From positions 1 to 47,165 of IMG/VR virus record IMGVR_UViG_3300012041_000011: a DNA stretch of 47,165 nucleotides, one strand, 5' to 3'. This document shows positions 1 through 47,165 of the stretch, one piece after another (the stretch's first letter is position 1; each line of letters starts with the position of its first letter). This DNA is from a virus. Taxonomy: Duplodnaviria; Caudoviricetes. A program made the translations under genes and the position numbers. The notes under the pieces are model-generated. The model was not told where the DNA came from. It ran no database searches and saw only the letters and a program-made list of their open reading frames with translations.

Positions 1-123
1 CCAAGAGATGAACCGCACCCAAGACCGCCAGTTGTGGTATTCGAATCCAAGTTCACCGAATCTGTCCCAGCGACTCCGTTACACTGGATAATACCATTGT
101 TTGTAATGCTTGTTTTCGCGAAG
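1..123. repeat. Terminal direct repeat copy 1 (circular assembly overlap)
   Basis: 1-123 is identical to 47043-47165 and lies inside a continuous ORF. Confidence 0.97.
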
Positions 124-1727
124 ACGCGGAACCCGTTCGTGACCAGCGTCGTCCCGGTAGAGACAACATACGTGGTCAAGTACACATCTCCCGTTAGGGT
201 TGTCGTCCCCGCCACAGTTGTAGAAGCTCCAGCAGAACCATCCCCGTAATACCCTGGGGGGGCTATTGAAGATGACGCTGCTAATGCCGTAGAACTCACC
301 GCCAATCTCCCATCAGAATCAATAAACAAGAAGGCCGTAGAAGAAGGCGCAACTGAGAGCGCCCCACTGCTGAATGTGAGACCGTTCGCAAGGCTCACGC
401 CTCCGCTAGACCCGATATTCACCCCAATTTCTGAAGCGGTGACAAAGACGCCTTTCGTTGTAGATGCGGTAAGCCCAGAAGATCCAGAATCAAACGTGAA
501 TGAACTGACTCCATCGTTTGTATAACCTAACTTGTCGGTTCCATCGAACCACACGATACCCCCAGTTTCTCCGCCGAAGGTTGTCGTGGTATTCTTGAAT
601 GACTTCCAACCGTTCACGTCTTGGGTGGTGTAGATGTCTACAAATCGATTAAAGAACGGCCCGACGTTACTCATGATGAACCGTTCACCAGGAGCGTGAG
701 CTTTTGCAGCCCCGCTTACAGTAGAAGTCGCACCACCAAGAGCTGTAATCCCTCTCACACATCCAGTCCAGGTTGGATTTGTCGTTGTTGTTGAAAGGTT
801 CCAACACTCTACAATTTCCTGTGTAGATCCACCTTGGTTAATTACGAAGTAAGCAGGGAATTGTGTCGTTGAAGTCGTAATCAATTCTCCTGTGAAAAGC
901 GTCCGAGAGGCGACAGGGATAGAAGTCACTGAACTGTTAATCCCAGACCCTGCGATCACTGTCGCGTAACTCGTCGCGACTCCTGCGTTACCGAATTGCA
1001 TCCCAGCCCCAGCAAGAAGCATCAACGCTCCAGCAATCCCAGCGATTCCCTTCTTCCCAACCTTCGTCAATGCGATTTGAAACTTCGAATATAATACAGA
1101 TAAAAAAGACATAGTGATTTGATTTCCGGTTGGGTTAAGAATGGCAGCGACAGTGTCTACAAACTTCGTCCCCACGGGTAAAGAGAACGTTCCTTGAACG
1201 TCTGCGGAATCCCAATTCACGCCCGTCCAGAATAGATTCCCGTTATCGTCCTTAATCAGCCCCGTGATAACCATGCAATGCGGCCCAGATCCATTATACT
1301 CCTTCAGGGTGATAATCACCGGATCGGCCTTTAGAGCCTCGTAAACCGAGCTGTCCCCAAACATGTACGCATAGGCCGGTAGGACGTGTTGTAGAGCGTC
1401 CAGGGCCTCACCCGTTCCCGATTGGAAGACTGCTTCTGTGCAAATCCCCTGCTTCCTGGCCGCTTCCAAGGCCGCGCCGAGGGTCGTCCCATTCTGGTCT
1501 GTTCCAGAGATTTTAGCCAACCATTCAAAAGAAAGATCCGGATGAGCCTTTTCGAGATATTGCTTCAACCACGTAATCGCCGCCGGAACGCAATCAGGTT
1601 TTGAACCTTGAAACACCACAGGGATGCCAGAAATATCCCGAATGATAGGCTCCATCACTACGGGTGCTGATTTCGGCAACACCCAGTCTTTCAGGGATCT
1701 AGCTTCTAGCTTGAGGCCATTTTTCAT
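1..1727 (-). CDS. 5' part of a 789-aa junction-spanning protein: papain-like Cys protease domain, hydrophobic segment, Ser/Thr-rich fibre-like region
   Basis: Manual translation from ATG 1727 (ATGA overlap with the M23 gene) is open to base 1 and continues at 47042. Motifs: FQGSKPDC (Q40, C46), GPHCMVITG (H150), GVNW (N171). In-frame ATG at 1112. Absent from the ORF track. Confidence 0.85.
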   Translation of the reverse strand, partial: MKNGLKLEARSLKDWVLPKSAPVVMEPIIRDISGIPVVFQGSKPDCVPAAITWLKQYLEKAHPDLSFEWLAKISGTDQNGTTLGAALEAARKQGICTEAVFQSGTGEALDALQHVLPAYAYMFGDSSVYEALKADPVIITLKEYNGSGPHCMVITGLIKDDNGNLFWTGVNWDSADVQGTFSLPVGTKFVDTVAAILNPTGNQITMSFLSVLYSKFQIALTKVGKKGIAGIAGALMLLAGAGMQFGNAGVATSYATVIAGSGINSSVTSIPVASRTLFTGELITTSTTQFPAYFVINQGGSTQEIVECWNLSTTTTNPTWTGCVRGITALGGATSTVSGAAKAHAPGERFIMSNVGPFFNRFVDIYTTQDVNGWKSFKNTTTTFGGETGGIVWFDGTDKLGYTNDGVSSFTFDSGSSGLTASTTKGVFVTASEIGVNIGSSGGVSLANGLTFSSGALSVAPSSTAFLFIDSDGRLAVSSTALAASSSIAPPGYYGDGSAGASTTVAGTTTLTGDVYLTTYVVSTGTTLVTNGFRVFAKTSITNNGIIQCNGVAGTDSVNLDSNTTTGGLGCGSSL

Positions 1728-2218
1728 AGTCCGGGATTTGCTTCATCAACTTCAATCCAGATGTGGTTCCCCCAACCGCTGTTGAAGAACGAAGGGAGAA
1801 TCTTTCTACCAACTTTCTTCCAAAGTGAAACGCCTCCAGAGAATTGCACCCTTCCGTTAATTGGCGAATAGACGCGCTTCCCTTCATCGTCTGGGGAGTT
1901 GATATCAATCCCTGGGTGCCAGACAGACCCATCCCACTGTAAGAATCTAGATCCAGTATACGTGAAGTCAGCAGGGAAGCCGTCTTTAATAAAAGTGGTA
2001 GGGTCTATGTATAAATCCTTCACAGAATTCTTTGAGTACCCATTCACATATTTCGTCCAAGACGGAGGCTTCTGTTTCCTAATTTCGAAGTGGAGGTGTG
2101 CACCTTTAGAATTACCTGTGTTTCCAACATATCCGATGTGCTGACCACGATTTACGTACTCACCGGCTTTCACGATCGGTGGGTGCTGCAAGTGGGCGAG
2201 GTGTAGATATCTTGACAT
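1724..2218 (-). CDS. M23-family peptidase (candidate endolysin), circularly permuted
   Basis: YLHL...GQHIGYVGNTGNSKGAHLHFE comes before WHPGID...WGNHIWIE. Confidence 0.85.
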   Translation of the reverse strand: MSRYLHLAHLQHPPIVKAGEYVNRGQHIGYVGNTGNSKGAHLHFEIRKQKPPSWTKYVNGYSKNSVKDLYIDPTTFIKDGFPADFTYTGSRFLQWDGSVWHPGIDINSPDDEGKRVYSPINGRVQFSGGVSLWKKVGRKILPSFFNSGWGNHIWIEVDEANPGL

Positions 2219-2314
2219 AGATTTTTCCGACTCTGCCCACAGCCAATGGGCAAAAGCAGATCACCTATAACTTCTGTAGCTTCTTCCAAATGAAGAGAGG
2301 CATCCTGTGACAAG

Positions 2315-2647
2315 TTATTCGGATGCGAGATGTGGGGTGTCTTTTCCCGAGGCTTCCTCTTCGATAGATTCTCCGACGGAAGGGACTTCAGACTCTTCAA
2401 CCATCTCTACTTCCTGGCCTTCTTCCACCGGCGCTGGTGCATCTGGATTAGCTTCATGACTCACTTCCAAGGCGGGGGTGAGGCCAGTGGCCTTTGCTTC
2501 CAATTCCATTTTTGCACCACCAATTGCGGTGTCCATTTCCTGATCTGGGAAGCGACTCCAGAAGTCATTGAGTTCTGAAATGGTAAGACCGGAAGATGAG
2601 ATGAGCTGAATTTCTTCGACAGTGTATTCGTGAGAAGAGATAAACAT
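2315..2647 (-). CDS. Hypothetical acidic protein
   Basis: 110-aa ORF, aaatatATG start, collinear with the operon. Confidence 0.7.
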   Translation of the reverse strand: MFISSHEYTVEEIQLISSSGLTISELNDFWSRFPDQEMDTAIGGAKMELEAKATGLTPALEVSHEANPDAPAPVEEGQEVEMVEESEVPSVGESIEEEASGKDTPHLASE

Positions 2648-2652
2648 ATATT

Positions 2653-3219
2653 TTAGTGAGAGATTACGTCTACGTTAAGCTTCGTGCTAGATAGGTTTGT
2701 CGCTGAGGTAGAGGACACATTCTGCAAGTAAATCGTCACAGTGTTCGCGGCAGTAACAGATCCGCTGACTCTTACTGAAGATGAAGCCGAACTCCAATCC
2801 CCATTAAGCCCGATCATGACTGAATCTCCTGAGACCGCCCCCGCTACAGTTACAAGAGATGTCGTTGCAGACCCAATAGCGATCGAATCTGTATCAAACG
2901 TAGATGATGCGAACATCCATCTATCAACAGAAGCGCCTCCTCCGATGCTGAGCGAGGTAGAAGACACGAACCCAGTCGTCATCGTGCCTGTGAATGAACT
3001 CGTACCAGTGACAGTGAGGTTCCCGATTGTCTCTGAGTAAGACGTGGACGATACGTTCACAACACCGCCGGCAACGTTCAATGTTCCTCCAACGACAACG
3101 TTCCCAGGGAAAGTGACCGTCTGCGTTCCGCTCCCGAACTGCTGACCGAAGCCCTTCATAAGAATCGCACCGAGAAGAAGTCCAAACAAACCTGCGAGAA
3201 TGAGATGATAGAGTTTCAT
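2653..3219 (-). CDS. Membrane-anchored Ser/Thr-rich fibre/surface-like protein
   Basis: N-terminal hydrophobic helix then QQFG; SSTS and GNLTVTGTSSF repeats. Confidence 0.75.
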   Translation of the reverse strand: MKLYHLILAGLFGLLLGAILMKGFGQQFGSGTQTVTFPGNVVVGGTLNVAGGVVNVSSTSYSETIGNLTVTGTSSFTGTMTTGFVSSTSLSIGGGASVDRWMFASSTFDTDSIAIGSATTSLVTVAGAVSGDSVMIGLNGDWSSASSSVRVSGSVTAANTVTIYLQNVSSTSATNLSSTKLNVDVISH

Positions 3220-3231
3220 AAGATGGTTGCC

Positions 3232-3612
3232 TTAGTTCGCCTGAACGATATCAGCGGCGCAATTCCATGAGATATTCACGCCAGACGCCCCAGTCACATC
3301 GAGTGAGATGGTGCTCCCACTAACACTGAACGCGGCATCCCAAGCGGCATCGTCCTCATTAGCGATCGTTGAAGTAGAACCCACCTGAACCGCAGTGATT
3401 CCGTCAGGACATTTGAAGACTGCATTCAATTCATACCCTGCACAGTCTCCAGCAGTGCCGCTCGCTCCTCCGGTTCGGCGAGCAGAAATGAAAGCAGTGA
3501 TGTTGAGAACTTGTCCGATATAAATAGAGATATCTGCCAATGGCGTCACAGTCGCATCGGTTGTTTGTGCTGCGTAGTTATTTCTTCGTGCTCTATTGTC
3601 TGGTTGTGACAT
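3232..3612 (-). CDS. Hypothetical beta-rich virion protein
   Basis: 126-aa ORF with small-residue, beta-strand-like composition. Confidence 0.7.
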   Translation of the reverse strand: MSQPDNRARRNNYAAQTTDATVTPLADISIYIGQVLNITAFISARRTGGASGTAGDCAGYELNAVFKCPDGITAVQVGSTSTIANEDDAAWDAAFSVSGSTISLDVTGASGVNISWNCAADIVQAN

Positions 3613-3616
3613 ATTT

Positions 3617-3937
3617 TTATTGCGCTACTTTAGTCAGAGCTTCTCGTATGATATAGACCATTGCGCCGAATAAGATTAATACAATCGCCCAAGCCCCTCC
3701 GCCAATCTTTACAATCCAACTGATGTTTGTTTTGTTTTCAACTGTCTCTCTGGTGTTTGTATCTATTTTTGTATGAAGGTCTACCACACTCCCGGCGATT
3801 TCCCTAACAGACTTTTCAATATGAGTTAGATGGTTGTCTTTCATAACACCTAACTTATTAGAAATATCCTGGAAGTGCAGATCATCCGAGGAGGTGTGAT
3901 CGTGTAATTCTCGACGGATGGCCTCTAGTTCTTCCAT
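3617..3937 (-). CDS. Coiled-coil protein with C-terminal TM helix (lysis-associated candidate)
   Basis: Heptad region followed by WIVKIGGGAWAIVLILFGAMVYII. Confidence 0.65.
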   Translation of the reverse strand: MEELEAIRRELHDHTSSDDLHFQDISNKLGVMKDNHLTHIEKSVREIAGSVVDLHTKIDTNTRETVENKTNISWIVKIGGGAWAIVLILFGAMVYIIREALTKVAQ

Positions 3938-3938
3938 A

Positions 3939-4232
3939 TCATTTCTTCACAATCTGGTGGGTTGTGTGAGCCGAAAGGAACGCGATCCCAGCAGCAATTA
4001 AAGCTGCGAGCGCCCCTGAAGCGTCATCTGGCGTGAGATTATGGTTCACAAGACCAAGTAAGAGGGTAGACGCCACGCTCAAACTGCCCGCGACTGCTCG
4101 AATTCTCCCAGTTTGGCCAGGATTAATTGGCAAAGCATTCACACGCTTCACGCCTTCCGTGATCGCCCACACACCAACACCACTCCCAACAACTTCAAGG
4201 AGCGTAGATAACCAACTAATGATATGTTCCAT
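3939..4232 (-). CDS. Holin-like membrane protein
   Basis: 97 aa, 2-3 hydrophobic segments, basic C-terminus. Confidence 0.6.
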   Translation of the reverse strand: MEHIISWLSTLLEVVGSGVGVWAITEGVKRVNALPINPGQTGRIRAVAGSLSVASTLLLGLVNHNLTPDDASGALAALIAAGIAFLSAHTTHQIVKK

Positions 4233-4241
4233 ATAGTTTAA

Positions 4242-4949
4242 TTAGCTCGACAAGTTATTTATAACACTATGCAAAGCGACAATTGCTGCATTAATCTTCG
4301 CTTGGAGCGCCGCTGCATCTGGCTCTTCATCTGGCGGAGGTTCTTCCTGTCCGTCGGTCGGGTCTGTCCCGGTTATGGAATCGAAGTAGATTGTTCCGGA
4401 AGTTCCGCCCTCTCCACCCCAATTTAATCTGATACTATCAATCTGCGTAAAGTTAGCAAATGAAGGAAGCCATGCCGTGAACCCTCCCCAGCTCCCATTA
4501 GAATACAGACGAGCACGTGCTTTATTCGGCTGTCCTGCGGCGTCAAATTCAACGTTCACTACATACCATGTATCCGCAGAAAGTCCGACTGAAATAGGAT
4601 TCATCACACCTCCAGATCCCTCAAGATACACGCCATCTCCTTCTATGAGACCTGGAAAAACAATGGCGAACTTTGTTCCTGAATTCTGTCGAAAAACAAA
4701 CGAAGCATGCAGAGTCGGAATGCTCGTCTTTCGAAAAGCGAAGTACATGGAACCAGCCGCAGTAGGTGTGATAGAACGAGTATAATCGTTATTCGACGCA
4801 GGCGCTACATTGCATTCAAGCGCCTTATCACCTGCGTACTTCACAGCTCCCTGAACACTAATAAGACCAACACTCTTCACCCAGCTATCTTGCCCAGTAA
4901 GATCTCCGTTATTTAGAGAATCGAAGTTTTGTACGTAATTCCAGGACAT
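4242..4949 (-). CDS. Beta-sandwich (lectin/LamG-like) virion protein
   Basis: Probable start MSWNYVQNFD at 4949; GDLTGQDSW...DTWYVVNVEFD...IYFDSI pattern. Confidence 0.65.
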   Translation of the reverse strand: MSWNYVQNFDSLNNGDLTGQDSWVKSVGLISVQGAVKYAGDKALECNVAPASNNDYTRSITPTAAGSMYFAFRKTSIPTLHASFVFRQNSGTKFAIVFPGLIEGDGVYLEGSGGVMNPISVGLSADTWYVVNVEFDAAGQPNKARARLYSNGSWGGFTAWLPSFANFTQIDSIRLNWGGEGGTSGTIYFDSITGTDPTDGQEEPPPDEEPDAAALQAKINAAIVALHSVINNLSS

Positions 4950-4953
4950 ATGT

Positions 4954-5703
4954 TTATAAACTTGTCGCCCCCCCGCTATCTGCGACACCTCCACTAATTG
5001 GGACAGGTACAAGTTCTGTTGAACCTGATCCACTTGTCGCAGGAGCGAAAGAAGCAATAACACCGACCCAATCGTTTGCAGCATTTGTCCAGCTCATTGA
5101 ATAAGCACCAGGCGGAGCACCTGTGTTACTATCTCCATATGCAGTGGCGCTCGCGGTTCCTTGTCTTTTTGTAACCCCTGTAGAAGCTACTGGCTCATTA
5201 CCAGAATCTGCAACAACCATCATGACCCATGAGTTTGATGCTGAGACGACTGTCGAGGTGGTATACGGACTCGTAGAAGCTGCTACTCCTGAGTTGAAGC
5301 TATCTAAAGGGCTTACTTGCTTCACCCCACTGTATGAAGCAGCGACCACGTTCATAGTAATAGAAAGCCCAGCCGAACAAGTGACAGTCTGAAGGCTGCC
5401 AGTTGAAGTAGGGATCGCGTACCACAAGCTCACCGCCTTGGAGACGTTCACGCTCCCAACTCGTGATGCGACCTTCGTCATCGCGGCCCCATTCGCTGTG
5501 CACCCAGTAACTGTATCAGCTACCGCGGCTTCATAAGCAGCAGCAAGAATGAGCGGATTCGCAATAGCCCCACTCGTAAGAGACGTTGTTCGGCTCGTCC
5601 CAGCTCCAAACCCAGACTGTGTGCTCGTGTCATAACCGATATCAGCTTTCACCGATAAAGGCAGAAGAAGAAGCACGAAGATAGCAAGAATGATTTTCTT
5701 CAT
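4954..5703 (-). CDS. Secreted-type Ser/Thr-rich beta protein
   Basis: Classical signal peptide MKKIILAIFVLLLLPLSVKA. Confidence 0.75.
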   Translation of the reverse strand: MKKIILAIFVLLLLPLSVKADIGYDTSTQSGFGAGTSRTTSLTSGAIANPLILAAAYEAAVADTVTGCTANGAAMTKVASRVGSVNVSKAVSLWYAIPTSTGSLQTVTCSAGLSITMNVVAASYSGVKQVSPLDSFNSGVAASTSPYTTSTVVSASNSWVMMVVADSGNEPVASTGVTKRQGTASATAYGDSNTGAPPGAYSMSWTNAANDWVGVIASFAPATSGSGSTELVPVPISGGVADSGGATSL

Positions 5704-5834
5704 AGTGGAGGGAAGTCATCATCAATATCCGGATCCATATCTCTCAAGAGCGCCGACCAACCGTCTGCGACGATCGTCACCAAGAGGAATGAAGCGAGGA
5801 TTTGACCCAGGATTTGACTCAACATACCTAACAT
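5700..5834 (-). CDS. 44-aa membrane peptide
   Basis: MLGMLSQILGQILASFLLVTIVADGW...; fills the gap exactly, with an ATGA overlap into the next gene. Confidence 0.55.
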   Translation of the reverse strand: MLGMLSQILGQILASFLLVTIVADGWSALLRDMDPDIDDDFPPL

Positions 5835-5836
5835 AC

Positions 5837-6793
5837 CTAATCACTGAATTGGCTGACACCGTATTCACACTTCGCGCCAATGAAGGAAGCTGTGTTCGTA
5901 GAAGATCCCGTGCTCGCACGTGAGATTCGGAACTTCACAAGCTCAGGATCGACCGTCAATCCGCCAACCGTGAGTGCTGTTGAGGTCGTGACTGTCAGGG
6001 CATTCGTGGTCGTTGCCACAGTTATAACTGTGGCTGTCGGAGAAGAGAAGCCCGTCGAGAGAGACGCTCCAGTTCCCATTCCTTGAGCCTGGATTCCCCA
6101 TGCTACTCCGTTCGCATCAGTTGTTGTCGCGTAGTAGTCGAACTTGCAATTGAGCGTAGAGCCATCCCAGGAATCTGGTGGGAGCCAATCCAGTTCACAA
6201 CCACCAAATGTCAACGGTTGGAAAGGTATCGTGCGGAACACGTGCTCACCAAAGTAAGCGAGTGAAGAAGTTGATGCTCCGTTTGCGAATGGCGGGATGT
6301 TACAACCTGCTGCTGAAAGCGTCAAGGTCTTCTTCGGGTTAGCCCCGCCGACTGTGATATTCGCCCCACCTGCGAGGTCTAAAACACCAGTGAACGTTGA
6401 GCTACCGGTAACGAGCGCTCCTCCTTGCAAGTATAGGATGTTTGTGGTTGTAGCGCCAGCATTGGTGACTTGTTGCAGGGTTGATGTGGCGCCGCCAGAA
6501 CAGCCGACGCAGCTGCCGACGGTAAGAACACCGCTAGCAGTGATATTACGCCAACGATGACCAACTTGACCAAGATCATATTGTGCATCAGGGATAGGAT
6601 CTACGTTCCCGAAGAATTGGGTCGTCGTCGCGGGGCCAACTCCGGTCACAGGGTCAACAGTGATAATGTACGGCTGAGCTACTACTGTGCTACCGCCGCC
6701 AATAGCGATACCACCGAATTTACGGACTCCAAAGCCCCCGACCAAAAGGACGAGGGCAAGAGAGCCAAGAATGAGGATTCGCTTCCAGGTCAT
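5837..6793 (-). CDS. Membrane-anchored Thr-rich fibre/surface-like protein
   Basis: TM helix then RKFG; YDLGQVGHRWRN fibre-type motif; ATSTLQQVTNAGATTTN. Confidence 0.75.
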   Translation of the reverse strand: MTWKRILILGSLALVLLVGGFGVRKFGGIAIGGGSTVVAQPYIITVDPVTGVGPATTTQFFGNVDPIPDAQYDLGQVGHRWRNITASGVLTVGSCVGCSGGATSTLQQVTNAGATTTNILYLQGGALVTGSSTFTGVLDLAGGANITVGGANPKKTLTLSAAGCNIPPFANGASTSSLAYFGEHVFRTIPFQPLTFGGCELDWLPPDSWDGSTLNCKFDYYATTTDANGVAWGIQAQGMGTGASLSTGFSSPTATVITVATTTNALTVTTSTALTVGGLTVDPELVKFRISRASTGSSTNTASFIGAKCEYGVSQFSD

Positions 6794-6805
6794 ATCAGTT
6801 TCTGG

Positions 6806-7285
6806 TTATCCTCCGTTCAAGAGAGTTACTTCAACGTTCGTCGTTCCAAAGGTATCTGAGGTCACTTCTTTCGCAGAAACGCGAACCCAGTTAGCGTTGA
6901 TGTCTCCATCCCACGCCCAGTTGATTGCTGTCGCTGCTGTAGAAGTCTTGTCTCCAGGAACAACGATCGGGATACCCGCAGTGGATGTGTACCCAGAATC
7001 AGTGTAGAGGTCGATCTCGGTCGTGCCTGCTACTTGGACACTCATGGGAACCCAGTTCGTCGGGAGGCCAGAAGCCCCGTAGAATGGATCGTTAGAGAAT
7101 TCAATCAGGAGGAGTAGCTGAGAGTTCGTTTCTGCTGGTGTGTACTGCCCCGCGATATGAAGTTTCGTCATATAGCGGCTGAACAGCGCAGAACCAGTGT
7201 TCTCTCCGTATGCATCATCTAGGGTGACTGGAGCGGCCCACGTCCCAAGATGGTTGTATGTTACTTGCGCGTTTAGGTAAGACAT
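6806..7285 (-). CDS. Hypothetical virion protein
   Basis: 159-aa ORF in the structural operon. Confidence 0.7.
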   Translation of the reverse strand: MSYLNAQVTYNHLGTWAAPVTLDDAYGENTGSALFSRYMTKLHIAGQYTPAETNSQLLLLIEFSNDPFYGASGLPTNWVPMSVQVAGTTEIDLYTDSGYTSTAGIPIVVPGDKTSTAATAINWAWDGDINANWVRVSAKEVTSDTFGTTNVEVTLLNGG

Positions 7286-7324
7286 AGTTTATCGCCTGTT
7301 AAGGCAAAGGAATTAAGCCTCAGC

Positions 7325-8236
7325 CTAGACAGTTCCACTCGCGATATTGTTCGCAAATTCAGCAGCGTTAGAACCAGGAACGATCGCGTTCGTGTTAGTC
7401 GCAAGCATCAGGTTGTTCTCCACAGCAATGACTGACCCGCCAAGGGCTGTCGTTCCGTAGTTAATCCCTGCGGTGAAGATGCCTCCGTTGAATTCTGTGA
7501 AGGTGTTCCCGCGAACAACGTTACCAGCATCAGCCGCAGCAGCAAAGATCACGCCAGCCGTGACTGTCCCCGTGTTGGCCGTCGTGACGCGACCAGCGAC
7601 GAAGATGTTGTGTTCGATGATGTTCCCAATTCCCAAGCCAGTCACATGAGACGTCTGAGTAATTGCGCCGCCAGAGACAACGAGGTTCGAAATGAATCGA
7701 TTCTCATGAATCCAGTTGTAATTGCAAGCAGTCGTCTCCATGAGGATGAAGTGCGATGCCGCCCCGCCAACAGCAGAAAGGAATACGTTGTCATGGATGT
7801 TGCAGGAATCTGCGCCAACCATATCAATTGCGATCTTCGTGGTGGCGAGGTTCATTCGGAATCCTGAGATCTCGATCCCATCACCGGTCACATCGAAGAT
7901 ATCAGCAGCAGAAGCTGTGAGGATCACAGACCCAGGAGAACCGAGAGCGGTGAAATGGACGTCATTCACCGAAGCAGCGATTGCAGTTGAAATTGTATAC
8001 GTGCCAGGAGTCACATAGATCACATCCCCACGGCCTGCCACGCACTGTGCAAGCGCCGTAGCGATCGAAGAGTTACCGGAATACACACGGACAACACCGT
8101 CTTCATCAACAGGGAACATCTGCTCAAAGTCAGAAATGTTAATCGAAGAAGCGGGGAGGCAGTAGAAAGACTTTCCATTCCCAGAAGGGAGAGCCTGCCC
8201 AGCCCGACCATACGAACTAAAAAGATCTCGTGCTAT
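7325..8236 (-). CDS. Right-handed beta-helix (pectin-lyase-like) protein; probable ATA start at 8236 (first ATG at 8119)
   Basis: SIATALAQCVAGRGDVIYVTPGTY and repeated IHDNVF/IHENRF/IEHNIF/VRGNTF. The frame is open 39 codons upstream to aaaatATA. Confidence 0.75.
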   Translation of the reverse strand: MARDLFSSYGRAGQALPSGNGKSFYCLPASSINISDFEQMFPVDEDGVVRVYSGNSSIATALAQCVAGRGDVIYVTPGTYTISTAIAASVNDVHFTALGSPGSVILTASAADIFDVTGDGIEISGFRMNLATTKIAIDMVGADSCNIHDNVFLSAVGGAASHFILMETTACNYNWIHENRFISNLVVSGGAITQTSHVTGLGIGNIIEHNIFVAGRVTTANTGTVTAGVIFAAAADAGNVVRGNTFTEFNGGIFTAGINYGTTALGGSVIAVENNLMLATNTNAIVPGSNAAEFANNIASGTV

Positions 8237-8348
8237 ATTTTGCTCTGGTTTGTTGAGAGGAGGTCCAGATTCCTCAGCGTAGTAATGTCACGCTTCCGCA
8301 TTTTTAGCTTCCACGCCAGATGCGGTGCAGGCGTCATTTATATGAAAA

Positions 8349-8471
8349 CTACTTCTTCTTTTTAGGTTTTGGTTTTTGTATCACAGGCCTCGCGACAGGT
8401 GACTTGGCGAACTTCACATCTCGGATGCCCACTAGATTTGGCAGTGATGCTGTATTTCCGATAGCGGGCAT
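8349..8471 (-). CDS. 40-aa basic peptide (possible DNA-binding core peptide)
   Basis: MPAIGN...QKPKPKKKK directly after the capsid gene. Confidence 0.5.
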   Translation of the reverse strand: MPAIGNTASLPNLVGIRDVKFAKSPVARPVIQKPKPKKKK

Positions 8472-8493
8472 CTGAGTTTTTGTTTACTTCTGT

Positions 8494-9534
8494 TTATGCG
8501 ACACCATCTCCACTTGAGAAGACAACGAAGCGAGGATCAAGCACAACTGGCTCATAGCAGGCAGAGGCCTTTGCTGTTGAGTTCTCGTTGTACCAGTTCG
8601 TACCGCCGTTGAATTCTGTCGGTGCGGAGAGCGTCGGGTTTTCCGTGACTTCGAGGTATGCCCCGAGGTTCATCATATCCACCATCAGCCAATACTTCGA
8701 CTTGGTAGAATCAACGTTACCCTGGTTATCAGAGTCCAACCACATCGCACGAACGAGGCGGTACTTCCCTTGGAATGGGTTGTACACACCGCTGTTCGGC
8801 GCATCCACTGGGGAGGTGGAACGAAGGATCTTCGCGAACACGTTGTACTGAGTCTGATCAGATGCGACAAGAATCACTTCCTTACGAGCCGGACGTCGGT
8901 TACCGTTGTTATCGAAGATCTGTTGGTTTGTGATGTTTTCTGCGGCTTCGAGAGAACCTGCCGATCCCTGTGGGTTAGCGGCGATGCGGTTCCGATAGGT
9001 CGTTGCAGAGTTCGTCAAGGTGTGGGCCGTGTTGTAGAGCGAGAGACCGTCACCAGTCGAAATGTCAACCGTTCGTCCATCGATGTTCACATATGTGGTA
9101 GAAGTGCCGAACGTGAACGGATGCGTAAGGTCAAGCTCGAGGCGGTAAGCCACACCATAACCCGTGTCCGTCATGAGAGACGTGAGTTGATCCGGGTACT
9201 TGTTGTGGTACATGAAGAACCACGTCCATGGGAGGGAGATCGTTCGGCGAACAACCGTCACATCCTTGTAGTAACCAGGAGCAATCGTCCCAGTAGCGAA
9301 GTCATCACCCTGGGATGTTTCCTTTGCGAGAGAGAGACCCGTCAAGCGTTCTTCAACGCGGAACGTGATGCCCATCGCTGGGCCTTCATACCGAGAGACG
9401 TAGAACTGGCGCATCACACCGTTCACTGCGGCGAAGGATTCAAAGCCTTTGTTGAAAAGAACTTTGAGGTTTGCAGTCCAGTCAACTAGAGAACTGGTGT
9501 TTGCAATGTTTGTTGGGAAAGAATTCTGTGCCAT
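8494..9534 (-). CDS. Major capsid protein
   Basis: 346 aa, in the portal-scaffold-capsid position; TGDGLSLYNTAHT and ILRSTS...N.GVYN motifs resemble Mu gpT-like HK97-fold capsids. Confidence 0.8.
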   Translation of the reverse strand: MAQNSFPTNIANTSSLVDWTANLKVLFNKGFESFAAVNGVMRQFYVSRYEGPAMGITFRVEERLTGLSLAKETSQGDDFATGTIAPGYYKDVTVVRRTISLPWTWFFMYHNKYPDQLTSLMTDTGYGVAYRLELDLTHPFTFGTSTTYVNIDGRTVDISTGDGLSLYNTAHTLTNSATTYRNRIAANPQGSAGSLEAAENITNQQIFDNNGNRRPARKEVILVASDQTQYNVFAKILRSTSPVDAPNSGVYNPFQGKYRLVRAMWLDSDNQGNVDSTKSKYWLMVDMMNLGAYLEVTENPTLSAPTEFNGGTNWYNENSTAKASACYEPVVLDPRFVVFSSGDGVA

Positions 9535-9558
9535 ATATTTTAGTTAATAAGATGGAAC

Positions 9559-9987
9559 TTAGGTCGTTGAAGTCGGGATGACCAAGTAACCAGCAATCTG
9601 AGTCGCAGAGATATAATCTGTAGACTGAAAAGCACCAACGGCTTCTGCTGCACGATTCACCGTAGAAGCGTCCGTAAGATCGAAGGTTCCACCGATATCT
9701 GTCGCAACGAGCGAAGCTGTGGTGGCGATCCAGATCGAGTTCGTGCCAGCGGTCGGCACGAGCACAGGAACCAGCGTGTTGGAAGCGTAGTCGGAATCCG
9801 TAGCAGCGATAGCCTTCTGGATTGCACCAATATGCTTGGTGGTCGTAGAAGTCGCTGGGATCATGAAACCTGTCTGAGATGCTGGCCAAGCGACCAACGA
9901 GAGGTTGGCGTACACCTGGGAAGCCGTCTTCTTGAAGAACCGCAGGGCGAAGTGGTTCGACGCAGCAGTCTTAGGGATGAATGACAT
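9559..9987 (-). CDS. Capsid decoration/cement-like protein
   Basis: Probable start MSFIPK at 9987; 142 aa, immediately upstream of the capsid gene. Confidence 0.6.
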   Translation of the reverse strand: MSFIPKTAASNHFALRFFKKTASQVYANLSLVAWPASQTGFMIPATSTTTKHIGAIQKAIAATDSDYASNTLVPVLVPTAGTNSIWIATTASLVATDIGGTFDLTDASTVNRAAEAVGAFQSTDYISATQIAGYLVIPTSTT

Positions 9988-10347
9988 AGATATAATTAAG
10001 AATCTAAATACAGAAAATACCACAGTTCGTGTGGTGTGTGAGTTGAGAACTATTCCCAACCTGCTTTGTTGTTGCACGCGCCAGCAGTAGCGCGATCATG
10101 GATTTACTGCCAAGTCAGGTCATTGAGGTTTTGCGGATTTCCTCGACAAGTCCGAAAGTGCTGTCAGGTTTGCGGGTTACTGACGTCCGAGATTGACTAG
10201 ATTGCTCATCGTCAAACCGATCGGCTGGGTATTAGTACCCCAACCTCACGGTCTGCAGAAGAACTAGATACATCATACCGCGCCCTGCAGAAAAAGAAAA
10301 ACACTAAAAAAACTCCTTACAACTTCACCTTTCCAGCGTTACCCACT

Positions 10348-11142
10348 TTAGACTTGAGATTCTGGGTCGCTGACTGGCGCGTCTTCCCCACCGCTGACAT
10401 CTTCACGTTTGTTCCCTTCATCGGAGTCACTGACGCTCTCACCATCTTCGGAGTCTTTTGGAGTTTCATGTTCGTTAAGTTTGATAATAGCTTCTTCGAT
10501 CGCCTGGAGGCGCCAACGGTCAACCGGAGAACCGATATACGCCTCAAGAGCCTGGACTTGGAGTTCAAAGACCGCCTCAGCGATCTTCTTCAGGGAGATC
10601 ACAGCCGGAAAGCCCTGTTTGATGTCTGCCATCGGGACATTCGTAGACACGAGGTGGTCGTAGATGATCTTCTCTACCGGATTCAGATCTGCAGGCTTCA
10701 CTTCTGTTCCTGTTTCCTTCAGAACATCGAGGCACTTCTGAGGCGTGAGCTCAAGTTCCCAGTGTTCTGTCTTGAAGAGCTTGTTGTTCAGCTCATTCCG
10801 GACGTTCGAGAGAGCCTGCATCACCCAGTCCATCGTAGATTGAGCGTCCTGCCAGAGAATATTGTGAGAAACAAGGTTATCTAGGACGTTCTTCTGGATT
10901 CCTTGAATGGACTTCACGAAGTATTCCTGTCGGTCTGTGTTAGGCTTCTCGGTCTTGAGTTCCCACTCATCAGCGTGTACAACTTCAGCTTCTGGCTTCT
11001 TCTCATCGTCGTAGATAACCCAAACCTGATCAACATCTTCGAGTGCGACCTTCCCGTATTCCTTCACCTTCCGATCTCCCAACCAGAGGCTATTCGCTGT
11101 TTGAGGTGCAATCGTCGGTTCTACTTTGATTTCATCAGACAT
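10348..11142 (-). CDS. Hypothetical protein
   Basis: 264-aa ORF with an acidic tail. Confidence 0.75.
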   Translation of the reverse strand: MSDEIKVEPTIAPQTANSLWLGDRKVKEYGKVALEDVDQVWVIYDDEKKPEAEVVHADEWELKTEKPNTDRQEYFVKSIQGIQKNVLDNLVSHNILWQDAQSTMDWVMQALSNVRNELNNKLFKTEHWELELTPQKCLDVLKETGTEVKPADLNPVEKIIYDHLVSTNVPMADIKQGFPAVISLKKIAEAVFELQVQALEAYIGSPVDRWRLQAIEEAIIKLNEHETPKDSEDGESVSDSDEGNKREDVSGGEDAPVSDPESQV

Positions 11143-11148
11143 ATTTTT

Positions 11149-11721
11149 CTAGTTCAAAAAACTGTGAGCAATCTGCATAGTTTCACCAGTATATGACTCT
11201 CCACGATCCGTAGAAAGAACAACGGTGTGTTTCTCATCAGGTTGATAAGGGATCGGGCGCCATTCTCCGACATTGTTCTTCTTGCAATACCCCAAGATCT
11301 TTACTGGGATCTGGTTGAACTTTGTGCGCTGGTCGAATTCTTCGTAGTGCATCTTATGTTCCTTTCCATCTTTCGTAGTGACGAGCATGAACTGCTTGTC
11401 TTCAATGTTCCCTAATCGATCAAGGGTGACCATCGAACCTGGGAGCATCTGCCATTTAATGATCGGGTTCCCATCCAATGAGCGGATGAACCCAAAGAAA
11501 TCTCCTGTCTCCTGGTTGATCTCAGTCTTCACGCCCGCCTTCTTGGCTAGCTTACCGATCACTCCCAGAGCCTGGGACAACTGTGCCTGCATTTCTCTCA
11601 ACTCATCTGCCTGCTTCTGCTCCTTGGGGGTAGAGAAGCCATTAGGGATCTCTTCAGAGGCGACAGGAGTGTTTACGATCACATCTTCAAGGGGTTTTGC
11701 TTCTTCTTGTTGTTTCGCCAT
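11149..11721 (-). CDS. Hypothetical protein
   Basis: 190-aa ORF. Confidence 0.75.
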   Translation of the reverse strand: MAKQQEEAKPLEDVIVNTPVASEEIPNGFSTPKEQKQADELREMQAQLSQALGVIGKLAKKAGVKTEINQETGDFFGFIRSLDGNPIIKWQMLPGSMVTLDRLGNIEDKQFMLVTTKDGKEHKMHYEEFDQRTKFNQIPVKILGYCKKNNVGEWRPIPYQPDEKHTVVLSTDRGESYTGETMQIAHSFLN

Positions 11722-11738
11722 AGTTTATGTGCTTTGCG

Positions 11739-12383
11739 CTAGATTTGGATATCTCCTGAGTGTTTATCGAAGTCCTCTTTGGTGAGTTTAAATTGCTTCC
11801 CGACTTCCAGCGTCTCTGGTCTGATCCCTCCGGCCGGAACTTGCGACCGAACATAACCAGCACCCGCCATCGCAGGAGCATTGAAACCTCGATCCTGTTT
11901 GCTGACCTTTGCTCGATAGTCAAAGGCGAACTCAACATCAAGAGACGGGTTACCAGACTTCGGAAGTTTCTCGACAATTTCGAGGACAGCTTTTGCTTCA
12001 GCTCTTGTGATGTTCGGTTGCTGCTTAATAAGAGAGATGATCTGTTCGTTGTATCCTTCTGCTTTCAATTCACTCTTCGCTTGGTCAACAATGGCTCTAG
12101 TGTCTACGGGCGCCGCTTCTGCGATAACAGCCTCAGGAGCTTCATCGCCTTCCTCGAGTTCTTTTACGCGACTCTCAAGAGAACGACGAGCATCGGATTC
12201 TGACTTCCGACGAGCGCGTTCATTCTTAGCGATCAAGTCTTTCTCCTTCACCAATGCATTCGCCTTGTCTAGCTGACTTTTCAGTTCAGCGACATCTTCT
12301 TGCTCAGGAGCTTCTTCCAAAGGTTCTCCTTCAGGAGTTCCTTCTACAGGAAGATCATCGAACACTTCTGTTTCTTCAGGCAT
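11739..12383 (-). CDS. Capsid scaffolding-like protein
   Basis: Acidic N-terminus and coiled coil; lies between portal and capsid genes. Confidence 0.65.
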   Translation of the reverse strand: MPEETEVFDDLPVEGTPEGEPLEEAPEQEDVAELKSQLDKANALVKEKDLIAKNERARRKSESDARRSLESRVKELEEGDEAPEAVIAEAAPVDTRAIVDQAKSELKAEGYNEQIISLIKQQPNITRAEAKAVLEIVEKLPKSGNPSLDVEFAFDYRAKVSKQDRGFNAPAMAGAGYVRSQVPAGGIRPETLEVGKQFKLTKEDFDKHSGDIQI

Positions 12384-12390
12384 GTGTGTG

Positions 12391-12687
12391 TTAGGAACCT
12401 TCGTCCTCCGGTTCCTCGTTAGATTGATCAGGTTTCAAAGTTTGGACGTGTTGGTCATGGAGCTGCTCGAACAGCTCGTAAAACTGTGTAAGGTGGACGG
12501 TCAAATCATGCATTACTTCCGCTTTGACGTAGTCCCTTGCCTTTATTGCTGAGATGCACTCCGCGTAACAGCTCTGAATCCCGAAGTCAATCTCAGTCTT
12601 GAACGCGGGCTGCCGGAAAACTGCGGCGGCACTCCCCGCGTGCGCTGGATTATCTCCAGGATCTTTAGGCTCAAAGAGGTTTAACAT
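12391..12687 (-). CDS. Hypothetical protein
   Basis: 98-aa ORF. Confidence 0.65.
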   Translation of the reverse strand: MLNLFEPKDPGDNPAHAGSAAAVFRQPAFKTEIDFGIQSCYAECISAIKARDYVKAEVMHDLTVHLTQFYELFEQLHDQHVQTLKPDQSNEEPEDEGS

Positions 12688-13054
12688 CTTTCGCTTGGTT
12701 CACTTCTTCTGAGTCAGGGACAACAACTGTGGTAATTGTGTCTTCGTTCACGAATGTCCCTTTTGTGACTACGAATCCTTTCAAAGCATCAGATTCTTTC
12801 GGGAGAACTGACACTTCTTTCGGGGCTTTGTAATCCTGACGGCAAATTGCGACATCATGCAGGACATCTTCCTTGAAGAGGATCGTGAGCAATCGTGCAT
12901 ATTGGATATCGTGTAACCAGTATTCCTGGGCGATAGAGTTGTTCTCTTCACCTTTCAATCTGAACCACTCTCCAGAAGCGGAAACTTGCCCAATGGTGTC
13001 TTTAACTCCGTTGATGATGACTTCACGGCCTACGTTATTAGTATGGAAGCGCAT
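12671..13054 (-). CDS. Hypothetical protein
   Basis: 127-aa ORF. Confidence 0.65.
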   Translation of the reverse strand: MRFHTNNVGREVIINGVKDTIGQVSASGEWFRLKGEENNSIAQEYWLHDIQYARLLTILFKEDVLHDVAICRQDYKAPKEVSVLPKESDALKGFVVTKGTFVNEDTITTVVVPDSEEVNQAKDVKPL

Positions 13055-13059
13055 AATTA

Positions 13060-15036
13060 TTAGCTGATACCAGCGGCTTGCATTTGTTTATTCATTTGCA
13101 TATCTTGCGGAGGGGAAGAAGGCATTCCAGGCTGCCCTGGCATTCCTTGTGGCGGCTGTCCTGGCATTCCGGGTTGCTGTCCTGGAGGGGGGGCTTTGGC
13201 TAATGCATCTTCAGGGTCTCTTCCGTTAGCGACGAGGAGCATCTTGTTCGCCCAAGCCTGATCGATGCCTGGATTATTAACGTACATCTGGTATTCATCT
13301 CGGACTTCTGCCTTGTCTGCCTTCTTAGACTTTCTATCCGCAGGGTTCACGATAACCTGGATGGTGTGTCGCATTTCTTTAATCACATCTGGGTCGAGAA
13401 GGATTCTCTTCTTCGGGTAACTAGAGTTCGTAGAATCTGCCTTCATCGCAGCTCGGACTTTGTATGCCTCTTTCCCGTCCATAGGGAGTGTCGCGAATCC
13501 GACTTCTTTGTTCCCTTCAATCCCATCTTTGTTAATGGGCCCAGTCACGGTGAAGAGCTTCTTCAAGGTGCTCACAACTTTCCCAGTCTCATCATCCAAC
13601 TTCTGGACTTTGAGTTTGGGATAGTTCTCCATCACTAATCTTAGCATCAACTCAGTTCGCTGTCTCTTCATTCCTGCTACAGCAGAGAAGACATTCCACA
13701 TCGTCCGTAAGGCAGCTCGCTGCTGTTCTCTGATCTCATAGGCTGTAGTTCCTCCTGGTGATCCTTGCCCAGAAGCAATCGGAGGAGTCGAGGCTTTGTC
13801 TAAGTTTGTTTCGATATACTCAATCATCCCCATGTCAGACTGCGTGACTCCTTGGTGTGTGATGAGCGGCTTCGAAGAAACATCACCCTGGCTTACGTTC
13901 CCCGGACGAAACATGTTTCTGTTGTAGATTGTTCGGAAGGAAGATACCAATGGCGGTTCGATTCCCTGACGGGCTTTGTCTACCAACGCGTTGTAGAAAA
14001 AATCTAGCAGAACTCCGTCGTTGTGCATTCTCTGGACAAAGCTCATGCCTGGAGCAAAATGGGGAGAGAACGGAAACAACTGTTGCCATGTCTTTGAATA
14101 TGCTAAGTCTTTAAGTTTCGTCGGGAGCGTGAGCCCAACCGGAGTCATCAAGACGTTATTGATAATAATCGCGTATTCGTTTCTCCAAATATTCTCGTAG
14201 ATTCGAGCGCGGATCATTCTCGGCTCTGTGGCTGTGGCCTGTTCTTCTTGTGTTTGGGTAATCAAATCACTCTGCTCAGCATCAAGCATCGTGGCCGTCA
14301 TAGGTTTAACAAACTTCCAGCGTTGCCATTCACCGAAGATCGTATCACCAGACTCCCATGGCATGACATACTCCGACCAGATATGAGGCTGGAGATGCAT
14401 GAACGGTTGTGTGATATCTCCGAGGAGGATTCGGTTCAATGGGTGGACTTGTGTCCAGATTTGTTCAAAAGCCGGTTCGACGTTCTTTCTTTCCTTCAAG
14501 GAAAACTTCATCGTCGTCGGATCCCACTCAGATGTCTTCTCGACTTTGTATCGACATTGCCACTGTACATCTTCGGAGATAGTCCCGTGGACGAGTAGAT
14601 AAAGCGTAGAGAGTTTGTCCTTCTCTTCTGAGAGGTTTAGCCCATCAGCGTGCTCGAGAAGAACTTCCAATCCTTCAGCCACAGGTTCAGCAGACTCTCC
14701 CCACATAGTATATGAACTCAACTCAGCTTGGAGGTTCAAATCCGCAACAGCTGCCATCACCGTATCAATCTTCTCTCGGATGGTCTGTCTGCGAGTGTTG
14801 CTTCTCCATGCTTCTTTCCGGGTGACGTATGCGAGAAGATAGCTGTCACTCTCGTTAGCCTGCATATAAGAAATAAGATTCTTCCGTTGAAAGAAATCGT
14901 ATGTGTTGCTCATCACATTCCAATCGTTCGTCCACTGACCTTTCAAAATCCCTAAGTATTGCGCTTCTTTCTCATCCGGAACCCAGGAAGGGAGTTCCGG
15001 CATCTTCTCCTTATACTCTGTCAGCGACGTCATCAT
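13060..15036 (-). CDS. Portal protein (P22-like)
   Basis: 658 aa directly after the terminase; G..TAYE...Q motif; Pro/Gln/Gly/Met low-complexity tail. Confidence 0.8.
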   Translation of the reverse strand: MMTSLTEYKEKMPELPSWVPDEKEAQYLGILKGQWTNDWNVMSNTYDFFQRKNLISYMQANESDSYLLAYVTRKEAWRSNTRRQTIREKIDTVMAAVADLNLQAELSSYTMWGESAEPVAEGLEVLLEHADGLNLSEEKDKLSTLYLLVHGTISEDVQWQCRYKVEKTSEWDPTTMKFSLKERKNVEPAFEQIWTQVHPLNRILLGDITQPFMHLQPHIWSEYVMPWESGDTIFGEWQRWKFVKPMTATMLDAEQSDLITQTQEEQATATEPRMIRARIYENIWRNEYAIIINNVLMTPVGLTLPTKLKDLAYSKTWQQLFPFSPHFAPGMSFVQRMHNDGVLLDFFYNALVDKARQGIEPPLVSSFRTIYNRNMFRPGNVSQGDVSSKPLITHQGVTQSDMGMIEYIETNLDKASTPPIASGQGSPGGTTAYEIREQQRAALRTMWNVFSAVAGMKRQRTELMLRLVMENYPKLKVQKLDDETGKVVSTLKKLFTVTGPINKDGIEGNKEVGFATLPMDGKEAYKVRAAMKADSTNSSYPKKRILLDPDVIKEMRHTIQVIVNPADRKSKKADKAEVRDEYQMYVNNPGIDQAWANKMLLVANGRDPEDALAKAPPPGQQPGMPGQPPQGMPGQPGMPSSPPQDMQMNKQMQAAGIS

Positions 15037-15073
15037 AAAAATCTTAGCTACGAATAAGAAAAACCATAAAGAT

Positions 15074-16411
15074 CTACCCCATCAACTCATACCCGGAGTC
15101 GTTACCCTCCATCATACCCTGTTGTCCATTGAAAGGAAAACCAGCCTTCGCAGTCTCGAAGATCTCTCCATGGTGCTGTTTCACATATGTTGTCAAATAA
15201 CGTAGGCAATCTGCGTAATGACTCGTCCAGTCATGGAACGGATGGTCAAGGAATGTCTTCTTGTCGTCATCCCACTCTTGCCGATATTGCTTCAGAGCAT
15301 TGATCAACGTCTCGCAATTCTTCAAGTCAAAGAAGAACCTACCGAAAAGCCCTTTTGTAAGTTCTATCCCATGAGCTAATCCTAACTGCGGGAGGACAAT
15401 GACATTTTCCGTAACCAACTGTCTGAGCTTCTGTTCTCTCGTGAGTCCTGAGGTCAGTTCTTTCACCTTCGCATCATGTGGGAGGGCGTGGGTGTGGTAT
15501 CTGTATGCAGCCTTTGATCGGATAACTGAAGCATAGAAAGATAAATCCTGCCCGTGGTTGTGATAGACATCAATGATTCTGATCTCCGCACCGAAGAGCT
15601 GAAAGAACAAGACCACCATCTCATCGTTCATCCCCAAGTCCCAGACCGTGTAGACTGGAAGCATTGGTTCGTGAGGCAAGAACCCTACTCGGCCGTCTTT
15701 CTCCGCGACAGTCATGTACTTCCCGAAGTACGCACCTACGAGCGCGGCATCAAAACTGACGTAGTATTCCTGCTCAATGAGTTCATCGCTCATCCCTTCT
15801 AATCTCTCTTGCTCGATCTCTTCTTTCGAGATGACTCCAGTGTCTTCGACGGTGAGGACTTGGTAGAACCATCCTGGACTTTTCTTCGCAATGTCTAAGA
15901 TTGTTTTCCCGTGGTTATTTCCTCGAGGTGTAAAGTTAAAGATAGCCCACCCGCCATTTTCTCTGAGGATCGGTCGAATGAAATCCCATGCAGACGGATG
16001 TTGAAGGGCATACTCACTGAACACACACCCCACGGGGTTCGTACCGACAATTGAGTCGACGTTATCTGTTCCGATGACTTGGAGGATGGATCCGTTGATA
16101 AATTCAATGAGCATGTCGGAGTCATTCTTTCGCTTGATGATCTCCTTCGGGAAGTGGTCGAGGAACGAGAACCCGTCTTTGTCTCTGCCTTGCCAGAGGA
16201 TTTTCTTCCCTTGGGCATATGTAGGTAGAAAGTAATAATAAGCACCAACACGCTCGAACACCTTCTTTGCAAGGATGTTGACGAGTGTCTTATCCTTCCC
16301 GGCTCTGCGGTGCCAGACACAGACTGCCCGCTTGCACCCCTCATCCATCGCCTTGAGCAATGGGAGCTGGTAAGAGCGTGGGGTGAAGTTGAATGGGATT
16401 GTGATCTCCAT
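15074..16411 (-). CDS. terL: Terminase large subunit
   Basis: WHRRAGKD Walker A, VFSEY Walker B, FTPRG, WDLG and PHD, HDWTSHYAD nuclease motifs. Confidence 0.95.
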   Translation of the reverse strand: MEITIPFNFTPRSYQLPLLKAMDEGCKRAVCVWHRRAGKDKTLVNILAKKVFERVGAYYYFLPTYAQGKKILWQGRDKDGFSFLDHFPKEIIKRKNDSDMLIEFINGSILQVIGTDNVDSIVGTNPVGCVFSEYALQHPSAWDFIRPILRENGGWAIFNFTPRGNNHGKTILDIAKKSPGWFYQVLTVEDTGVISKEEIEQERLEGMSDELIEQEYYVSFDAALVGAYFGKYMTVAEKDGRVGFLPHEPMLPVYTVWDLGMNDEMVVLFFQLFGAEIRIIDVYHNHGQDLSFYASVIRSKAAYRYHTHALPHDAKVKELTSGLTREQKLRQLVTENVIVLPQLGLAHGIELTKGLFGRFFFDLKNCETLINALKQYRQEWDDDKKTFLDHPFHDWTSHYADCLRYLTTYVKQHHGEIFETAKAGFPFNGQQGMMEGNDSGYELMG

Positions 16412-16485
16412 GGGGTTCGAAGAAGAGTGAGCCTGATGCTGGGATCAGCGGTATCAGCCCGTGCAGATCCAAGGTGAGGTTTTTA

Positions 16486-16869
16486 TCAGCTGTTCGGGGT
16501 TTGTTCCGTTCCAGGATTCTCAACGACACCTTGGATCTGATTTTGGAGATTCTTCTCTTCCCCAAACTTCACAAAGTTGAGAACGATATCTTTTCCGCCC
16601 TTCCCAGACAGTTCGACAGATTCCGTTGGCTTACCCATGGCTCTGTTCATGATTTCCTGTGCGGCCTTCCAAGCATTAGGTTCTTTATCTTTGAGCTTCA
16701 ACATCCTACGTAGCTTTGGAATTGCTTCTTCTTGCGCGAGTTTCACCCAGAACTCTGCCTTTGCTATTTCAAACTCTTTTGATACAATTCTTTCAATATC
16801 AGCCTTTCGGCCGCCATTCTTGTGGCCTCCGTTGAACTTTCTCTTATCTATTTTGAGAATTGGTTCCAT
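16486..16869 (-). CDS. terS: Terminase small subunit
   Basis: NGGHKNGGRK N-terminus; KAAQEIMNRAMGKP...VELSG; upstream of terL. Confidence 0.7.
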   Translation of the reverse strand: MEPILKIDKRKFNGGHKNGGRKADIERIVSKEFEIAKAEFWVKLAQEEAIPKLRRMLKLKDKEPNAWKAAQEIMNRAMGKPTESVELSGKGGKDIVLNFVKFGEEKNLQNQIQGVVENPGTEQTPNS

Positions 16870-16880
16870 TTAGATCTTTG

Positions 16881-17084
16881 TTAAGCCGTTTCTCTAGCTT
16901 CCTTGCTCCCATCCTTGAAAGATAACGAAGAGATTTGTTTGACTAATACGCTCCAACGTTTCATGAGTCTGGGATTTGATTCCTTTCTGATTTCTGTTTC
17001 GTATCCCTGTCTCCGGAGATTGAGAGCTTTCAGTTCAGCATCCTGTTCGGAATCACATGTGTGGAAGAGAAGAAGCGTTGGCAT
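16881..17084 (-). CDS. Small hypothetical protein
   Basis: Probable start MPTLLL at 17084. Confidence 0.45.
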   Translation of the reverse strand: MPTLLLFHTCDSEQDAELKALNLRRQGYETEIRKESNPRLMKRWSVLVKQISSLSFKDGSKEARETA

Positions 17085-17466
17085 ATTTCTTGATGAGTTC
17101 TTCGAGTTCTGGCCGATTGAATTGCTTGATCTCATGCTTCTGTTTCTGCAATTCATTTAGTATCTGATCGCCATGCTTGAGCTGAAGCCTTAGAGCGTAT
17201 ACGTCCATGTTTCCCTTCTTCCAGATGTTACACGGCATGCACTGACAGTTCACGTTCCTCTCATCCCATCTCAATGAATGATGAGAACGGGAAACGTAAT
17301 GGCCCGCCTGCATTTGCTTCCAATGCTTCTGTTCTGGACATGTGAAGCACTTTCCGTTATCTCTCTGTCGGATAAAGATCGAGAACACACGATCAAGTAT
17401 CTTCTTCAGCTGTCCTGTAGTCTTGAGCTTCTTTTTCTTCAACGTCTTCCTCTTCGTCTTCTTCAT
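17053..17466 (-). CDS. ninG: NinG/Rap-like HNH-fold recombination endonuclease
   Basis: FSIFIRQRD, CFTC, AGHYVSR, RWDERNVNCQCMPCN. Confidence 0.9.
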   Translation of the reverse strand: MKKTKRKTLKKKKLKTTGQLKKILDRVFSIFIRQRDNGKCFTCPEQKHWKQMQAGHYVSRSHHSLRWDERNVNCQCMPCNIWKKGNMDVYALRLQLKHGDQILNELQKQKHEIKQFNRPELEELIKKYANASSLPHM

Positions 17467-17475
17467 CTAGAAGAA

Positions 17476-17763
17476 TCATACACCCTGCTTTTGAATAAGT
17501 AAATCCCAGTATGAACTACTCTCTTGAGTTGGTAATAAGCCTGTTTTCAGGAAGTAATTCCGAGATTGTAGCCGGAGTAATGCTCCATACCAAAGGCTTG
17601 CATATTCCGGAGATTCCGCGATTCTGTCGATGTAGATAGCCTTTAGTACAGGAACCTGTTCAACCTTCTCTACTTCATTGATTTCTCCATAAGTCAAGCC
17701 AACAAGCTCCCAAAACGCCTCTGTGTCTTTGAACTTGATAATCTTCGGTGGTTCAATGTGCAT
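17476..17763 (-). CDS. Hypothetical protein
   Basis: 95-aa ORF overlapping the initiator stop. Confidence 0.6.
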   Translation of the reverse strand: MHIEPPKIIKFKDTEAFWELVGLTYGEINEVEKVEQVPVLKAIYIDRIAESPEYASLWYGALLRLQSRNYFLKTGLLPTQESSSYWDLLIQKQGV

Positions 17764-18550
17764 AATTTTTGCAATACCCTCCGTATAAAGCTATCGGATT
17801 ATTTATATTCTCCTTTTGGCGGATTCTGGCACCTATCGCTTGTGAGATTTCAATGAATTGGACAATATCAACTTTCTCTCGGTAATCTCTTGCGACTTGA
17901 ATCCATCTCTTCCCATTTTTCTCCCAATCTCTTTTTATTATACTAAATGACTCTGAATACGGTGTTTCTTTTTCAATGAAAGCATACATATTGAAATGAC
18001 AACAGATCCATTGAGCAAAATCAAACATATTAAACCCAGATTCGAGTCTTGCTCGTAACTTACCATACATATCAACAATACCTTCTGCTTCTGATTCCTT
18101 GAATGTAAATTCTAAGACAGGTTTCAACACTTCAGACGGCTCCGTTGTTTGTTTGTTTTCATTGTTTACATTCTTAGTTGACGTTACTTGCGCGTTACTT
18201 GCGCGTTGGTCGCGCGTTACTTCGCGCGTTACTGTATTAAACTTTTCCCAATTATTTAGCTGTATTAAGCTGTATTTAGAGGTTGTGAAGACAGTTACTT
18301 CGCGCGTTGATTTTAGCTTATCCAAAGAAGTGCGCACAGATTGTACTCCCAGGCCAGTTTCTTTACTGAGGTGCTTCTGGCTAGTGATGAATTGTCCTGG
18401 CAAGATCACAATACCTTGCCATTTCTTGGGCTCATAATTAGCCTTAATAAGCAAATGTAAAAATAAACGAGTAGTGTTTATATCAGAATACCACTCCCAA
18501 TTCAGAATGGTTCTCCAGATAGGTACAAAACCTTGTGATTTATCAAGCAT
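17753..18550 (-). CDS. Phage replication initiator (replisome organiser)
   Basis: GFVPIWRTILNWEWY...LFLHLLIKAN...GQFITS wHTH N-terminus; next to the helicase; contains iterons. Confidence 0.85.
   Translation of the reverse strand: MLDKSQGFVPIWRTILNWEWYSDINTTRLFLHLLIKANYEPKKWQGIVILPGQFITSQKHLSKETGLGVQSVRTSLDKLKSTREVTVFTTSKYSLIQLNNWEKFNTVTREVTRDQRASNAQVTSTKNVNNENKQTTEPSEVLKPVLEFTFKESEAEGIVDMYGKLRARLESGFNMFDFAQWICCHFNMYAFIEKETPYSESFSIIKRDWEKNGKRWIQVARDYREKVDIVQFIEISQAIGARIRQKENINNPIALYGGYCKNYAH
18182..18308. repeat. Iteron-like repeats, putative origin of replication
   Basis: Tandem CGTTACTT(G/CG)CG units at 18182-18233, a further copy at 18294-18308, and an adjacent T-rich tract at about 18144-18167. 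Confidence 0.7.
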
Positions 18551-18555
18551 ATAGT

Positions 18556-19491
18556 TTAAGAATCGAACACGTTCTTCATGTTATCTTTCATATTCTTTTC
18601 TATGGACTTTGCGACAATTTCTGCACCACCGTTTTTCCAATCTACAAATCTTCCACATGAGAGATCTAAGACAATCTTGATGTTGCTGTTTCCTCTTCCA
18701 TGACGGGCTTTTTCTACCTTCAAATTAACGTACGATTCATATACGTTATCTTCCCCTTCTGGGACTTTCTTCTTGCGCTTCCGGTCTAGGATAAGAACTG
18801 CCGTCGCCTCTTGGCTGATTGCTGAAGTCCCTTTCATTGAATCAATAGTCGTCTCTGTATCTGTGTCTTGCATTTTCGGCTGAACAGCGAGGAAGACTGG
18901 GGTTTTATTCTTCTTAGCATACAACCGCATGTCCTTGACTGTCTGTTCAACAATCAACCGTTCTTGTGCGTGTGCTGAAGCTGGGTCTGCGTTAGTGAAG
19001 TATCTCAGGTGGTCAAAAAAGAATGCGTCAACGTCAAACTTCTCACGTAAGAAATCCATCACAGGAATACAGTCTGTTCTGAACTTCCAGTCTTCTAAGA
19101 TATTAGGGAACCAAATAGGCAGATCTGTAACTTTAGCGATATGGGCGAGCTTCTTGCTAGGTGCGATCTTCGGGTCAGACAAGAGTTTTGTTTCTGGAGA
19201 CATGTGAGCAAAACGCTGGATCATAATCTCTTCAAGACTCATCTCCCCAGAAAAGAAGGCAACGCTCTTTCCAGAAACGGCTAAGTCTCTTGCGATTTGC
19301 ATCAATAACCAAGTTTTTCCTGTCCCGCCTCTTGCTGTGATCACGACAAAATCATCATCGTTCAAACCTCCGATAGAATCTCCGATCCCAAGAGTTGGCA
19401 GCGGCATCGGGTGTCTGTTTACAGACCTTTCAACGGAATATGTTAGTGCCTCATTGTGACGAAATAACTGTTTCCCGTAGATTTCCTCCAT
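18556..19491 (-). CDS. dnaB: DnaB-like (SF4) replicative helicase, ATPase domain only
   Basis: ARGGTGKT, FFSGEM, FFDHL, KGTSAISQEA, KARHG. Confidence 0.9.
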   Translation of the reverse strand: MEEIYGKQLFRHNEALTYSVERSVNRHPMPLPTLGIGDSIGGLNDDDFVVITARGGTGKTWLLMQIARDLAVSGKSVAFFSGEMSLEEIMIQRFAHMSPETKLLSDPKIAPSKKLAHIAKVTDLPIWFPNILEDWKFRTDCIPVMDFLREKFDVDAFFFDHLRYFTNADPASAHAQERLIVEQTVKDMRLYAKKNKTPVFLAVQPKMQDTDTETTIDSMKGTSAISQEATAVLILDRKRKKKVPEGEDNVYESYVNLKVEKARHGRGNSNIKIVLDLSCGRFVDWKNGGAEIVAKSIEKNMKDNMKNVFDS

Positions 19492-19497
19492 ATGGGC

Positions 19498-19722
19498 CTA
19501 CTTAATAGATTGAATCTCAAAATATATATCTGAAAGTTGCTGTATATGATCTGCTGTGATCCAATTCTTTTCTTCCATGTGTTCAATCCATTTCAAAAGA
19601 GTTTCATGTGTTGACACGTCCTTTTCAAGGATCCAATAACTCCAGTCATCTGGCCCTAAGCGTTTATTACAAAATTCAATAAAGCCGCCGCCATCTCTAC
19701 GAACGAGTATTTCTTCAGACAT
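19498..19722 (-). CDS. Hypothetical protein
   Basis: 74-aa ORF. Confidence 0.6.
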   Translation of the reverse strand: MSEEILVRRDGGGFIEFCNKRLGPDDWSYWILEKDVSTHETLLKWIEHMEEKNWITADHIQQLSDIYFEIQSIK

Positions 19723-19832
19723 AAAAACGCTTATTATCCACCTCCGTGCCTAAACCCGACTTTCGCCGGACACGGAAGGGAATAACAAGCGTTTTAACGT
19801 CACGGTTTAGGCTATGACGGACGAACATCTAA

Positions 19833-19861
19833 ATTGTGCCTCAAGAACTTACAAAAAGCAA
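19833..19861 (-). promoter_or_regulatory. Sigma70-type promoter for the replication genes
   Basis: TTGCTT-N17-CACAAT; same -35 and GG before -10 as the promoters at 24925 and 38516. Confidence 0.6.
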
Positions 19862-19870
19862 GTCCTCATT

Positions 19871-20626
19871 TCACTCGCTTTTCAATCTCTTACAATTGAT
19901 TCGAATCTCATTCTTTCTCGTTGCGGAATCCTTCACCACTTCTTCTCCCCACTTCGATTTTAGATATAAGATATTCTGCTGTTCTCTCTCCTCGTTTCGG
20001 ATATCTTTCACCCCTCCGGCTGTCTTATGTCCGAACTGAGCGAAGATGTAGTCACATCTTACTACTCCTCCATATTCATTTACGTGCTGAAGCGTGAAGT
20101 CGTAATCCTCTTTGAGAGTCATGTTCATATCAAATCTCAAGTGGGTCGGGAGACAGACAAAAAGATCCCCAAGAATGAAGTTCTTCATACACACTAAGTT
20201 TCTGAGAGACATCGGATTCGTAGTCGGGGAGATGCCTCCGAGCTTGAAGTTCAGCTCCTTAAGCCCTGTGTGAATATCTTCAGAGATGTCTTTCAGTTTC
20301 GCTTTTGGCGTCTCCTTCATCACTGCATGGCTCACTCCGAACTTACTTCTTTCGAAATGAGACTTCGTGAAGATGTATGCCCTCTCTTTTACTAAGTCAT
20401 CTGAAATCTGGCAACACGGTTCATTCTCAGAGAAAGATTCATTTAATGCGAAGTTTCTGGCTTCCATCAGTGAGAGGCCTGTAACAATTCTCATCGCTCC
20501 GTTCTTGGCGTAGGCTTCAACATCGTTGTTTTTACCTAAAAGCCATACAGCATCTACTCCATTTAGGAACTTTTCCATCAATAATGGGGCCTCTGGTCTT
20601 TGGTGGGAGATTACATAATAGCGCAT
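19871..20626 (-). CDS. TAGT/GREB1-C/JGT-like DNA glycosyltransferase
   Basis: QISDD, KEDYDFTLQH...GGVVR, AGGVKDIR...LKSKWG motifs; located in the nucleotide-modification cluster. Confidence 0.75.
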   Translation of the reverse strand: MRYYVISHQRPEAPLLMEKFLNGVDAVWLLGKNNDVEAYAKNGAMRIVTGLSLMEARNFALNESFSENEPCCQISDDLVKERAYIFTKSHFERSKFGVSHAVMKETPKAKLKDISEDIHTGLKELNFKLGGISPTTNPMSLRNLVCMKNFILGDLFVCLPTHLRFDMNMTLKEDYDFTLQHVNEYGGVVRCDYIFAQFGHKTAGGVKDIRNEEREQQNILYLKSKWGEEVVKDSATRKNEIRINCKRLKSE

Positions 20627-20759
20627 AAGTCTGTCATTTTAGATCTTGGATAGGAATGAATAACTGTTTCATCGTCCAGGTCACGTCCTGAATCTCTGAA
20701 GGGGTAAAGTCCCGAGTAAGGTTCTAAATCTTCTGTAATGGTCTGATAACCGAACAGCC

Positions 20760-21539
20760 TTATACTGAGGGACGGTAATACCGCCTGCGCCCAGTTCCTT
20801 GTCGGAGAGCGTGAATTTTTCTAACCTCACACAAACAACCTTCAACCACGCGCATCGTCACTTTACCGTACTTCTCATGGCTTATCCCTCTCTTATTCAG
20901 ATCATCTACGATCCATTCGATTTGCTCAACTGATGGCCGCTCTCCGGGGAACATCCTCTTCAGGGTCGGCTTAGCTCCTCCTCCGATGTTGCAATATGTC
21001 TCTGGCAGACCTGCAAAACTCCACCAGTCGCACATCATTTCGTATAAGATGAGACCCTTGATCCTCATCCTTTCGAAACACCCTAGAACTGTCTCTCTTG
21101 CGAGGATGGAAGTTTCAACACCAACCAAAAGTCTCTTCACTTCACCGATCTTCGTAGATCCTTTCGGCATCGCCGGTAGAACAATGAACGCGTCTCCCCA
21201 TTTGATAGAATCTGTTGTCCAATCTTCAGCCTTACCGAACTCTACTAATGGAATTCTGTTTATCTCGGATACGTTATTTATTAGCCTTAGTAAGAATATG
21301 TTGAGAATGGCATTCTCCTTGCTCATTCCTTTTATTCTCGCTTGGAGAGCTTTGGTTGTTTTATCATCCTGACGGAATATGCAGCAGAACTTATATTTCT
21401 GTAGAATTGGATCTTTTGTCCAAGGCTTCGGCTCTCCGGCTTCCTTTTTCTTTCTGATAGATTCTCTCTCCTTGATGAACCATATGAATTCTTCGTAGAC
21501 TTTTGGATCTGGGGTCATAGCTTTCCATTGATCAGCCAC
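20760..21539 (-). CDS. 5-hmdU DNA kinase helical-domain (aGPT-Pplase1-like) protein
   Basis: FIKERESIRKKKEAGEPKPWTKDPILQKYKFCCIFRQDDK and VEGCLCEVRK motifs. Confidence 0.8.
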   Translation of the reverse strand: MADQWKAMTPDPKVYEEFIWFIKERESIRKKKEAGEPKPWTKDPILQKYKFCCIFRQDDKTTKALQARIKGMSKENAILNIFLLRLINNVSEINRIPLVEFGKAEDWTTDSIKWGDAFIVLPAMPKGSTKIGEVKRLLVGVETSILARETVLGCFERMRIKGLILYEMMCDWWSFAGLPETYCNIGGGAKPTLKRMFPGERPSVEQIEWIVDDLNKRGISHEKYGKVTMRVVEGCLCEVRKIHALRQGTGRRRYYRPSV

Positions 21540-21709
21540 TTCTCAAATAGTGGGTGAGGTTCACCGGCTTCCTTCCCCTGCCACGGGAGGTTCAAGAGGT
21601 CGGCTTTGAACTTCCGTCTAATTGCGGAAGAGAATCTCTTATATGCAGACTCGCTCCTCCAGACAGAGTGCACGAGTTCCTTATTTCTGTTCTTGTCTTC
21701 GAAGGTCAT
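21515..21709 (-). CDS. Hypothetical protein
   Basis: 64-aa ORF coupled to both neighbours. Confidence 0.5.
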   Translation of the reverse strand: MTFEDKNRNKELVHSVWRSESAYKRFSSAIRRKFKADLLNLPWQGKEAGEPHPLFEKWLINGKL

Positions 21710-21885
21710 TTGCGTCTCTTCGGCTTCTTGAGAGAGATGTTCAATCTCAACGAGGTGTCATCTACCACATACCGATAGGTAGACTCACGGGTCATCTTCG
21801 CCTTGAGGAATCCTTTCTGAATCCGGTAGATGACTCCAGACCTACTCATCCCCAAAGATTTAATAGCTTGTGCCAGTGTTGCCAT
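21706..21885 (-). CDS. 59-aa excisionase/MerR-like HTH protein
   Basis: MATLAQAIKSLGMSRSGVIYRIQKGFLKAK; ATGA overlap; below the ORF-track cutoff. Confidence 0.65.
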   Translation of the reverse strand: MATLAQAIKSLGMSRSGVIYRIQKGFLKAKMTRESTYRYVVDDTSLRLNISLKKPKRRK

Positions 21886-22474
21886 ATTTCTCCTTTTGTC
21901 TTTTGAGTTTCATTTTTAATCTATATGCTCTCCTAACTGCTCTAACCATATTGTCCCTATGTTTCTTTGTGAACGGTACGCCTCTTTTATGCTCAACATT
22001 ATGGCAAGAACGACAGAGAACTTCAAGATTTTCTACAGCATTATTAGTGTTGTCATGATCTTTGTGATGAACGATAATCTGCCTTCTGCTTCCGCATCGT
22101 TCACAGACACGAGGCTTCTTATAAATATCGAACACAATACGATTATAATTTCTTCCTTTCCAATTTGGATTGTTCTCAAGCCGTTGGCTGTCTCCGAGCT
22201 TTTTTAGATGTATCAAGAATTTAGATCTAAATTCTGGGTTCTTCCATACTTTAATCATTGACAACTTGCTCCTTTCAGAAGCCTCTTCTTTATGTTTCGG
22301 ATCTGAGCGATACCATTTCTTTATGCTCCTTGAAAGCCTTTTCTTGACAGCAGGATTTTTATATGTCTCTCTATTTGAATCCCCTATCTTCTTCCTGGTT
22401 TCTTTTGAGAGCTTCCATCCACGCTTATTGACCATCTGCTCTTCACTCCATTTATATCCCTTCGGTACTCCCAT
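21860..22474 (-). CDS. NUMOD3-HNH homing endonuclease
   Basis: SKETRKKIG, ENNPNWKG, CERC, VHHKDHDNTNNAVENLEVLCRSCH. Confidence 0.9.
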   Translation of the reverse strand: MGVPKGYKWSEEQMVNKRGWKLSKETRKKIGDSNRETYKNPAVKKRLSRSIKKWYRSDPKHKEEASERSKLSMIKVWKNPEFRSKFLIHLKKLGDSQRLENNPNWKGRNYNRIVFDIYKKPRVCERCGSRRQIIVHHKDHDNTNNAVENLEVLCRSCHNVEHKRGVPFTKKHRDNMVRAVRRAYRLKMKLKRQKEKYGNTGTSY

Positions 22475-22868
22475 ATTTCTCAACAGACATCTTCTTCATA
22501 AGTATAGGGGAAACGAAAGAATTAGGGTGAGCGGAGCTATGGTAATCACGCACGTAAAAGACTTTGCTCACCCCGGATTCACTCATTGCTTTTAGACAAG
22601 AAGTGCAAGGACGCTCAAGACTAACGACCGTAGACCCTTTGAGTGCAACACCATTCTTCGCAGCGGTTGCGACCATATCTACTTCTGCGTGAATTGCGCT
22701 TACACAATGATTTTCTTCGATGATACATTCCTTCTCTCCGCAGTGATGATTGTATCCCATCACTTCGTCTGGGTTGTCGTCATCTGTGATGGCAATCGCA
22801 GCACACTGCGCCCGTGGGCAATCAGATTCCTGAGAGGTGAGAACGAGCTTCTCAATGATTCGTTGCAT
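22452..22868 (-). CDS. dCMP deaminase-like protein
   Basis: HAE...PCTSC zinc motifs, MGYN. Confidence 0.9.
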   Translation of the reverse strand: MQRIIEKLVLTSQESDCPRAQCAAIAITDDDNPDEVMGYNHHCGEKECIIEENHCVSAIHAEVDMVATAAKNGVALKGSTVVSLERPCTSCLKAMSESGVSKVFYVRDYHSSAHPNSFVSPILMKKMSVEKYGSTEGI

Positions 22869-22869
22869 A

Positions 22870-23757
22870 TTATTTATATGATACCTTACGAACACCAATG
22901 AGATAGTCCATATAGGTTTTAATCGGCTCTGGAAATCTATTCTGTGGTAAGGAATTGGGATCTGCCTGTTCTGTAGTGATCCAGAAAGAAATCTTGTTGA
23001 ACATTTCCTTTAAGTGATCCCTTGCTTCATTGAGAGACATTCCATTCCATTCTGGATGAATCAGGTCAGAGTATTCCTCAGTTCCATTCTTTTGTGCGTC
23101 TAAAACCGCTCTGAGCTGATCTTCCCGTTCATTATAGGAGTGCATACTTCCTGCTTGATGGATGTACCAGCCTGTTGGGATCTTCAAATCAGAAGCAAGG
23201 GCCTTCCCGAGAATCCCAAACTGTGAGACATCATTCGGCAGACCCCAAAGGATGTCATTCGATCTCATTGTAGAGATCATATTCAATCTACCGTCTCGGA
23301 TGAGGAATTGCAAATTGAGTGTGCAAGGCCTATCTAGCGAGTTGGTGTTGATCGCATCTGAGACAGAATAGATCGGGATTACTGCTTGTCGCGTGTCCGG
23401 ATCTTTTTCAAGCTGGTCTCTGATTTGAAAGAGACTCGCACCGATTCTCACCGGATATGCCCCGTCCCAGGTGTTAGTGATCGGATTGAGAAAATCCTTC
23501 ATGTTCTTATTCACATGTAGGATGATATCTGTTGGGACTTTCCCGCAGATATTTAGAAGCCCCTCGAGCAGCGCGAAGCGTGTCGGCAGCTTTCGGCTCT
23601 TTTGGAGAGGAGTCGGCTGAGAGTAATCTTCAAGTTTGAACTGATAGGCCAGCATCTCACGTATAGGTTTCCCTCGTGGAGCACAGTGAGATCCGTTCGT
23701 GAGAACGTCTTTGATGATCTCTGGGTAGGCAGACGTGATGTCATGATATGTTCTCAT
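22870..23757 (-). CDS. Thymidylate-synthase-fold enzyme, dCMP hydroxymethylase-like
   Basis: DTRQAV, PCT, MRSNDILWGLPND, HQAGSMHSY; Asp at the position of ThyA Asn177. Confidence 0.85.
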   Translation of the reverse strand: MRTYHDITSAYPEIIKDVLTNGSHCAPRGKPIREMLAYQFKLEDYSQPTPLQKSRKLPTRFALLEGLLNICGKVPTDIILHVNKNMKDFLNPITNTWDGAYPVRIGASLFQIRDQLEKDPDTRQAVIPIYSVSDAINTNSLDRPCTLNLQFLIRDGRLNMISTMRSNDILWGLPNDVSQFGILGKALASDLKIPTGWYIHQAGSMHSYNEREDQLRAVLDAQKNGTEEYSDLIHPEWNGMSLNEARDHLKEMFNKISFWITTEQADPNSLPQNRFPEPIKTYMDYLIGVRKVSYK

Positions 23758-24221
23758 AGAAGTGACCAATGGTTAGAGAACGCTCGAACCTTGAAAACTG
23801 TCAACTTCGGATAAGCAGCCGCAATACGCTTCGCTTCTTTCAGGAAAAGGTTCTGAACCTTCACGGCTTCATCTGGGGTGATATATGTTTCCTTCTCTTC
23901 CACACATCGGGCTTTGAGCTTATCTGCGTAGTCCCACAAAACGAGCAAGATAGCTCCTCGATCTTCCATCTTTTTTAGATAAGAAGCATACTCCTCATCT
24001 GTCCAATCTGAGGCATGCTTTTTGACTTTTGCGTAAACCTTCTCACCAAGTATGAATCTATCGAGCACGACGTTCTCTTTTTCAAAAGCTCCTCCGAAAT
24101 ATTCTAAAGGATGTTTGTCAGGTTTTGAATAATGAATCCATTCTGCCCCGAACTTCTCTGCGAGCTTCTTAGATAATTGTGACTTGCCCGTTTTGTCACA
24201 TCCCTCAACTGAAATCATCAT
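23754..24221 (-). CDS. dNMP (thymidylate-type) kinase
   Basis: EGCDKTGKS P-loop, VLDRF. Confidence 0.85.
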   Translation of the reverse strand: MMISVEGCDKTGKSQLSKKLAEKFGAEWIHYSKPDKHPLEYFGGAFEKENVVLDRFILGEKVYAKVKKHASDWTDEEYASYLKKMEDRGAILLVLWDYADKLKARCVEEKETYITPDEAVKVQNLFLKEAKRIAAAYPKLTVFKVRAFSNHWSLL

Positions 24222-24571
24222 AGCTTTTGTGCAACGCGATTTAGATTTATATCGTTCTTCCTCACATATTCATTGAAGAAGGAATCAGCGTCTAACCCAG
24301 AAATAAGAGCAAGAGCAACAACGATATGTTGGATGTCGCTCAGTTCTTCATGGAGTTTGTCATAGTCGATCTTCTTCCCAGCTGATGTCGCTCTCCAAAA
24401 TTTCCTGCTCGGAATTTCACGAAGAAACTCTACAGCTTCTTCAACGAGAAGCTGCCAATATGTTTGAAGATATTTGGATCTATCTTCTTCTGATGAGATT
24501 GATTCAATTGGAATGAAGTTTGCGGCAAGCTTCTTTTGTCTGTCGAACAGTTCCTGTAATCTGTCGCTCAT
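24218..24571 (-). CDS. All-alpha dUTPase/dCTPase (MazG-like)
   Basis: EEAVE...KFW...EELSDI...KNDIN. Confidence 0.85.
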   Translation of the reverse strand: MSDRLQELFDRQKKLAANFIPIESISSEEDRSKYLQTYWQLLVEEAVEFLREIPSRKFWRATSAGKKIDYDKLHEELSDIQHIVVALALISGLDADSFFNEYVRKNDINLNRVAQKL

Positions 24572-24768
24572 ACTTCACAGCACTCACACGGCCCGACAGG
24601 AAGTTCAGCGGCGGTGATTATTTGTGCGACTAAATTATTACATGCTTCGCACCAAATACGTAGAGTATCTGGATTATGCATTCCAACAGCAATATTATCA
24701 GGCCTTCCTTTTTTCAAACATTTCTTGCAGTGAAAGTACACAGCAATGTCTGGTTCTTTTTTGTTCAT
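24568..24768 (-). CDS. Small Zn-binding protein
   Basis: CKKC, CEAC, CECC; start placed at MNKKE because ATG 24810 abuts the -10 box. Confidence 0.55.
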   Translation of the reverse strand: MNKKEPDIAVYFHCKKCLKKGRPDNIAVGMHNPDTLRIWCEACNNLVAQIITAAELPVGPCECCEV

Positions 24769-24810
24769 ATCATTGAAAGAAGAATTATTCTGCGTTCGAC
24801 CTTTGGACAT

Positions 24811-24839
24811 ATCTTACCTGAAAGTCGGGTAACGGACAA
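24811..24839 (-). promoter_or_regulatory. Leftward promoter for the modification operon
   Basis: TTGTCC-N17-TAAGAT with GG before -10. Confidence 0.55.
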
Positions 24840-24924
24840 GTTCACAAATAAGAGCTAAAAACCCCGTGTTCACTCGTCCCGTCGAGGGGCGGGAAATGGG
24901 TAAAAACCTCAGTGAATAGGGGGG

Positions 24925-24953
24925 TTGCTTTTTCAAAGAAAGTAGGGTATAGT
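24925..24953 (+). promoter_or_regulatory. Rightward early promoter
   Basis: TTGCTT-N17-TATAGT at the strand-divergence point. Confidence 0.75.
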
Positions 24954-25055
24954 GTTCAGGTGAAGGTGAGGTTGATCGGCCACGGCTGATCTCTCCCCGC
25001 CCGTCGTTCTCAAGAGGTCTCAATACACTAACACACGTTTTCACGTGTAAACCCT

Positions 25056-25295
25056 ATGGAAACTTTTTCTAAAGACACTGCCGAACTCTTCCGCTTTATC
25101 CGCTCAGCCTACGAAAAAGCACATGCAGGATACATGGCAGGAAACATGACCCAAGATGAATTCTTCAAGGTGAAGAAAGTCTTCGCGTCCGCTCAACAGC
25201 ATCTCATGCCTTCAAAGGGGAAGGCGATGCGTGAGATTGAAAAAGATCTCGCTAAGAAATACGGAGACTCATACTCAACCGGAAAACGGGTATGA
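25056..25295 (+). CDS. Hypothetical early protein
   Basis: First ORF after the promoter. Confidence 0.7.
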   Translation: METFSKDTAELFRFIRSAYEKAHAGYMAGNMTQDEFFKVKKVFASAQQHLMPSKGKAMREIEKDLAKKYGDSYSTGKRV

Positions 25296-25314
25296 GTCTT
25301 TTAGAATAAACAAT

Positions 25315-25647
25315 ATGCATGAAAAACAAGAGAAGTTAGAAACGATTGTACGCCGCGTTCTTTCAGAAGATATCAACACTCGAAACTCTGATCAACTTCT
25401 CACATTAAAGGTTTGGTATGAGATTTCTCCAAGTTCGTTCTGTCAAATCTTAAGTGAGTGGTATGTCTCCGTTGAGGCAATCAAGACCCACTTACCTCAA
25501 GAGAACTCTGTGAAGCGAGTCCGGGCGAAGATCCAGAATGACCACCAAGAATTAAAACCAACTGACGAAGCAGTCTTGCTCAAACGATCTAAGTCTAAAA
25601 AGAATCAAGAAACGCTTTCTCAATGGGAGAGCAAGAATCTTGAGTAA
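25315..25647 (+). CDS. Hypothetical protein
   Basis: Probable start MHEKQ; TRNSD..L...VW and ENSVKRVRAKIQN. Confidence 0.7.
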   Translation: MHEKQEKLETIVRRVLSEDINTRNSDQLLTLKVWYEISPSSFCQILSEWYVSVEAIKTHLPQENSVKRVRAKIQNDHQELKPTDEAVLLKRSKSKKNQETLSQWESKNLE

Positions 25648-25661
25648 CCTTTCATAAATAT

Positions 25662-26024
25662 ATGAACGTTGATTCTATCAAACTCGAAGGTGAAGAAGCC
25701 CCTTCTGTTGTTGTAACGATTGTCAAAGATACAGATAAGTATCGTCAGTATGCTGAACTCAAAGCAGAACTGGAAGCCCTTGAAGACGAAGTGAAGGTGC
25801 TCGGGATTCAGCTGAAGGGAGATATGGAGAAAGAAGGAATGCAGAAATGCTTCCTCCCTGGATTCGGAACCTTCTCCGTTATGATGACACCTCGCTACAC
25901 TTATAGTGAAATGGTGAATGAGATTGAGAATGACCTGAAAGAACAGAAGGAACGAGAACGAAATGACGGAACCGCCACCGCTCAGGCGACTTCATCACTT
26001 CGGTTCACAAAGGAGAAGAACTAA
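25662..26024 (+). CDS. Coiled-coil protein (Gam/gp157-like candidate)
   Basis: Coiled coil followed by GFGTFS; family assignment weak. Confidence 0.6.
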   Translation: MNVDSIKLEGEEAPSVVVTIVKDTDKYRQYAELKAELEALEDEVKVLGIQLKGDMEKEGMQKCFLPGFGTFSVMMTPRYTYSEMVNEIENDLKEQKERERNDGTATAQATSSLRFTKEKN

Positions 26025-26029
26025 CTTGT

Positions 26030-26314
26030 ATGATCGATTTCTGTATAGTCTGCAAGAAAGAACCAACAACAGTCGCGGATAAAGTGTCTGTGTTTGATCG
26101 TGACGTATGCACGGATTGTAAAAAAGCAGAAAAAGAAGGCGCACCGAAGACTCAATCTGTCAAGTGCGGATCTTGCTTATCTGTGATTATGCCTCGCACT
26201 TCTTGGGAGATCATCGGAGATGAAGCAGAGTTCAAAACTTACGTATGTCCGGATTGTGACACACCGATTCATGAAAACGGAACACCCCTTCCGATTGATT
26301 CACTCTTAAAGTAA
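26030..26314 (+). CDS. Zinc-finger protein
   Basis: Four CxxC motifs. Confidence 0.7.
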   Translation: MIDFCIVCKKEPTTVADKVSVFDRDVCTDCKKAEKEGAPKTQSVKCGSCLSVIMPRTSWEIIGDEAEFKTYVCPDCDTPIHENGTPLPIDSLLK

Positions 26315-26319
26315 TTTAT

Positions 26320-26418
26320 ATGAGCGCGAACTTAAAAGAACACCTCTTCGGATTCGTTCTCTGCGTGATATTCGGAGCTATCCTCGGAGCGAGTATCTAC
26401 TTCGGATGGTCTGACTAA
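26320..26418 (+). CDS. 32-aa membrane peptide
   Basis: MSANLKEHLFGFVLCVIFGAILGASIYFGWSD. Confidence 0.6.
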   Translation: MSANLKEHLFGFVLCVIFGAILGASIYFGWSD

Positions 26419-26436
26419 TATGAGAACAGCTTAAAT

Positions 26437-26829
26437 ATGAGAACAGCTCCAAAAGAAGGAAGCCAATCTGGGAGGGTCTTGCAATTTGCAAAAGATGGCA
26501 CATCACTGAAGGCCGCCGCATCGATTTTATTCGGTAAAGACGACAATTACGCAGTTTCTAGAATCTATAATACGACCACAAAACTTCGATCTAAATACCG
26601 CTTAAATGTCTATTCTAGAAAAGGGTTCCTCGTGTACGAAGAGGGAGAACCTAAACAATCTCTGAACAAGACAAGCAAGAAGAACGGAGATATTACAGAC
26701 CTAGTCCTACAGAATCGCCTCTTCGCGTTGGGGGCTGTGCTGAAATTGCGCCTGAAAGATTCTTCTGCTTACTTACCGACGGCCATCGCTGAGGTTGACC
26801 ACCTAATTATTAAAGTCCTAACAAGCTAG
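26437..26829 (+). CDS. wHTH-like hypothetical protein
   Basis: AASILFGKDD...RIY resembles SKALYGKDD...CVY in the next gene. Confidence 0.65.
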   Translation: MRTAPKEGSQSGRVLQFAKDGTSLKAAASILFGKDDNYAVSRIYNTTTKLRSKYRLNVYSRKGFLVYEEGEPKQSLNKTSKKNGDITDLVLQNRLFALGAVLKLRLKDSSAYLPTAIAEVDHLIIKVLTS

Positions 26830-26830
26830 T

Positions 26831-27304
26831 ATGAAACAACTCACTGGAAAAGCCCTGATGATGAAAGAAGCAATCTTTGATGAAGGAAAGAGAATGACCA
26901 CAAAAGAATGGTCGAAGGCATTGTATGGAAAAGACGATCGAAATAAAGTAGGATGCGTCTATTCAATCATGAAGAGAATGCTGAATAACGGTTACGGGGT
27001 TGTTGCCTATCCTTCTGACCCAGAAGATATAAGCTCCCCAAAGAATCTTGTTCCGCTCACTGAAAGTGTAGAAGTGTCTCGTTATGCGAACTCAGCTCAG
27101 AAATCAAGAATCGACGGCAACGCTTTGAAGTTCGGCGTTCAAAGTATGCTTGAATTGGAAGTCTACCCAGAAATGGGTAAGGAGATTGCCGAGATGTTCG
27201 AAGATACTCTCAAGGCTCTTGTTGGCCAGAAGAAACTTATCCTAGCGATTGAAGAACCTACATATGTCAAGAAGTTACAGAGTGGTAATGGTTCCAATAG
27301 ATAA
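26831..27304 (+). CDS. Hypothetical DNA-binding protein
   Basis: 157-aa ORF. Confidence 0.65.
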   Translation: MKQLTGKALMMKEAIFDEGKRMTTKEWSKALYGKDDRNKVGCVYSIMKRMLNNGYGVVAYPSDPEDISSPKNLVPLTESVEVSRYANSAQKSRIDGNALKFGVQSMLELEVYPEMGKEIAEMFEDTLKALVGQKKLILAIEEPTYVKKLQSGNGSNR

Positions 27305-28163
27305 GATCACCCGAGACCCGACCCAGCCTCGGAAGATCTTTTCTAAGGAAGGGATCGAGGAACTTTCAGAGTCCATTAAAGAACACGGAGTCATTAAAAA
27401 CATTGAGGTTGATGACAAGTATCAGATCATTTCAGGAGAGAACCGCTGGAGAGCTGCAAAGAGAGCAGGCTTGAAAGAAATCCCTTGCCGGATTATTGAA
27501 CTCACAGAAGTAGAAAAGCCTAAGAGACAGTTACACGAGAATATCCACCACATCCCGATGAACCCTGTTGATATCGGGAAAGCGATTCATGAGGTAAATA
27601 AGCAAAGCGGTGGAAAGATGACCGGAGAGGAACTCGCGAAGGTTTTTGGGAAGAAACGGAAGTGGGCGACCGATCATATGTCGATCGCAGATATGCCCAA
27701 CTTCTTCCAAGAAGCTATGAATGACGGGAAATTAACCGTCGGCTCTATTCAGGTGTTACGTTCAATCTTCAAGAAGGAACGTGTCGGGGTTCTGAAGAAG
27801 GGTTCTTTTGACAGAGTGGTGAATAAAATCCTGAAAGAAGAACTAACTCTTAACGCGATCAGGGATCTCGCTTCCGGTATCGCCAATTCCCCTGAACATT
27901 TAGATAAGTTTCTTAAACTTCCGCTCAAAGGTAAGCTCACAACAGAAGTCAGGTTCCTCATTGAGGGTATTTCCCCGTCGTTAGCAAGCGCGGCAATTCA
28001 CGGGAAGATATCACAGGATAAGTTCTTATCAATGGTCAGATCTTGTAAGAATAGAATCTACAGCCTCCCGTACGCAGACGTAGGAATCCGTAGAGGAGAG
28101 ATTAAGAAAGAGATCATCTCATTAGAGAAGGTTATTACTCATTGGTTAAAAGAAGCGAACTGA
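27264..28163 (+). CDS. parB: ParB/Spo0J-like protein
   Basis: QPRKIF, ELSESIKEHGV, IISGENRWRAAK, EN, HTH. Confidence 0.9.
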   Translation: MSRSYRVVMVPIDKITRDPTQPRKIFSKEGIEELSESIKEHGVIKNIEVDDKYQIISGENRWRAAKRAGLKEIPCRIIELTEVEKPKRQLHENIHHIPMNPVDIGKAIHEVNKQSGGKMTGEELAKVFGKKRKWATDHMSIADMPNFFQEAMNDGKLTVGSIQVLRSIFKKERVGVLKKGSFDRVVNKILKEELTLNAIRDLASGIANSPEHLDKFLKLPLKGKLTTEVRFLIEGISPSLASAAIHGKISQDKFLSMVRSCKNRIYSLPYADVGIRRGEIKKEIISLEKVITHWLKEAN

Positions 28164-28164
28164 T

Positions 28165-28482
28165 ATGCCTACACCCAGCGCAGCCGCAAGAGCTAAAGAT
28201 AAAGCAAGAAATGCTGGTATGGGCTCTTATATCCATAACGGGATAGAGAAGCTGTATGTTCACGTCGGACACCTCTGTTCATGTTGCTGGATGGAAATGA
28301 CCAAAGAAACTTCACAAGGGAACGGATCATGTGAAGATTGTATGAAAAAGGAGCATGAGATCCCTTGCCCTCAATGGACAAAAGACATGAAAGAATACTA
28401 TGAGAAGTATGAATATCTGAACAGAGGAGAATTCAATCTTGAAACAAGAGTTCTTAGTCGTGAGAGGATAAAGTTGGAATAA
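28165..28482 (+). CDS. Cys-rich hypothetical protein
   Basis: CSCC, CEDC. Confidence 0.6.
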
Positions 28483-28493
28483 TTAGGCGTGAT

Positions 28494-28988
28494 ATGAAGG
28501 AGGAGTGGAAAGAAATTAAAGGGCATGAAGGAAGATATGAAATAAGCTCTTTCGGAAGAATAAGATCTGTATCAAGGATGTGCCATAATGGTAACGGGAT
28601 GAGGAAAGTGAAGGGTAAGATATTAACACTGTACACAAATTGCGCGTATCCCTCATATGGGTGGCGCATGTCCCCGCACCGCCTTGTTGTGGAACACTTC
28701 ATTGGGAAAATCACAAAAGGATTAGAAGTGAACCACAAAGATGGTAACAAACATAACAATCGTGTTACTAATTTGGAAATTGTTTCAAAAAGTGAAAACG
28801 AAAAGCATAAGTATCATACATTAGGATATAAGATACACAATTTGAAGCTTACTAAAGAAATCGCTAGTGAAATCCGAAAGAAATATAAAACAAAGAAGTA
28901 TTCTTACCCAGATCTCGCGAAGGAATATGGAGTCTCTCATATGACAATAGGCAGGATAATACGCCGCGCGCAGATTTCATACTTATAA
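28494..28988 (+). CDS. NUMOD4-HNH homing endonuclease
   Basis: [23 protein letters not shown]; HRLV; [17 protein letters not shown]. Confidence 0.92.
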
Positions 28989-28995
28989 CATACAT

Positions 28996-29568
28996 ATGCT
29001 AAATAAAAGTGATAACATAAATGAACTTGCGGCAGCCTTATCTAAGGCGCAGAGTTCACTGATCGCAGCAAAAAAAGATTCTAAAAATCCATTCTTTGGG
29101 TCAAAATATGCCTCACTTGAGGCAGTTTGGGATTCCTGTCGTGATACCCTCGGAAAGAACAATCTTTCTATTTGCCAAACAATGGCATACCATGATGGTG
29201 AGAGTTTCTTGTGCACGACTCTTTTGCATTCTTCAGGGCAGTTCCTTCAAGGAGAACAAAGACTTAATCCGGTGAAGAATGACCCGCAAGGAATGGGATC
29301 AAGTATAAGTTACGCCCGACGTTATGGGCTTTCTGCGATTCTAGGGATTGTCGCAGATGAGGATGATGATGGAAACGCCGCAAGTGGGAATAAAGAGAAA
29401 GCAGAAGACAAAGTTCAGAAGGCAGAACGAGATGACATCGAGACATTAAGAAAGCAGGCGAAAGCCTTGAGTTCAGATGTAGAGAGAAAAACTCTTGCTG
29501 AGAGGATGACAGCTTCAGGTGAATACCAAAAAGAAGTTGTGAAATATGTCACAGGGTTCGAAAAATAA
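28996..29568 (+). CDS. erf: ERF-family ssDNA-annealing protein
   Basis: KNPFFGSKYASL, LLHSSGQ, QGMGSSISYARRYGL, DDDGN. Confidence 0.92.
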   Translation: MLNKSDNINELAAALSKAQSSLIAAKKDSKNPFFGSKYASLEAVWDSCRDTLGKNNLSICQTMAYHDGESFLCTTLLHSSGQFLQGEQRLNPVKNDPQGMGSSISYARRYGLSAILGIVADEDDDGNAASGNKEKAEDKVQKAERDDIETLRKQAKALSSDVERKTLAERMTASGEYQKEVVKYVTGFEK

Positions 29569-30169
29569 AATCCTTCCAATCTCATGGAGCGAACTTGATT
29601 CTTGGGAACAAGACAGAGGCCGTTGGCATAGAAGCTATATGCTTGGTGTCTGTGATCCTCCTAACAAGTATATGATCCGAGGAACCGATATCCATGGTAT
29701 AATCCAAGGATCTACAGCTCCGCTTCAGGGTTCTTATTCCGAAGATGAGGGAAAAGTCCATTCCAGGATTTTAGAAGAGTCCAGAGCGCTCTTAGGCGCA
29801 GGGTGGGAATACGAGAGAAAAGCCGAGGTGGAAATCTCTGGTATATCTACGAAGGGATATTGGGACGCGGTAAGAGATCGTGTGATGTGCGAAATAAAAT
29901 CCTCGACGAAACTCTGGACTCAACGCAAAGCAGAAGACCACGGGCAGATCTGGTTCTACGCTGCTCAAGCTGAAGCCCTAGGGACTCCGTTTGAGGCTTG
30001 CTTGCTTTTGTCTTGTTCTACTACTACAGGTGTGTGTATCGTATATGAACTAAATCCCACTGAAGAACAGAAACAGTCAATTGTTAATCGGATACAAAAG
30101 ATGTATAATACCTTGAAAGAAGAAAATCTCTTGGAGAAGCGTATAGGCTCTAAAGATAGATTGGTATGA
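29546..30169 (+). CDS. PD-(D/E)XK exonuclease (Cas4/RecB-like)
   Basis: RGTDIH, GYWD...EIKS, QIWFY. Confidence 0.75.
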   Translation: MSQGSKNKILPISWSELDSWEQDRGRWHRSYMLGVCDPPNKYMIRGTDIHGIIQGSTAPLQGSYSEDEGKVHSRILEESRALLGAGWEYERKAEVEISGISTKGYWDAVRDRVMCEIKSSTKLWTQRKAEDHGQIWFYAAQAEALGTPFEACLLLSCSTTTGVCIVYELNPTEEQKQSIVNRIQKMYNTLKEENLLEKRIGSKDRLV

Positions 30170-30519
30170 AGACACAAATTCCAGGAACGATAAGCAAAGT
30201 CGGGACTCTCGCTGATAATACTATCCGAGTCCAGTTCGATGCACAAGAAATAGCTGCTGAAGAAATGGCTAACTTATTTGCGTTGAAAGGCAGACTCGGC
30301 TGGATCGTTTTCAGTGAACAACTTCTAAAAGAAGAAGACGTTAGAGATCTTCCAGAAATCCGTGCTGAGTTCGGAGAAAAGACGCCAGGACAACGTCTTC
30401 GTGGGGTTCTATATATCCTATGGGAACAGACAAAATCTTCACTATCCTTTGAACAGTTCTACCGCGAGAAGATGGAATCTATAATCACGATGCTAAAGGA
30501 TAAGCTAGACCCACCATAA
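30166..30519 (+). CDS. Hypothetical protein
   Basis: 117 aa; KTPGQRLRGVLY. Confidence 0.75.
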   Translation: MKTQIPGTISKVGTLADNTIRVQFDAQEIAAEEMANLFALKGRLGWIVFSEQLLKEEDVRDLPEIRAEFGEKTPGQRLRGVLYILWEQTKSSLSFEQFYREKMESIITMLKDKLDPP

Positions 30520-30659
30520 TGAAGAAGTCGAAGAAGATGAACTGTTCCTCGTGTGGAAATCCCTTCCAGCGCGTTACCAGCGGCCGCGTGAACTGCAAGA
30601 GCTGTCAGCCTTTGCAGAAAAAGCTCTCACGAATGGTAATTAAACGAAGAAAAGATTGA
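30519..30659 (+). CDS. 46-aa basic Zn-ribbon peptide
   Basis: CSSCGNPF...CKSC; TAATG overlap with the upstream gene. Confidence 0.6.
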   Translation: MKKSKKMNCSSCGNPFQRVTSGRVNCKSCQPLQKKLSRMVIKRRKD

Positions 30660-30661
30660 TT

Positions 30662-31277
30662 CCTTCCCTCCCTCTGCCTCGTCGTGCCTTCAGTGTTGTG
30701 GGCGTGATCTGGCGGAGAGAGGGGTGGAGAAATCCATCCTAATTCGTTGTTGAATCGATGAATTAAGCGATATGCCGAGCTTCGGTTCGGCGGTCGCCCG
30801 CGCGAGACATCGCAACCAAGACGAAAGTCGATAGGAGTTGCCTCTCGCGGGCGGGTAAAACCGCAGGTAAATAGCGCAGCGTGGGCGGATTGTCGGATCG
30901 CGTCCGAATACGAGTCGCCCTCGGTCCTGTATACGCGTTGCGCTCTCGCCTCTGCCGTTTGTGGGGTAGCACGGAGAAAAACCGTGCACCTGTAATCGAA
31001 AGATTACCGCGAACTTTGGCTCACACAAACGGCGAAGGCGGGTAAAACCGCAAAGCGATCTCGATGATCGGTGTATTACCCAGATTCTAGAAATGGGTGG
31101 GAGTAAAAAACCCGTCAACAAGTGTTCATCGAGCGTCGCTATGGGTACACACAATGAACAACACACAAGCGGTGCGAACGGATGTAATGACCGTTCGGTA
31201 AATGGCAAATCTCTGCTATCAGCACAGCCGATCTGTTGAGACGTGTGTATCCGTAGCGTCGCGCTCCAATCGCTTAA
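30662..31277 (+). ncRNA. Large, highly structured non-coding RNA of unassigned class
   Basis: Nested helices closed by TTAAGCGAT(30763)/ATCGCTTAA(31269); UUCG and GAAA tetraloops; G-U pairs favour the + strand. Confidence 0.7.
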
Positions 31278-31282
31278 GAAAT

Positions 31283-31654
31283 ATGGCATTACGAATCAAC
31301 AAACAGAAAAATAATAAAAGCGGATTTACGGGAGTTTGGTATCGAAAAGACCGCAGAGCGTGGGTCGCGACGATAGAAAGCAAGCGCTACCACCTAAAAG
31401 TCTCTAAGCAGTTTCATTCACTTGAAGAAGCGAACCGTTGGAGGGTGGAGTATTTGAGCGGAAGACCTGACCTCGTGGCAGACCATAGACCGAATTGTTC
31501 CAAGTGTAAGAAAAGAAAAGATGTGAAGGATTTTAATGTAGATAGATCCCGTGCTCGTGGCGTAGAGACAATCTGTAGAGAATGTTCTCGTAAAAAACAA
31601 AAAGCACGATACGCTAAACACTTAAAATCCCTCCCCCTCTCATCGCTTAAATGA
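31283..31654 (+). CDS. AP2-domain plus Zn-finger DNA-binding protein (homing-endonuclease-derived)
   Basis: NKSGFTGVWY...WVATI...FHSLEEA; CSKC...F...CREC; no obvious catalytic domain. Confidence 0.75.
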   Translation: MALRINKQKNNKSGFTGVWYRKDRRAWVATIESKRYHLKVSKQFHSLEEANRWRVEYLSGRPDLVADHRPNCSKCKKRKDVKDFNVDRSRARGVETICRECSRKKQKARYAKHLKSLPLSSLK

Positions 31655-31662
31655 AAAATAAT

Positions 31663-31827
31663 ATGAGAACATCAACACTTCTATTCTGGTTTTCGCTAGT
31701 AACGGCGGTTCTAACGGGTATCGGAGAAACGTGTATTAAATCAAGTCCCGCATGGTTTTGTACGGCCTTTATGTCGCTCATGTTTCTTATAGCTGGCTGG
31801 TACGTGCGATCTAACAATGAAACGTAA
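31663..31827 (+). CDS. 54-aa two-TM peptide
   Basis: MRTSTLLFWFSLVTAVLTGIG...WFCTAFMSLMFLIAGWY. Confidence 0.55.
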   Translation: MRTSTLLFWFSLVTAVLTGIGETCIKSSPAWFCTAFMSLMFLIAGWYVRSNNET

Positions 31828-31866
31828 ACCCCTAACCCGCCGAACGCTTAAAGATGTTGGAAATGT

Positions 31867-32031
31867 ATGACACGATATAAAATCATTGAGACAGACAACG
31901 GGTACATCCTCGAAACTGAATGGGATGTTGTTGATCCGATAGGCACGAACAAGACTGTCAATGTTTTTGCACATTCTGAGGATACCGATGCGTTGGAATC
32001 GGCATTCAAATACATTAGAGAAAATCGTTAA
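31867..32031 (+). CDS. 54-aa protein, paralog of 35337..35516
   Basis: MTRYKIIETDNGYILETEWDV...AFKYIRENR. Confidence 0.7.
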   Translation: MTRYKIIETDNGYILETEWDVVDPIGTNKTVNVFAHSEDTDALESAFKYIRENR

Positions 32032-32032
32032 T

Positions 32033-32395
32033 ATGCCTCTCCCTGAAACCTCCAAATGCTGTAACGCCTCTTTCCATGTTGAAGGTGGAGATGAAGGTAC
32101 AAACCATTACGAATGCGATGCGTGTGGGAAACCGACTGATCCGCGTGTTCATGAAGAAAAAGAAAACCATCAGAAGTTTTTAGAACAAGAGCTTTGGATA
32201 GAATTGAATCGTCTTTACAATAAGAACGACCCTAGAACGCAGGAGGCTTGGGATATGCACGTCGAGCCTCTCCTCGCCGAACAGCAGAGACGGGAACGAT
32301 TGCGCATTCTCACGATCATCAAAGATAAGCTTACATTCGACGATAAGGATGCAAAGTTTCAATTCATTTCAGAACTCATTGATGAATCTTTATGA
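32033..32395 (+). CDS. Hypothetical protein with Zn ribbon
   Basis: SKCCNA...YECDACGKP. Confidence 0.65.
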   Translation: MPLPETSKCCNASFHVEGGDEGTNHYECDACGKPTDPRVHEEKENHQKFLEQELWIELNRLYNKNDPRTQEAWDMHVEPLLAEQQRRERLRILTIIKDKLTFDDKDAKFQFISELIDESL

Positions 32396-32787
32396 CCAAA
32401 CAACAAAAGAGCGAAGTCATCAGAGCCGCTTGTGTGAAGGCGAATCCTGAGATAGTGGAATTGAAGTTTGGGTGTGCCTATCGAGTGAAGAATAAACCAT
32501 CCCCACTGCCCTACGTTGTAAATGGAGAAGCGATTTTGCAAACGATTAAAAATCTGGATTTGCAAATCATCGGTCGTCCCGTGCGCTTGGCAGACGTTTT
32601 GCTGGCGATCAATGAAAAGAAGAAAGACTGGTACGCCTTCGATTGCGCTGGCTATCTTCTTATTCGTGAGTTTGGAACTTCAGCATTTGAGTTGGCCGGT
32701 GAACCTTCTCCTTGGAACCTCCGCTCCGACGATCTCACCCTCCAAAGCGACGATACGATTAATTTCCTTTATGAGTTGGTGAAGTGA
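32392..32787 (+). CDS. Hypothetical protein
   Basis: IIGRPVRLADVLLAI...WNL..DDL..QS. Confidence 0.7.
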   Translation: MTKQQKSEVIRAACVKANPEIVELKFGCAYRVKNKPSPLPYVVNGEAILQTIKNLDLQIIGRPVRLADVLLAINEKKKDWYAFDCAGYLLIREFGTSAFELAGEPSPWNLRSDDLTLQSDDTINFLYELVK

Positions 32788-33011
32788 GTATGACGAATGA
32801 AATCAAAAAGGTTGAAGAAACTGGAATCGTCCAGAGTTCATTCAAGCGATATTTCGGCTACGTTCTCCAACTCTCGAAGGAGAAGCTAGATGCTTACCGT
32901 GAAACGAACAACATCAGCGCGGATGATTTCATCGAGCTTTTAATCACGTTTGTCGATGAAGAGCGCACAATCAAAATGAGCTATCGAGAGTTTAAGAAAC
33001 GATTACAATAA
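32784..33011 (+). CDS. Hypothetical protein
   Basis: Coupled ORF. Confidence 0.6.
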   Translation: MSMTNEIKKVEETGIVQSSFKRYFGYVLQLSKEKLDAYRETNNISADDFIELLITFVDEERTIKMSYREFKKRLQ

Positions 33012-33012
33012 T

Positions 33013-33237
33013 ATGCGATACGAAGGGACAAGAGAATCGAAGGGGAGTGATAAGAGTACAGTGCATTTAGTGGCTCTTGGAGAAGAAGAATTACGGTTGA
33101 TCCACGATCTGACATTAAACGCCTACATGAACACACAGGCGCGAGTCTTGGCTTTCCAGCCCACACGACAACGGCTCAACAGCATGAGAAAGACTACGGG
33201 AGAAATCTTAGGGCTTTACATGAAAAAGAAGCTATGA
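33013..33237 (+). CDS. Hypothetical protein
   Basis: Coupled ORF. Confidence 0.6.
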   Translation: MRYEGTRESKGSDKSTVHLVALGEEELRLIHDLTLNAYMNTQARVLAFQPTRQRLNSMRKTTGEILGLYMKKKL

Positions 33238-33458
33238 ACGACCTCCTAAAAATCATCATTAAGTGTGTGGAGAAATCTGCTGTGATTAGACCAGGGAACG
33301 GGCAAAAGTTAGTAGACGCTGATCTATTTCTTGAGGCTTTGAAGAGTGAAATGAAAGCGCCTATGCGTAAACATGAAGAAATCTCACCTGCACCTGTTGA
33401 CCACGATACGACATGCCCAGTCTTCCATGATCCCGCTAATGGGATCTGTGATTGTTAA
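33234..33458 (+). CDS. Hypothetical protein
   Basis: Coupled ORF; H...C...CDC tail. Confidence 0.6.
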   Translation: MNDLLKIIIKCVEKSAVIRPGNGQKLVDADLFLEALKSEMKAPMRKHEEISPAPVDHDTTCPVFHDPANGICDC

Positions 33459-33459
33459 T

Positions 33460-33882
33460 ATGGAATTATCTCAACAAGTAGCCTCCCTAGAAATTGCTCG
33501 ACGGTTGAAGGAGCTTAACGTGCCGCAGAATGCGTTTTGGTCTTGGTACGAAACAATGGATCGAGATGACACTCCACGTTTGAACAGAACAGATGAGAAT
33601 TGCCCAGCGTGTACGTTGCCCACGCAGAAATGGGAAGAGAAATACTCTGCGTTTTCAGTTGCGGAATTGGGGAAGATCCTCCCTTGGGGTATTCCCGAAG
33701 GGAATCCTACTTACACCACTCTTAAGATCCTAAAATCAGATGATGGTGACAATGAAGGTTGGATCGTTGTATACGACAATAAAATTGGAAGATCCAACCA
33801 AGAAGGGGCCGATACTCTCGCAGATGCTATGGGCAAAATGTTAATCCATCTTATCGAGGCAGGAATCTTACCTACTAAATAA
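33460..33882 (+). CDS. Hypothetical protein
   Basis: Start MELSQQ; SLEIARRLKEL, AFSVAELGKILP. Confidence 0.7.
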   Translation: MELSQQVASLEIARRLKELNVPQNAFWSWYETMDRDDTPRLNRTDENCPACTLPTQKWEEKYSAFSVAELGKILPWGIPEGNPTYTTLKILKSDDGDNEGWIVVYDNKIGRSNQEGADTLADAMGKMLIHLIEAGILPTK

Positions 33883-33898
33883 TTGTGAAAAGGGGAGT

Positions 33899-34213
33899 AT
33901 GAAACTTTCTGTCAAGGATCTACAGAGGCTAAGGTCGGTTGCTAATTATGCAGCCGAATCAACAGAGCCAATTCTACCAGGGGTATTTTCACCAAAAAGA
34001 GTGGATACGAAAACTGAGAAAGAAATGTGCAGAGAGATTCTTGTCTCTGCCCCCTTCATCCTCTCACAATTAATCTCTCTTATGGAAGAGAAGGAGGCGT
34101 TGAAGGGGAAGATCCAGGCCATGCATAGCATCACACGGGATTTAGAGTCTACGCATCGAAACGCACTCATTCGAGAAATCTTAGCCCTCCTCAATAGCCC
34201 TAAAGAAGAATAA
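33899..34213 (+). CDS. Hypothetical protein
   Basis: 104-aa ORF. Confidence 0.6.
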   Translation: MKLSVKDLQRLRSVANYAAESTEPILPGVFSPKRVDTKTEKEMCREILVSAPFILSQLISLMEEKEALKGKIQAMHSITRDLESTHRNALIREILALLNSPKEE

Positions 34214-34215
34214 AT

Positions 34216-34410
34216 ATGAGAGATTTTATCGAATTCTTTACCGAATACTTAATTGTTGGTTGTTTCTGTGTTCTCGTGGTTATTGTGATTTCCGCATTCT
34301 TTCGAGCTCAGGAAGACATGAAGTATTTTCCATGTTCTAGCTTTGCTAACACGCCTTTGAAAGACGTTCCAGCTCGTTGCTTTTATGCAAGCACCCACAC
34401 TACAAATTGA
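34216..34410 (+). CDS. Small single-TM protein
   Basis: Hydrophobic helix at about aa 11-29. Confidence 0.6.
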   Translation: MRDFIEFFTEYLIVGCFCVLVVIVISAFFRAQEDMKYFPCSSFANTPLKDVPARCFYASTHTTN

Positions 34411-34412
34411 AT

Positions 34413-34808
34413 ATGAGAACAATTAAGTTTCGAGCTTGGGATAAGAACGCCAATAAAATGTCAGATGTCGTTGAGCTTTCTTGGGGCAATCATGGAGACT
34501 TCGATGTGTTCACTTCGCATGGAATCAATGCTTCGGCTTTAGGAGGAGATTGTCTGATGCAATTTACAGGCCTCAAAGATCGCAATGGTAAGGAGATTTA
34601 TGAAGGGGATATTGTGAAACTTGGTGGTAAAGGAGGTTCGATTACAGAAGTGAAATGGATGGATGGAGGATTTAGGGTTGAGCAGATTGAGTTTCGGGAT
34701 GTAATGGAACCTCTACTAAAGCATAAAGCATGGGTAGAGTTGCATATTGAAAATAGAGGACTCGAAGTTATCGGAAATCATTTTGAGCATCCAGAACTTC
34801 TAAAATGA
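34413..34808 (+). CDS. yopX: YopX-family protein
   Basis: IKFRAWDK, LMQFTGLKDRNGKEIYEGDIV, EVIGN. Confidence 0.92.
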   Translation: MRTIKFRAWDKNANKMSDVVELSWGNHGDFDVFTSHGINASALGGDCLMQFTGLKDRNGKEIYEGDIVKLGGKGGSITEVKWMDGGFRVEQIEFRDVMEPLLKHKAWVELHIENRGLEVIGNHFEHPELLK

Positions 34809-34809
34809 T

Positions 34810-35157
34810 ATGAGCAACGAACAAAACGTCGAACTAATATCTTGCAAGCGTTGTGGCGCCCACATTATGGCGAATGGTGTGATGCTTGTAGAAAGCCACA
34901 AATGCCTCCTCCCTAAACAAAAGGAAGAAGAACAATGGTGGGATGAAGAAGTCCAATATTTTAACCCTTTCAAAGAAAGTTTAAGCAGTTTTACGGGTCG
35001 GCTCATCCTCGAATCTCGTCGTAGAACGTTAGAAGAAGTTATTGGATTGGTAGAAGCATCCTACATGATGGAAGATCATCGTCTTATAGATAAGCAGGCT
35101 TGGAATCAAACCATTACCGTTGTCCTCTCCCGTCTCCAATCACTACGGAAATTATGA
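34810..35157 (+). CDS. Hypothetical protein
   Basis: CKRC...HKC. Confidence 0.6.
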   Translation: MSNEQNVELISCKRCGAHIMANGVMLVESHKCLLPKQKEEEQWWDEEVQYFNPFKESLSSFTGRLILESRRRTLEEVIGLVEASYMMEDHRLIDKQAWNQTITVVLSRLQSLRKL

Positions 35158-35516
35158 TTGACTCCGATCTCACTGCCCCAGAGTTCCTAGAGCCTGGAGG
35201 TGTACAGCGGTATCTTTGCCAACGGGGTCAGCATTCCTTTCTAAAAACTGGAACTGGCTTCGGGCCAAAAGATTATTCCTGTGTGGGTTGTGGAGAATTA
35301 ATGGAACCTAACTCCCTCCAGAAAGGAGGGAATAATATGGCTACACGCTACATAATCACTGAAACAAGCAATGGGTTTATTCTTGAGACTGAATGGGACG
35401 TTCATAATCCTTTAGACAGCTCAAAAAATAAAGATCAGGAAGTGATGGTATTCGAGACTGAAGGAGATAAATACGCATTAGATAAAGTGTTTAAGCACAT
35501 TCAAGAAAATAGATGA
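35154..35516 (+). CDS. Zn-binding N-terminus fused to a paralog of 31867..32031 (internal start at 35337)
   Basis: C..GQH...CVGC followed by MATRYIITETSNGFILETEWDV...IQENR. Confidence 0.6.
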   Translation: MIDSDLTAPEFLEPGGVQRYLCQRGQHSFLKTGTGFGPKDYSCVGCGELMEPNSLQKGGNNMATRYIITETSNGFILETEWDVHNPLDSSKNKDQEVMVFETEGDKYALDKVFKHIQENR

Positions 35517-35517
35517 T

Positions 35518-35790
35518 ATGCCCCTCACCCTTAAAGAAGCCAGACTAGCCCAAGAAAAAGCAAAAGACGAAGGTAAGATGAGTGATGTTTCTTTCTTCTC
35601 AGGATATATTGCAGCATTGATTGATGTAATGCCACTTGAAAAGGATTACCCAGAAACGATGCCTGCGAAGCCCTACTCTTTTACTAAAGATGATTTTCAA
35701 GATCATATGCTGCGCTGTAAACAGCCCGACTCCTGCCCCTGTGGAGCTCCACTTGATAAGCCTGAGTTGTGTACGCATGGAAGGGAATGA
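35518..35790 (+). CDS. Hypothetical protein
   Basis: 90-aa ORF. Confidence 0.6.
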   Translation: MPLTLKEARLAQEKAKDEGKMSDVSFFSGYIAALIDVMPLEKDYPETMPAKPYSFTKDDFQDHMLRCKQPDSCPCGAPLDKPELCTHGRE

Positions 35791-35953
35791 CTTTTCAATT
35801 CCTGGCTTACACGCTTTAATACCTTTAAGCTACTCGAAGAAGGAAACAACAACCTTGTACACTCCAATTCGGTTAGCGGATAATCTATTTCTGGGCTTCT
35901 CCTTCATTGGCGTAAACAGTCGCGCTGTATAAAAGGAACTCCTGGAAATAAAT

Positions 35954-35982
35954 AAACGCGCCTCCTGAGTGGGGCGCGTTTT
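35954..35982. terminator. Bidirectional intrinsic terminator at the convergence point
   Basis: AAACGCGCCTC-ctgagt-GGGGCGCGTTTT with A/T tails on both sides. Confidence 0.75.
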
Positions 35983-35995
35983 GAGTTTCATCTCC

Positions 35996-36349
35996 CTAAG
36001 GATGATCAGAAGCCGGAGGCTCTGTATCTTGCGAGTCTGCTGGAGGAATATGGTAGACGTCCATCTCTCTCGGAAGAGCAGGGGCCGGAGGAATAGACGT
36101 ATTTGAAAACGCGCAGGTGATGATCTCAGAGAACGTCTTTTCACTGTCAAGTGTCCGGAGATCAAATCGCATCACGCGCTTGTTCCTCGAACGGACGATG
36201 ATCGTTATCTTCGCCCCCTGCTTCATTGAAGTCCAAAGTACATACAAGTCTTCGGCAGAGTATGGCGTCTGAACCTCTACCAAGACGCCGAATTTGTCCT
36301 TGAAGTGAGCAGTAACGCCAACCATGAGATCACTAATTAGGCTCTTCAT
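35996..36349 (-). CDS. Hypothetical protein
   Basis: Probable start MKSLISD with ATGA overlap. Confidence 0.6.
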   Translation of the reverse strand: MKSLISDLMVGVTAHFKDKFGVLVEVQTPYSAEDLYVLWTSMKQGAKITIIVRSRNKRVMRFDLRTLDSEKTFSEIITCAFSNTSIPPAPALPREMDVYHIPPADSQDTEPPASDHP

Positions 36350-36552
36350 GGAGAAGCCCCCTCCTGGGGGTACTTCTTTTTCAAGTAGAATTGGAACAAG
36401 CTCTGAGAAGAGCCACTGTCTGTCCAGGCTTTGAATGTATCTTCGCATCCAGCAGAACAGAACTTCATCTCTCCTTCTTCAGAGACAGGAACCCCAAGGG
36501 GCCTGTCAAAAGAACAACACACCGCACAAGAATCTTTCATACTCTCCTCCAT
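36346..36552 (-). CDS. Small Zn-binding (TRASH/FCS-like) protein
   Basis: CAVC...FCSAGC. Confidence 0.6.
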   Translation of the reverse strand: MEESMKDSCAVCCSFDRPLGVPVSEEGEMKFCSAGCEDTFKAWTDSGSSQSLFQFYLKKKYPQEGASP

Positions 36553-36608
36553 GATCTACCCCATCGGCGGAGGAGGAATGCCGCCCATGAGATAGATGAG
36601 GGAAGAGG

Positions 36609-38489
36609 CTATTCTCTCTTCCTAGAAATGTTCAATTGAGTCGGTAGACGATATTTACCGTCTTCTTCCTGTTGTAACCCAAGAGCCGCTAGCGGGAGGG
36701 CGGCAAATGCTTCTACTGGGCCTTTATGGTCAGGCTTCACATCCACCTCAAACCAGCTTACTCCTTGTTCATCAGTTACGAGCTTCGCGCCGTATTTTCC
36801 TTTGAGATACTTCGCCACGTCTTTTTCGTAAAACTTGTAGATGGGGTCATGACTACCGAAGCTTACCCATGGCGCAGGCATTTGAACAATATGACCAATA
36901 GTTTCTTTGTTGTCTTCGAGTGCGTCAACAACTTTCAGCACCAACGCATCGCCTTCCACTGCTTGGATTTCGTAAGTGAACTCGTTAAAGCTCTCAAAGA
37001 TCTTATCTCCGACTTTAGTTGTTTCTTTCAACAACGGACTTCCAGATACAACATGAGAAAAAACATGTGGGTTGTCTCTATTTTCCAGGCCCTCAATCTG
37101 CATTGCAGTTTTCCCTGTTGGGAACTGAAGTTTCGTTTTTCCATCTTCTGCTGCTTTCTTCACTTCTTCTCGGATCATTCGGAAGTGAGCGGTGGGATCG
37201 TTGTATTGTTTGAGCTTCTTCGTAGCATCTATCGCCGCTTGTTGTGCATTTTTTGCACCCTTTGTACCTCCGCCGTAGCGATTGATAATCGAACCATACG
37301 ACTCGTCGGGGTTTTCGGCTTGGCGAAAAATATCAGTTGTCTCTTTTTCAAGATTCCCCTTCTGATACAAATCACTCTGCACCTCAATCACTCTCCGAGT
37401 AGAGTTGTCAGCCATGTCTTCTACACGGGTGTGGCCGAAGTAGTTCTTTACCTTCATATTACTCCCATCTTCAACGTTCCCCCAATGCACATCTCCAGCT
37501 GAGGTCTTGATAGGGCTTTCGAAAATATGCTCATCGTAGTCTTTCACAGCCCCACGAAGCTCATCAGGGAGTGAAATGTTCTCGTATCTACCAGTCATCT
37601 GACTATCTGAAACATGTTTCACCTTCAGTGGGAGCAATTCCGTCTTCACCTTCTCTGCGAACTCTTTCACGTTCACCTTATCTCCTTTTTGAGAGTCTAG
37701 GATGTTTCTTAGGAGATCTCTCTCGACCTGCTTCACATCTCCAGAGTTTGTGAGGTCTGAGATGAATTGCTTACTTACGATTGATTTACCTTTTAGTTTA
37801 TCTACAATCTTAGTTGTCAGATCTTTGAAGCCTTGGAAGGTGTCGGGGACTTTAGGCATCGCGGGAGACTTCTTCCCCATTGATTCCATCCACCCCTCTG
37901 CAGGCTTCTTACCTTTGAAGAGAGCAGCTTCTTCTGCGGCAGCTTCTTTATCTAAAAACTTCTTCACAGCTTTAGGGGATAGCTTCTTCGCTGCACCTCT
38001 CCCGACAGCTCCCAATTCTCCAGTCTGTCCCATCGTAGCGCCCATGATCTCGTTCCTTGAGACTTCAGCGGCTTCAGGGCTGAACGCAATTCCTCTCGCC
38101 CGAGCGGCTTCTGGCGTAGTCCCCTGTTTTATCCCCTGTTCTAACAAAGCCCCTTTTGTCCGTTGAGAGGCGACGAAGTCTTGAGGAGCAGACATAAGTT
38201 TCTGTGAAAGTGGACGGCTATCGAACATCTGTTGTTCAGCCTCGGATTTGGCTACTTGTCTCCGAGCAACGTCCATATCGGCTGGGAAGGCCATTGAAGA
38301 GGCTCCTGGAGTCACCGTGGAAGCCCCTGGAAGGCCTTTAGAGAGGTTTAGAACCGATGGAAGGCGTAAGTTACGTAACCAGTTCCCCGCACCCGTTACA
38401 GCGTCCTGTAGGGGCTTCTGCAGACCTCCTAAAAGAGGGCTAGATGAGCCTGTTGGATTTGGGGAGGAAAATGAGGAGATTTGTGGCAT
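36609..38489 (-). CDS. Putative ejected/internal virion protein with an uncharacterised domain
   Basis: 626 aa after two ejection-type genes; FGHTRVED...IEVQSD...QFPTG motifs. Confidence 0.65.
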   Translation of the reverse strand: MPQISSFSSPNPTGSSSPLLGGLQKPLQDAVTGAGNWLRNLRLPSVLNLSKGLPGASTVTPGASSMAFPADMDVARRQVAKSEAEQQMFDSRPLSQKLMSAPQDFVASQRTKGALLEQGIKQGTTPEAARARGIAFSPEAAEVSRNEIMGATMGQTGELGAVGRGAAKKLSPKAVKKFLDKEAAAEEAALFKGKKPAEGWMESMGKKSPAMPKVPDTFQGFKDLTTKIVDKLKGKSIVSKQFISDLTNSGDVKQVERDLLRNILDSQKGDKVNVKEFAEKVKTELLPLKVKHVSDSQMTGRYENISLPDELRGAVKDYDEHIFESPIKTSAGDVHWGNVEDGSNMKVKNYFGHTRVEDMADNSTRRVIEVQSDLYQKGNLEKETTDIFRQAENPDESYGSIINRYGGGTKGAKNAQQAAIDATKKLKQYNDPTAHFRMIREEVKKAAEDGKTKLQFPTGKTAMQIEGLENRDNPHVFSHVVSGSPLLKETTKVGDKIFESFNEFTYEIQAVEGDALVLKVVDALEDNKETIGHIVQMPAPWVSFGSHDPIYKFYEKDVAKYLKGKYGAKLVTDEQGVSWFEVDVKPDHKGPVEAFAALPLAALGLQQEEDGKYRLPTQLNISRKRE

Positions 38490-38515
38490 ATTTTAGACGG
38501 GGTTGGGGCGGGGGC

Positions 38516-38544
38516 TTGCTTTTTTCTGAGAAAAGAGGTATAGT
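38516..38544 (+). promoter_or_regulatory. Copy of the early promoter, antisense to the virion operon
   Basis: TTGCTT-N17-TATAGT followed by GT, as at 24925-24953. Confidence 0.75.
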
Positions 38545-38576
38545 GTCAAGTCACTCAATAATCAACCACAAAATAT

Positions 38577-38633
38577 ATGATCTACGGAATTATCATTGTT
38601 ATCTGTTACTCAATCTACAAGGCTCTTGACTAA
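38577..38633 (+). CDS. 18-aa hydrophobic peptide MIYGIIIVICYSIYKALD
   Basis: Own promoter; aaaatatATG context like the capsid gene. Confidence 0.55.
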   Translation: MIYGIIIVICYSIYKALD

Positions 38634-40148
38634 TCACTCCCCGATTAGAGACTTTCCGCCTTCAAAAGCCGCGCCAAGCCCAACAGCGGTCGCGCCCATC
38701 TTACCGATACTAGAAGCGGTGGGGTGGGCTTTTTTGAATCTTGAAAGTCTTGTACTTCCAATCTCCTTAGCTCCTTTTTCGGCGATATTTTCCATCGCAT
38801 CGTACATTCTCGTCATCTTCTTCATACCCTCCTTGAATTTGTTATCCGTGACACCAGTTTCATTGATGATGAAATCATTGATAGTCTTTCGAGTGTCTTT
38901 GATCGCCTGTGTGACTGCTGTGTCTTTTTCTGCTTGATACAATCTTGGGAAGTCTTTCTTCACTGCAGCGTCAAATTCCTTTCTAGCTGCCCAAAGTCCT
39001 TCCATCGTTTTAGGATGTTTCGCAATGATCTTCATCGCCCGAGCGCGGACTAAGTCGTAACTTTTTTCTAGAACTGTATCAGCTTTGAACAATTCAGGCA
39101 TTTCCTGATCCCGGATTCTTGCATTGATAGTCGCCTGATTGAAGGGCTTCTTGCTATTCTTCAAAAATGGCTTCACTTCGTTCTCAGCGATATTTTCGAT
39201 AGCAGAATCAATAGCATCTACATTCTCTTGAGCTGTCTTCTTTGGATTCACAATTCCTTTCACAGACGCTGCGACTTCTTTATCTGCTTCTCCAGGAACA
39301 ACTTTGATTTCTCCTCTAAGACCGGTAATTTCTGTCGATCTACCCTTCTCCCCGAGAATGGCAGCCTTCCCAACCTTTGGTGTAGGCTTCGCTGGCATCA
39401 CATATTCAGCTAGCTTTGCCTCCGCTTTTCTAGCGGCGTTCTTTTCGAGTGAAGTGGCTGCGCCCTTCACAATGTTTTTACCTTCTACTCCTGCGGCTCC
39501 AGCTGGGGCAGAAAGGGCTGTTTCAACTGCCTGTGTCCCCATTTCTAATGGCGTCATCACATCACCACCAGCGTCTCTTTGATCACCAGAAGGCATTTTC
39601 ACCTCTCCGATCCCTGGGAGATTGAAAGGTTTTAGCAGTTCATTACGAACGTCCTCTTGGCCTGTCAGTCCAGCGTATTCTGCCGCGAGCCCTCTGGGAA
39701 GTTGGGCGACGGCCTTTATCGGAGCTTCTACGGCCCCCTTCGCTAAATCCGTTGCTTGCTCTCTCTTTTTAGAATCAGCGAGAACCCCGCCAAGAGGCCC
39801 GAATAACCCTTCCGCGACAACGTTCTTTGTTGTATCAACTGCTGCCTTCATCCAAGGATGAGAATCTAACCAGCCTTGTTTAGAATTATCTTGTTTTGTG
39901 ACTGTAGGGATTACAGGATCGCGTTGCGGAACATATGGTTTGAATCCAGATGCAGGCTGAGTCGTTTGTGAGTTCTGAGAATATGAACTACCGAATCTAC
40001 TAGACCCCGAAGAGTTCACAGATGTCTGAGGAGAAGCTTGAGAGGCCTGTTGCGCAGGCTGCGCGGCTGGTTGTTGGGCTGATTGCTGAACTGGTTGTTG
40101 AGCCGACGCGCCTGTCTTTTCTCTAGGATTGTATGGAATGAATGGCAT
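38634..40148 (-). CDS. DNA ejection/internal virion protein
   Basis: Low-complexity N-terminus, helical Ala/Lys-rich body, C-terminal Gly-rich hydrophobic segment; podovirus gene order. Confidence 0.65.
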   Translation of the reverse strand: MPFIPYNPREKTGASAQQPVQQSAQQPAAQPAQQASQASPQTSVNSSGSSRFGSSYSQNSQTTQPASGFKPYVPQRDPVIPTVTKQDNSKQGWLDSHPWMKAAVDTTKNVVAEGLFGPLGGVLADSKKREQATDLAKGAVEAPIKAVAQLPRGLAAEYAGLTGQEDVRNELLKPFNLPGIGEVKMPSGDQRDAGGDVMTPLEMGTQAVETALSAPAGAAGVEGKNIVKGAATSLEKNAARKAEAKLAEYVMPAKPTPKVGKAAILGEKGRSTEITGLRGEIKVVPGEADKEVAASVKGIVNPKKTAQENVDAIDSAIENIAENEVKPFLKNSKKPFNQATINARIRDQEMPELFKADTVLEKSYDLVRARAMKIIAKHPKTMEGLWAARKEFDAAVKKDFPRLYQAEKDTAVTQAIKDTRKTINDFIINETGVTDNKFKEGMKKMTRMYDAMENIAEKGAKEIGSTRLSRFKKAHPTASSIGKMGATAVGLGAAFEGGKSLIGE

Positions 40149-40157
40149 ATCTATTGG

Positions 40158-43100
40158 TTAGAGTTTTGTATAGATAGAAGAGTCAAACTCCGTCAGAGGG
40201 ATAGACCCGACATTTCCTTCCCTATCTTGCACCCAGATAGAACCGGCAGGAGGGTTTTCTTTTGGCTTCACATATGCACCGACATCGAACCCTGAATCCC
40301 TATAGGCATTGATGTAGGAATTATGTTTCGCAGTCAGAAGTTCTCGGATACCTTCCAATTTATCTCTCGCGACCTCTGGAGTGTCCGTTAGTTGAGGGAG
40401 CATCTTTCTGTACTTGATTTCATCCTCAGCGCGCAGGACTCCCCCTTCAAGATATGAACCGATAATCTGTGTAGCTCGTTTGAAGTTATCCTGGACTGTA
40501 GCTCCTTCAGCGAGAGGGTTATTCGATTCCCACACCCCTCTAACTGGTCCAAATAACTTTTCGTTATTATTGATCAGATCTTCAAGCTCAGTGAGAAGCG
40601 GGCCTTCTGTGAGATTTCTCCCCCCAGCGAGAGTGTTCGATTGACCAGATTCAAGAGGCCTTGTCTTCTTTTCAGTTTCCTTAAGCCGCTTCTCTTGTTC
40701 CTTTGCATACCAGGCTTCAGCATTCGCTCGATCAGTCTTCCCAACCGGAACACCCTCCTTATCTACCCCATACTGCCACTTTTTACCTGGGTTCGCTTCT
40801 AGGTACTGAGCGTATAAAGACGGTTCAGCAGATTCATCTTGCTTAGGCGCATTTCGGTTAGGCGTTACTGCGTGATTATCCGCTGTACGCATTTCTACGT
40901 GGAGGTGATTCCCTGTTGAGAACCCAGTGTTACCTGAAAGCCCGACGGACATTGAAGGATCAACAATCTGCCCCATCTCTACACCAATCTCAGATAGGTG
41001 GCCGAATCGATAAATCGCCCCAGTGTCGATATCCTGCACATCTACGTAATTCCCATAATCGTTGTTAGATCCAGAAGATCGTTTCAAGTTCCCGTTATAC
41101 TTATGAACTCCAACAACCTTTCCGTTGATCTGTGGAGTCATTACTTCTGTCCCATCAGGCATCGCCACATCCCAGCCTGTCAAGTTCTTATGAGAGAATC
41201 CCTCTCCGGGTTCTTGAGTGACTCTAAAACCTTGTGCAGTTAGGCCATTCACGTAAGAAGTCGCAGTGCCGAGCGCTGCGTCTCCTTCACCGTATTGCCC
41301 TGAATTGAAAACTTCAGTTTCTGTGTCAGTGTTTGGATCGTAAACTGTCCATCTACCAGTTTCAGGATTGATTTGCGGGGCTACGTAATGTTCACCGATA
41401 TATTGTGCGTTCACCACATTCCCTTGGGTGTCTTTCGCAAGGATATACTGACCCGGAGGTCCATACTTGTTCGTCCCCAGTGTGGCAGTGAATGTTTCTG
41501 TCTTCCCGCTCATAGACATCTGACCAGTGATGGCGAGACTCCCCCCATCTGGGAGTGGGAGGTTCATCGTTTCTCCGATCGGAAGCCCTGCGGCGATATC
41601 TACCGCGCTCTTATACACATCTGCCATGTCCTTGGCATTCTGAATATTCACAGATTTTTGCGCAGTATACATCATCGCTTTCATCTGAGAAACACTCACA
41701 CCATTCTCTGCTGAGAGGGCCTGATATGTCTCATCTGGGATGTCTTCAGGTTTTGCACCGCTTTCGATCATCATCTTCGCGCTCTCGAGCGCAGACTTCT
41801 GATTAAGTTCTCTCTCTTGGAGGTCCAGCTGGCGCATCTGTTTCTTGAACTGCATCTTCTGCATCAACTGATTCTCGAACGTGGTCTTTACTTCCTGCTG
41901 CTTCATCAAGAGATCTGTATACTCTTTTCTCCGGCTCTCAGCGAATTCAAGTTTCTTGAAGGCTAATTCTAGATCATTATCTTCGAATGCCATCGTCGCT
42001 TCATTGACAGCTTTCCGTTCAGAATTCGCAATATCCCTTAGCGCTCTTTCTCCTCCGGAGATCGTATCTCTGAGGTATTGCATCTCTTGAGTAGACCCCG
42101 TCGCGCCGAGAGATGCCATTCTGGTCTTGACCATCGCTTCAGCCTGCTTGTTGGCGATTTTTTGGTCTTCGATCTGTTGTTCGGCCTGAGCGTGGATATC
42201 TCCGACGTTTGCTTTGTATCTCGCTTCAGATCTAGTCTTCTGGTCATCCAGAAGTTTGCTCATCTCATCATTCGTATCCTGAAGAGACGTTGCCTGGGCC
42301 TTAATTGAATCCAAAATCTCCTGGACTTCAGGCGGGTACTGTGTTGTCCATTCTTCGCCCTCTCCCGCTCCGTTCGTTTGGTCGAACGAAGACACGCCAC
42401 TCTTCGAATTCGCATGTGGCAAAGGGTTTTCAAGTGCTGAAGTAATCCCTGCTCCGATCATTTCTGCTGCTAAATCTGTATCCTCAGAAGTTATCACTCC
42501 TTTATTCGGCGAAGCGAACATTGTCGTGATCGCCGCTTTCTGATCAGCAGTAAAAATGTTCCCTTTTGTAGGATCCCAGCCTCCGTAGAAATTGTTCGTA
42601 AGTGGGTCTTTGTACGTCCCAGATGCTGGGTCGTACACCACGCCCATTCGTTGAGACGTGTACGGCTGCCCCGTGGCTGGGTCTACAGCAGCCCCAGGAG
42701 AAGCTACCTGACCTGCTTCGAATGCCTTCGCTCTTGCATGTCTCTTTTTCGCCTCTTCGAGAGAGATCCCGTTCATCTTCATCACATCATAGATCTCTCT
42801 CTCATATTGAGAGGCTCCAGCTGGGAGCTGAGGTGTGGCCCCGGGAACTTGTGAGTATGTAGAAGGAGGGGCAGAAGGTTGAGCTGCTCCCACGGGCATC
42901 CCGTTCAAGCCTTGATTCACAACTCTGTCCCACTTCCCAGAAACTTGGTTCCACACATTCGATTCTCCTGCAGAAGCCACAGGTGCTGGAGGAGGGGCCG
43001 TGGCGGCTGCCGCAGCTACCGGGATGTTTGAGGTAGACGGAGGAACAGGGTTCTTCGGCGCAGCCGTAACAGGAGCGTTATATGCTTTCTTACCAGCAGC

Positions 43101-43226
43101 TTCACTCATCTGTTGCGCTGTGAGTCCTTGTGAGTTCACAGGCGCAGGTGCGGAAGGGACATTAGGATCTGCGACTGGCTGAGTAGTTGGGATGACTGCG
43201 TTTGTTTGTCCGGAGGTTGTTGCCAT
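40158..43226 (-). CDS. Ejection/internal virion protein with coiled coil and M23 peptidase domain
   Basis: SH...GWD, YGNYV, FGHL, SGNTGFSTGNHLH. Confidence 0.8.
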   Translation of the reverse strand: MATTSGQTNAVIPTTQPVADPNVPSAPAPVNSQGLTAQQMSEAAGKKAYNAPVTAAPKNPVPPSTSNIPVAAAAATAPPPAPVASAGESNVWNQVSGKWDRVVNQGLNGMPVGAAQPSAPPSTYSQVPGATPQLPAGASQYEREIYDVMKMNGISLEEAKKRHARAKAFEAGQVASPGAAVDPATGQPYTSQRMGVVYDPASGTYKDPLTNNFYGGWDPTKGNIFTADQKAAITTMFASPNKGVITSEDTDLAAEMIGAGITSALENPLPHANSKSGVSSFDQTNGAGEGEEWTTQYPPEVQEILDSIKAQATSLQDTNDEMSKLLDDQKTRSEARYKANVGDIHAQAEQQIEDQKIANKQAEAMVKTRMASLGATGSTQEMQYLRDTISGGERALRDIANSERKAVNEATMAFEDNDLELAFKKLEFAESRRKEYTDLLMKQQEVKTTFENQLMQKMQFKKQMRQLDLQERELNQKSALESAKMMIESGAKPEDIPDETYQALSAENGVSVSQMKAMMYTAQKSVNIQNAKDMADVYKSAVDIAAGLPIGETMNLPLPDGGSLAITGQMSMSGKTETFTATLGTNKYGPPGQYILAKDTQGNVVNAQYIGEHYVAPQINPETGRWTVYDPNTDTETEVFNSGQYGEGDAALGTATSYVNGLTAQGFRVTQEPGEGFSHKNLTGWDVAMPDGTEVMTPQINGKVVGVHKYNGNLKRSSGSNNDYGNYVDVQDIDTGAIYRFGHLSEIGVEMGQIVDPSMSVGLSGNTGFSTGNHLHVEMRTADNHAVTPNRNAPKQDESAEPSLYAQYLEANPGKKWQYGVDKEGVPVGKTDRANAEAWYAKEQEKRLKETEKKTRPLESGQSNTLAGGRNLTEGPLLTELEDLINNNEKLFGPVRGVWESNNPLAEGATVQDNFKRATQIIGSYLEGGVLRAEDEIKYRKMLPQLTDTPEVARDKLEGIRELLTAKHNSYINAYRDSGFDVGAYVKPKENPPAGSIWVQDREGNVGSIPLTEFDSSIYTKL

Positions 43227-43238
43227 ATTAATGTGTGG

Positions 43239-45164
43239 CTATGAGGATAACGCGCTATAGGTAGTAGAAGGCTTCTTGAACGAAGTCTCCTTCACATTAG
43301 GCCCAAACGCGATGATCTTGAAGAAGTTCGCAGTCTCAATCATAAACTGAATATTGTAAAACGGTCGTCGCTTAGTGGTGAGAACAAGACGAAACCTAGC
43401 CGCCCCGCTGGGTGAGGTCGGATCCGCCCCGAACGGCGCCACTCCGAACGGCTGATCTCCAAATGGGCCGATAGAAGATGGGCTATAGAAGAACTGCCCC
43501 TGTGTTCCGGTGAGCGTCCCAGAACGAGACTCAGCACCATCATCATAAATGACTGTAAAAGTAGCTGAACCGTTACCAGCCATCTCCCCCTCTACGTAGT
43601 ATTGATCGAACTCTTTTCTAACATCCTTCTTCCCATACGTATTCTTATTAAAAATAAACGTAGAGTTGATCGGAATACCTTCATCTTGCACTTCCTGGTT
43701 CAAATCAGAAAGATAATCCTGATCCCCTGTCCATAATTGGAGAGTATCTGGGGAAGTGGCTAGAGTCCCGTAGATGTTAGATTCATACACAAAATAAGAC
43801 GCAATCGGCATCCCAACCCAAGGCGGTTCCCAGCAACTATATCTTTGATTGTAGACTAGCTGCAAATCGTTCGTAGAAGAATCTGTTCCTTCTTTACAAG
43901 AAACAAACGCCCTACCCTTCCACCCGATTCCAGCCGTTTCTGTATCAAAAGGAATGATATCCGTTAGGGCTTTGATCGGGTCAGAGATAGGAAGAGACTG
44001 AGGATAATCAACCGTCTGTACCCGAGCGATGTCTTGAATAGTCCTTGTTGGAGAAACAAAGAAAATTGCGTTGTCTGCCTTAAAGACCCCTAGTGCTGAG
44101 ACAGAACCAGAATCCCCAGAACTCTTTTCATCGTAAGCAGTTTTGGATCTGATTTGAACAATATCGTTCCCATCTTGGCTGAAGGTTAAGTCCTTCACTG
44201 TGGCGGGTTTGAAGATATAGTGGTCTTCTTCGAACTGAACCATTCCCGTCACATTCCCTCCTCCTTCTGCGATATTGATAATAAACCCATCTGTCGCCGC
44301 GCGAGGAGAGCTGAACGTGAAATCCGTTGGGTCGTCGGTCTTGCTCCCGTACACAGCTCCGCCCCCCGCGAACCCAGAAGAGTTCAAAACGTTAGCGACT
44401 AACACACGAGCATTATCAGATGCGAGGAGGACGTTTCCTTTCGGGGCTGAAGCATACTGCGTCGGAGTTTGAGTGATCGCCATTCCAGAGACCAGCGGTG
44501 TAGACCCATCAAGCCCGTTATTCGGGTCAGGAGTGACTCCGGTGAATGTCCCCATAGACACGCCTGTGTATGCGAACGTCCGTACTTTATCAGCTGTAGA
44601 CAACTGGATATTTCCGGTAGGAGTAAAGAGCGCAGCGGCCAGCCCGAACGAACTCTGCGTAGTGATGGTTGTTGCTGACCATTGTGAAACGAGGTCAACT
44701 GCGCCATTCCAGATACGGTAGTTATCCGTCCCATTACACATCACCATCTTATTGAAGTTGTCACTGTTCAAGTCATTTGTGGCGAACCCAAACTGCAGGT
44801 CTGTTGTAAACCCTGATTCGAGGATAACCCAATCTGGCCAACCATTAGCCCCAATTAGAGCATTCTGTTGAGGATGAAGGTAACGGGTATACGTGCTGAA
44901 GGAATTGATCGGGATCTCGAACCCATCTCTTCGTCTCAGTCGAGCAGAGGAAGTCGTCCCACCTGTTAGAGCTGTGAGAGGAGTGCCTAAAAACCGCGAC
45001 CCATAACGAGTGCGGGGCTTCCCGTCATCGTCAATGATCACGTTAAATGAACCATTCACCATGGATCCGTCCTCGACCTCATCAAGCTGAAGTTTGTTCT
45101 GATATCCAGCAGTAAAAAGCTGAGTAAGTCGAAAATGTTCTTGGGCGTTTCCCTCGTATGGCAT
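43239..45164 (-). CDS. Tail tube/stabilisation protein (P22 gp10 / T7 gp12-like)
   Basis: 641 aa, beta-rich; FNV...TRYG N-terminus; gene order. Confidence 0.7.
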   Translation of the reverse strand: MPYEGNAQEHFRLTQLFTAGYQNKLQLDEVEDGSMVNGSFNVIIDDDGKPRTRYGSRFLGTPLTALTGGTTSSARLRRRDGFEIPINSFSTYTRYLHPQQNALIGANGWPDWVILESGFTTDLQFGFATNDLNSDNFNKMVMCNGTDNYRIWNGAVDLVSQWSATTITTQSSFGLAAALFTPTGNIQLSTADKVRTFAYTGVSMGTFTGVTPDPNNGLDGSTPLVSGMAITQTPTQYASAPKGNVLLASDNARVLVANVLNSSGFAGGGAVYGSKTDDPTDFTFSSPRAATDGFIINIAEGGGNVTGMVQFEEDHYIFKPATVKDLTFSQDGNDIVQIRSKTAYDEKSSGDSGSVSALGVFKADNAIFFVSPTRTIQDIARVQTVDYPQSLPISDPIKALTDIIPFDTETAGIGWKGRAFVSCKEGTDSSTNDLQLVYNQRYSCWEPPWVGMPIASYFVYESNIYGTLATSPDTLQLWTGDQDYLSDLNQEVQDEGIPINSTFIFNKNTYGKKDVRKEFDQYYVEGEMAGNGSATFTVIYDDGAESRSGTLTGTQGQFFYSPSSIGPFGDQPFGVAPFGADPTSPSGAARFRLVLTTKRRPFYNIQFMIETANFFKIIAFGPNVKETSFKKPSTTYSALSS

Positions 45165-45165
45165 A

Positions 45166-46398
45166 TCAATTTAGGAAGTTCTGAAGTTGTTCGGTTTCCA
45201 TATAGGCCGTGACAGGAATCTCGCGTTGTGATGCAAACTTCTCCTTCAAGTCTTCTTCTAGCTTCTCTCTACGGTCTCGATGGAACATGGCTTTGTTAGG
45301 ATCGATGTCATACATCACGAAGACATTCTCCATCAGATCATATGTCAACCAATCAATGAACTCATCATCACAATTGAAGTAGCTAGAAGTATCGTTCTCA
45401 TCATCGAAACTTTCTTTCGGGAGTCCGGTGGTTCCATCGATAACAAGATATCCGGAATAATAATGCCAGTCACAAAGCTTTTGTTCTCGCATGTAAATTC
45501 CGTTAATACACAATCCTGTCTGGTCTGTCATTCCTGCTGGATACGTAGCCCTGAAGAGAAGATAATCAATAGCAGAATTATCTGGTGTTCCTGTCGTTTG
45601 TGCGGAAGTGACAGTAGACCAATCAAACGCGAGTGTGTTCCATCCCTGAACGAACGCTCCTCCGTTCTGTTGAGCAGTCACTGTCAGTTCGTAGTAATTC
45701 GAAGAATCAGATCCCCAGCGCATTGTAAATGAGGTGTATTGAGTCGTCACTGAAGGCAGATACACCCAGACCGTAAGTTTCCCTACATCTTGAATTGAGC
45801 TTGCTGATAGATCTACCGAGGTCATCGTTGAATTCGTAATCTCTGCGAAGTCATTCACCGATTGTGAAACATCGATATCGAAAGAAACAGACCCTGCTCC
45901 TGTCTTGAAGAGGAGAGTGTTTGTTCTGACGTTTGCCGCATCTGAAGCGGCGGTAGCGACCCAAGTCCCCTGCCCTGCACCCGTATACTCTGAGGCTTGG
46001 TTAACAGTCGCGACTGTAAGAGCAGGGGTGACGAGGTTGATCAATGCTAACCAGTTCGCCCCATTCCGAGATTCTGAGTATGAATTGATATTCAAAAATC
46101 TTCGCCAGAAATCTGCTTCTCGTTCTACTCTGTAGAAGTCATAGTTATCCGGAACAACCCCAGGCCCAGTGATCGCTGCATAATCTTCATATCCTGCAGG
46201 GATGGCATACTCGTAAATCCCACTCATCAAGAACACAGGTGTCTTATACATCTGTGTTGGGAGTTCCATGTGTCTACGTGCACGCCGAAGAGCCTCATTC
46301 AGGAACAGTGTGATGTTCGCCGTAGATAGAGTCCCATTTGACGAATCAACAATTCGTGTGTTCGCTTGGGTGAAATAGTCCTGAAGAGTGAATGGCAT
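45166..46398 (-). CDS. Head-tail adaptor (gp4/gp11-like) with an inserted beta-sandwich
   Basis: FLNEALRR...YEYAIP adaptor-type N-terminus; central GWNTLAFDW...IDYL insert. Confidence 0.6.
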   Translation of the reverse strand: MPFTLQDYFTQANTRIVDSSNGTLSTANITLFLNEALRRARRHMELPTQMYKTPVFLMSGIYEYAIPAGYEDYAAITGPGVVPDNYDFYRVEREADFWRRFLNINSYSESRNGANWLALINLVTPALTVATVNQASEYTGAGQGTWVATAASDAANVRTNTLLFKTGAGSVSFDIDVSQSVNDFAEITNSTMTSVDLSASSIQDVGKLTVWVYLPSVTTQYTSFTMRWGSDSSNYYELTVTAQQNGGAFVQGWNTLAFDWSTVTSAQTTGTPDNSAIDYLLFRATYPAGMTDQTGLCINGIYMREQKLCDWHYYSGYLVIDGTTGLPKESFDDENDTSSYFNCDDEFIDWLTYDLMENVFVMYDIDPNKAMFHRDRREKLEEDLKEKFASQREIPVTAYMETEQLQNFLN

Positions 46399-46399
46399 A

Positions 46400-47165
46400 T
46401 CAATTCACAGTTAATGAGAATACTTGTCCCGTATTACCCGTAGATCCTGCCGTGCCATTGACCCCCGTCCCAACTCCGGCTCCTGCTGCACCTGCCGCGC
46501 CACCTGTAACAACTGGAGTCGCGCCCAAGAAAGTCCCAGCAATGATAATAATTGCTCCTCCATTCCCTCCAGATCCTCCTCCGCCTCCACCGCTGTTCGT
46601 TTGCCCGTTACTCGCTGCTCCTCCGGCTCCTCCGAGGCTCCTGATGATGAAGTTATTCGTAATGAGCGGTGAAGCGAGGAAAACGATCCCACCATTCCCA
46701 CCTGCTGCGCCCCCGCCGCCGCCGCGGCTTGTACCGTCATTCCCTCCAGTCCCACCCCCTCCGTTCCCAGGAGCAATCGTCACTGGAACAATGGTCGTGC
46801 TGCTAGCTTCCGCGAGAGTCATCGCGAACGTGTAATACTTCGGTTGATTCAAAGAGGCTGCGAATGTACCTGCTGCGCCTCCCGCAAATCCGCTCTGTGT
46901 TGCCCCAAGCCCGCCCGCACCGCCAGCCAACCCTGCGGTATTTATGATTGAGCGTAAAGAAGAAGAACCTGAAATCCCAGCTTGTCCGCCAGAGTCATGC
47001 GGAGAACCTCCCCGACCACCATGCGCGCCTGCTGGTAACGACCCAAGAGATGAACCGCACCCAAGACCGCCAGTTGTGGTATTCGAATCCAAGTTCACCG
47101 AATCTGTCCCAGCGACTCCGTTACACTGGATAATACCATTGTTTGTAATGCTTGTTTTCGCGAAG
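46400..47165 (-). CDS. 3' part of the same protein: glycine-rich tail-fibre-like C-terminus
   Basis: ORF 46400..47098 (NLDSNTTTGGLGCG...) is in frame with the translation of 1-1727; GGxGG repeats. Confidence 0.85.
   Translation of the reverse strand, partial: FAKTSITNNGIIQCNGVAGTDSVNLDSNTTTGGLGCGSSLGSLPAGAHGGRGGSPHDSGGQAGISGSSSLRSIINTAGLAGGAGGLGATQSGFAGGAAGTFAASLNQPKYYTFAMTLAEASSTTIVPVTIAPGNGGGGTGGNDGTSRGGGGGAAGGNGGIVFLASPLITNNFIIRSLGGAGGAASNGQTNSGGGGGGSGGNGGAIIIIAGTFLGATPVVTGGAAGAAGAGVGTGVNGTAGSTGNTGQVFSLTVN
47043..47165. repeat. Terminal direct repeat copy 2
   Basis: Identical to 1-123. Confidence 0.97.

Follow-up and report, generated by a model that had tools for sequence, protein, structure and literature searches.

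We asked which modified base a phage might make when its cytosine-type synthase stands in one gene run with genes otherwise tied to the hydroxymethyl-pyrimidine hmU. This combination is the core point of the locus, and on this point the initial annotation, which had raised it, was upheld here.

A conserved run of nucleotide-modification genes

The window, that is, the whole 47,165-nt stretch that was analysed (IMGVR_UViG_3300012041_000011:1-47165), is a complete uncultured phage genome. ORF calls and Pfam searches placed six enzyme genes on its minus strand between 24571 and 19871, and the run with its small ORFs is listed here from its probable first gene onwards:

24568..24810, minus strand: 80-aa Cys-rich ORF, probably the gene that opens the run; shares an ATGA overlap with the NTPase gene
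24218..24571, minus strand: all-alpha (MazG/dUTPase_2/PRA-PH-like) dNTP pyrophosphatase (NTPase), 117 aa (PF08761, E 2e-8; phrog_173)
23754..24221, minus strand: P-loop dNMP kinase, 155 aa (PF02223, Thymidylate_kin, E 3e-6)
22870..23757, minus strand: ThyA-fold enzyme with a dCMP hydroxymethylase signature, 295 aa (PF00303, E 3e-17; Asp142/Cys145/Asp168/Asp176)
22452..22868, minus strand: Zn-dependent cytidine deaminase, 138 aa (PF00383, E 9e-11; HAE...PCxxC intact)
21860..22483, minus strand: free-standing NUMOD3-HNH endonuclease, overlapping the 3' end of the deaminase gene
21706..21885, minus strand: 59-aa ORF, helix-turn-helix-like by eye, 40-42% identical to L081 and L089 ORFs at the equivalent place
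21515..21709, minus strand: 64-aa ORF, ATGA overlap with the PF18723 gene
20760..21518, minus strand: clade-1 aGPT-Pplase (PF18723, E 2e-20), 252 aa, predicted helix-hairpin-helix fold
19871..20626, minus strand: TAGT/JGT-like glycosyltransferase (GT), 251 aa, predicted GT-A fold (R10...SDD77...EDY175)

The 80-, 59- and 64-aa ORFs had no match in Pfam or PHROG. The endonuclease is probably a mobile insert; it is absent from the equivalent site in L081, L088 and L089. The endonuclease and the 59- and 64-aa ORFs inside the run had not been listed in the initial annotation.

The run itself was confirmed, and the deaminase gene starts 2 nt past the stop codon of the ThyA-fold gene. L081/L082, L088 and L089 show the order NTPase-kinase-thymidylate synthase (TS, Asp177)-deaminase-small ORFs-PF18723 as well, with proteins that are 36-56% identical (NTPase 44-53% and kinase 40-47% to L081, L088 and L089). 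As the order is repeated in three other phage lineages, the run is more than chance. ORF and profile searches of the complete genome found no second TS, ThyX, TET, DHFR (PF00186) or hmU kinase, no dTMP-removing HD enzyme was found among the ORFs, and a polymerase of the phage's own was not seen. Taken by itself, the core of NTPase, TS(Asp177) and deaminase is a signature already known for modified cytosine, present on MetaGPA modified-C contigs (PMC8670742), and thus any novelty is confined to the tail genes.

The TS homolog is predicted to make 5-hydroxymethyl-dCMP

We asked what the synthase makes. Its Asp142, Cys145, Asp168 and Asp176 correspond to ThyA positions 143, 146, 169 and 177. The PCT motif and RSNDILWGLPND are present as first annotated, and in the alignments Asp176 falls at the position of ThyA Asn177 and of the T4 gp42 Asp. 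In the alignment, T4 gp42 has the same D143/C146/D169/D177 set, while SPO1 gp29 and PaMx11 gp51 have N177. Asp177 and the catalytic Cys (Cys145) were invariant in all 18 aligned relatives. The best PDB match was the CMP hydroxymethylase MilA (E 7e-18), and in the TS tree the homolog grouped with other Asp177 enzymes (SH-aLRT 96), separate from the Asn177 clade. According to section 24 of PMC13326640, Asp at 177 confers dCMP preference; sections 24 and 28 of the same paper associate Asp or Glu at 143 with a hydroxymethyl and not a methyl product, and Asp rather than Asn at 169 with an enzyme that is not a hydroxylase. On these residues the homolog is strongly predicted to make 5-hydroxymethyl-dCMP (hm-dCMP) from dCMP, and very probably does so. 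It is the sole TS homolog in the genome, so there is no separate ThyA for dTMP, unlike in a T4-type hmC system.

Could the enzyme instead be a dUMP hydroxymethylase, in the order of the SPO1 pathway, with the deaminase making dUMP from dCMP and the TS acting on it despite Asp177? Among cultured phages, SPO1-group gp29 enzymes gave some of the highest tblastn scores (33-35%), every tail gene is compatible with hmU, and the bacterial locus L367 shows an Asn-to-Asp change within an Asn177 clade. However, the Asn177 that marks the gp29 type is Asp here, with the dCMP preference this implies, and the enzyme lies in the Asp177 clade and is no point variant of the Asn177 clade. We consider this order improbable.

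Another alternative is a 5-methyl-cytosine (5mC) phage like Xp12, in which the TS would make 5m-dCMP, the deaminase would turn it into a thymidine nucleotide and the tail genes would lack a hydroxymethyl acceptor. A PRA-PH enzyme upstream and a TS followed at once by a deaminase are the Xp12 layout, and most proven 5-modified-selective deaminases adjoin 5mC synthases (in the available text of bioRxiv 2024.12.05.627091). Yet the Xp12 5mC enzyme has N143 and a DHFR neighbour, while this phage has Asp143 and no PF00186, and the GT, amino-acid:DNA transferase (ADDT) and kinase that occupy the variable slot of the lineage all need a hydroxyl. An Xp12-like pathway is very improbable.

The PF18723 protein is not a kinase

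The protein encoded at 20760-21518 was first annotated as a member of the 5-hmdU DNA kinase family, a label that we rejected. It has no Walker A motif or P-loop, whereas the proven 5-hmU DNA kinases in Table 1 of PMC8989533 are P-loop proteins, and it matches PaMx11 gp50 (25% over 270 aa, E 5e-12) and not the proven kinase gp49. Its PF18723 score was 73.9 bits (cut-off 25), with only the N-terminal third aligned by Pfam. The kinase name of this Pfam family stems from a fusion with a kinase: SP10 gp186 carries PF18748 at 35-193 and PF18723 at 313-598, and its kinase domain is active alone. The structural model is helix-hairpin-helix (pLDDT 93), with helix-hairpin-helix glycosylases and the glycine:DNA transferase gp46 matching at Z 5-8.6 and gp46 the best match (Z 8.6). 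On profile and modelled fold, the protein is a clade-1 aGPT-Pplase, a fold-paralog of the amino-acid:DNA transferases. No transferase of that kind had been recognised initially, and this is true by Pfam: the ORFs of this phage gave no hit to PF18724 (clade 2 amino-acid:DNA transferase) at E 0.1, nor to our own ADDT profile. The fold-paralog appears to keep the catalytic Glu-x-x-x-Cys pair: Glu226/Cys230 align with gp46 Glu243/Cys247, in a profile alignment that is not significant (E 0.39). A Gly stands in place of the Thr ligand. Our guess is that the protein uses Cys-thiolate chemistry on hydroxymethyl-pyrimidines in DNA, possibly in an hmU-to-thymine step.

Gene neighbourhoods point to hmU as the glycosyltransferase acceptor

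The assignment of the last gene as a TAGT/JGT-type glycosyltransferase held for fold and motifs. The Pfam score against PF20691 (TAGT; E 1.5e-4) was 22.2 bits, below the 27.5 cut-off that is exceeded by two relatives, P0066 (40% identical) and P0081. The model has a GT-A fold (pLDDT 93.6; Foldseek AvpGT E 8e-6, TarP E 2e-4), and R10, SDD75-77 and EDY173-175 fit the R...DDD...EDY/F pattern of the family. Among the best 80 viral loci for this GT (33-40% identity), a Tet_JBP-type gene was present in 73, ParB in 57 and TS in none. The ParB plus Tet_JBP architecture is assigned in section 5 of PMC13229309 to ParB-dependent T-dioxygenases that make hmU. In the GT tree, which took in none of the tested phage TAGT enzymes, this GT was one of 20 rows in a clade (support 99) that also contained 14 Tet_JBP/ParB-type loci. 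A Tet_JBP dioxygenase was not found in this phage, which means that the nucleotide pool must supply the hydroxymethyl acceptor. By gene context, the acceptor would be hmU.

The tested phage TAGT enzymes use hmC as acceptor, as reported in the available parts of PMC8256090 and bioRxiv 2023.12.21.572611, contradicting the initial claim that the characterised members of this family act on hmU. The best PHROG match of the GT is annotated beta-glucosyl-HMC-alpha-glucosyltransferase. We asked whether the phage could make glycosyl-hmC only, as in T4: the TS would make hm-dCMP, the pyrophosphatase would be a dCTPase, an ordinary dCMP deaminase would feed the host thymidylate synthase, thymine would be normal, and the GT and PF18723 protein would be retargeted to hmC (or PF18723 would handle hmU:G pairs arising from hmC deamination). 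The NTPase aligns with T4 gp56, and NTPase, TS and deaminase are the standard modified-C core. Against this, of the four loci that make up the phage's own lineage, three carry hmU-context genes in the last slot (GTs that nest among Tet_JBP loci in two, an ADDT plus kinase in one), and this GT family was beside 0/44 Asp177 clusters that lack PF18723, although our HMM may miss other GT families.

We compared TS clusters, formed at 80% identity, that have PF18723 no more than 10 kb away; because the loci were gathered by searching with PF18723 or TS, often belong to near-kin and have cut flanks, their counts do not represent independent events. D143/N177 (hmU type) was found in 103 of the 123 clusters and D143/D177 in 20. 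A deaminase lay within 10 kb in 15/20 D177 clusters versus 3/103 N177 clusters (three of the five deaminase-less D177 clusters sit on truncated contigs), and was beside 17 of the 44 Asp177 clusters without PF18723. An HD hydrolase was near 46/103 N177 clusters versus none of the 20 D177 clusters, the latter favouring glycosyl-hmC. In a quick PF18723 tree, starred branches implied at least three changes between Asp177 and Asn177 partners.

In the sister locus L088, the core seen here is followed by an ADDT (PF18724, E 1e-12) that keeps E-T-x-x-C and by an hmU-kinase-type kinase (94.8% HH probability across 159 columns); it is a 12.4-kb fragment, and another hmU source may lie beyond. The available text of PMC11472151 describes the gp46 Glu-Thr pair as holding a metal bound to the base O4, which cytosine lacks, and retention of this site in the L088 ADDT speaks against glycosyl-hmC only. 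In the complete genome G001, a single TS, with Asp177, is accompanied by a deaminase, PF18723 and a PF18748 kinase domain barely above cut-off (27.4 versus 27 bits), and neither TET nor ThyX was found there. On the other side, G006 (99% complete) has the Asp177 TS and PF18723 with no deaminase found, as does the cultured Microbacterium phage Zepp (MN908686), where PF00383 was not detected in 40 kb while the controls Xp12 and PaMx11 were. L261 has PF18723 and a T4-like TS alongside ThyA and a canonical-looking deaminase. Thus PF18723 does not require a phage deaminase. Glycosyl-hmC only is a real possibility, though a doubtful one on balance.

A proposed cytosine-first route to hmU

Can the adjacent deaminase supply hmU? 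Here a PF00383 deaminase is encoded in cis to an Asp177 TS, a criterion applied to 5-modified-cytosine-selective deaminases (mSCD). Its clade-specific GYNH/HAEVD variants are kept in 4/4 sequences, which counts against the ordinary deaminase of a glycosyl-hmC phage, and in the deaminase tree it is not close to that of Xp12. Provision of the host with dUMP, as in T4, explains why deaminases stand beside Asp177 enzymes. The available text of bioRxiv 2024.12.05.627091 describes selectivity for 5-modified cytosine as polyphyletic and names no diagnostic residue for it, reports deamination of hm-dCTP by mSCD-B5 and incorporation of hmU into E. coli DNA by T4 gp42, gp1 and certain phage deaminases, and states that Xp12 is thought to derive T from 5mC by deamination. 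In the screen published there, only 7/90 such deaminases yielded hmU, and the TS partners of 5/7 made 5mC, not hmC.

Of the two outcomes proposed initially, a phospho/glycosyl hypermodified cytosine lost its phospho form, as no 5-hmU DNA kinase was found. We favour the other, from dCMP through hm-dCMP and hm-dU to a base-J-like product, with confidence that is evenly divided. The only TS homolog would convert dCMP to hm-dCMP. By analogy with characterised families, the P-loop kinase would phosphorylate the modified monophosphate and the pyrophosphatase would remove a competing dNTP. Some or all of the hm-dCMP would be turned by the deaminase into the corresponding hm-dU nucleotide, after which the GT would add a sugar to hmU in DNA, perhaps alongside hmC; gene neighbourhoods suggest the preference of the deaminase for a 5-modified nucleotide, the GT step and the role of PF18723. 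Since the pool would contain hm-dCTP and a phage polymerase was not seen, DNA with both hmC at C positions and hmU at T positions is slightly favoured over DNA with hmU only. In an extended scheme, which we regard as unlikely as a whole, hmC replaces C and hmU replaces T through one hydroxymethylase and a deaminase, hmU is glycosylated to a base-J-like nucleotide, the remaining hmU is perhaps turned into thymine on DNA by the clade-1 aGPT-Pplase, and an Asn177 synthase was swapped for an Asp177 synthase plus deaminase in several phage lineages. Speaking for the cytosine-first route are the T4-like TS residues, the 15/20 versus 3/103 deaminase counts and the changes of partner in the PF18723 tree, the Tet_JBP and ParB neighbours of the GT relatives, the L088 and G001 loci, and the deamination chemistry already reported. 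Counting against it are Zepp and G006 without a detected deaminase, the ThyA and canonical-looking deaminase of L261, the routine presence of deaminases beside Asp177 enzymes, the 7/90 yield with mostly 5mC-making TS partners, the activity of tested TAGTs on hmC, the fragmentary state of L088, the HD enzyme not found in this phage and the non-independence of the locus counts.

Comparison with known systems

The four pool enzyme types and the TS residues are shared with the T4 hmC system (gp56 dCTPase, gp42 dCMP hydroxymethylase, gp1 kinase, cd deaminase, glucosyltransferases). Unlike T4, this phage has PF18723, its genes in one run, no second (ThyA) synthase and no polymerase seen, and its GT is GT-A/TAGT-like whereas the T4 beta-GT is of the GT-B type. 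With Xp12 and mSCD-B5 it has in common a PRA-PH-type NTPase and an Asp177 TS with the deaminase gene next in line, and the logic proposed there is that one synthase feeds both pyrimidines through deamination; Xp12 differs in Asn143 and DHFR, and this phage in its Asp143, its downstream GT and PF18723 and the distance of its deaminase in the tree. The TET/JBP-associated glycosyltransferases (TAGT) and the trypanosome JGT (base J) share the GT-A fold and the R...xDD...EDY motif. The nearest viral kin of the GT described here lie in ParB-GT-Tet_JBP clusters, while this phage is without Tet_JBP and its GT scores below the TAGT cut-off. Zepp, too, encodes a D143/D177 TS, PF18723, a pair of TAGT enzymes, a kinase and MazG; no PF00383 deaminase was detected in it, and its GTs are only distant, partial matches. 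A literature listing gave no account of its DNA chemistry. Finally, in the thymidine hypermodification clusters of PaMx11, M6, ViI, PhiW-14 and SP10, PaMx11 gp50-gp51 place a clade-1 aGPT-Pplase beside a hydroxymethylase, as here. Their synthase is of the Asn177 (dUMP) type, and this phage has a GT instead of the PF18748 kinase, PF18724 transferase and HD hydrolase, while its sister L088, with ADDT and kinase, resembles these clusters.

Layout of the modification run

The window is a complete phage genome: it carries a 123-bp terminal repeat, and its record puts it in the direct-terminal-repeat class at 100% completeness. It encodes a terminase, a portal-sized gene, a DnaB helicase with its loader, Erf and ParB, whereas the 69 window ORFs scanned yielded no DNA polymerase. 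At the first four junctions of the modification run, neighbouring genes either overlap by ATGA or stand 1 nt apart.

Genes of the run
first in run order, minus strand: 80-aa ORF
24218-24571, minus strand: all-alpha NTPase
23754-24221, minus strand: dNMP kinase
22870-23757, minus strand: thymidylate synthase (TS) homolog
22452-22868, minus strand: deaminase
21860-22483, minus strand: NUMOD3-HNH endonuclease insert at the deaminase 3' end
between the HNH insert and the PF18723 gene, minus strand: two small ORFs
20760-21518, minus strand: PF18723 protein
19871-20626, minus strand: glycosyltransferase (GT)

This order, minus the HNH gene, was found again in three relatives of the window's own lineage (L081/L082, L088 and L089). 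The mixture of a cytosine-type synthase with genes linked to 5-hydroxymethyluracil (hmU), proposed in the initial annotation, is real and recurrent. The sole variable position in the lineage is the last slot, which holds a GT in the window and L089, an amino-acid:DNA transferase (ADDT) with a P-loop kinase in L088 and an FkbM methyltransferase in L081. In four cases (P0005/P0028, P0007/P0029, P0002/P0063, P0008/P0064) the longest contigs agree in length, an indirect hint of further pairs of this kind.

The HNH endonuclease (21860-22483) is missing from that place in three relatives, and the window has two further HNH genes (28494-28988 and 31202-31654). Outside the run, a plus-strand gene (25231-25647) with a TRN-D-LL motif resembles, by eye, a 101-108-aa ORF that lies directly ahead of PF18723 in L012, L081, L088 and L089. 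A ParB-like gene (27249-28163, plus strand) stands in a genome that has no partner of the TET/JBP dioxygenase (Tet_JBP) type. Most ORFs of the structural region (36609-47098 and 2315-12687; up to 641 aa) had no PHROG match, and two have M23-like peptidase domains. Promoter and terminator scans were at chance (10 versus 9.2; 4 versus 4.5).

The synthase is probably of the cytosine type

According to the available text of PMC13326640, Asp177 of ThyA-fold enzymes (ThyA numbering) denotes dCMP as substrate, Asp or Glu143 a hydroxymethyl product, and Asn169 hydroxylases. The window TS has Asp143, Asp169 and Asp177, the same residues as T4 gp42. Its top PDB match was MilA, and in a tree that took 27 Asn177 and 25 Asp177-only rows (a quick search with long branches) it fell inside an Asp177 clade (support 96), separate from the Asn177 hydroxymethylases. 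The alignment bears out the T4 gp42-type, dCMP-specifying residue first noticed by eye. An enzyme that uses dUMP despite Asp177 appears improbable. A 5-hydroxy-dC synthase was ruled out, as Asp169 is retained. From its residues, the first product of the enzyme is predicted to be hm-dCMP. We found no second TS, ThyX, DHFR or Tet_JBP in the window genome (the Tet_JBP search detected its positive control, G012); with no second TS, Tet_JBP or ThyX detected, a concealed hmU source was rejected. With T4-like residues and none of the four genes found, hm-dCMP is the sole visible hydroxymethyl source.

We propose that the Asp177 TS would make hm-dCMP, that the deaminase would convert the hydroxymethylcytosine nucleotide to the hmU form and that the GT would add a sugar. 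We consider such a cytosine-first route to hmU in the window lineage evenly balanced between right and wrong; that both pyrimidines are hydroxymethylated from the single synthase is a more doubtful proposition. All enzyme families in the run are already known. Neither their wiring nor a report of a natural hm-dC-to-hm-dU route or of a double substitution was found among the titles listed from the literature covered, which leaves out most subscription journals.

Asp177 synthases beside genes from hmU contexts

For loci L001-L383, TS genes were grouped into clusters at 80% identity, and the 10 kb around them were scored with home-made profiles. Because these loci came from PF18723 or TS queries and are related to one another, the following counts characterise the sample and do not amount to independent trials. 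With PF18723 there were 103 D143/N177 clusters (deaminase 3, HD hydrolase 46, GT 28, ADDT 25) and 20 D143/D177 clusters including the window (deaminase 15, HD hydrolase 0, GT 12, ADDT 1, dNMP kinase 13); without it there were 44 D143/D177 clusters (deaminase 17, the window's GT family 0) and 6 N177 clusters. Fisher tests on these counts (p 2e-12 and 0.014) were set aside because the rows are related. On the PF18723 (G1) tree, which took 55 of the 102 Asn177 rows, the starred branches imply that the partner switched between Asp177 and Asn177 three times or more; the G1, GT, TS and deaminase trees are all quick searches with long branches. A second, larger lineage (L169-L179, L205, L215) combines TS(Asp177)-PF18723-GT with a divergent deaminase, next to a polymerase-like gene of its own. 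In the trees, the PF18723 and GT proteins of this lineage fall among those with Asn177 partners.

The last slot of L088, a fragment, holds an ADDT with E-T-x-x-C and an hmU-type kinase. The Glu-Thr metal of the ADDT gp46 contacts base O4 (PMC11472151, in part), a contact that we infer to be impossible for cytosine. In the complete genome G001, a single TS (Asp177) is accompanied by PF18723, a deaminase and a fusion of PF18748 to a methyltransferase; neither TET nor ThyX was found there. PF18724 was not found in five Asp177 records (a search run without a positive control), and querying with the deaminase or with the ADDT of L088 gave no extra loci.

Several neighbouring genes were recorded besides. 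In G001 (L384, 1066-7917), PF18723 is followed by a methyltransferase, a B12-binding radical SAM protein, a 324-aa protein, a radical SAM/SPASM protein and an hmU-kinase-methyltransferase fusion. An FkbM-family methyltransferase directly follows PF18723 in two Asp177 phages (L081, 11187-11900; L012, 8792-9499), 10 of the 103 Asn177 clusters have an FkbM gene nearby as well, and the enzyme may possibly O-methylate the hydroxymethyl group, although this is a guess. L005 has an Asn177 synthase (gene near 15152) with an insertion of >100 aa, an HNH-like motif and a VVHN end just before the catalytic Cys, which in sequence looks like an intein. L313, L356, L358 and L382, three of them bacterial contigs, lack PF18723 but have a weak match to our own ADDT profile less than 10 kb from an Asp177 synthase.

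That the window makes only glycosylated 5-hydroxymethylcytosine (hmC) is, in our view, a serious but rather less probable reading. An NTPase, a TS and a deaminase are the usual modified-cytosine core (PMC8670742, in part). The cultured Microbacterium phage Zepp (L469, MN908686, 3733-8934) has a T4-like Asp177 TS, PF18723, two TAGT enzymes, a kinase and MazG, with no deaminase detected and several small genes without a Pfam match; in G006, which is similar, no deaminase was detected either, though its run stops at the contig end, and L261, a PF18723 locus with a T4-like TS, has ThyA as well. Given these cases, PF18723 by itself is no proof of hmU. The PF18723 query matched 113 records, at least nine of them from Microbacterium; four cultured phages were checked among the 60 matches listed, three with Asn177 and Zepp with Asp177. 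Three of the four tail cassettes of the window lineage stem from hmU contexts, and for this reason we prefer cytosine-first hmU over glycosyl-hmC alone.

The glycosyltransferase and the PF18723 protein

The initial annotation had assigned both a GT and a DNA kinase, and only the former was supported, by fold and motifs: the GT has a GT-A fold (structure model, Foldseek) and carries motifs named in the available text of bioRxiv 2023.12.21.572611. Among its best 80 viral loci, many of them near-kin, a Tet_JBP-type gene was present in 73, ParB in 57 and TS in 0, the Tet_JBP assignment being confirmed by Pfam in one representative locus plus one other record. The GT tree took every sixth GT match; of the 14 such loci in the clade of the window enzyme, 13 had the dioxygenase. 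A C5-methyltransferase motif scan gave 0/80 GT loci (run without a positive control). When four of these records were checked with Pfam, a single one, a partial record, had the methyltransferase, ∼9 kb from the GT, and two near-complete records were without it. ParB-linked dioxygenases without an adjoining methyltransferase oxidise T to hmU (PMC13229309, in part), and the phage TAGTs so far tested act on hmC in the available text of PMC8256090.

The "5-hmdU DNA kinase" label did not hold. The PF18723 protein lacks a P-loop, its PaMx11 counterpart is gp50 rather than gp49, and it folds like gp46, whereby it was rejected as a kinase; every proven 5-hmU DNA kinase described in the available text of PMC8989533 is a P-loop protein. 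Its modelled fold resembles HhH glycosylases and the transferase gp46; the VIA match to the latter (Z 8.6, rmsd 4.4, 192 aligned) is moderate for a helical protein. Glu226 and Cys230 are kept with the spacing of gp46 Glu243 and Cys247. A Foldseek search by itself returned nothing for this protein at E 0.001. In the window a PF18748 search, run without a positive control, was empty, and our own kinase profile matched only the dNMP kinase, weakly. In SP10 gp186 (L387, 12383-14296) a PF18748 kinase is fused to PF18723, and the kinase domain is active on its own (PMC8989533, in part); this fusion is probably the source of the Pfam name 'HMUDK_hel'. GenBank tags SP10 gp186 and PaMx11 gp49 as 'terminase small subunit'. 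In the 5mC operon of Xp12, an HhH-GPD glycosylase-like gene (L188, 46973-47455) loosely parallels the window's PF18723 gene with its HhH fold. The correction that PF18723 is not a kinase extends to all genomes annotated under the current Pfam name.

The phage SPO1 retains hmU in its DNA. The PF18723 family is missing from SPO1 in the available text of PMC5889632. In that of PMC8989533, SP10, PhiW-14, M6 and ViI turn DNA hmU into a hypermodified base or thymine, M6 gp55 is dispensable for the transfer step, and thymidine was obtained from borohydride plus gp51. The clade-1 PF18723 protein is, in our own reading, a candidate hmU-to-thymine enzyme.

Specificity of the deaminase and NTPase

In the available text of bioRxiv 2024.12.05.627091, 56 deaminases taken from such contexts were active and 34 of them favour 5mC, mSCD-B5 turns hm-dCTP into hm-dUTP, and 7 of 90 deaminases gave hmU in E. 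coli with T4 gp42 and gp1. Since five of these seven had partners that make 5mC, extending them to hydroxymethylase partners is weakened. That the window is itself a 5mC phage is very improbable. Its deaminase forms a distinct clade with altered motifs (quick tree), and its NTPase has Ala, by a spacing-based match, versus Gln of T4 gp56 and Asn of the 15599 dTTPase/dUTPase.

Comparison with known systems

Current annotation equates Asp177 with 'modified cytosine', and 'modified thymine' with Asn177. If the deaminase makes an Asp177 hydroxymethylase a source of hmU, this rule breaks for a recurring phage class. The cytosine-first route, which the available source text describes only as built artificially in E. 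coli, would then exist in nature, and one genome might have both pyrimidines replaced. If glycosyl-hmC alone is correct, an hmU-linked family and a base-J-type glycosyltransferase would have been retargeted to hmC, which would still be a new hypermodified cytosine. The run is small and clonable and makes the hmU-to-thymine step of M6, ViI, PhiW-14 and SP10 testable, with the clade-1 protein as candidate; Zepp is a ready test case for the role of PF18723. The window TS has Asp177, whereas SPO1 gp29 and PaMx11 gp51 have Asn177, and it has Asp143, in contrast to Asn143 of the Xp12 synthase.

Follow-up and report, generated by a model that had tools for sequence, protein, structure and literature searches.

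A probable large structured non-coding RNA in the early operon of an uncultured freshwater phage

Intricately folded RNAs longer than 500 nt are rare in bacteria and phages, and those known comprise rRNA, group II introns, GOLLD, ROOL, and OLE. On the scale of tens of nucleotides, early phage transcripts carry cis-acting antitermination signals such as lambda nut (boxB) and HK022 put, and the manA RNA (RF01745) is a riboswitch candidate of cyanophages. ROOL and GOLLD are described as phage RNAs of 580 to >800 nt that occur in the vicinity of tRNA islands and assemble into RNA-only cages via kissing loops and A-minor contacts (PMC12286853, PMC5737381), and the average length of ROOL is given as 581 nt (PMC5737381).

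Here, we analyzed a window of 47,165 bp that represents a whole virus record with direct terminal repeats at its ends, that is, a complete phage genome. The phage is uncultured and of freshwater origin. Its stretch at 30660-31290 is a probable large structured non-coding RNA, which is considered a well-supported singleton candidate and not yet a class because no relatives were found in any collection searched. The candidate resembles ROOL and GOLLD in its size class, its phage origin, its multi-domain and highly base-paired architecture, and in having no known protein partner. It differs from both in that it matches neither Rfam model even at E ≤ 10, that its phage is free of tRNA genes and the element lies beside no tRNA island, and that it is a singleton without demonstrable conserved pseudoknots or covariation. 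The element stands outside every catalogued family, its counterparts in kind being the large ornate phage RNAs. The preliminary description of this locus, made from the sequence alone, had proposed a possibly new large phage RNA on the scale of ROOL and GOLLD; the non-coding, structured nature, the size, and the lack of an Rfam family stand, whereas the status of a class does not, as relatives are missing.

Genomic setting and coding content

The − strand encodes, among others, the large terminase, an M23-peptidase tail protein, a DnaB-like helicase, a thymidylate-synthase-like enzyme, and a glucosyltransferase. The rightward early operon occupies the + strand from approximately 25.2 to 35.9 kb and contains ParB-like, HNH/NUMOD4, Erf, and exonuclease-like genes together with many small genes without assigned function. 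The structured stretch sits within this operon. On its upstream side, the stop codon of a 46-aa Zn-ribbon ORF ends at 30659, and on its downstream side a + strand gene (31283-31654) encodes a 123-aa protein that combines an AP2-like N-terminal part with a Zn-ribbon and matches the DNA-binding portions of HNH and endonuclease VII proteins from phages. This AP2-like protein has only two full-length relatives, both known solely from Logan contigs, and its start Met is the same as in the relative P0012. The following gene encodes a complete hydrophobic peptide of 58 aa. The GC content reaches 0.52-0.57 in the structured stretch, compared to approximately 0.39-0.45 in the flanking kilobases. The stretch had been introduced as the largest gene-free one of the genome, which the ORF list contradicts, as the divergent control region at 24572-25230 (659 nt) is longer than 30660-31282 (623 nt).

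Shine-Dalgarno sequences are absent from the genes of this phage, and the regions upstream of them are A/T-rich. As the sole cultured-phage relative of a neighboring 117-aa protein is, moreover, found in Cellulophaga phage phi19:1, our guess is a Bacteroidota-like host. The MAG contigs on which the 117-aa family occurs bear the labels Saccharibacteria, Bacteroidales, Dehalococcoidia, and Clostridiales, and the closest relative of the protein (P0003, 69%) is known only from Logan contigs. With regard to the large terminase, the best relatives are 45-49% identical, and judged by such sequence comparisons the phage is isolated among its relatives.

No credible protein-coding frame is present in 30660-31290. 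The antisense frame of 199 aa (30690-31289, − strand) belongs to no Pfam or PHROG family, and neither do the three smaller frames in the element. Searched against 5.8 billion proteins, the antisense frame retrieved itself alone (1 match from 71 candidates), and in the comparison with shorter proteins none of the three candidates matched. Conservation of this frame as a protein, which the preliminary description had set against its own RNA proposal, was accordingly not found among these proteins.

The comparison with known RNA families was equally negative. A cmscan with all 4227 Rfam 15 models over the whole 47-kb window, as had been proposed at the outset, returned no match at the gathering score, and between 30400 and 31500 only six junk matches to miRNA and antisense models appeared (E 0.14-8.4), all far under their cut-offs. 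The covariance models of ROOL, GOLLD, OLE, raiA, and HEARO did not match the element. ARAGORN detected no tRNA and no tmRNA in the 47-kb genome, and the element gave no model match for tmRNA or RNase P RNA, with neither a tRNA-like domain nor a P4 core recognized in it. These Rfam 15 and ARAGORN results agree with the initial impression that hallmarks of tmRNA, RNase P, and group I/II introns are lacking. For a group I intron, no Rfam match was obtained at E ≤ 10, and the flanking ORFs are complete and unrelated; for a group II intron, there was likewise no Rfam match at E ≤ 10, and no ORF inside the element has any family.

It is therefore very improbable that the stretch encodes the antisense 199-aa protein or is an unrecognized self-splicing intron. 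The antisense frame is open over 199 codons, and there are homing-endonuclease-like genes in the vicinity (HNH/NUMOD4 at 28494-28988 and AP2/Zn-ribbon at 31283-31654). However, the frame runs against the direction of the operon and has neither family nor relative, and an intron is contradicted by the missing group I and II matches and fails because the flanking genes are whole, with an intact upstream stop, an AP2-like start as in P0012, and the complete 58-aa peptide.

Predicted fold and strand preference

The fold of 30660-31290 is stronger than chance. For the + strand, the 631 nt reach −269 kcal/mol, compared to an average of −211.9 kcal/mol for shuffled sequences (z = −10.16; none of 20 shuffles as stable), whereas the − strand of the same 631 nt reaches −241.5 kcal/mol (z = −5.76). 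In a scan of the genome with 469 windows, each 300 nt long and evaluated on both strands with GC-corrected energies, the three most extreme + strand windows were those starting at 30701, 30801, and 30601 (−3.75, −3.36, and −3.25 SD, respectively), and their − strand values were −0.25, −1.7, and −0.28 SD. The z-scores of seven sub-domains were −5.6, −5.1, −3.3, −1.9, −7.1, −1.4, and −5.5 on the + strand and, in the same order, −3.6, −2.3, −2.4, −0.65, −6.9, −0.6, and −4.3 on the − strand, so that the + strand folds better in all seven. The minimum free energy (MFE) fold comprises 206 pairs, 24 of them G-U, and 13 hairpin loops. Four of these loops are tetraloops, and three of the four are cUUCGg or cGAAAg on the + strand, which read as CGAA or UUUC on the opposite strand. 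With DNA energy parameters, nearly the same contrast between the strands was obtained (z = −9.1 on the + and −6.3 on the − strand), and hence RNA and single-stranded DNA are not separable by energies alone.

All helices listed in the preliminary description are present where it placed them, and all but one are part of the MFE fold, among them AGCGCAGCGU/GCGUUGCGCU, UGCCGUUUGUG/CACAAACGGCG around GCACGG/CCGUGC and GUAAUC-GAAA-GAUUAC, and UCGAUGA/UCAUCGA. For most of the listed helices, pair probabilities (P) of 0.9-1.0 were calculated. The parts are described in the following in 5' to 3' order, all on the + strand. A long imperfect hairpin at 30660-30729 (mean P 0.90-0.97; z = −5.6 versus −3.6 on the − strand) begins 1 nt past the stop codon of the 46-aa Zn-ribbon ORF; its 5' arm is rich in pyrimidines and its 3' arm in purines. 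It is followed by a 10-bp hairpin, UAAUUCGUUG/CGAUGAAUUA, at 30740-30765 (mean P 0.94). Of the three hairpins that had been suggested for 30662-30764, these two are strong.

The putative closing helix pairs UUAAGCGAU at 30763-30771 with AUCGCUUAA at 31269-31277, the latter ending 5 nt upstream of the ATG of the next gene. Both strands exist as described, but the helix is the one absent from the MFE fold, in which the GCGAU of 30763-30771 pairs locally with 30793-30797. Forcing the helix yields −266.9 instead of −269.0 kcal/mol, a cost of 2.1 kcal/mol, and as an AAGCGAU at 31053-31059 competes for the same 3' strand (31269-31275) and occupies it in the MFE fold, it is one of two near-isoenergetic options. 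The RNA would consist of four closed domains (A-D) strung on a single closing helix.

Directly after the 5' closing strand, an 8-bp hairpin with a cUUCGg tetraloop cap is part of the MFE fold (30773-30792). Domain A (30798-30850; P 0.86-0.93; z = −3.3 jointly with the first repeat hairpin discussed below) is closed by the helix CCGCG.GAG/CUC.CGCGG and contains the inner helix GCAAC/GUUGC and the hairpin GAC-GAAA-GUC. Domain B (30873-30944) has a 10-bp closing helix (P 0.90) and inner helices, and its palindrome GUAUAC at 30929-30934 is unpaired. Domain C (30945-31036; P 0.98-1.00; z = −7.05) is built from an 11-bp helix that closes a three-way junction with the hairpins GCACGG/CCGUGC and GUAAUC-GAAA-GAUUAC. 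The AAGCGAU and domain D1 (31053-31132; P 0.4-0.8) form the least supported part, in which an 11-nt hairpin loop exposes the 8-nt palindrome UUCUAGAA at 31085-31092. In terms of folding, D1 (z = −1.4) and B (z = −1.9, the second weakest) are the weak domains. In domain D2 (31133-31262; P 1.00; z = −5.5), a helix with G-U pairs closes a branched arm (GAACGG/CCGUUC and AUGGCA/UGCUAU); this helix, reported with 15 bp, was found to comprise 16 bp (31137-31152/31243-31258).

The two unpaired palindromes are only mildly unexpected, as approximately one 6-mer and 0.2 8-mers are estimated to occur by chance. Loop-loop complements of at least 6 nt within the molecule were not present in the predicted fold. 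By analogy with ROOL and GOLLD, both palindromes could act as intermolecular kissing sites, and the palindromic loops would permit self-pairing and possibly a homo-oligomer as in other large phage RNAs; oligomerization itself we infer purely from this likeness.

The 9-nt sequence of the closing helix, ATCGCTTAA, occurs at three sites in the genome if its complement is included (complement at 30763; 31269; 31642), compared to 0.36 expected. The third copy (31642-31650, + strand) lies within the last nucleotides of the AP2-like ORF, immediately ahead of the following ATG, and it is preceded by TCCCTCCCCCTCT, a pyrimidine run resembling the 5' flank of the RNA. It may be the scar of the arrival of the RNA or of the AP2-like gene. 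Such an arrangement resembles an empty-site junction and raises the question of whether the stretch acts as DNA, either as a single-strand initiation or replication signal or as a small non-autonomous element bounded by TTAAGCGAT/ATCGCTTAA. This is in keeping with the 9-bp terminal inverted repeat, its further copy 365 bp downstream by the flank-like pyrimidine run, a GC content above that of the flanks, and a fold that is extreme under DNA parameters too (z = −9.1). We nevertheless regard it as quite improbable, since the element occurs once in the genome and in no other sequence searched, is organized in local domains and not as one long terminal palindrome, and has UUCG/GNRA loops and many G-U pairs (24 of 206) that favor RNA, while the replication genes belong to another module (DnaB-like helicase at 18556-19491). 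A MITE was rejected specifically: the 9-bp inverted repeat is there, but the genome has one copy, and the phage, viral, metagenome-locus, and genome searches revealed no others.

The repeated GUAAAA hairpin

Within the element, the 16-nt sequence GGCGGGUAAAACCGCA occurs twice on the + strand, at 30850-30865 and 31037-31052, with 16/16 identical positions and each time directly 3' of a closed domain; by estimate, approximately 5e-5 such identical pairs are expected in 631 nt. Copy 1 is predicted as a 4-bp stem with a GUAAAA hexaloop that resembles the tip of helix 34 (H34) of the large-subunit (LSU) rRNA. For copy 2, the modelled fold is ambiguous, as the hairpin has a probability of 0.10 versus 0.83 for an extension of domain C, and in the MFE fold its 5' half lengthens that domain (AGGCGGG with CUCGCCU). 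The shorter GGGTAAAA is found at three sites in the genome, all on the + strand and all in non-coding structured regions, and the pattern GGCGGGN{0,8}TAAAA gives three matches versus 0.12 expected, a number that none of 100 shuffles reached. The third site of GGGTAAAA, at 24898, lies in the leader of the same early operon. There, a three-way junction of 62 nt (24862-24923, + strand; z = −4.4, none of 200 shuffles as stable) with a U-rich run on its 3' side holds a variant copy of the motif, GGCGGGAAAUGGGUAAAA, at 24888-24905. The GUAAAA hairpins would serve as a recognition element for one common partner, be it a protein or an RNA-RNA contact, and the leader copy would tie this partner to the control of the early operon.

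The hairpin 12-mer was looked up in 401 Patescibacteria genomes together with a reversed control. It was present in 89 of the 401, and the reversed control also matched many. Twelve of the sites were read, of which 11 were ordinary genomic sequence and one was located in an LSU rRNA (Rfam 1748 bits). Consequently, no link to a conserved host non-coding RNA was found. At the rRNA site, GCGG-GUAAAA-CCGC is identical in 14/14 positions to the hairpin of one Patescibacteria LSU rRNA. The site aligns without gaps with nt 668-757 of the E. coli 23S rRNA, and by this alignment the hairpin corresponds to nt 709-722 with the loop at 713-718, that is, the tip of H34. Within H34, nt 711-716 are described as contacting S15 in bridge B4 (PMC4538834). 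Of 41 Bacteroidota genomes, 16 yielded the H34 hairpin, 17 copies in total, whose stems covary, and GGGUAAAACC is carried by two of the 17.

Because of the 14/14 identity to the H34 tip and the Bacteroidota H34 hairpins with GGGUAAAACC, the repeated hairpin is, as far as sequence comparison goes, a natural rRNA-type hairpin. The likeness covers the hairpin itself and a GAAG located 5' of copy 2, whereas the 3' flanks of the hairpins in the RNA are unlike rRNA and the 12-mer is common in genomes. It may reflect mimicry or convergence on a stable loop. Taken further, the RNA could represent a hitherto undescribed, ribosome-directed class of large phage RNAs, in which two copies of the H34 tip on a self-associating kissing-loop scaffold capture free 30S subunits or S15; we consider this a long shot. 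If true, the capture would take place early in infection, and the leader copy would couple it to early gene control.

The leader copy also bears on the main rival of a trans-acting RNA, namely a cis-acting structured intercistronic element of the early mRNA that controls downstream functions. It could work through processive antitermination, through RNase processing or protection, or through translational control of the AP2-like gene, and the repeated hairpins would then act as nut- or put-like binding sites of a phage regulator. As with these signals, the early transcript bears repeats of a short hairpin that has a GC stem and an A-rich loop starting with G, and one copy is in the leader by a terminator-like U-run. 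In a scan for sigma-70 promoters, none was found at the element, and between 30660 and 31290 none of the domains is followed by a U-rich terminator. A Bacteroides-type promoter pattern matched once in the genome and not near the element. As the element showed neither a promoter nor a terminator of its own, the stretch is probably co-transcribed with the early genes by read-through of the operon, which suits a cis element, as do the 70-nt hairpin starting directly past the upstream stop codon and a 3' helix that stops 5 nt before the next start codon. In contrast to nut and put, however, the other two copies lie inside a closed structure of 520 nt approximately 6 kb into the operon with no terminator nearby. 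Four closed domains of approximately 520 nt far exceed the sizes of known antitermination and processing signals such as nut, put, and RNase III sites, the lack of a U-rich terminator after any domain also speaks against a cis role, and the start-codon context of the AP2-like gene is ordinary for this phage, being A/T-rich and without Shine-Dalgarno like that of all its other genes. Altogether, a cis-acting role appears rather unlikely, although it is the strongest competitor.

Relatives, the slot in related phages, and implications

The homologue collection suggested in the preliminary description was carried out and yielded none in any collection searched. With blastn in distant mode, a 751-nt query found no match in 50,697 phage records. 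When IMG/VR was scanned for exact matches to the 16-mer, 20 loci emerged, approximately the chance number, mostly in unrelated contexts and with no match extending beyond 31 nt. The RNA was not found at 13 loci around Erf relatives, and among seven TerL relatives, of which five whole records were searched, only matches of 14-18 nt occurred. For the neighboring 117-aa family, 80 metagenome loci (one being the window itself) and 43 IMG/VR loci were compiled, resulting in 122 foreign loci, in which neither blastn (E ≤ 0.1) nor nhmmer (E ≤ 10) produced a match. Six further loci of this family lie on genome contigs, and the genomes of four were searched with the RNA, again with matches of 17-25 nt only. 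A covariance model of domain C and the second hairpin (R1) reached a best E of approximately 0.04 against 99 loci, 151 genomes of the Saccharibacteria-lineage class, and five related phage records. BLAST against 401 Bacteroidota genomes returned one 22-nt match, and the three partial loci found for the AP2-like neighbor all lack the RNA.

The gene neighborhood is mosaic in phages with the 117-aa family, and most of them have no gap of at least 200 nt following that gene. In L063, which is on the same contig as L128, the equivalent slot holds tRNA-Asn, a structured stretch of approximately 380 nt, and tRNA-His. The structured stretch contains a manA-like RNA (26.9 bits, E 3.5e-5, under the cut-off of 55.2) that includes the hairpin start GCGGGUAAA. 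This sub-threshold RNA between two tRNA genes is what connects the locus to manA; the size and architecture of the candidate RNA differ, and the manA model (RF01745) has no match in the present genome at E ≤ 10. The slot of L114 shows a tRNA-like Rfam match, and L060 and L104 have unrelated structured spacers with z about −5. From the contents of these four slots, the position after the 117-aa gene seems to collect RNA genes, with the RNA described here as a singleton. That tRNA genes occupy its place in related phages (L063/L128 and L114) is a further resemblance to ROOL and GOLLD.

Three sequencing runs are listed as holding the stretch, all of DNA and none of RNA, and one of them is probably the source of the record. 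The other two, from sediment or freshwater, contain identical short pieces of the phage without variants.

The mosaic neighborhood, the lack of a relative in any collection searched, and the unrelated structured gaps of L060 and L104 would also fit a stretch without a function of its own, i.e., a fortuitous GC-rich self-complementary spacer or the decaying remnant of a former gene or insertion. Against this stand its position as the top + strand folding outlier of the genome, the strand-specific stable tetraloops, the exact 16-nt internal repeat together with a third occurrence of the motif at another place on this transcript strand, and the identical copies in the two further sediment or freshwater runs. 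A functionless stretch is thus considered improbable. The reading we favor, held tentatively at somewhat below an even chance, is a discrete non-coding RNA of approximately 520-620 nt that is produced via read-through of the early operon and acts in trans as a scaffold or decoy. It rests on the analogy to ROOL and GOLLD and on the tendency of the slot to hold RNA genes in related phages.

New at this locus are the repeated GUAAAA hairpin with its leader variant, the identity to the H34 tip, the unpaired palindromes, and the triple ATCGCTTAA. If relatives are found and covary, the RNA would define a new class; otherwise, it would join the many orphan structured stretches of uncultured phages. 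Each of the known large RNAs opened new biochemistry, the latest example being the RNA-only cages. The candidate RNA is comparable in size and fold strength, lies in an early operon instead of a tRNA island, and carries a repeated rRNA-like hairpin, which offers a concrete and testable handle on its partner and function.

Junction-like sequence at the end of the AP2-like ORF

The candidate large structured RNA (30660-31290, + strand) is directly followed by a 123-aa AP2-like ORF (31283-31654, + strand). At the end of this ORF (31628-31650), the sequence resembles the 5' flank of the RNA, a pyrimidine run at 30665-30677, fused to the 3' end of the RNA (ATCGCTTAA, 31269-31277), and it looks like an 'empty site'. 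When the AP2-like protein was compared with its relative P0011, its final 7 residues were found to overhang the end of P0011. The junction may be a scar that was left by the insertion of either the RNA or the AP2-like gene.

RNA genes and structured spacers next to the 117-aa gene family

A gene neighbouring the RNA encodes a 117-aa protein, and relatives of it were also located in foreign loci. In a related phage of 44 kb (loci L063 and L128, which are one contig), the family gene is followed directly by a tRNA-Asn, a structured stretch of approximately 380 nt, and a tRNA-His (4347-4874 of L063). The 3' portion of this stretch (4566-4770) matched the Rfam family manA with an E-value of 3.5e-5 and a score of 26.9 bits, which is under the manA cut-off of 55.2. 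The stretch is possibly a manA-like RNA that has diverged and lies outside the cyanophages. Two further phages with the 117-aa gene carry unrelated structured spacers of their own, at L060:966-1393 and L104:5726-6065, for which a scan of the loci at gathering score returned no Rfam matches. Their z-scores were -5.9 and -6.1, respectively, for the gaps alone (15 shuffles), and -4.8 and -4.9 for slightly wider spans (100 shuffles). Another copy of the gene, 54% identical, lies within a metagenome contig of 1.36 Mb (L047) and is probably part of a prophage in a small genome.

Structured elements elsewhere in the window

The rightward early operon has a three-way-junction RNA element in its leader, at 24862-24923 (+ strand; z = -4.4). 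It contains a variant of the 16-nt GUAAAA-loop hairpin that occurs in two identical copies in the RNA, and a U-rich run comes after it. The element is possibly a regulated terminator or a factor-binding site. On the - strand, a long, nearly perfect hairpin topped by a GAAA loop lies in the 379-nt gap (19492-19870; fold z = -4.3) that separates the helicase-like gene from the glucosyltransferase-like gene.

Possible host and possible DNA modification

Throughout the window, the sequence upstream of the 58 inspected start codons is A/T-rich and devoid of a Shine-Dalgarno motif, and the sole cultured relative of the 117-aa family belongs to a Cellulophaga phage; together, these two findings hint at a Bacteroidota-like host. 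Furthermore, a gene cluster at 19871-24571 (- strand) encodes thymidylate-synthase-like, kinase-like, pyrophosphohydrolase-like, and glucosyl-HMC-glucosyltransferase-like proteins, which suggests that the phage modifies the bases of its DNA.
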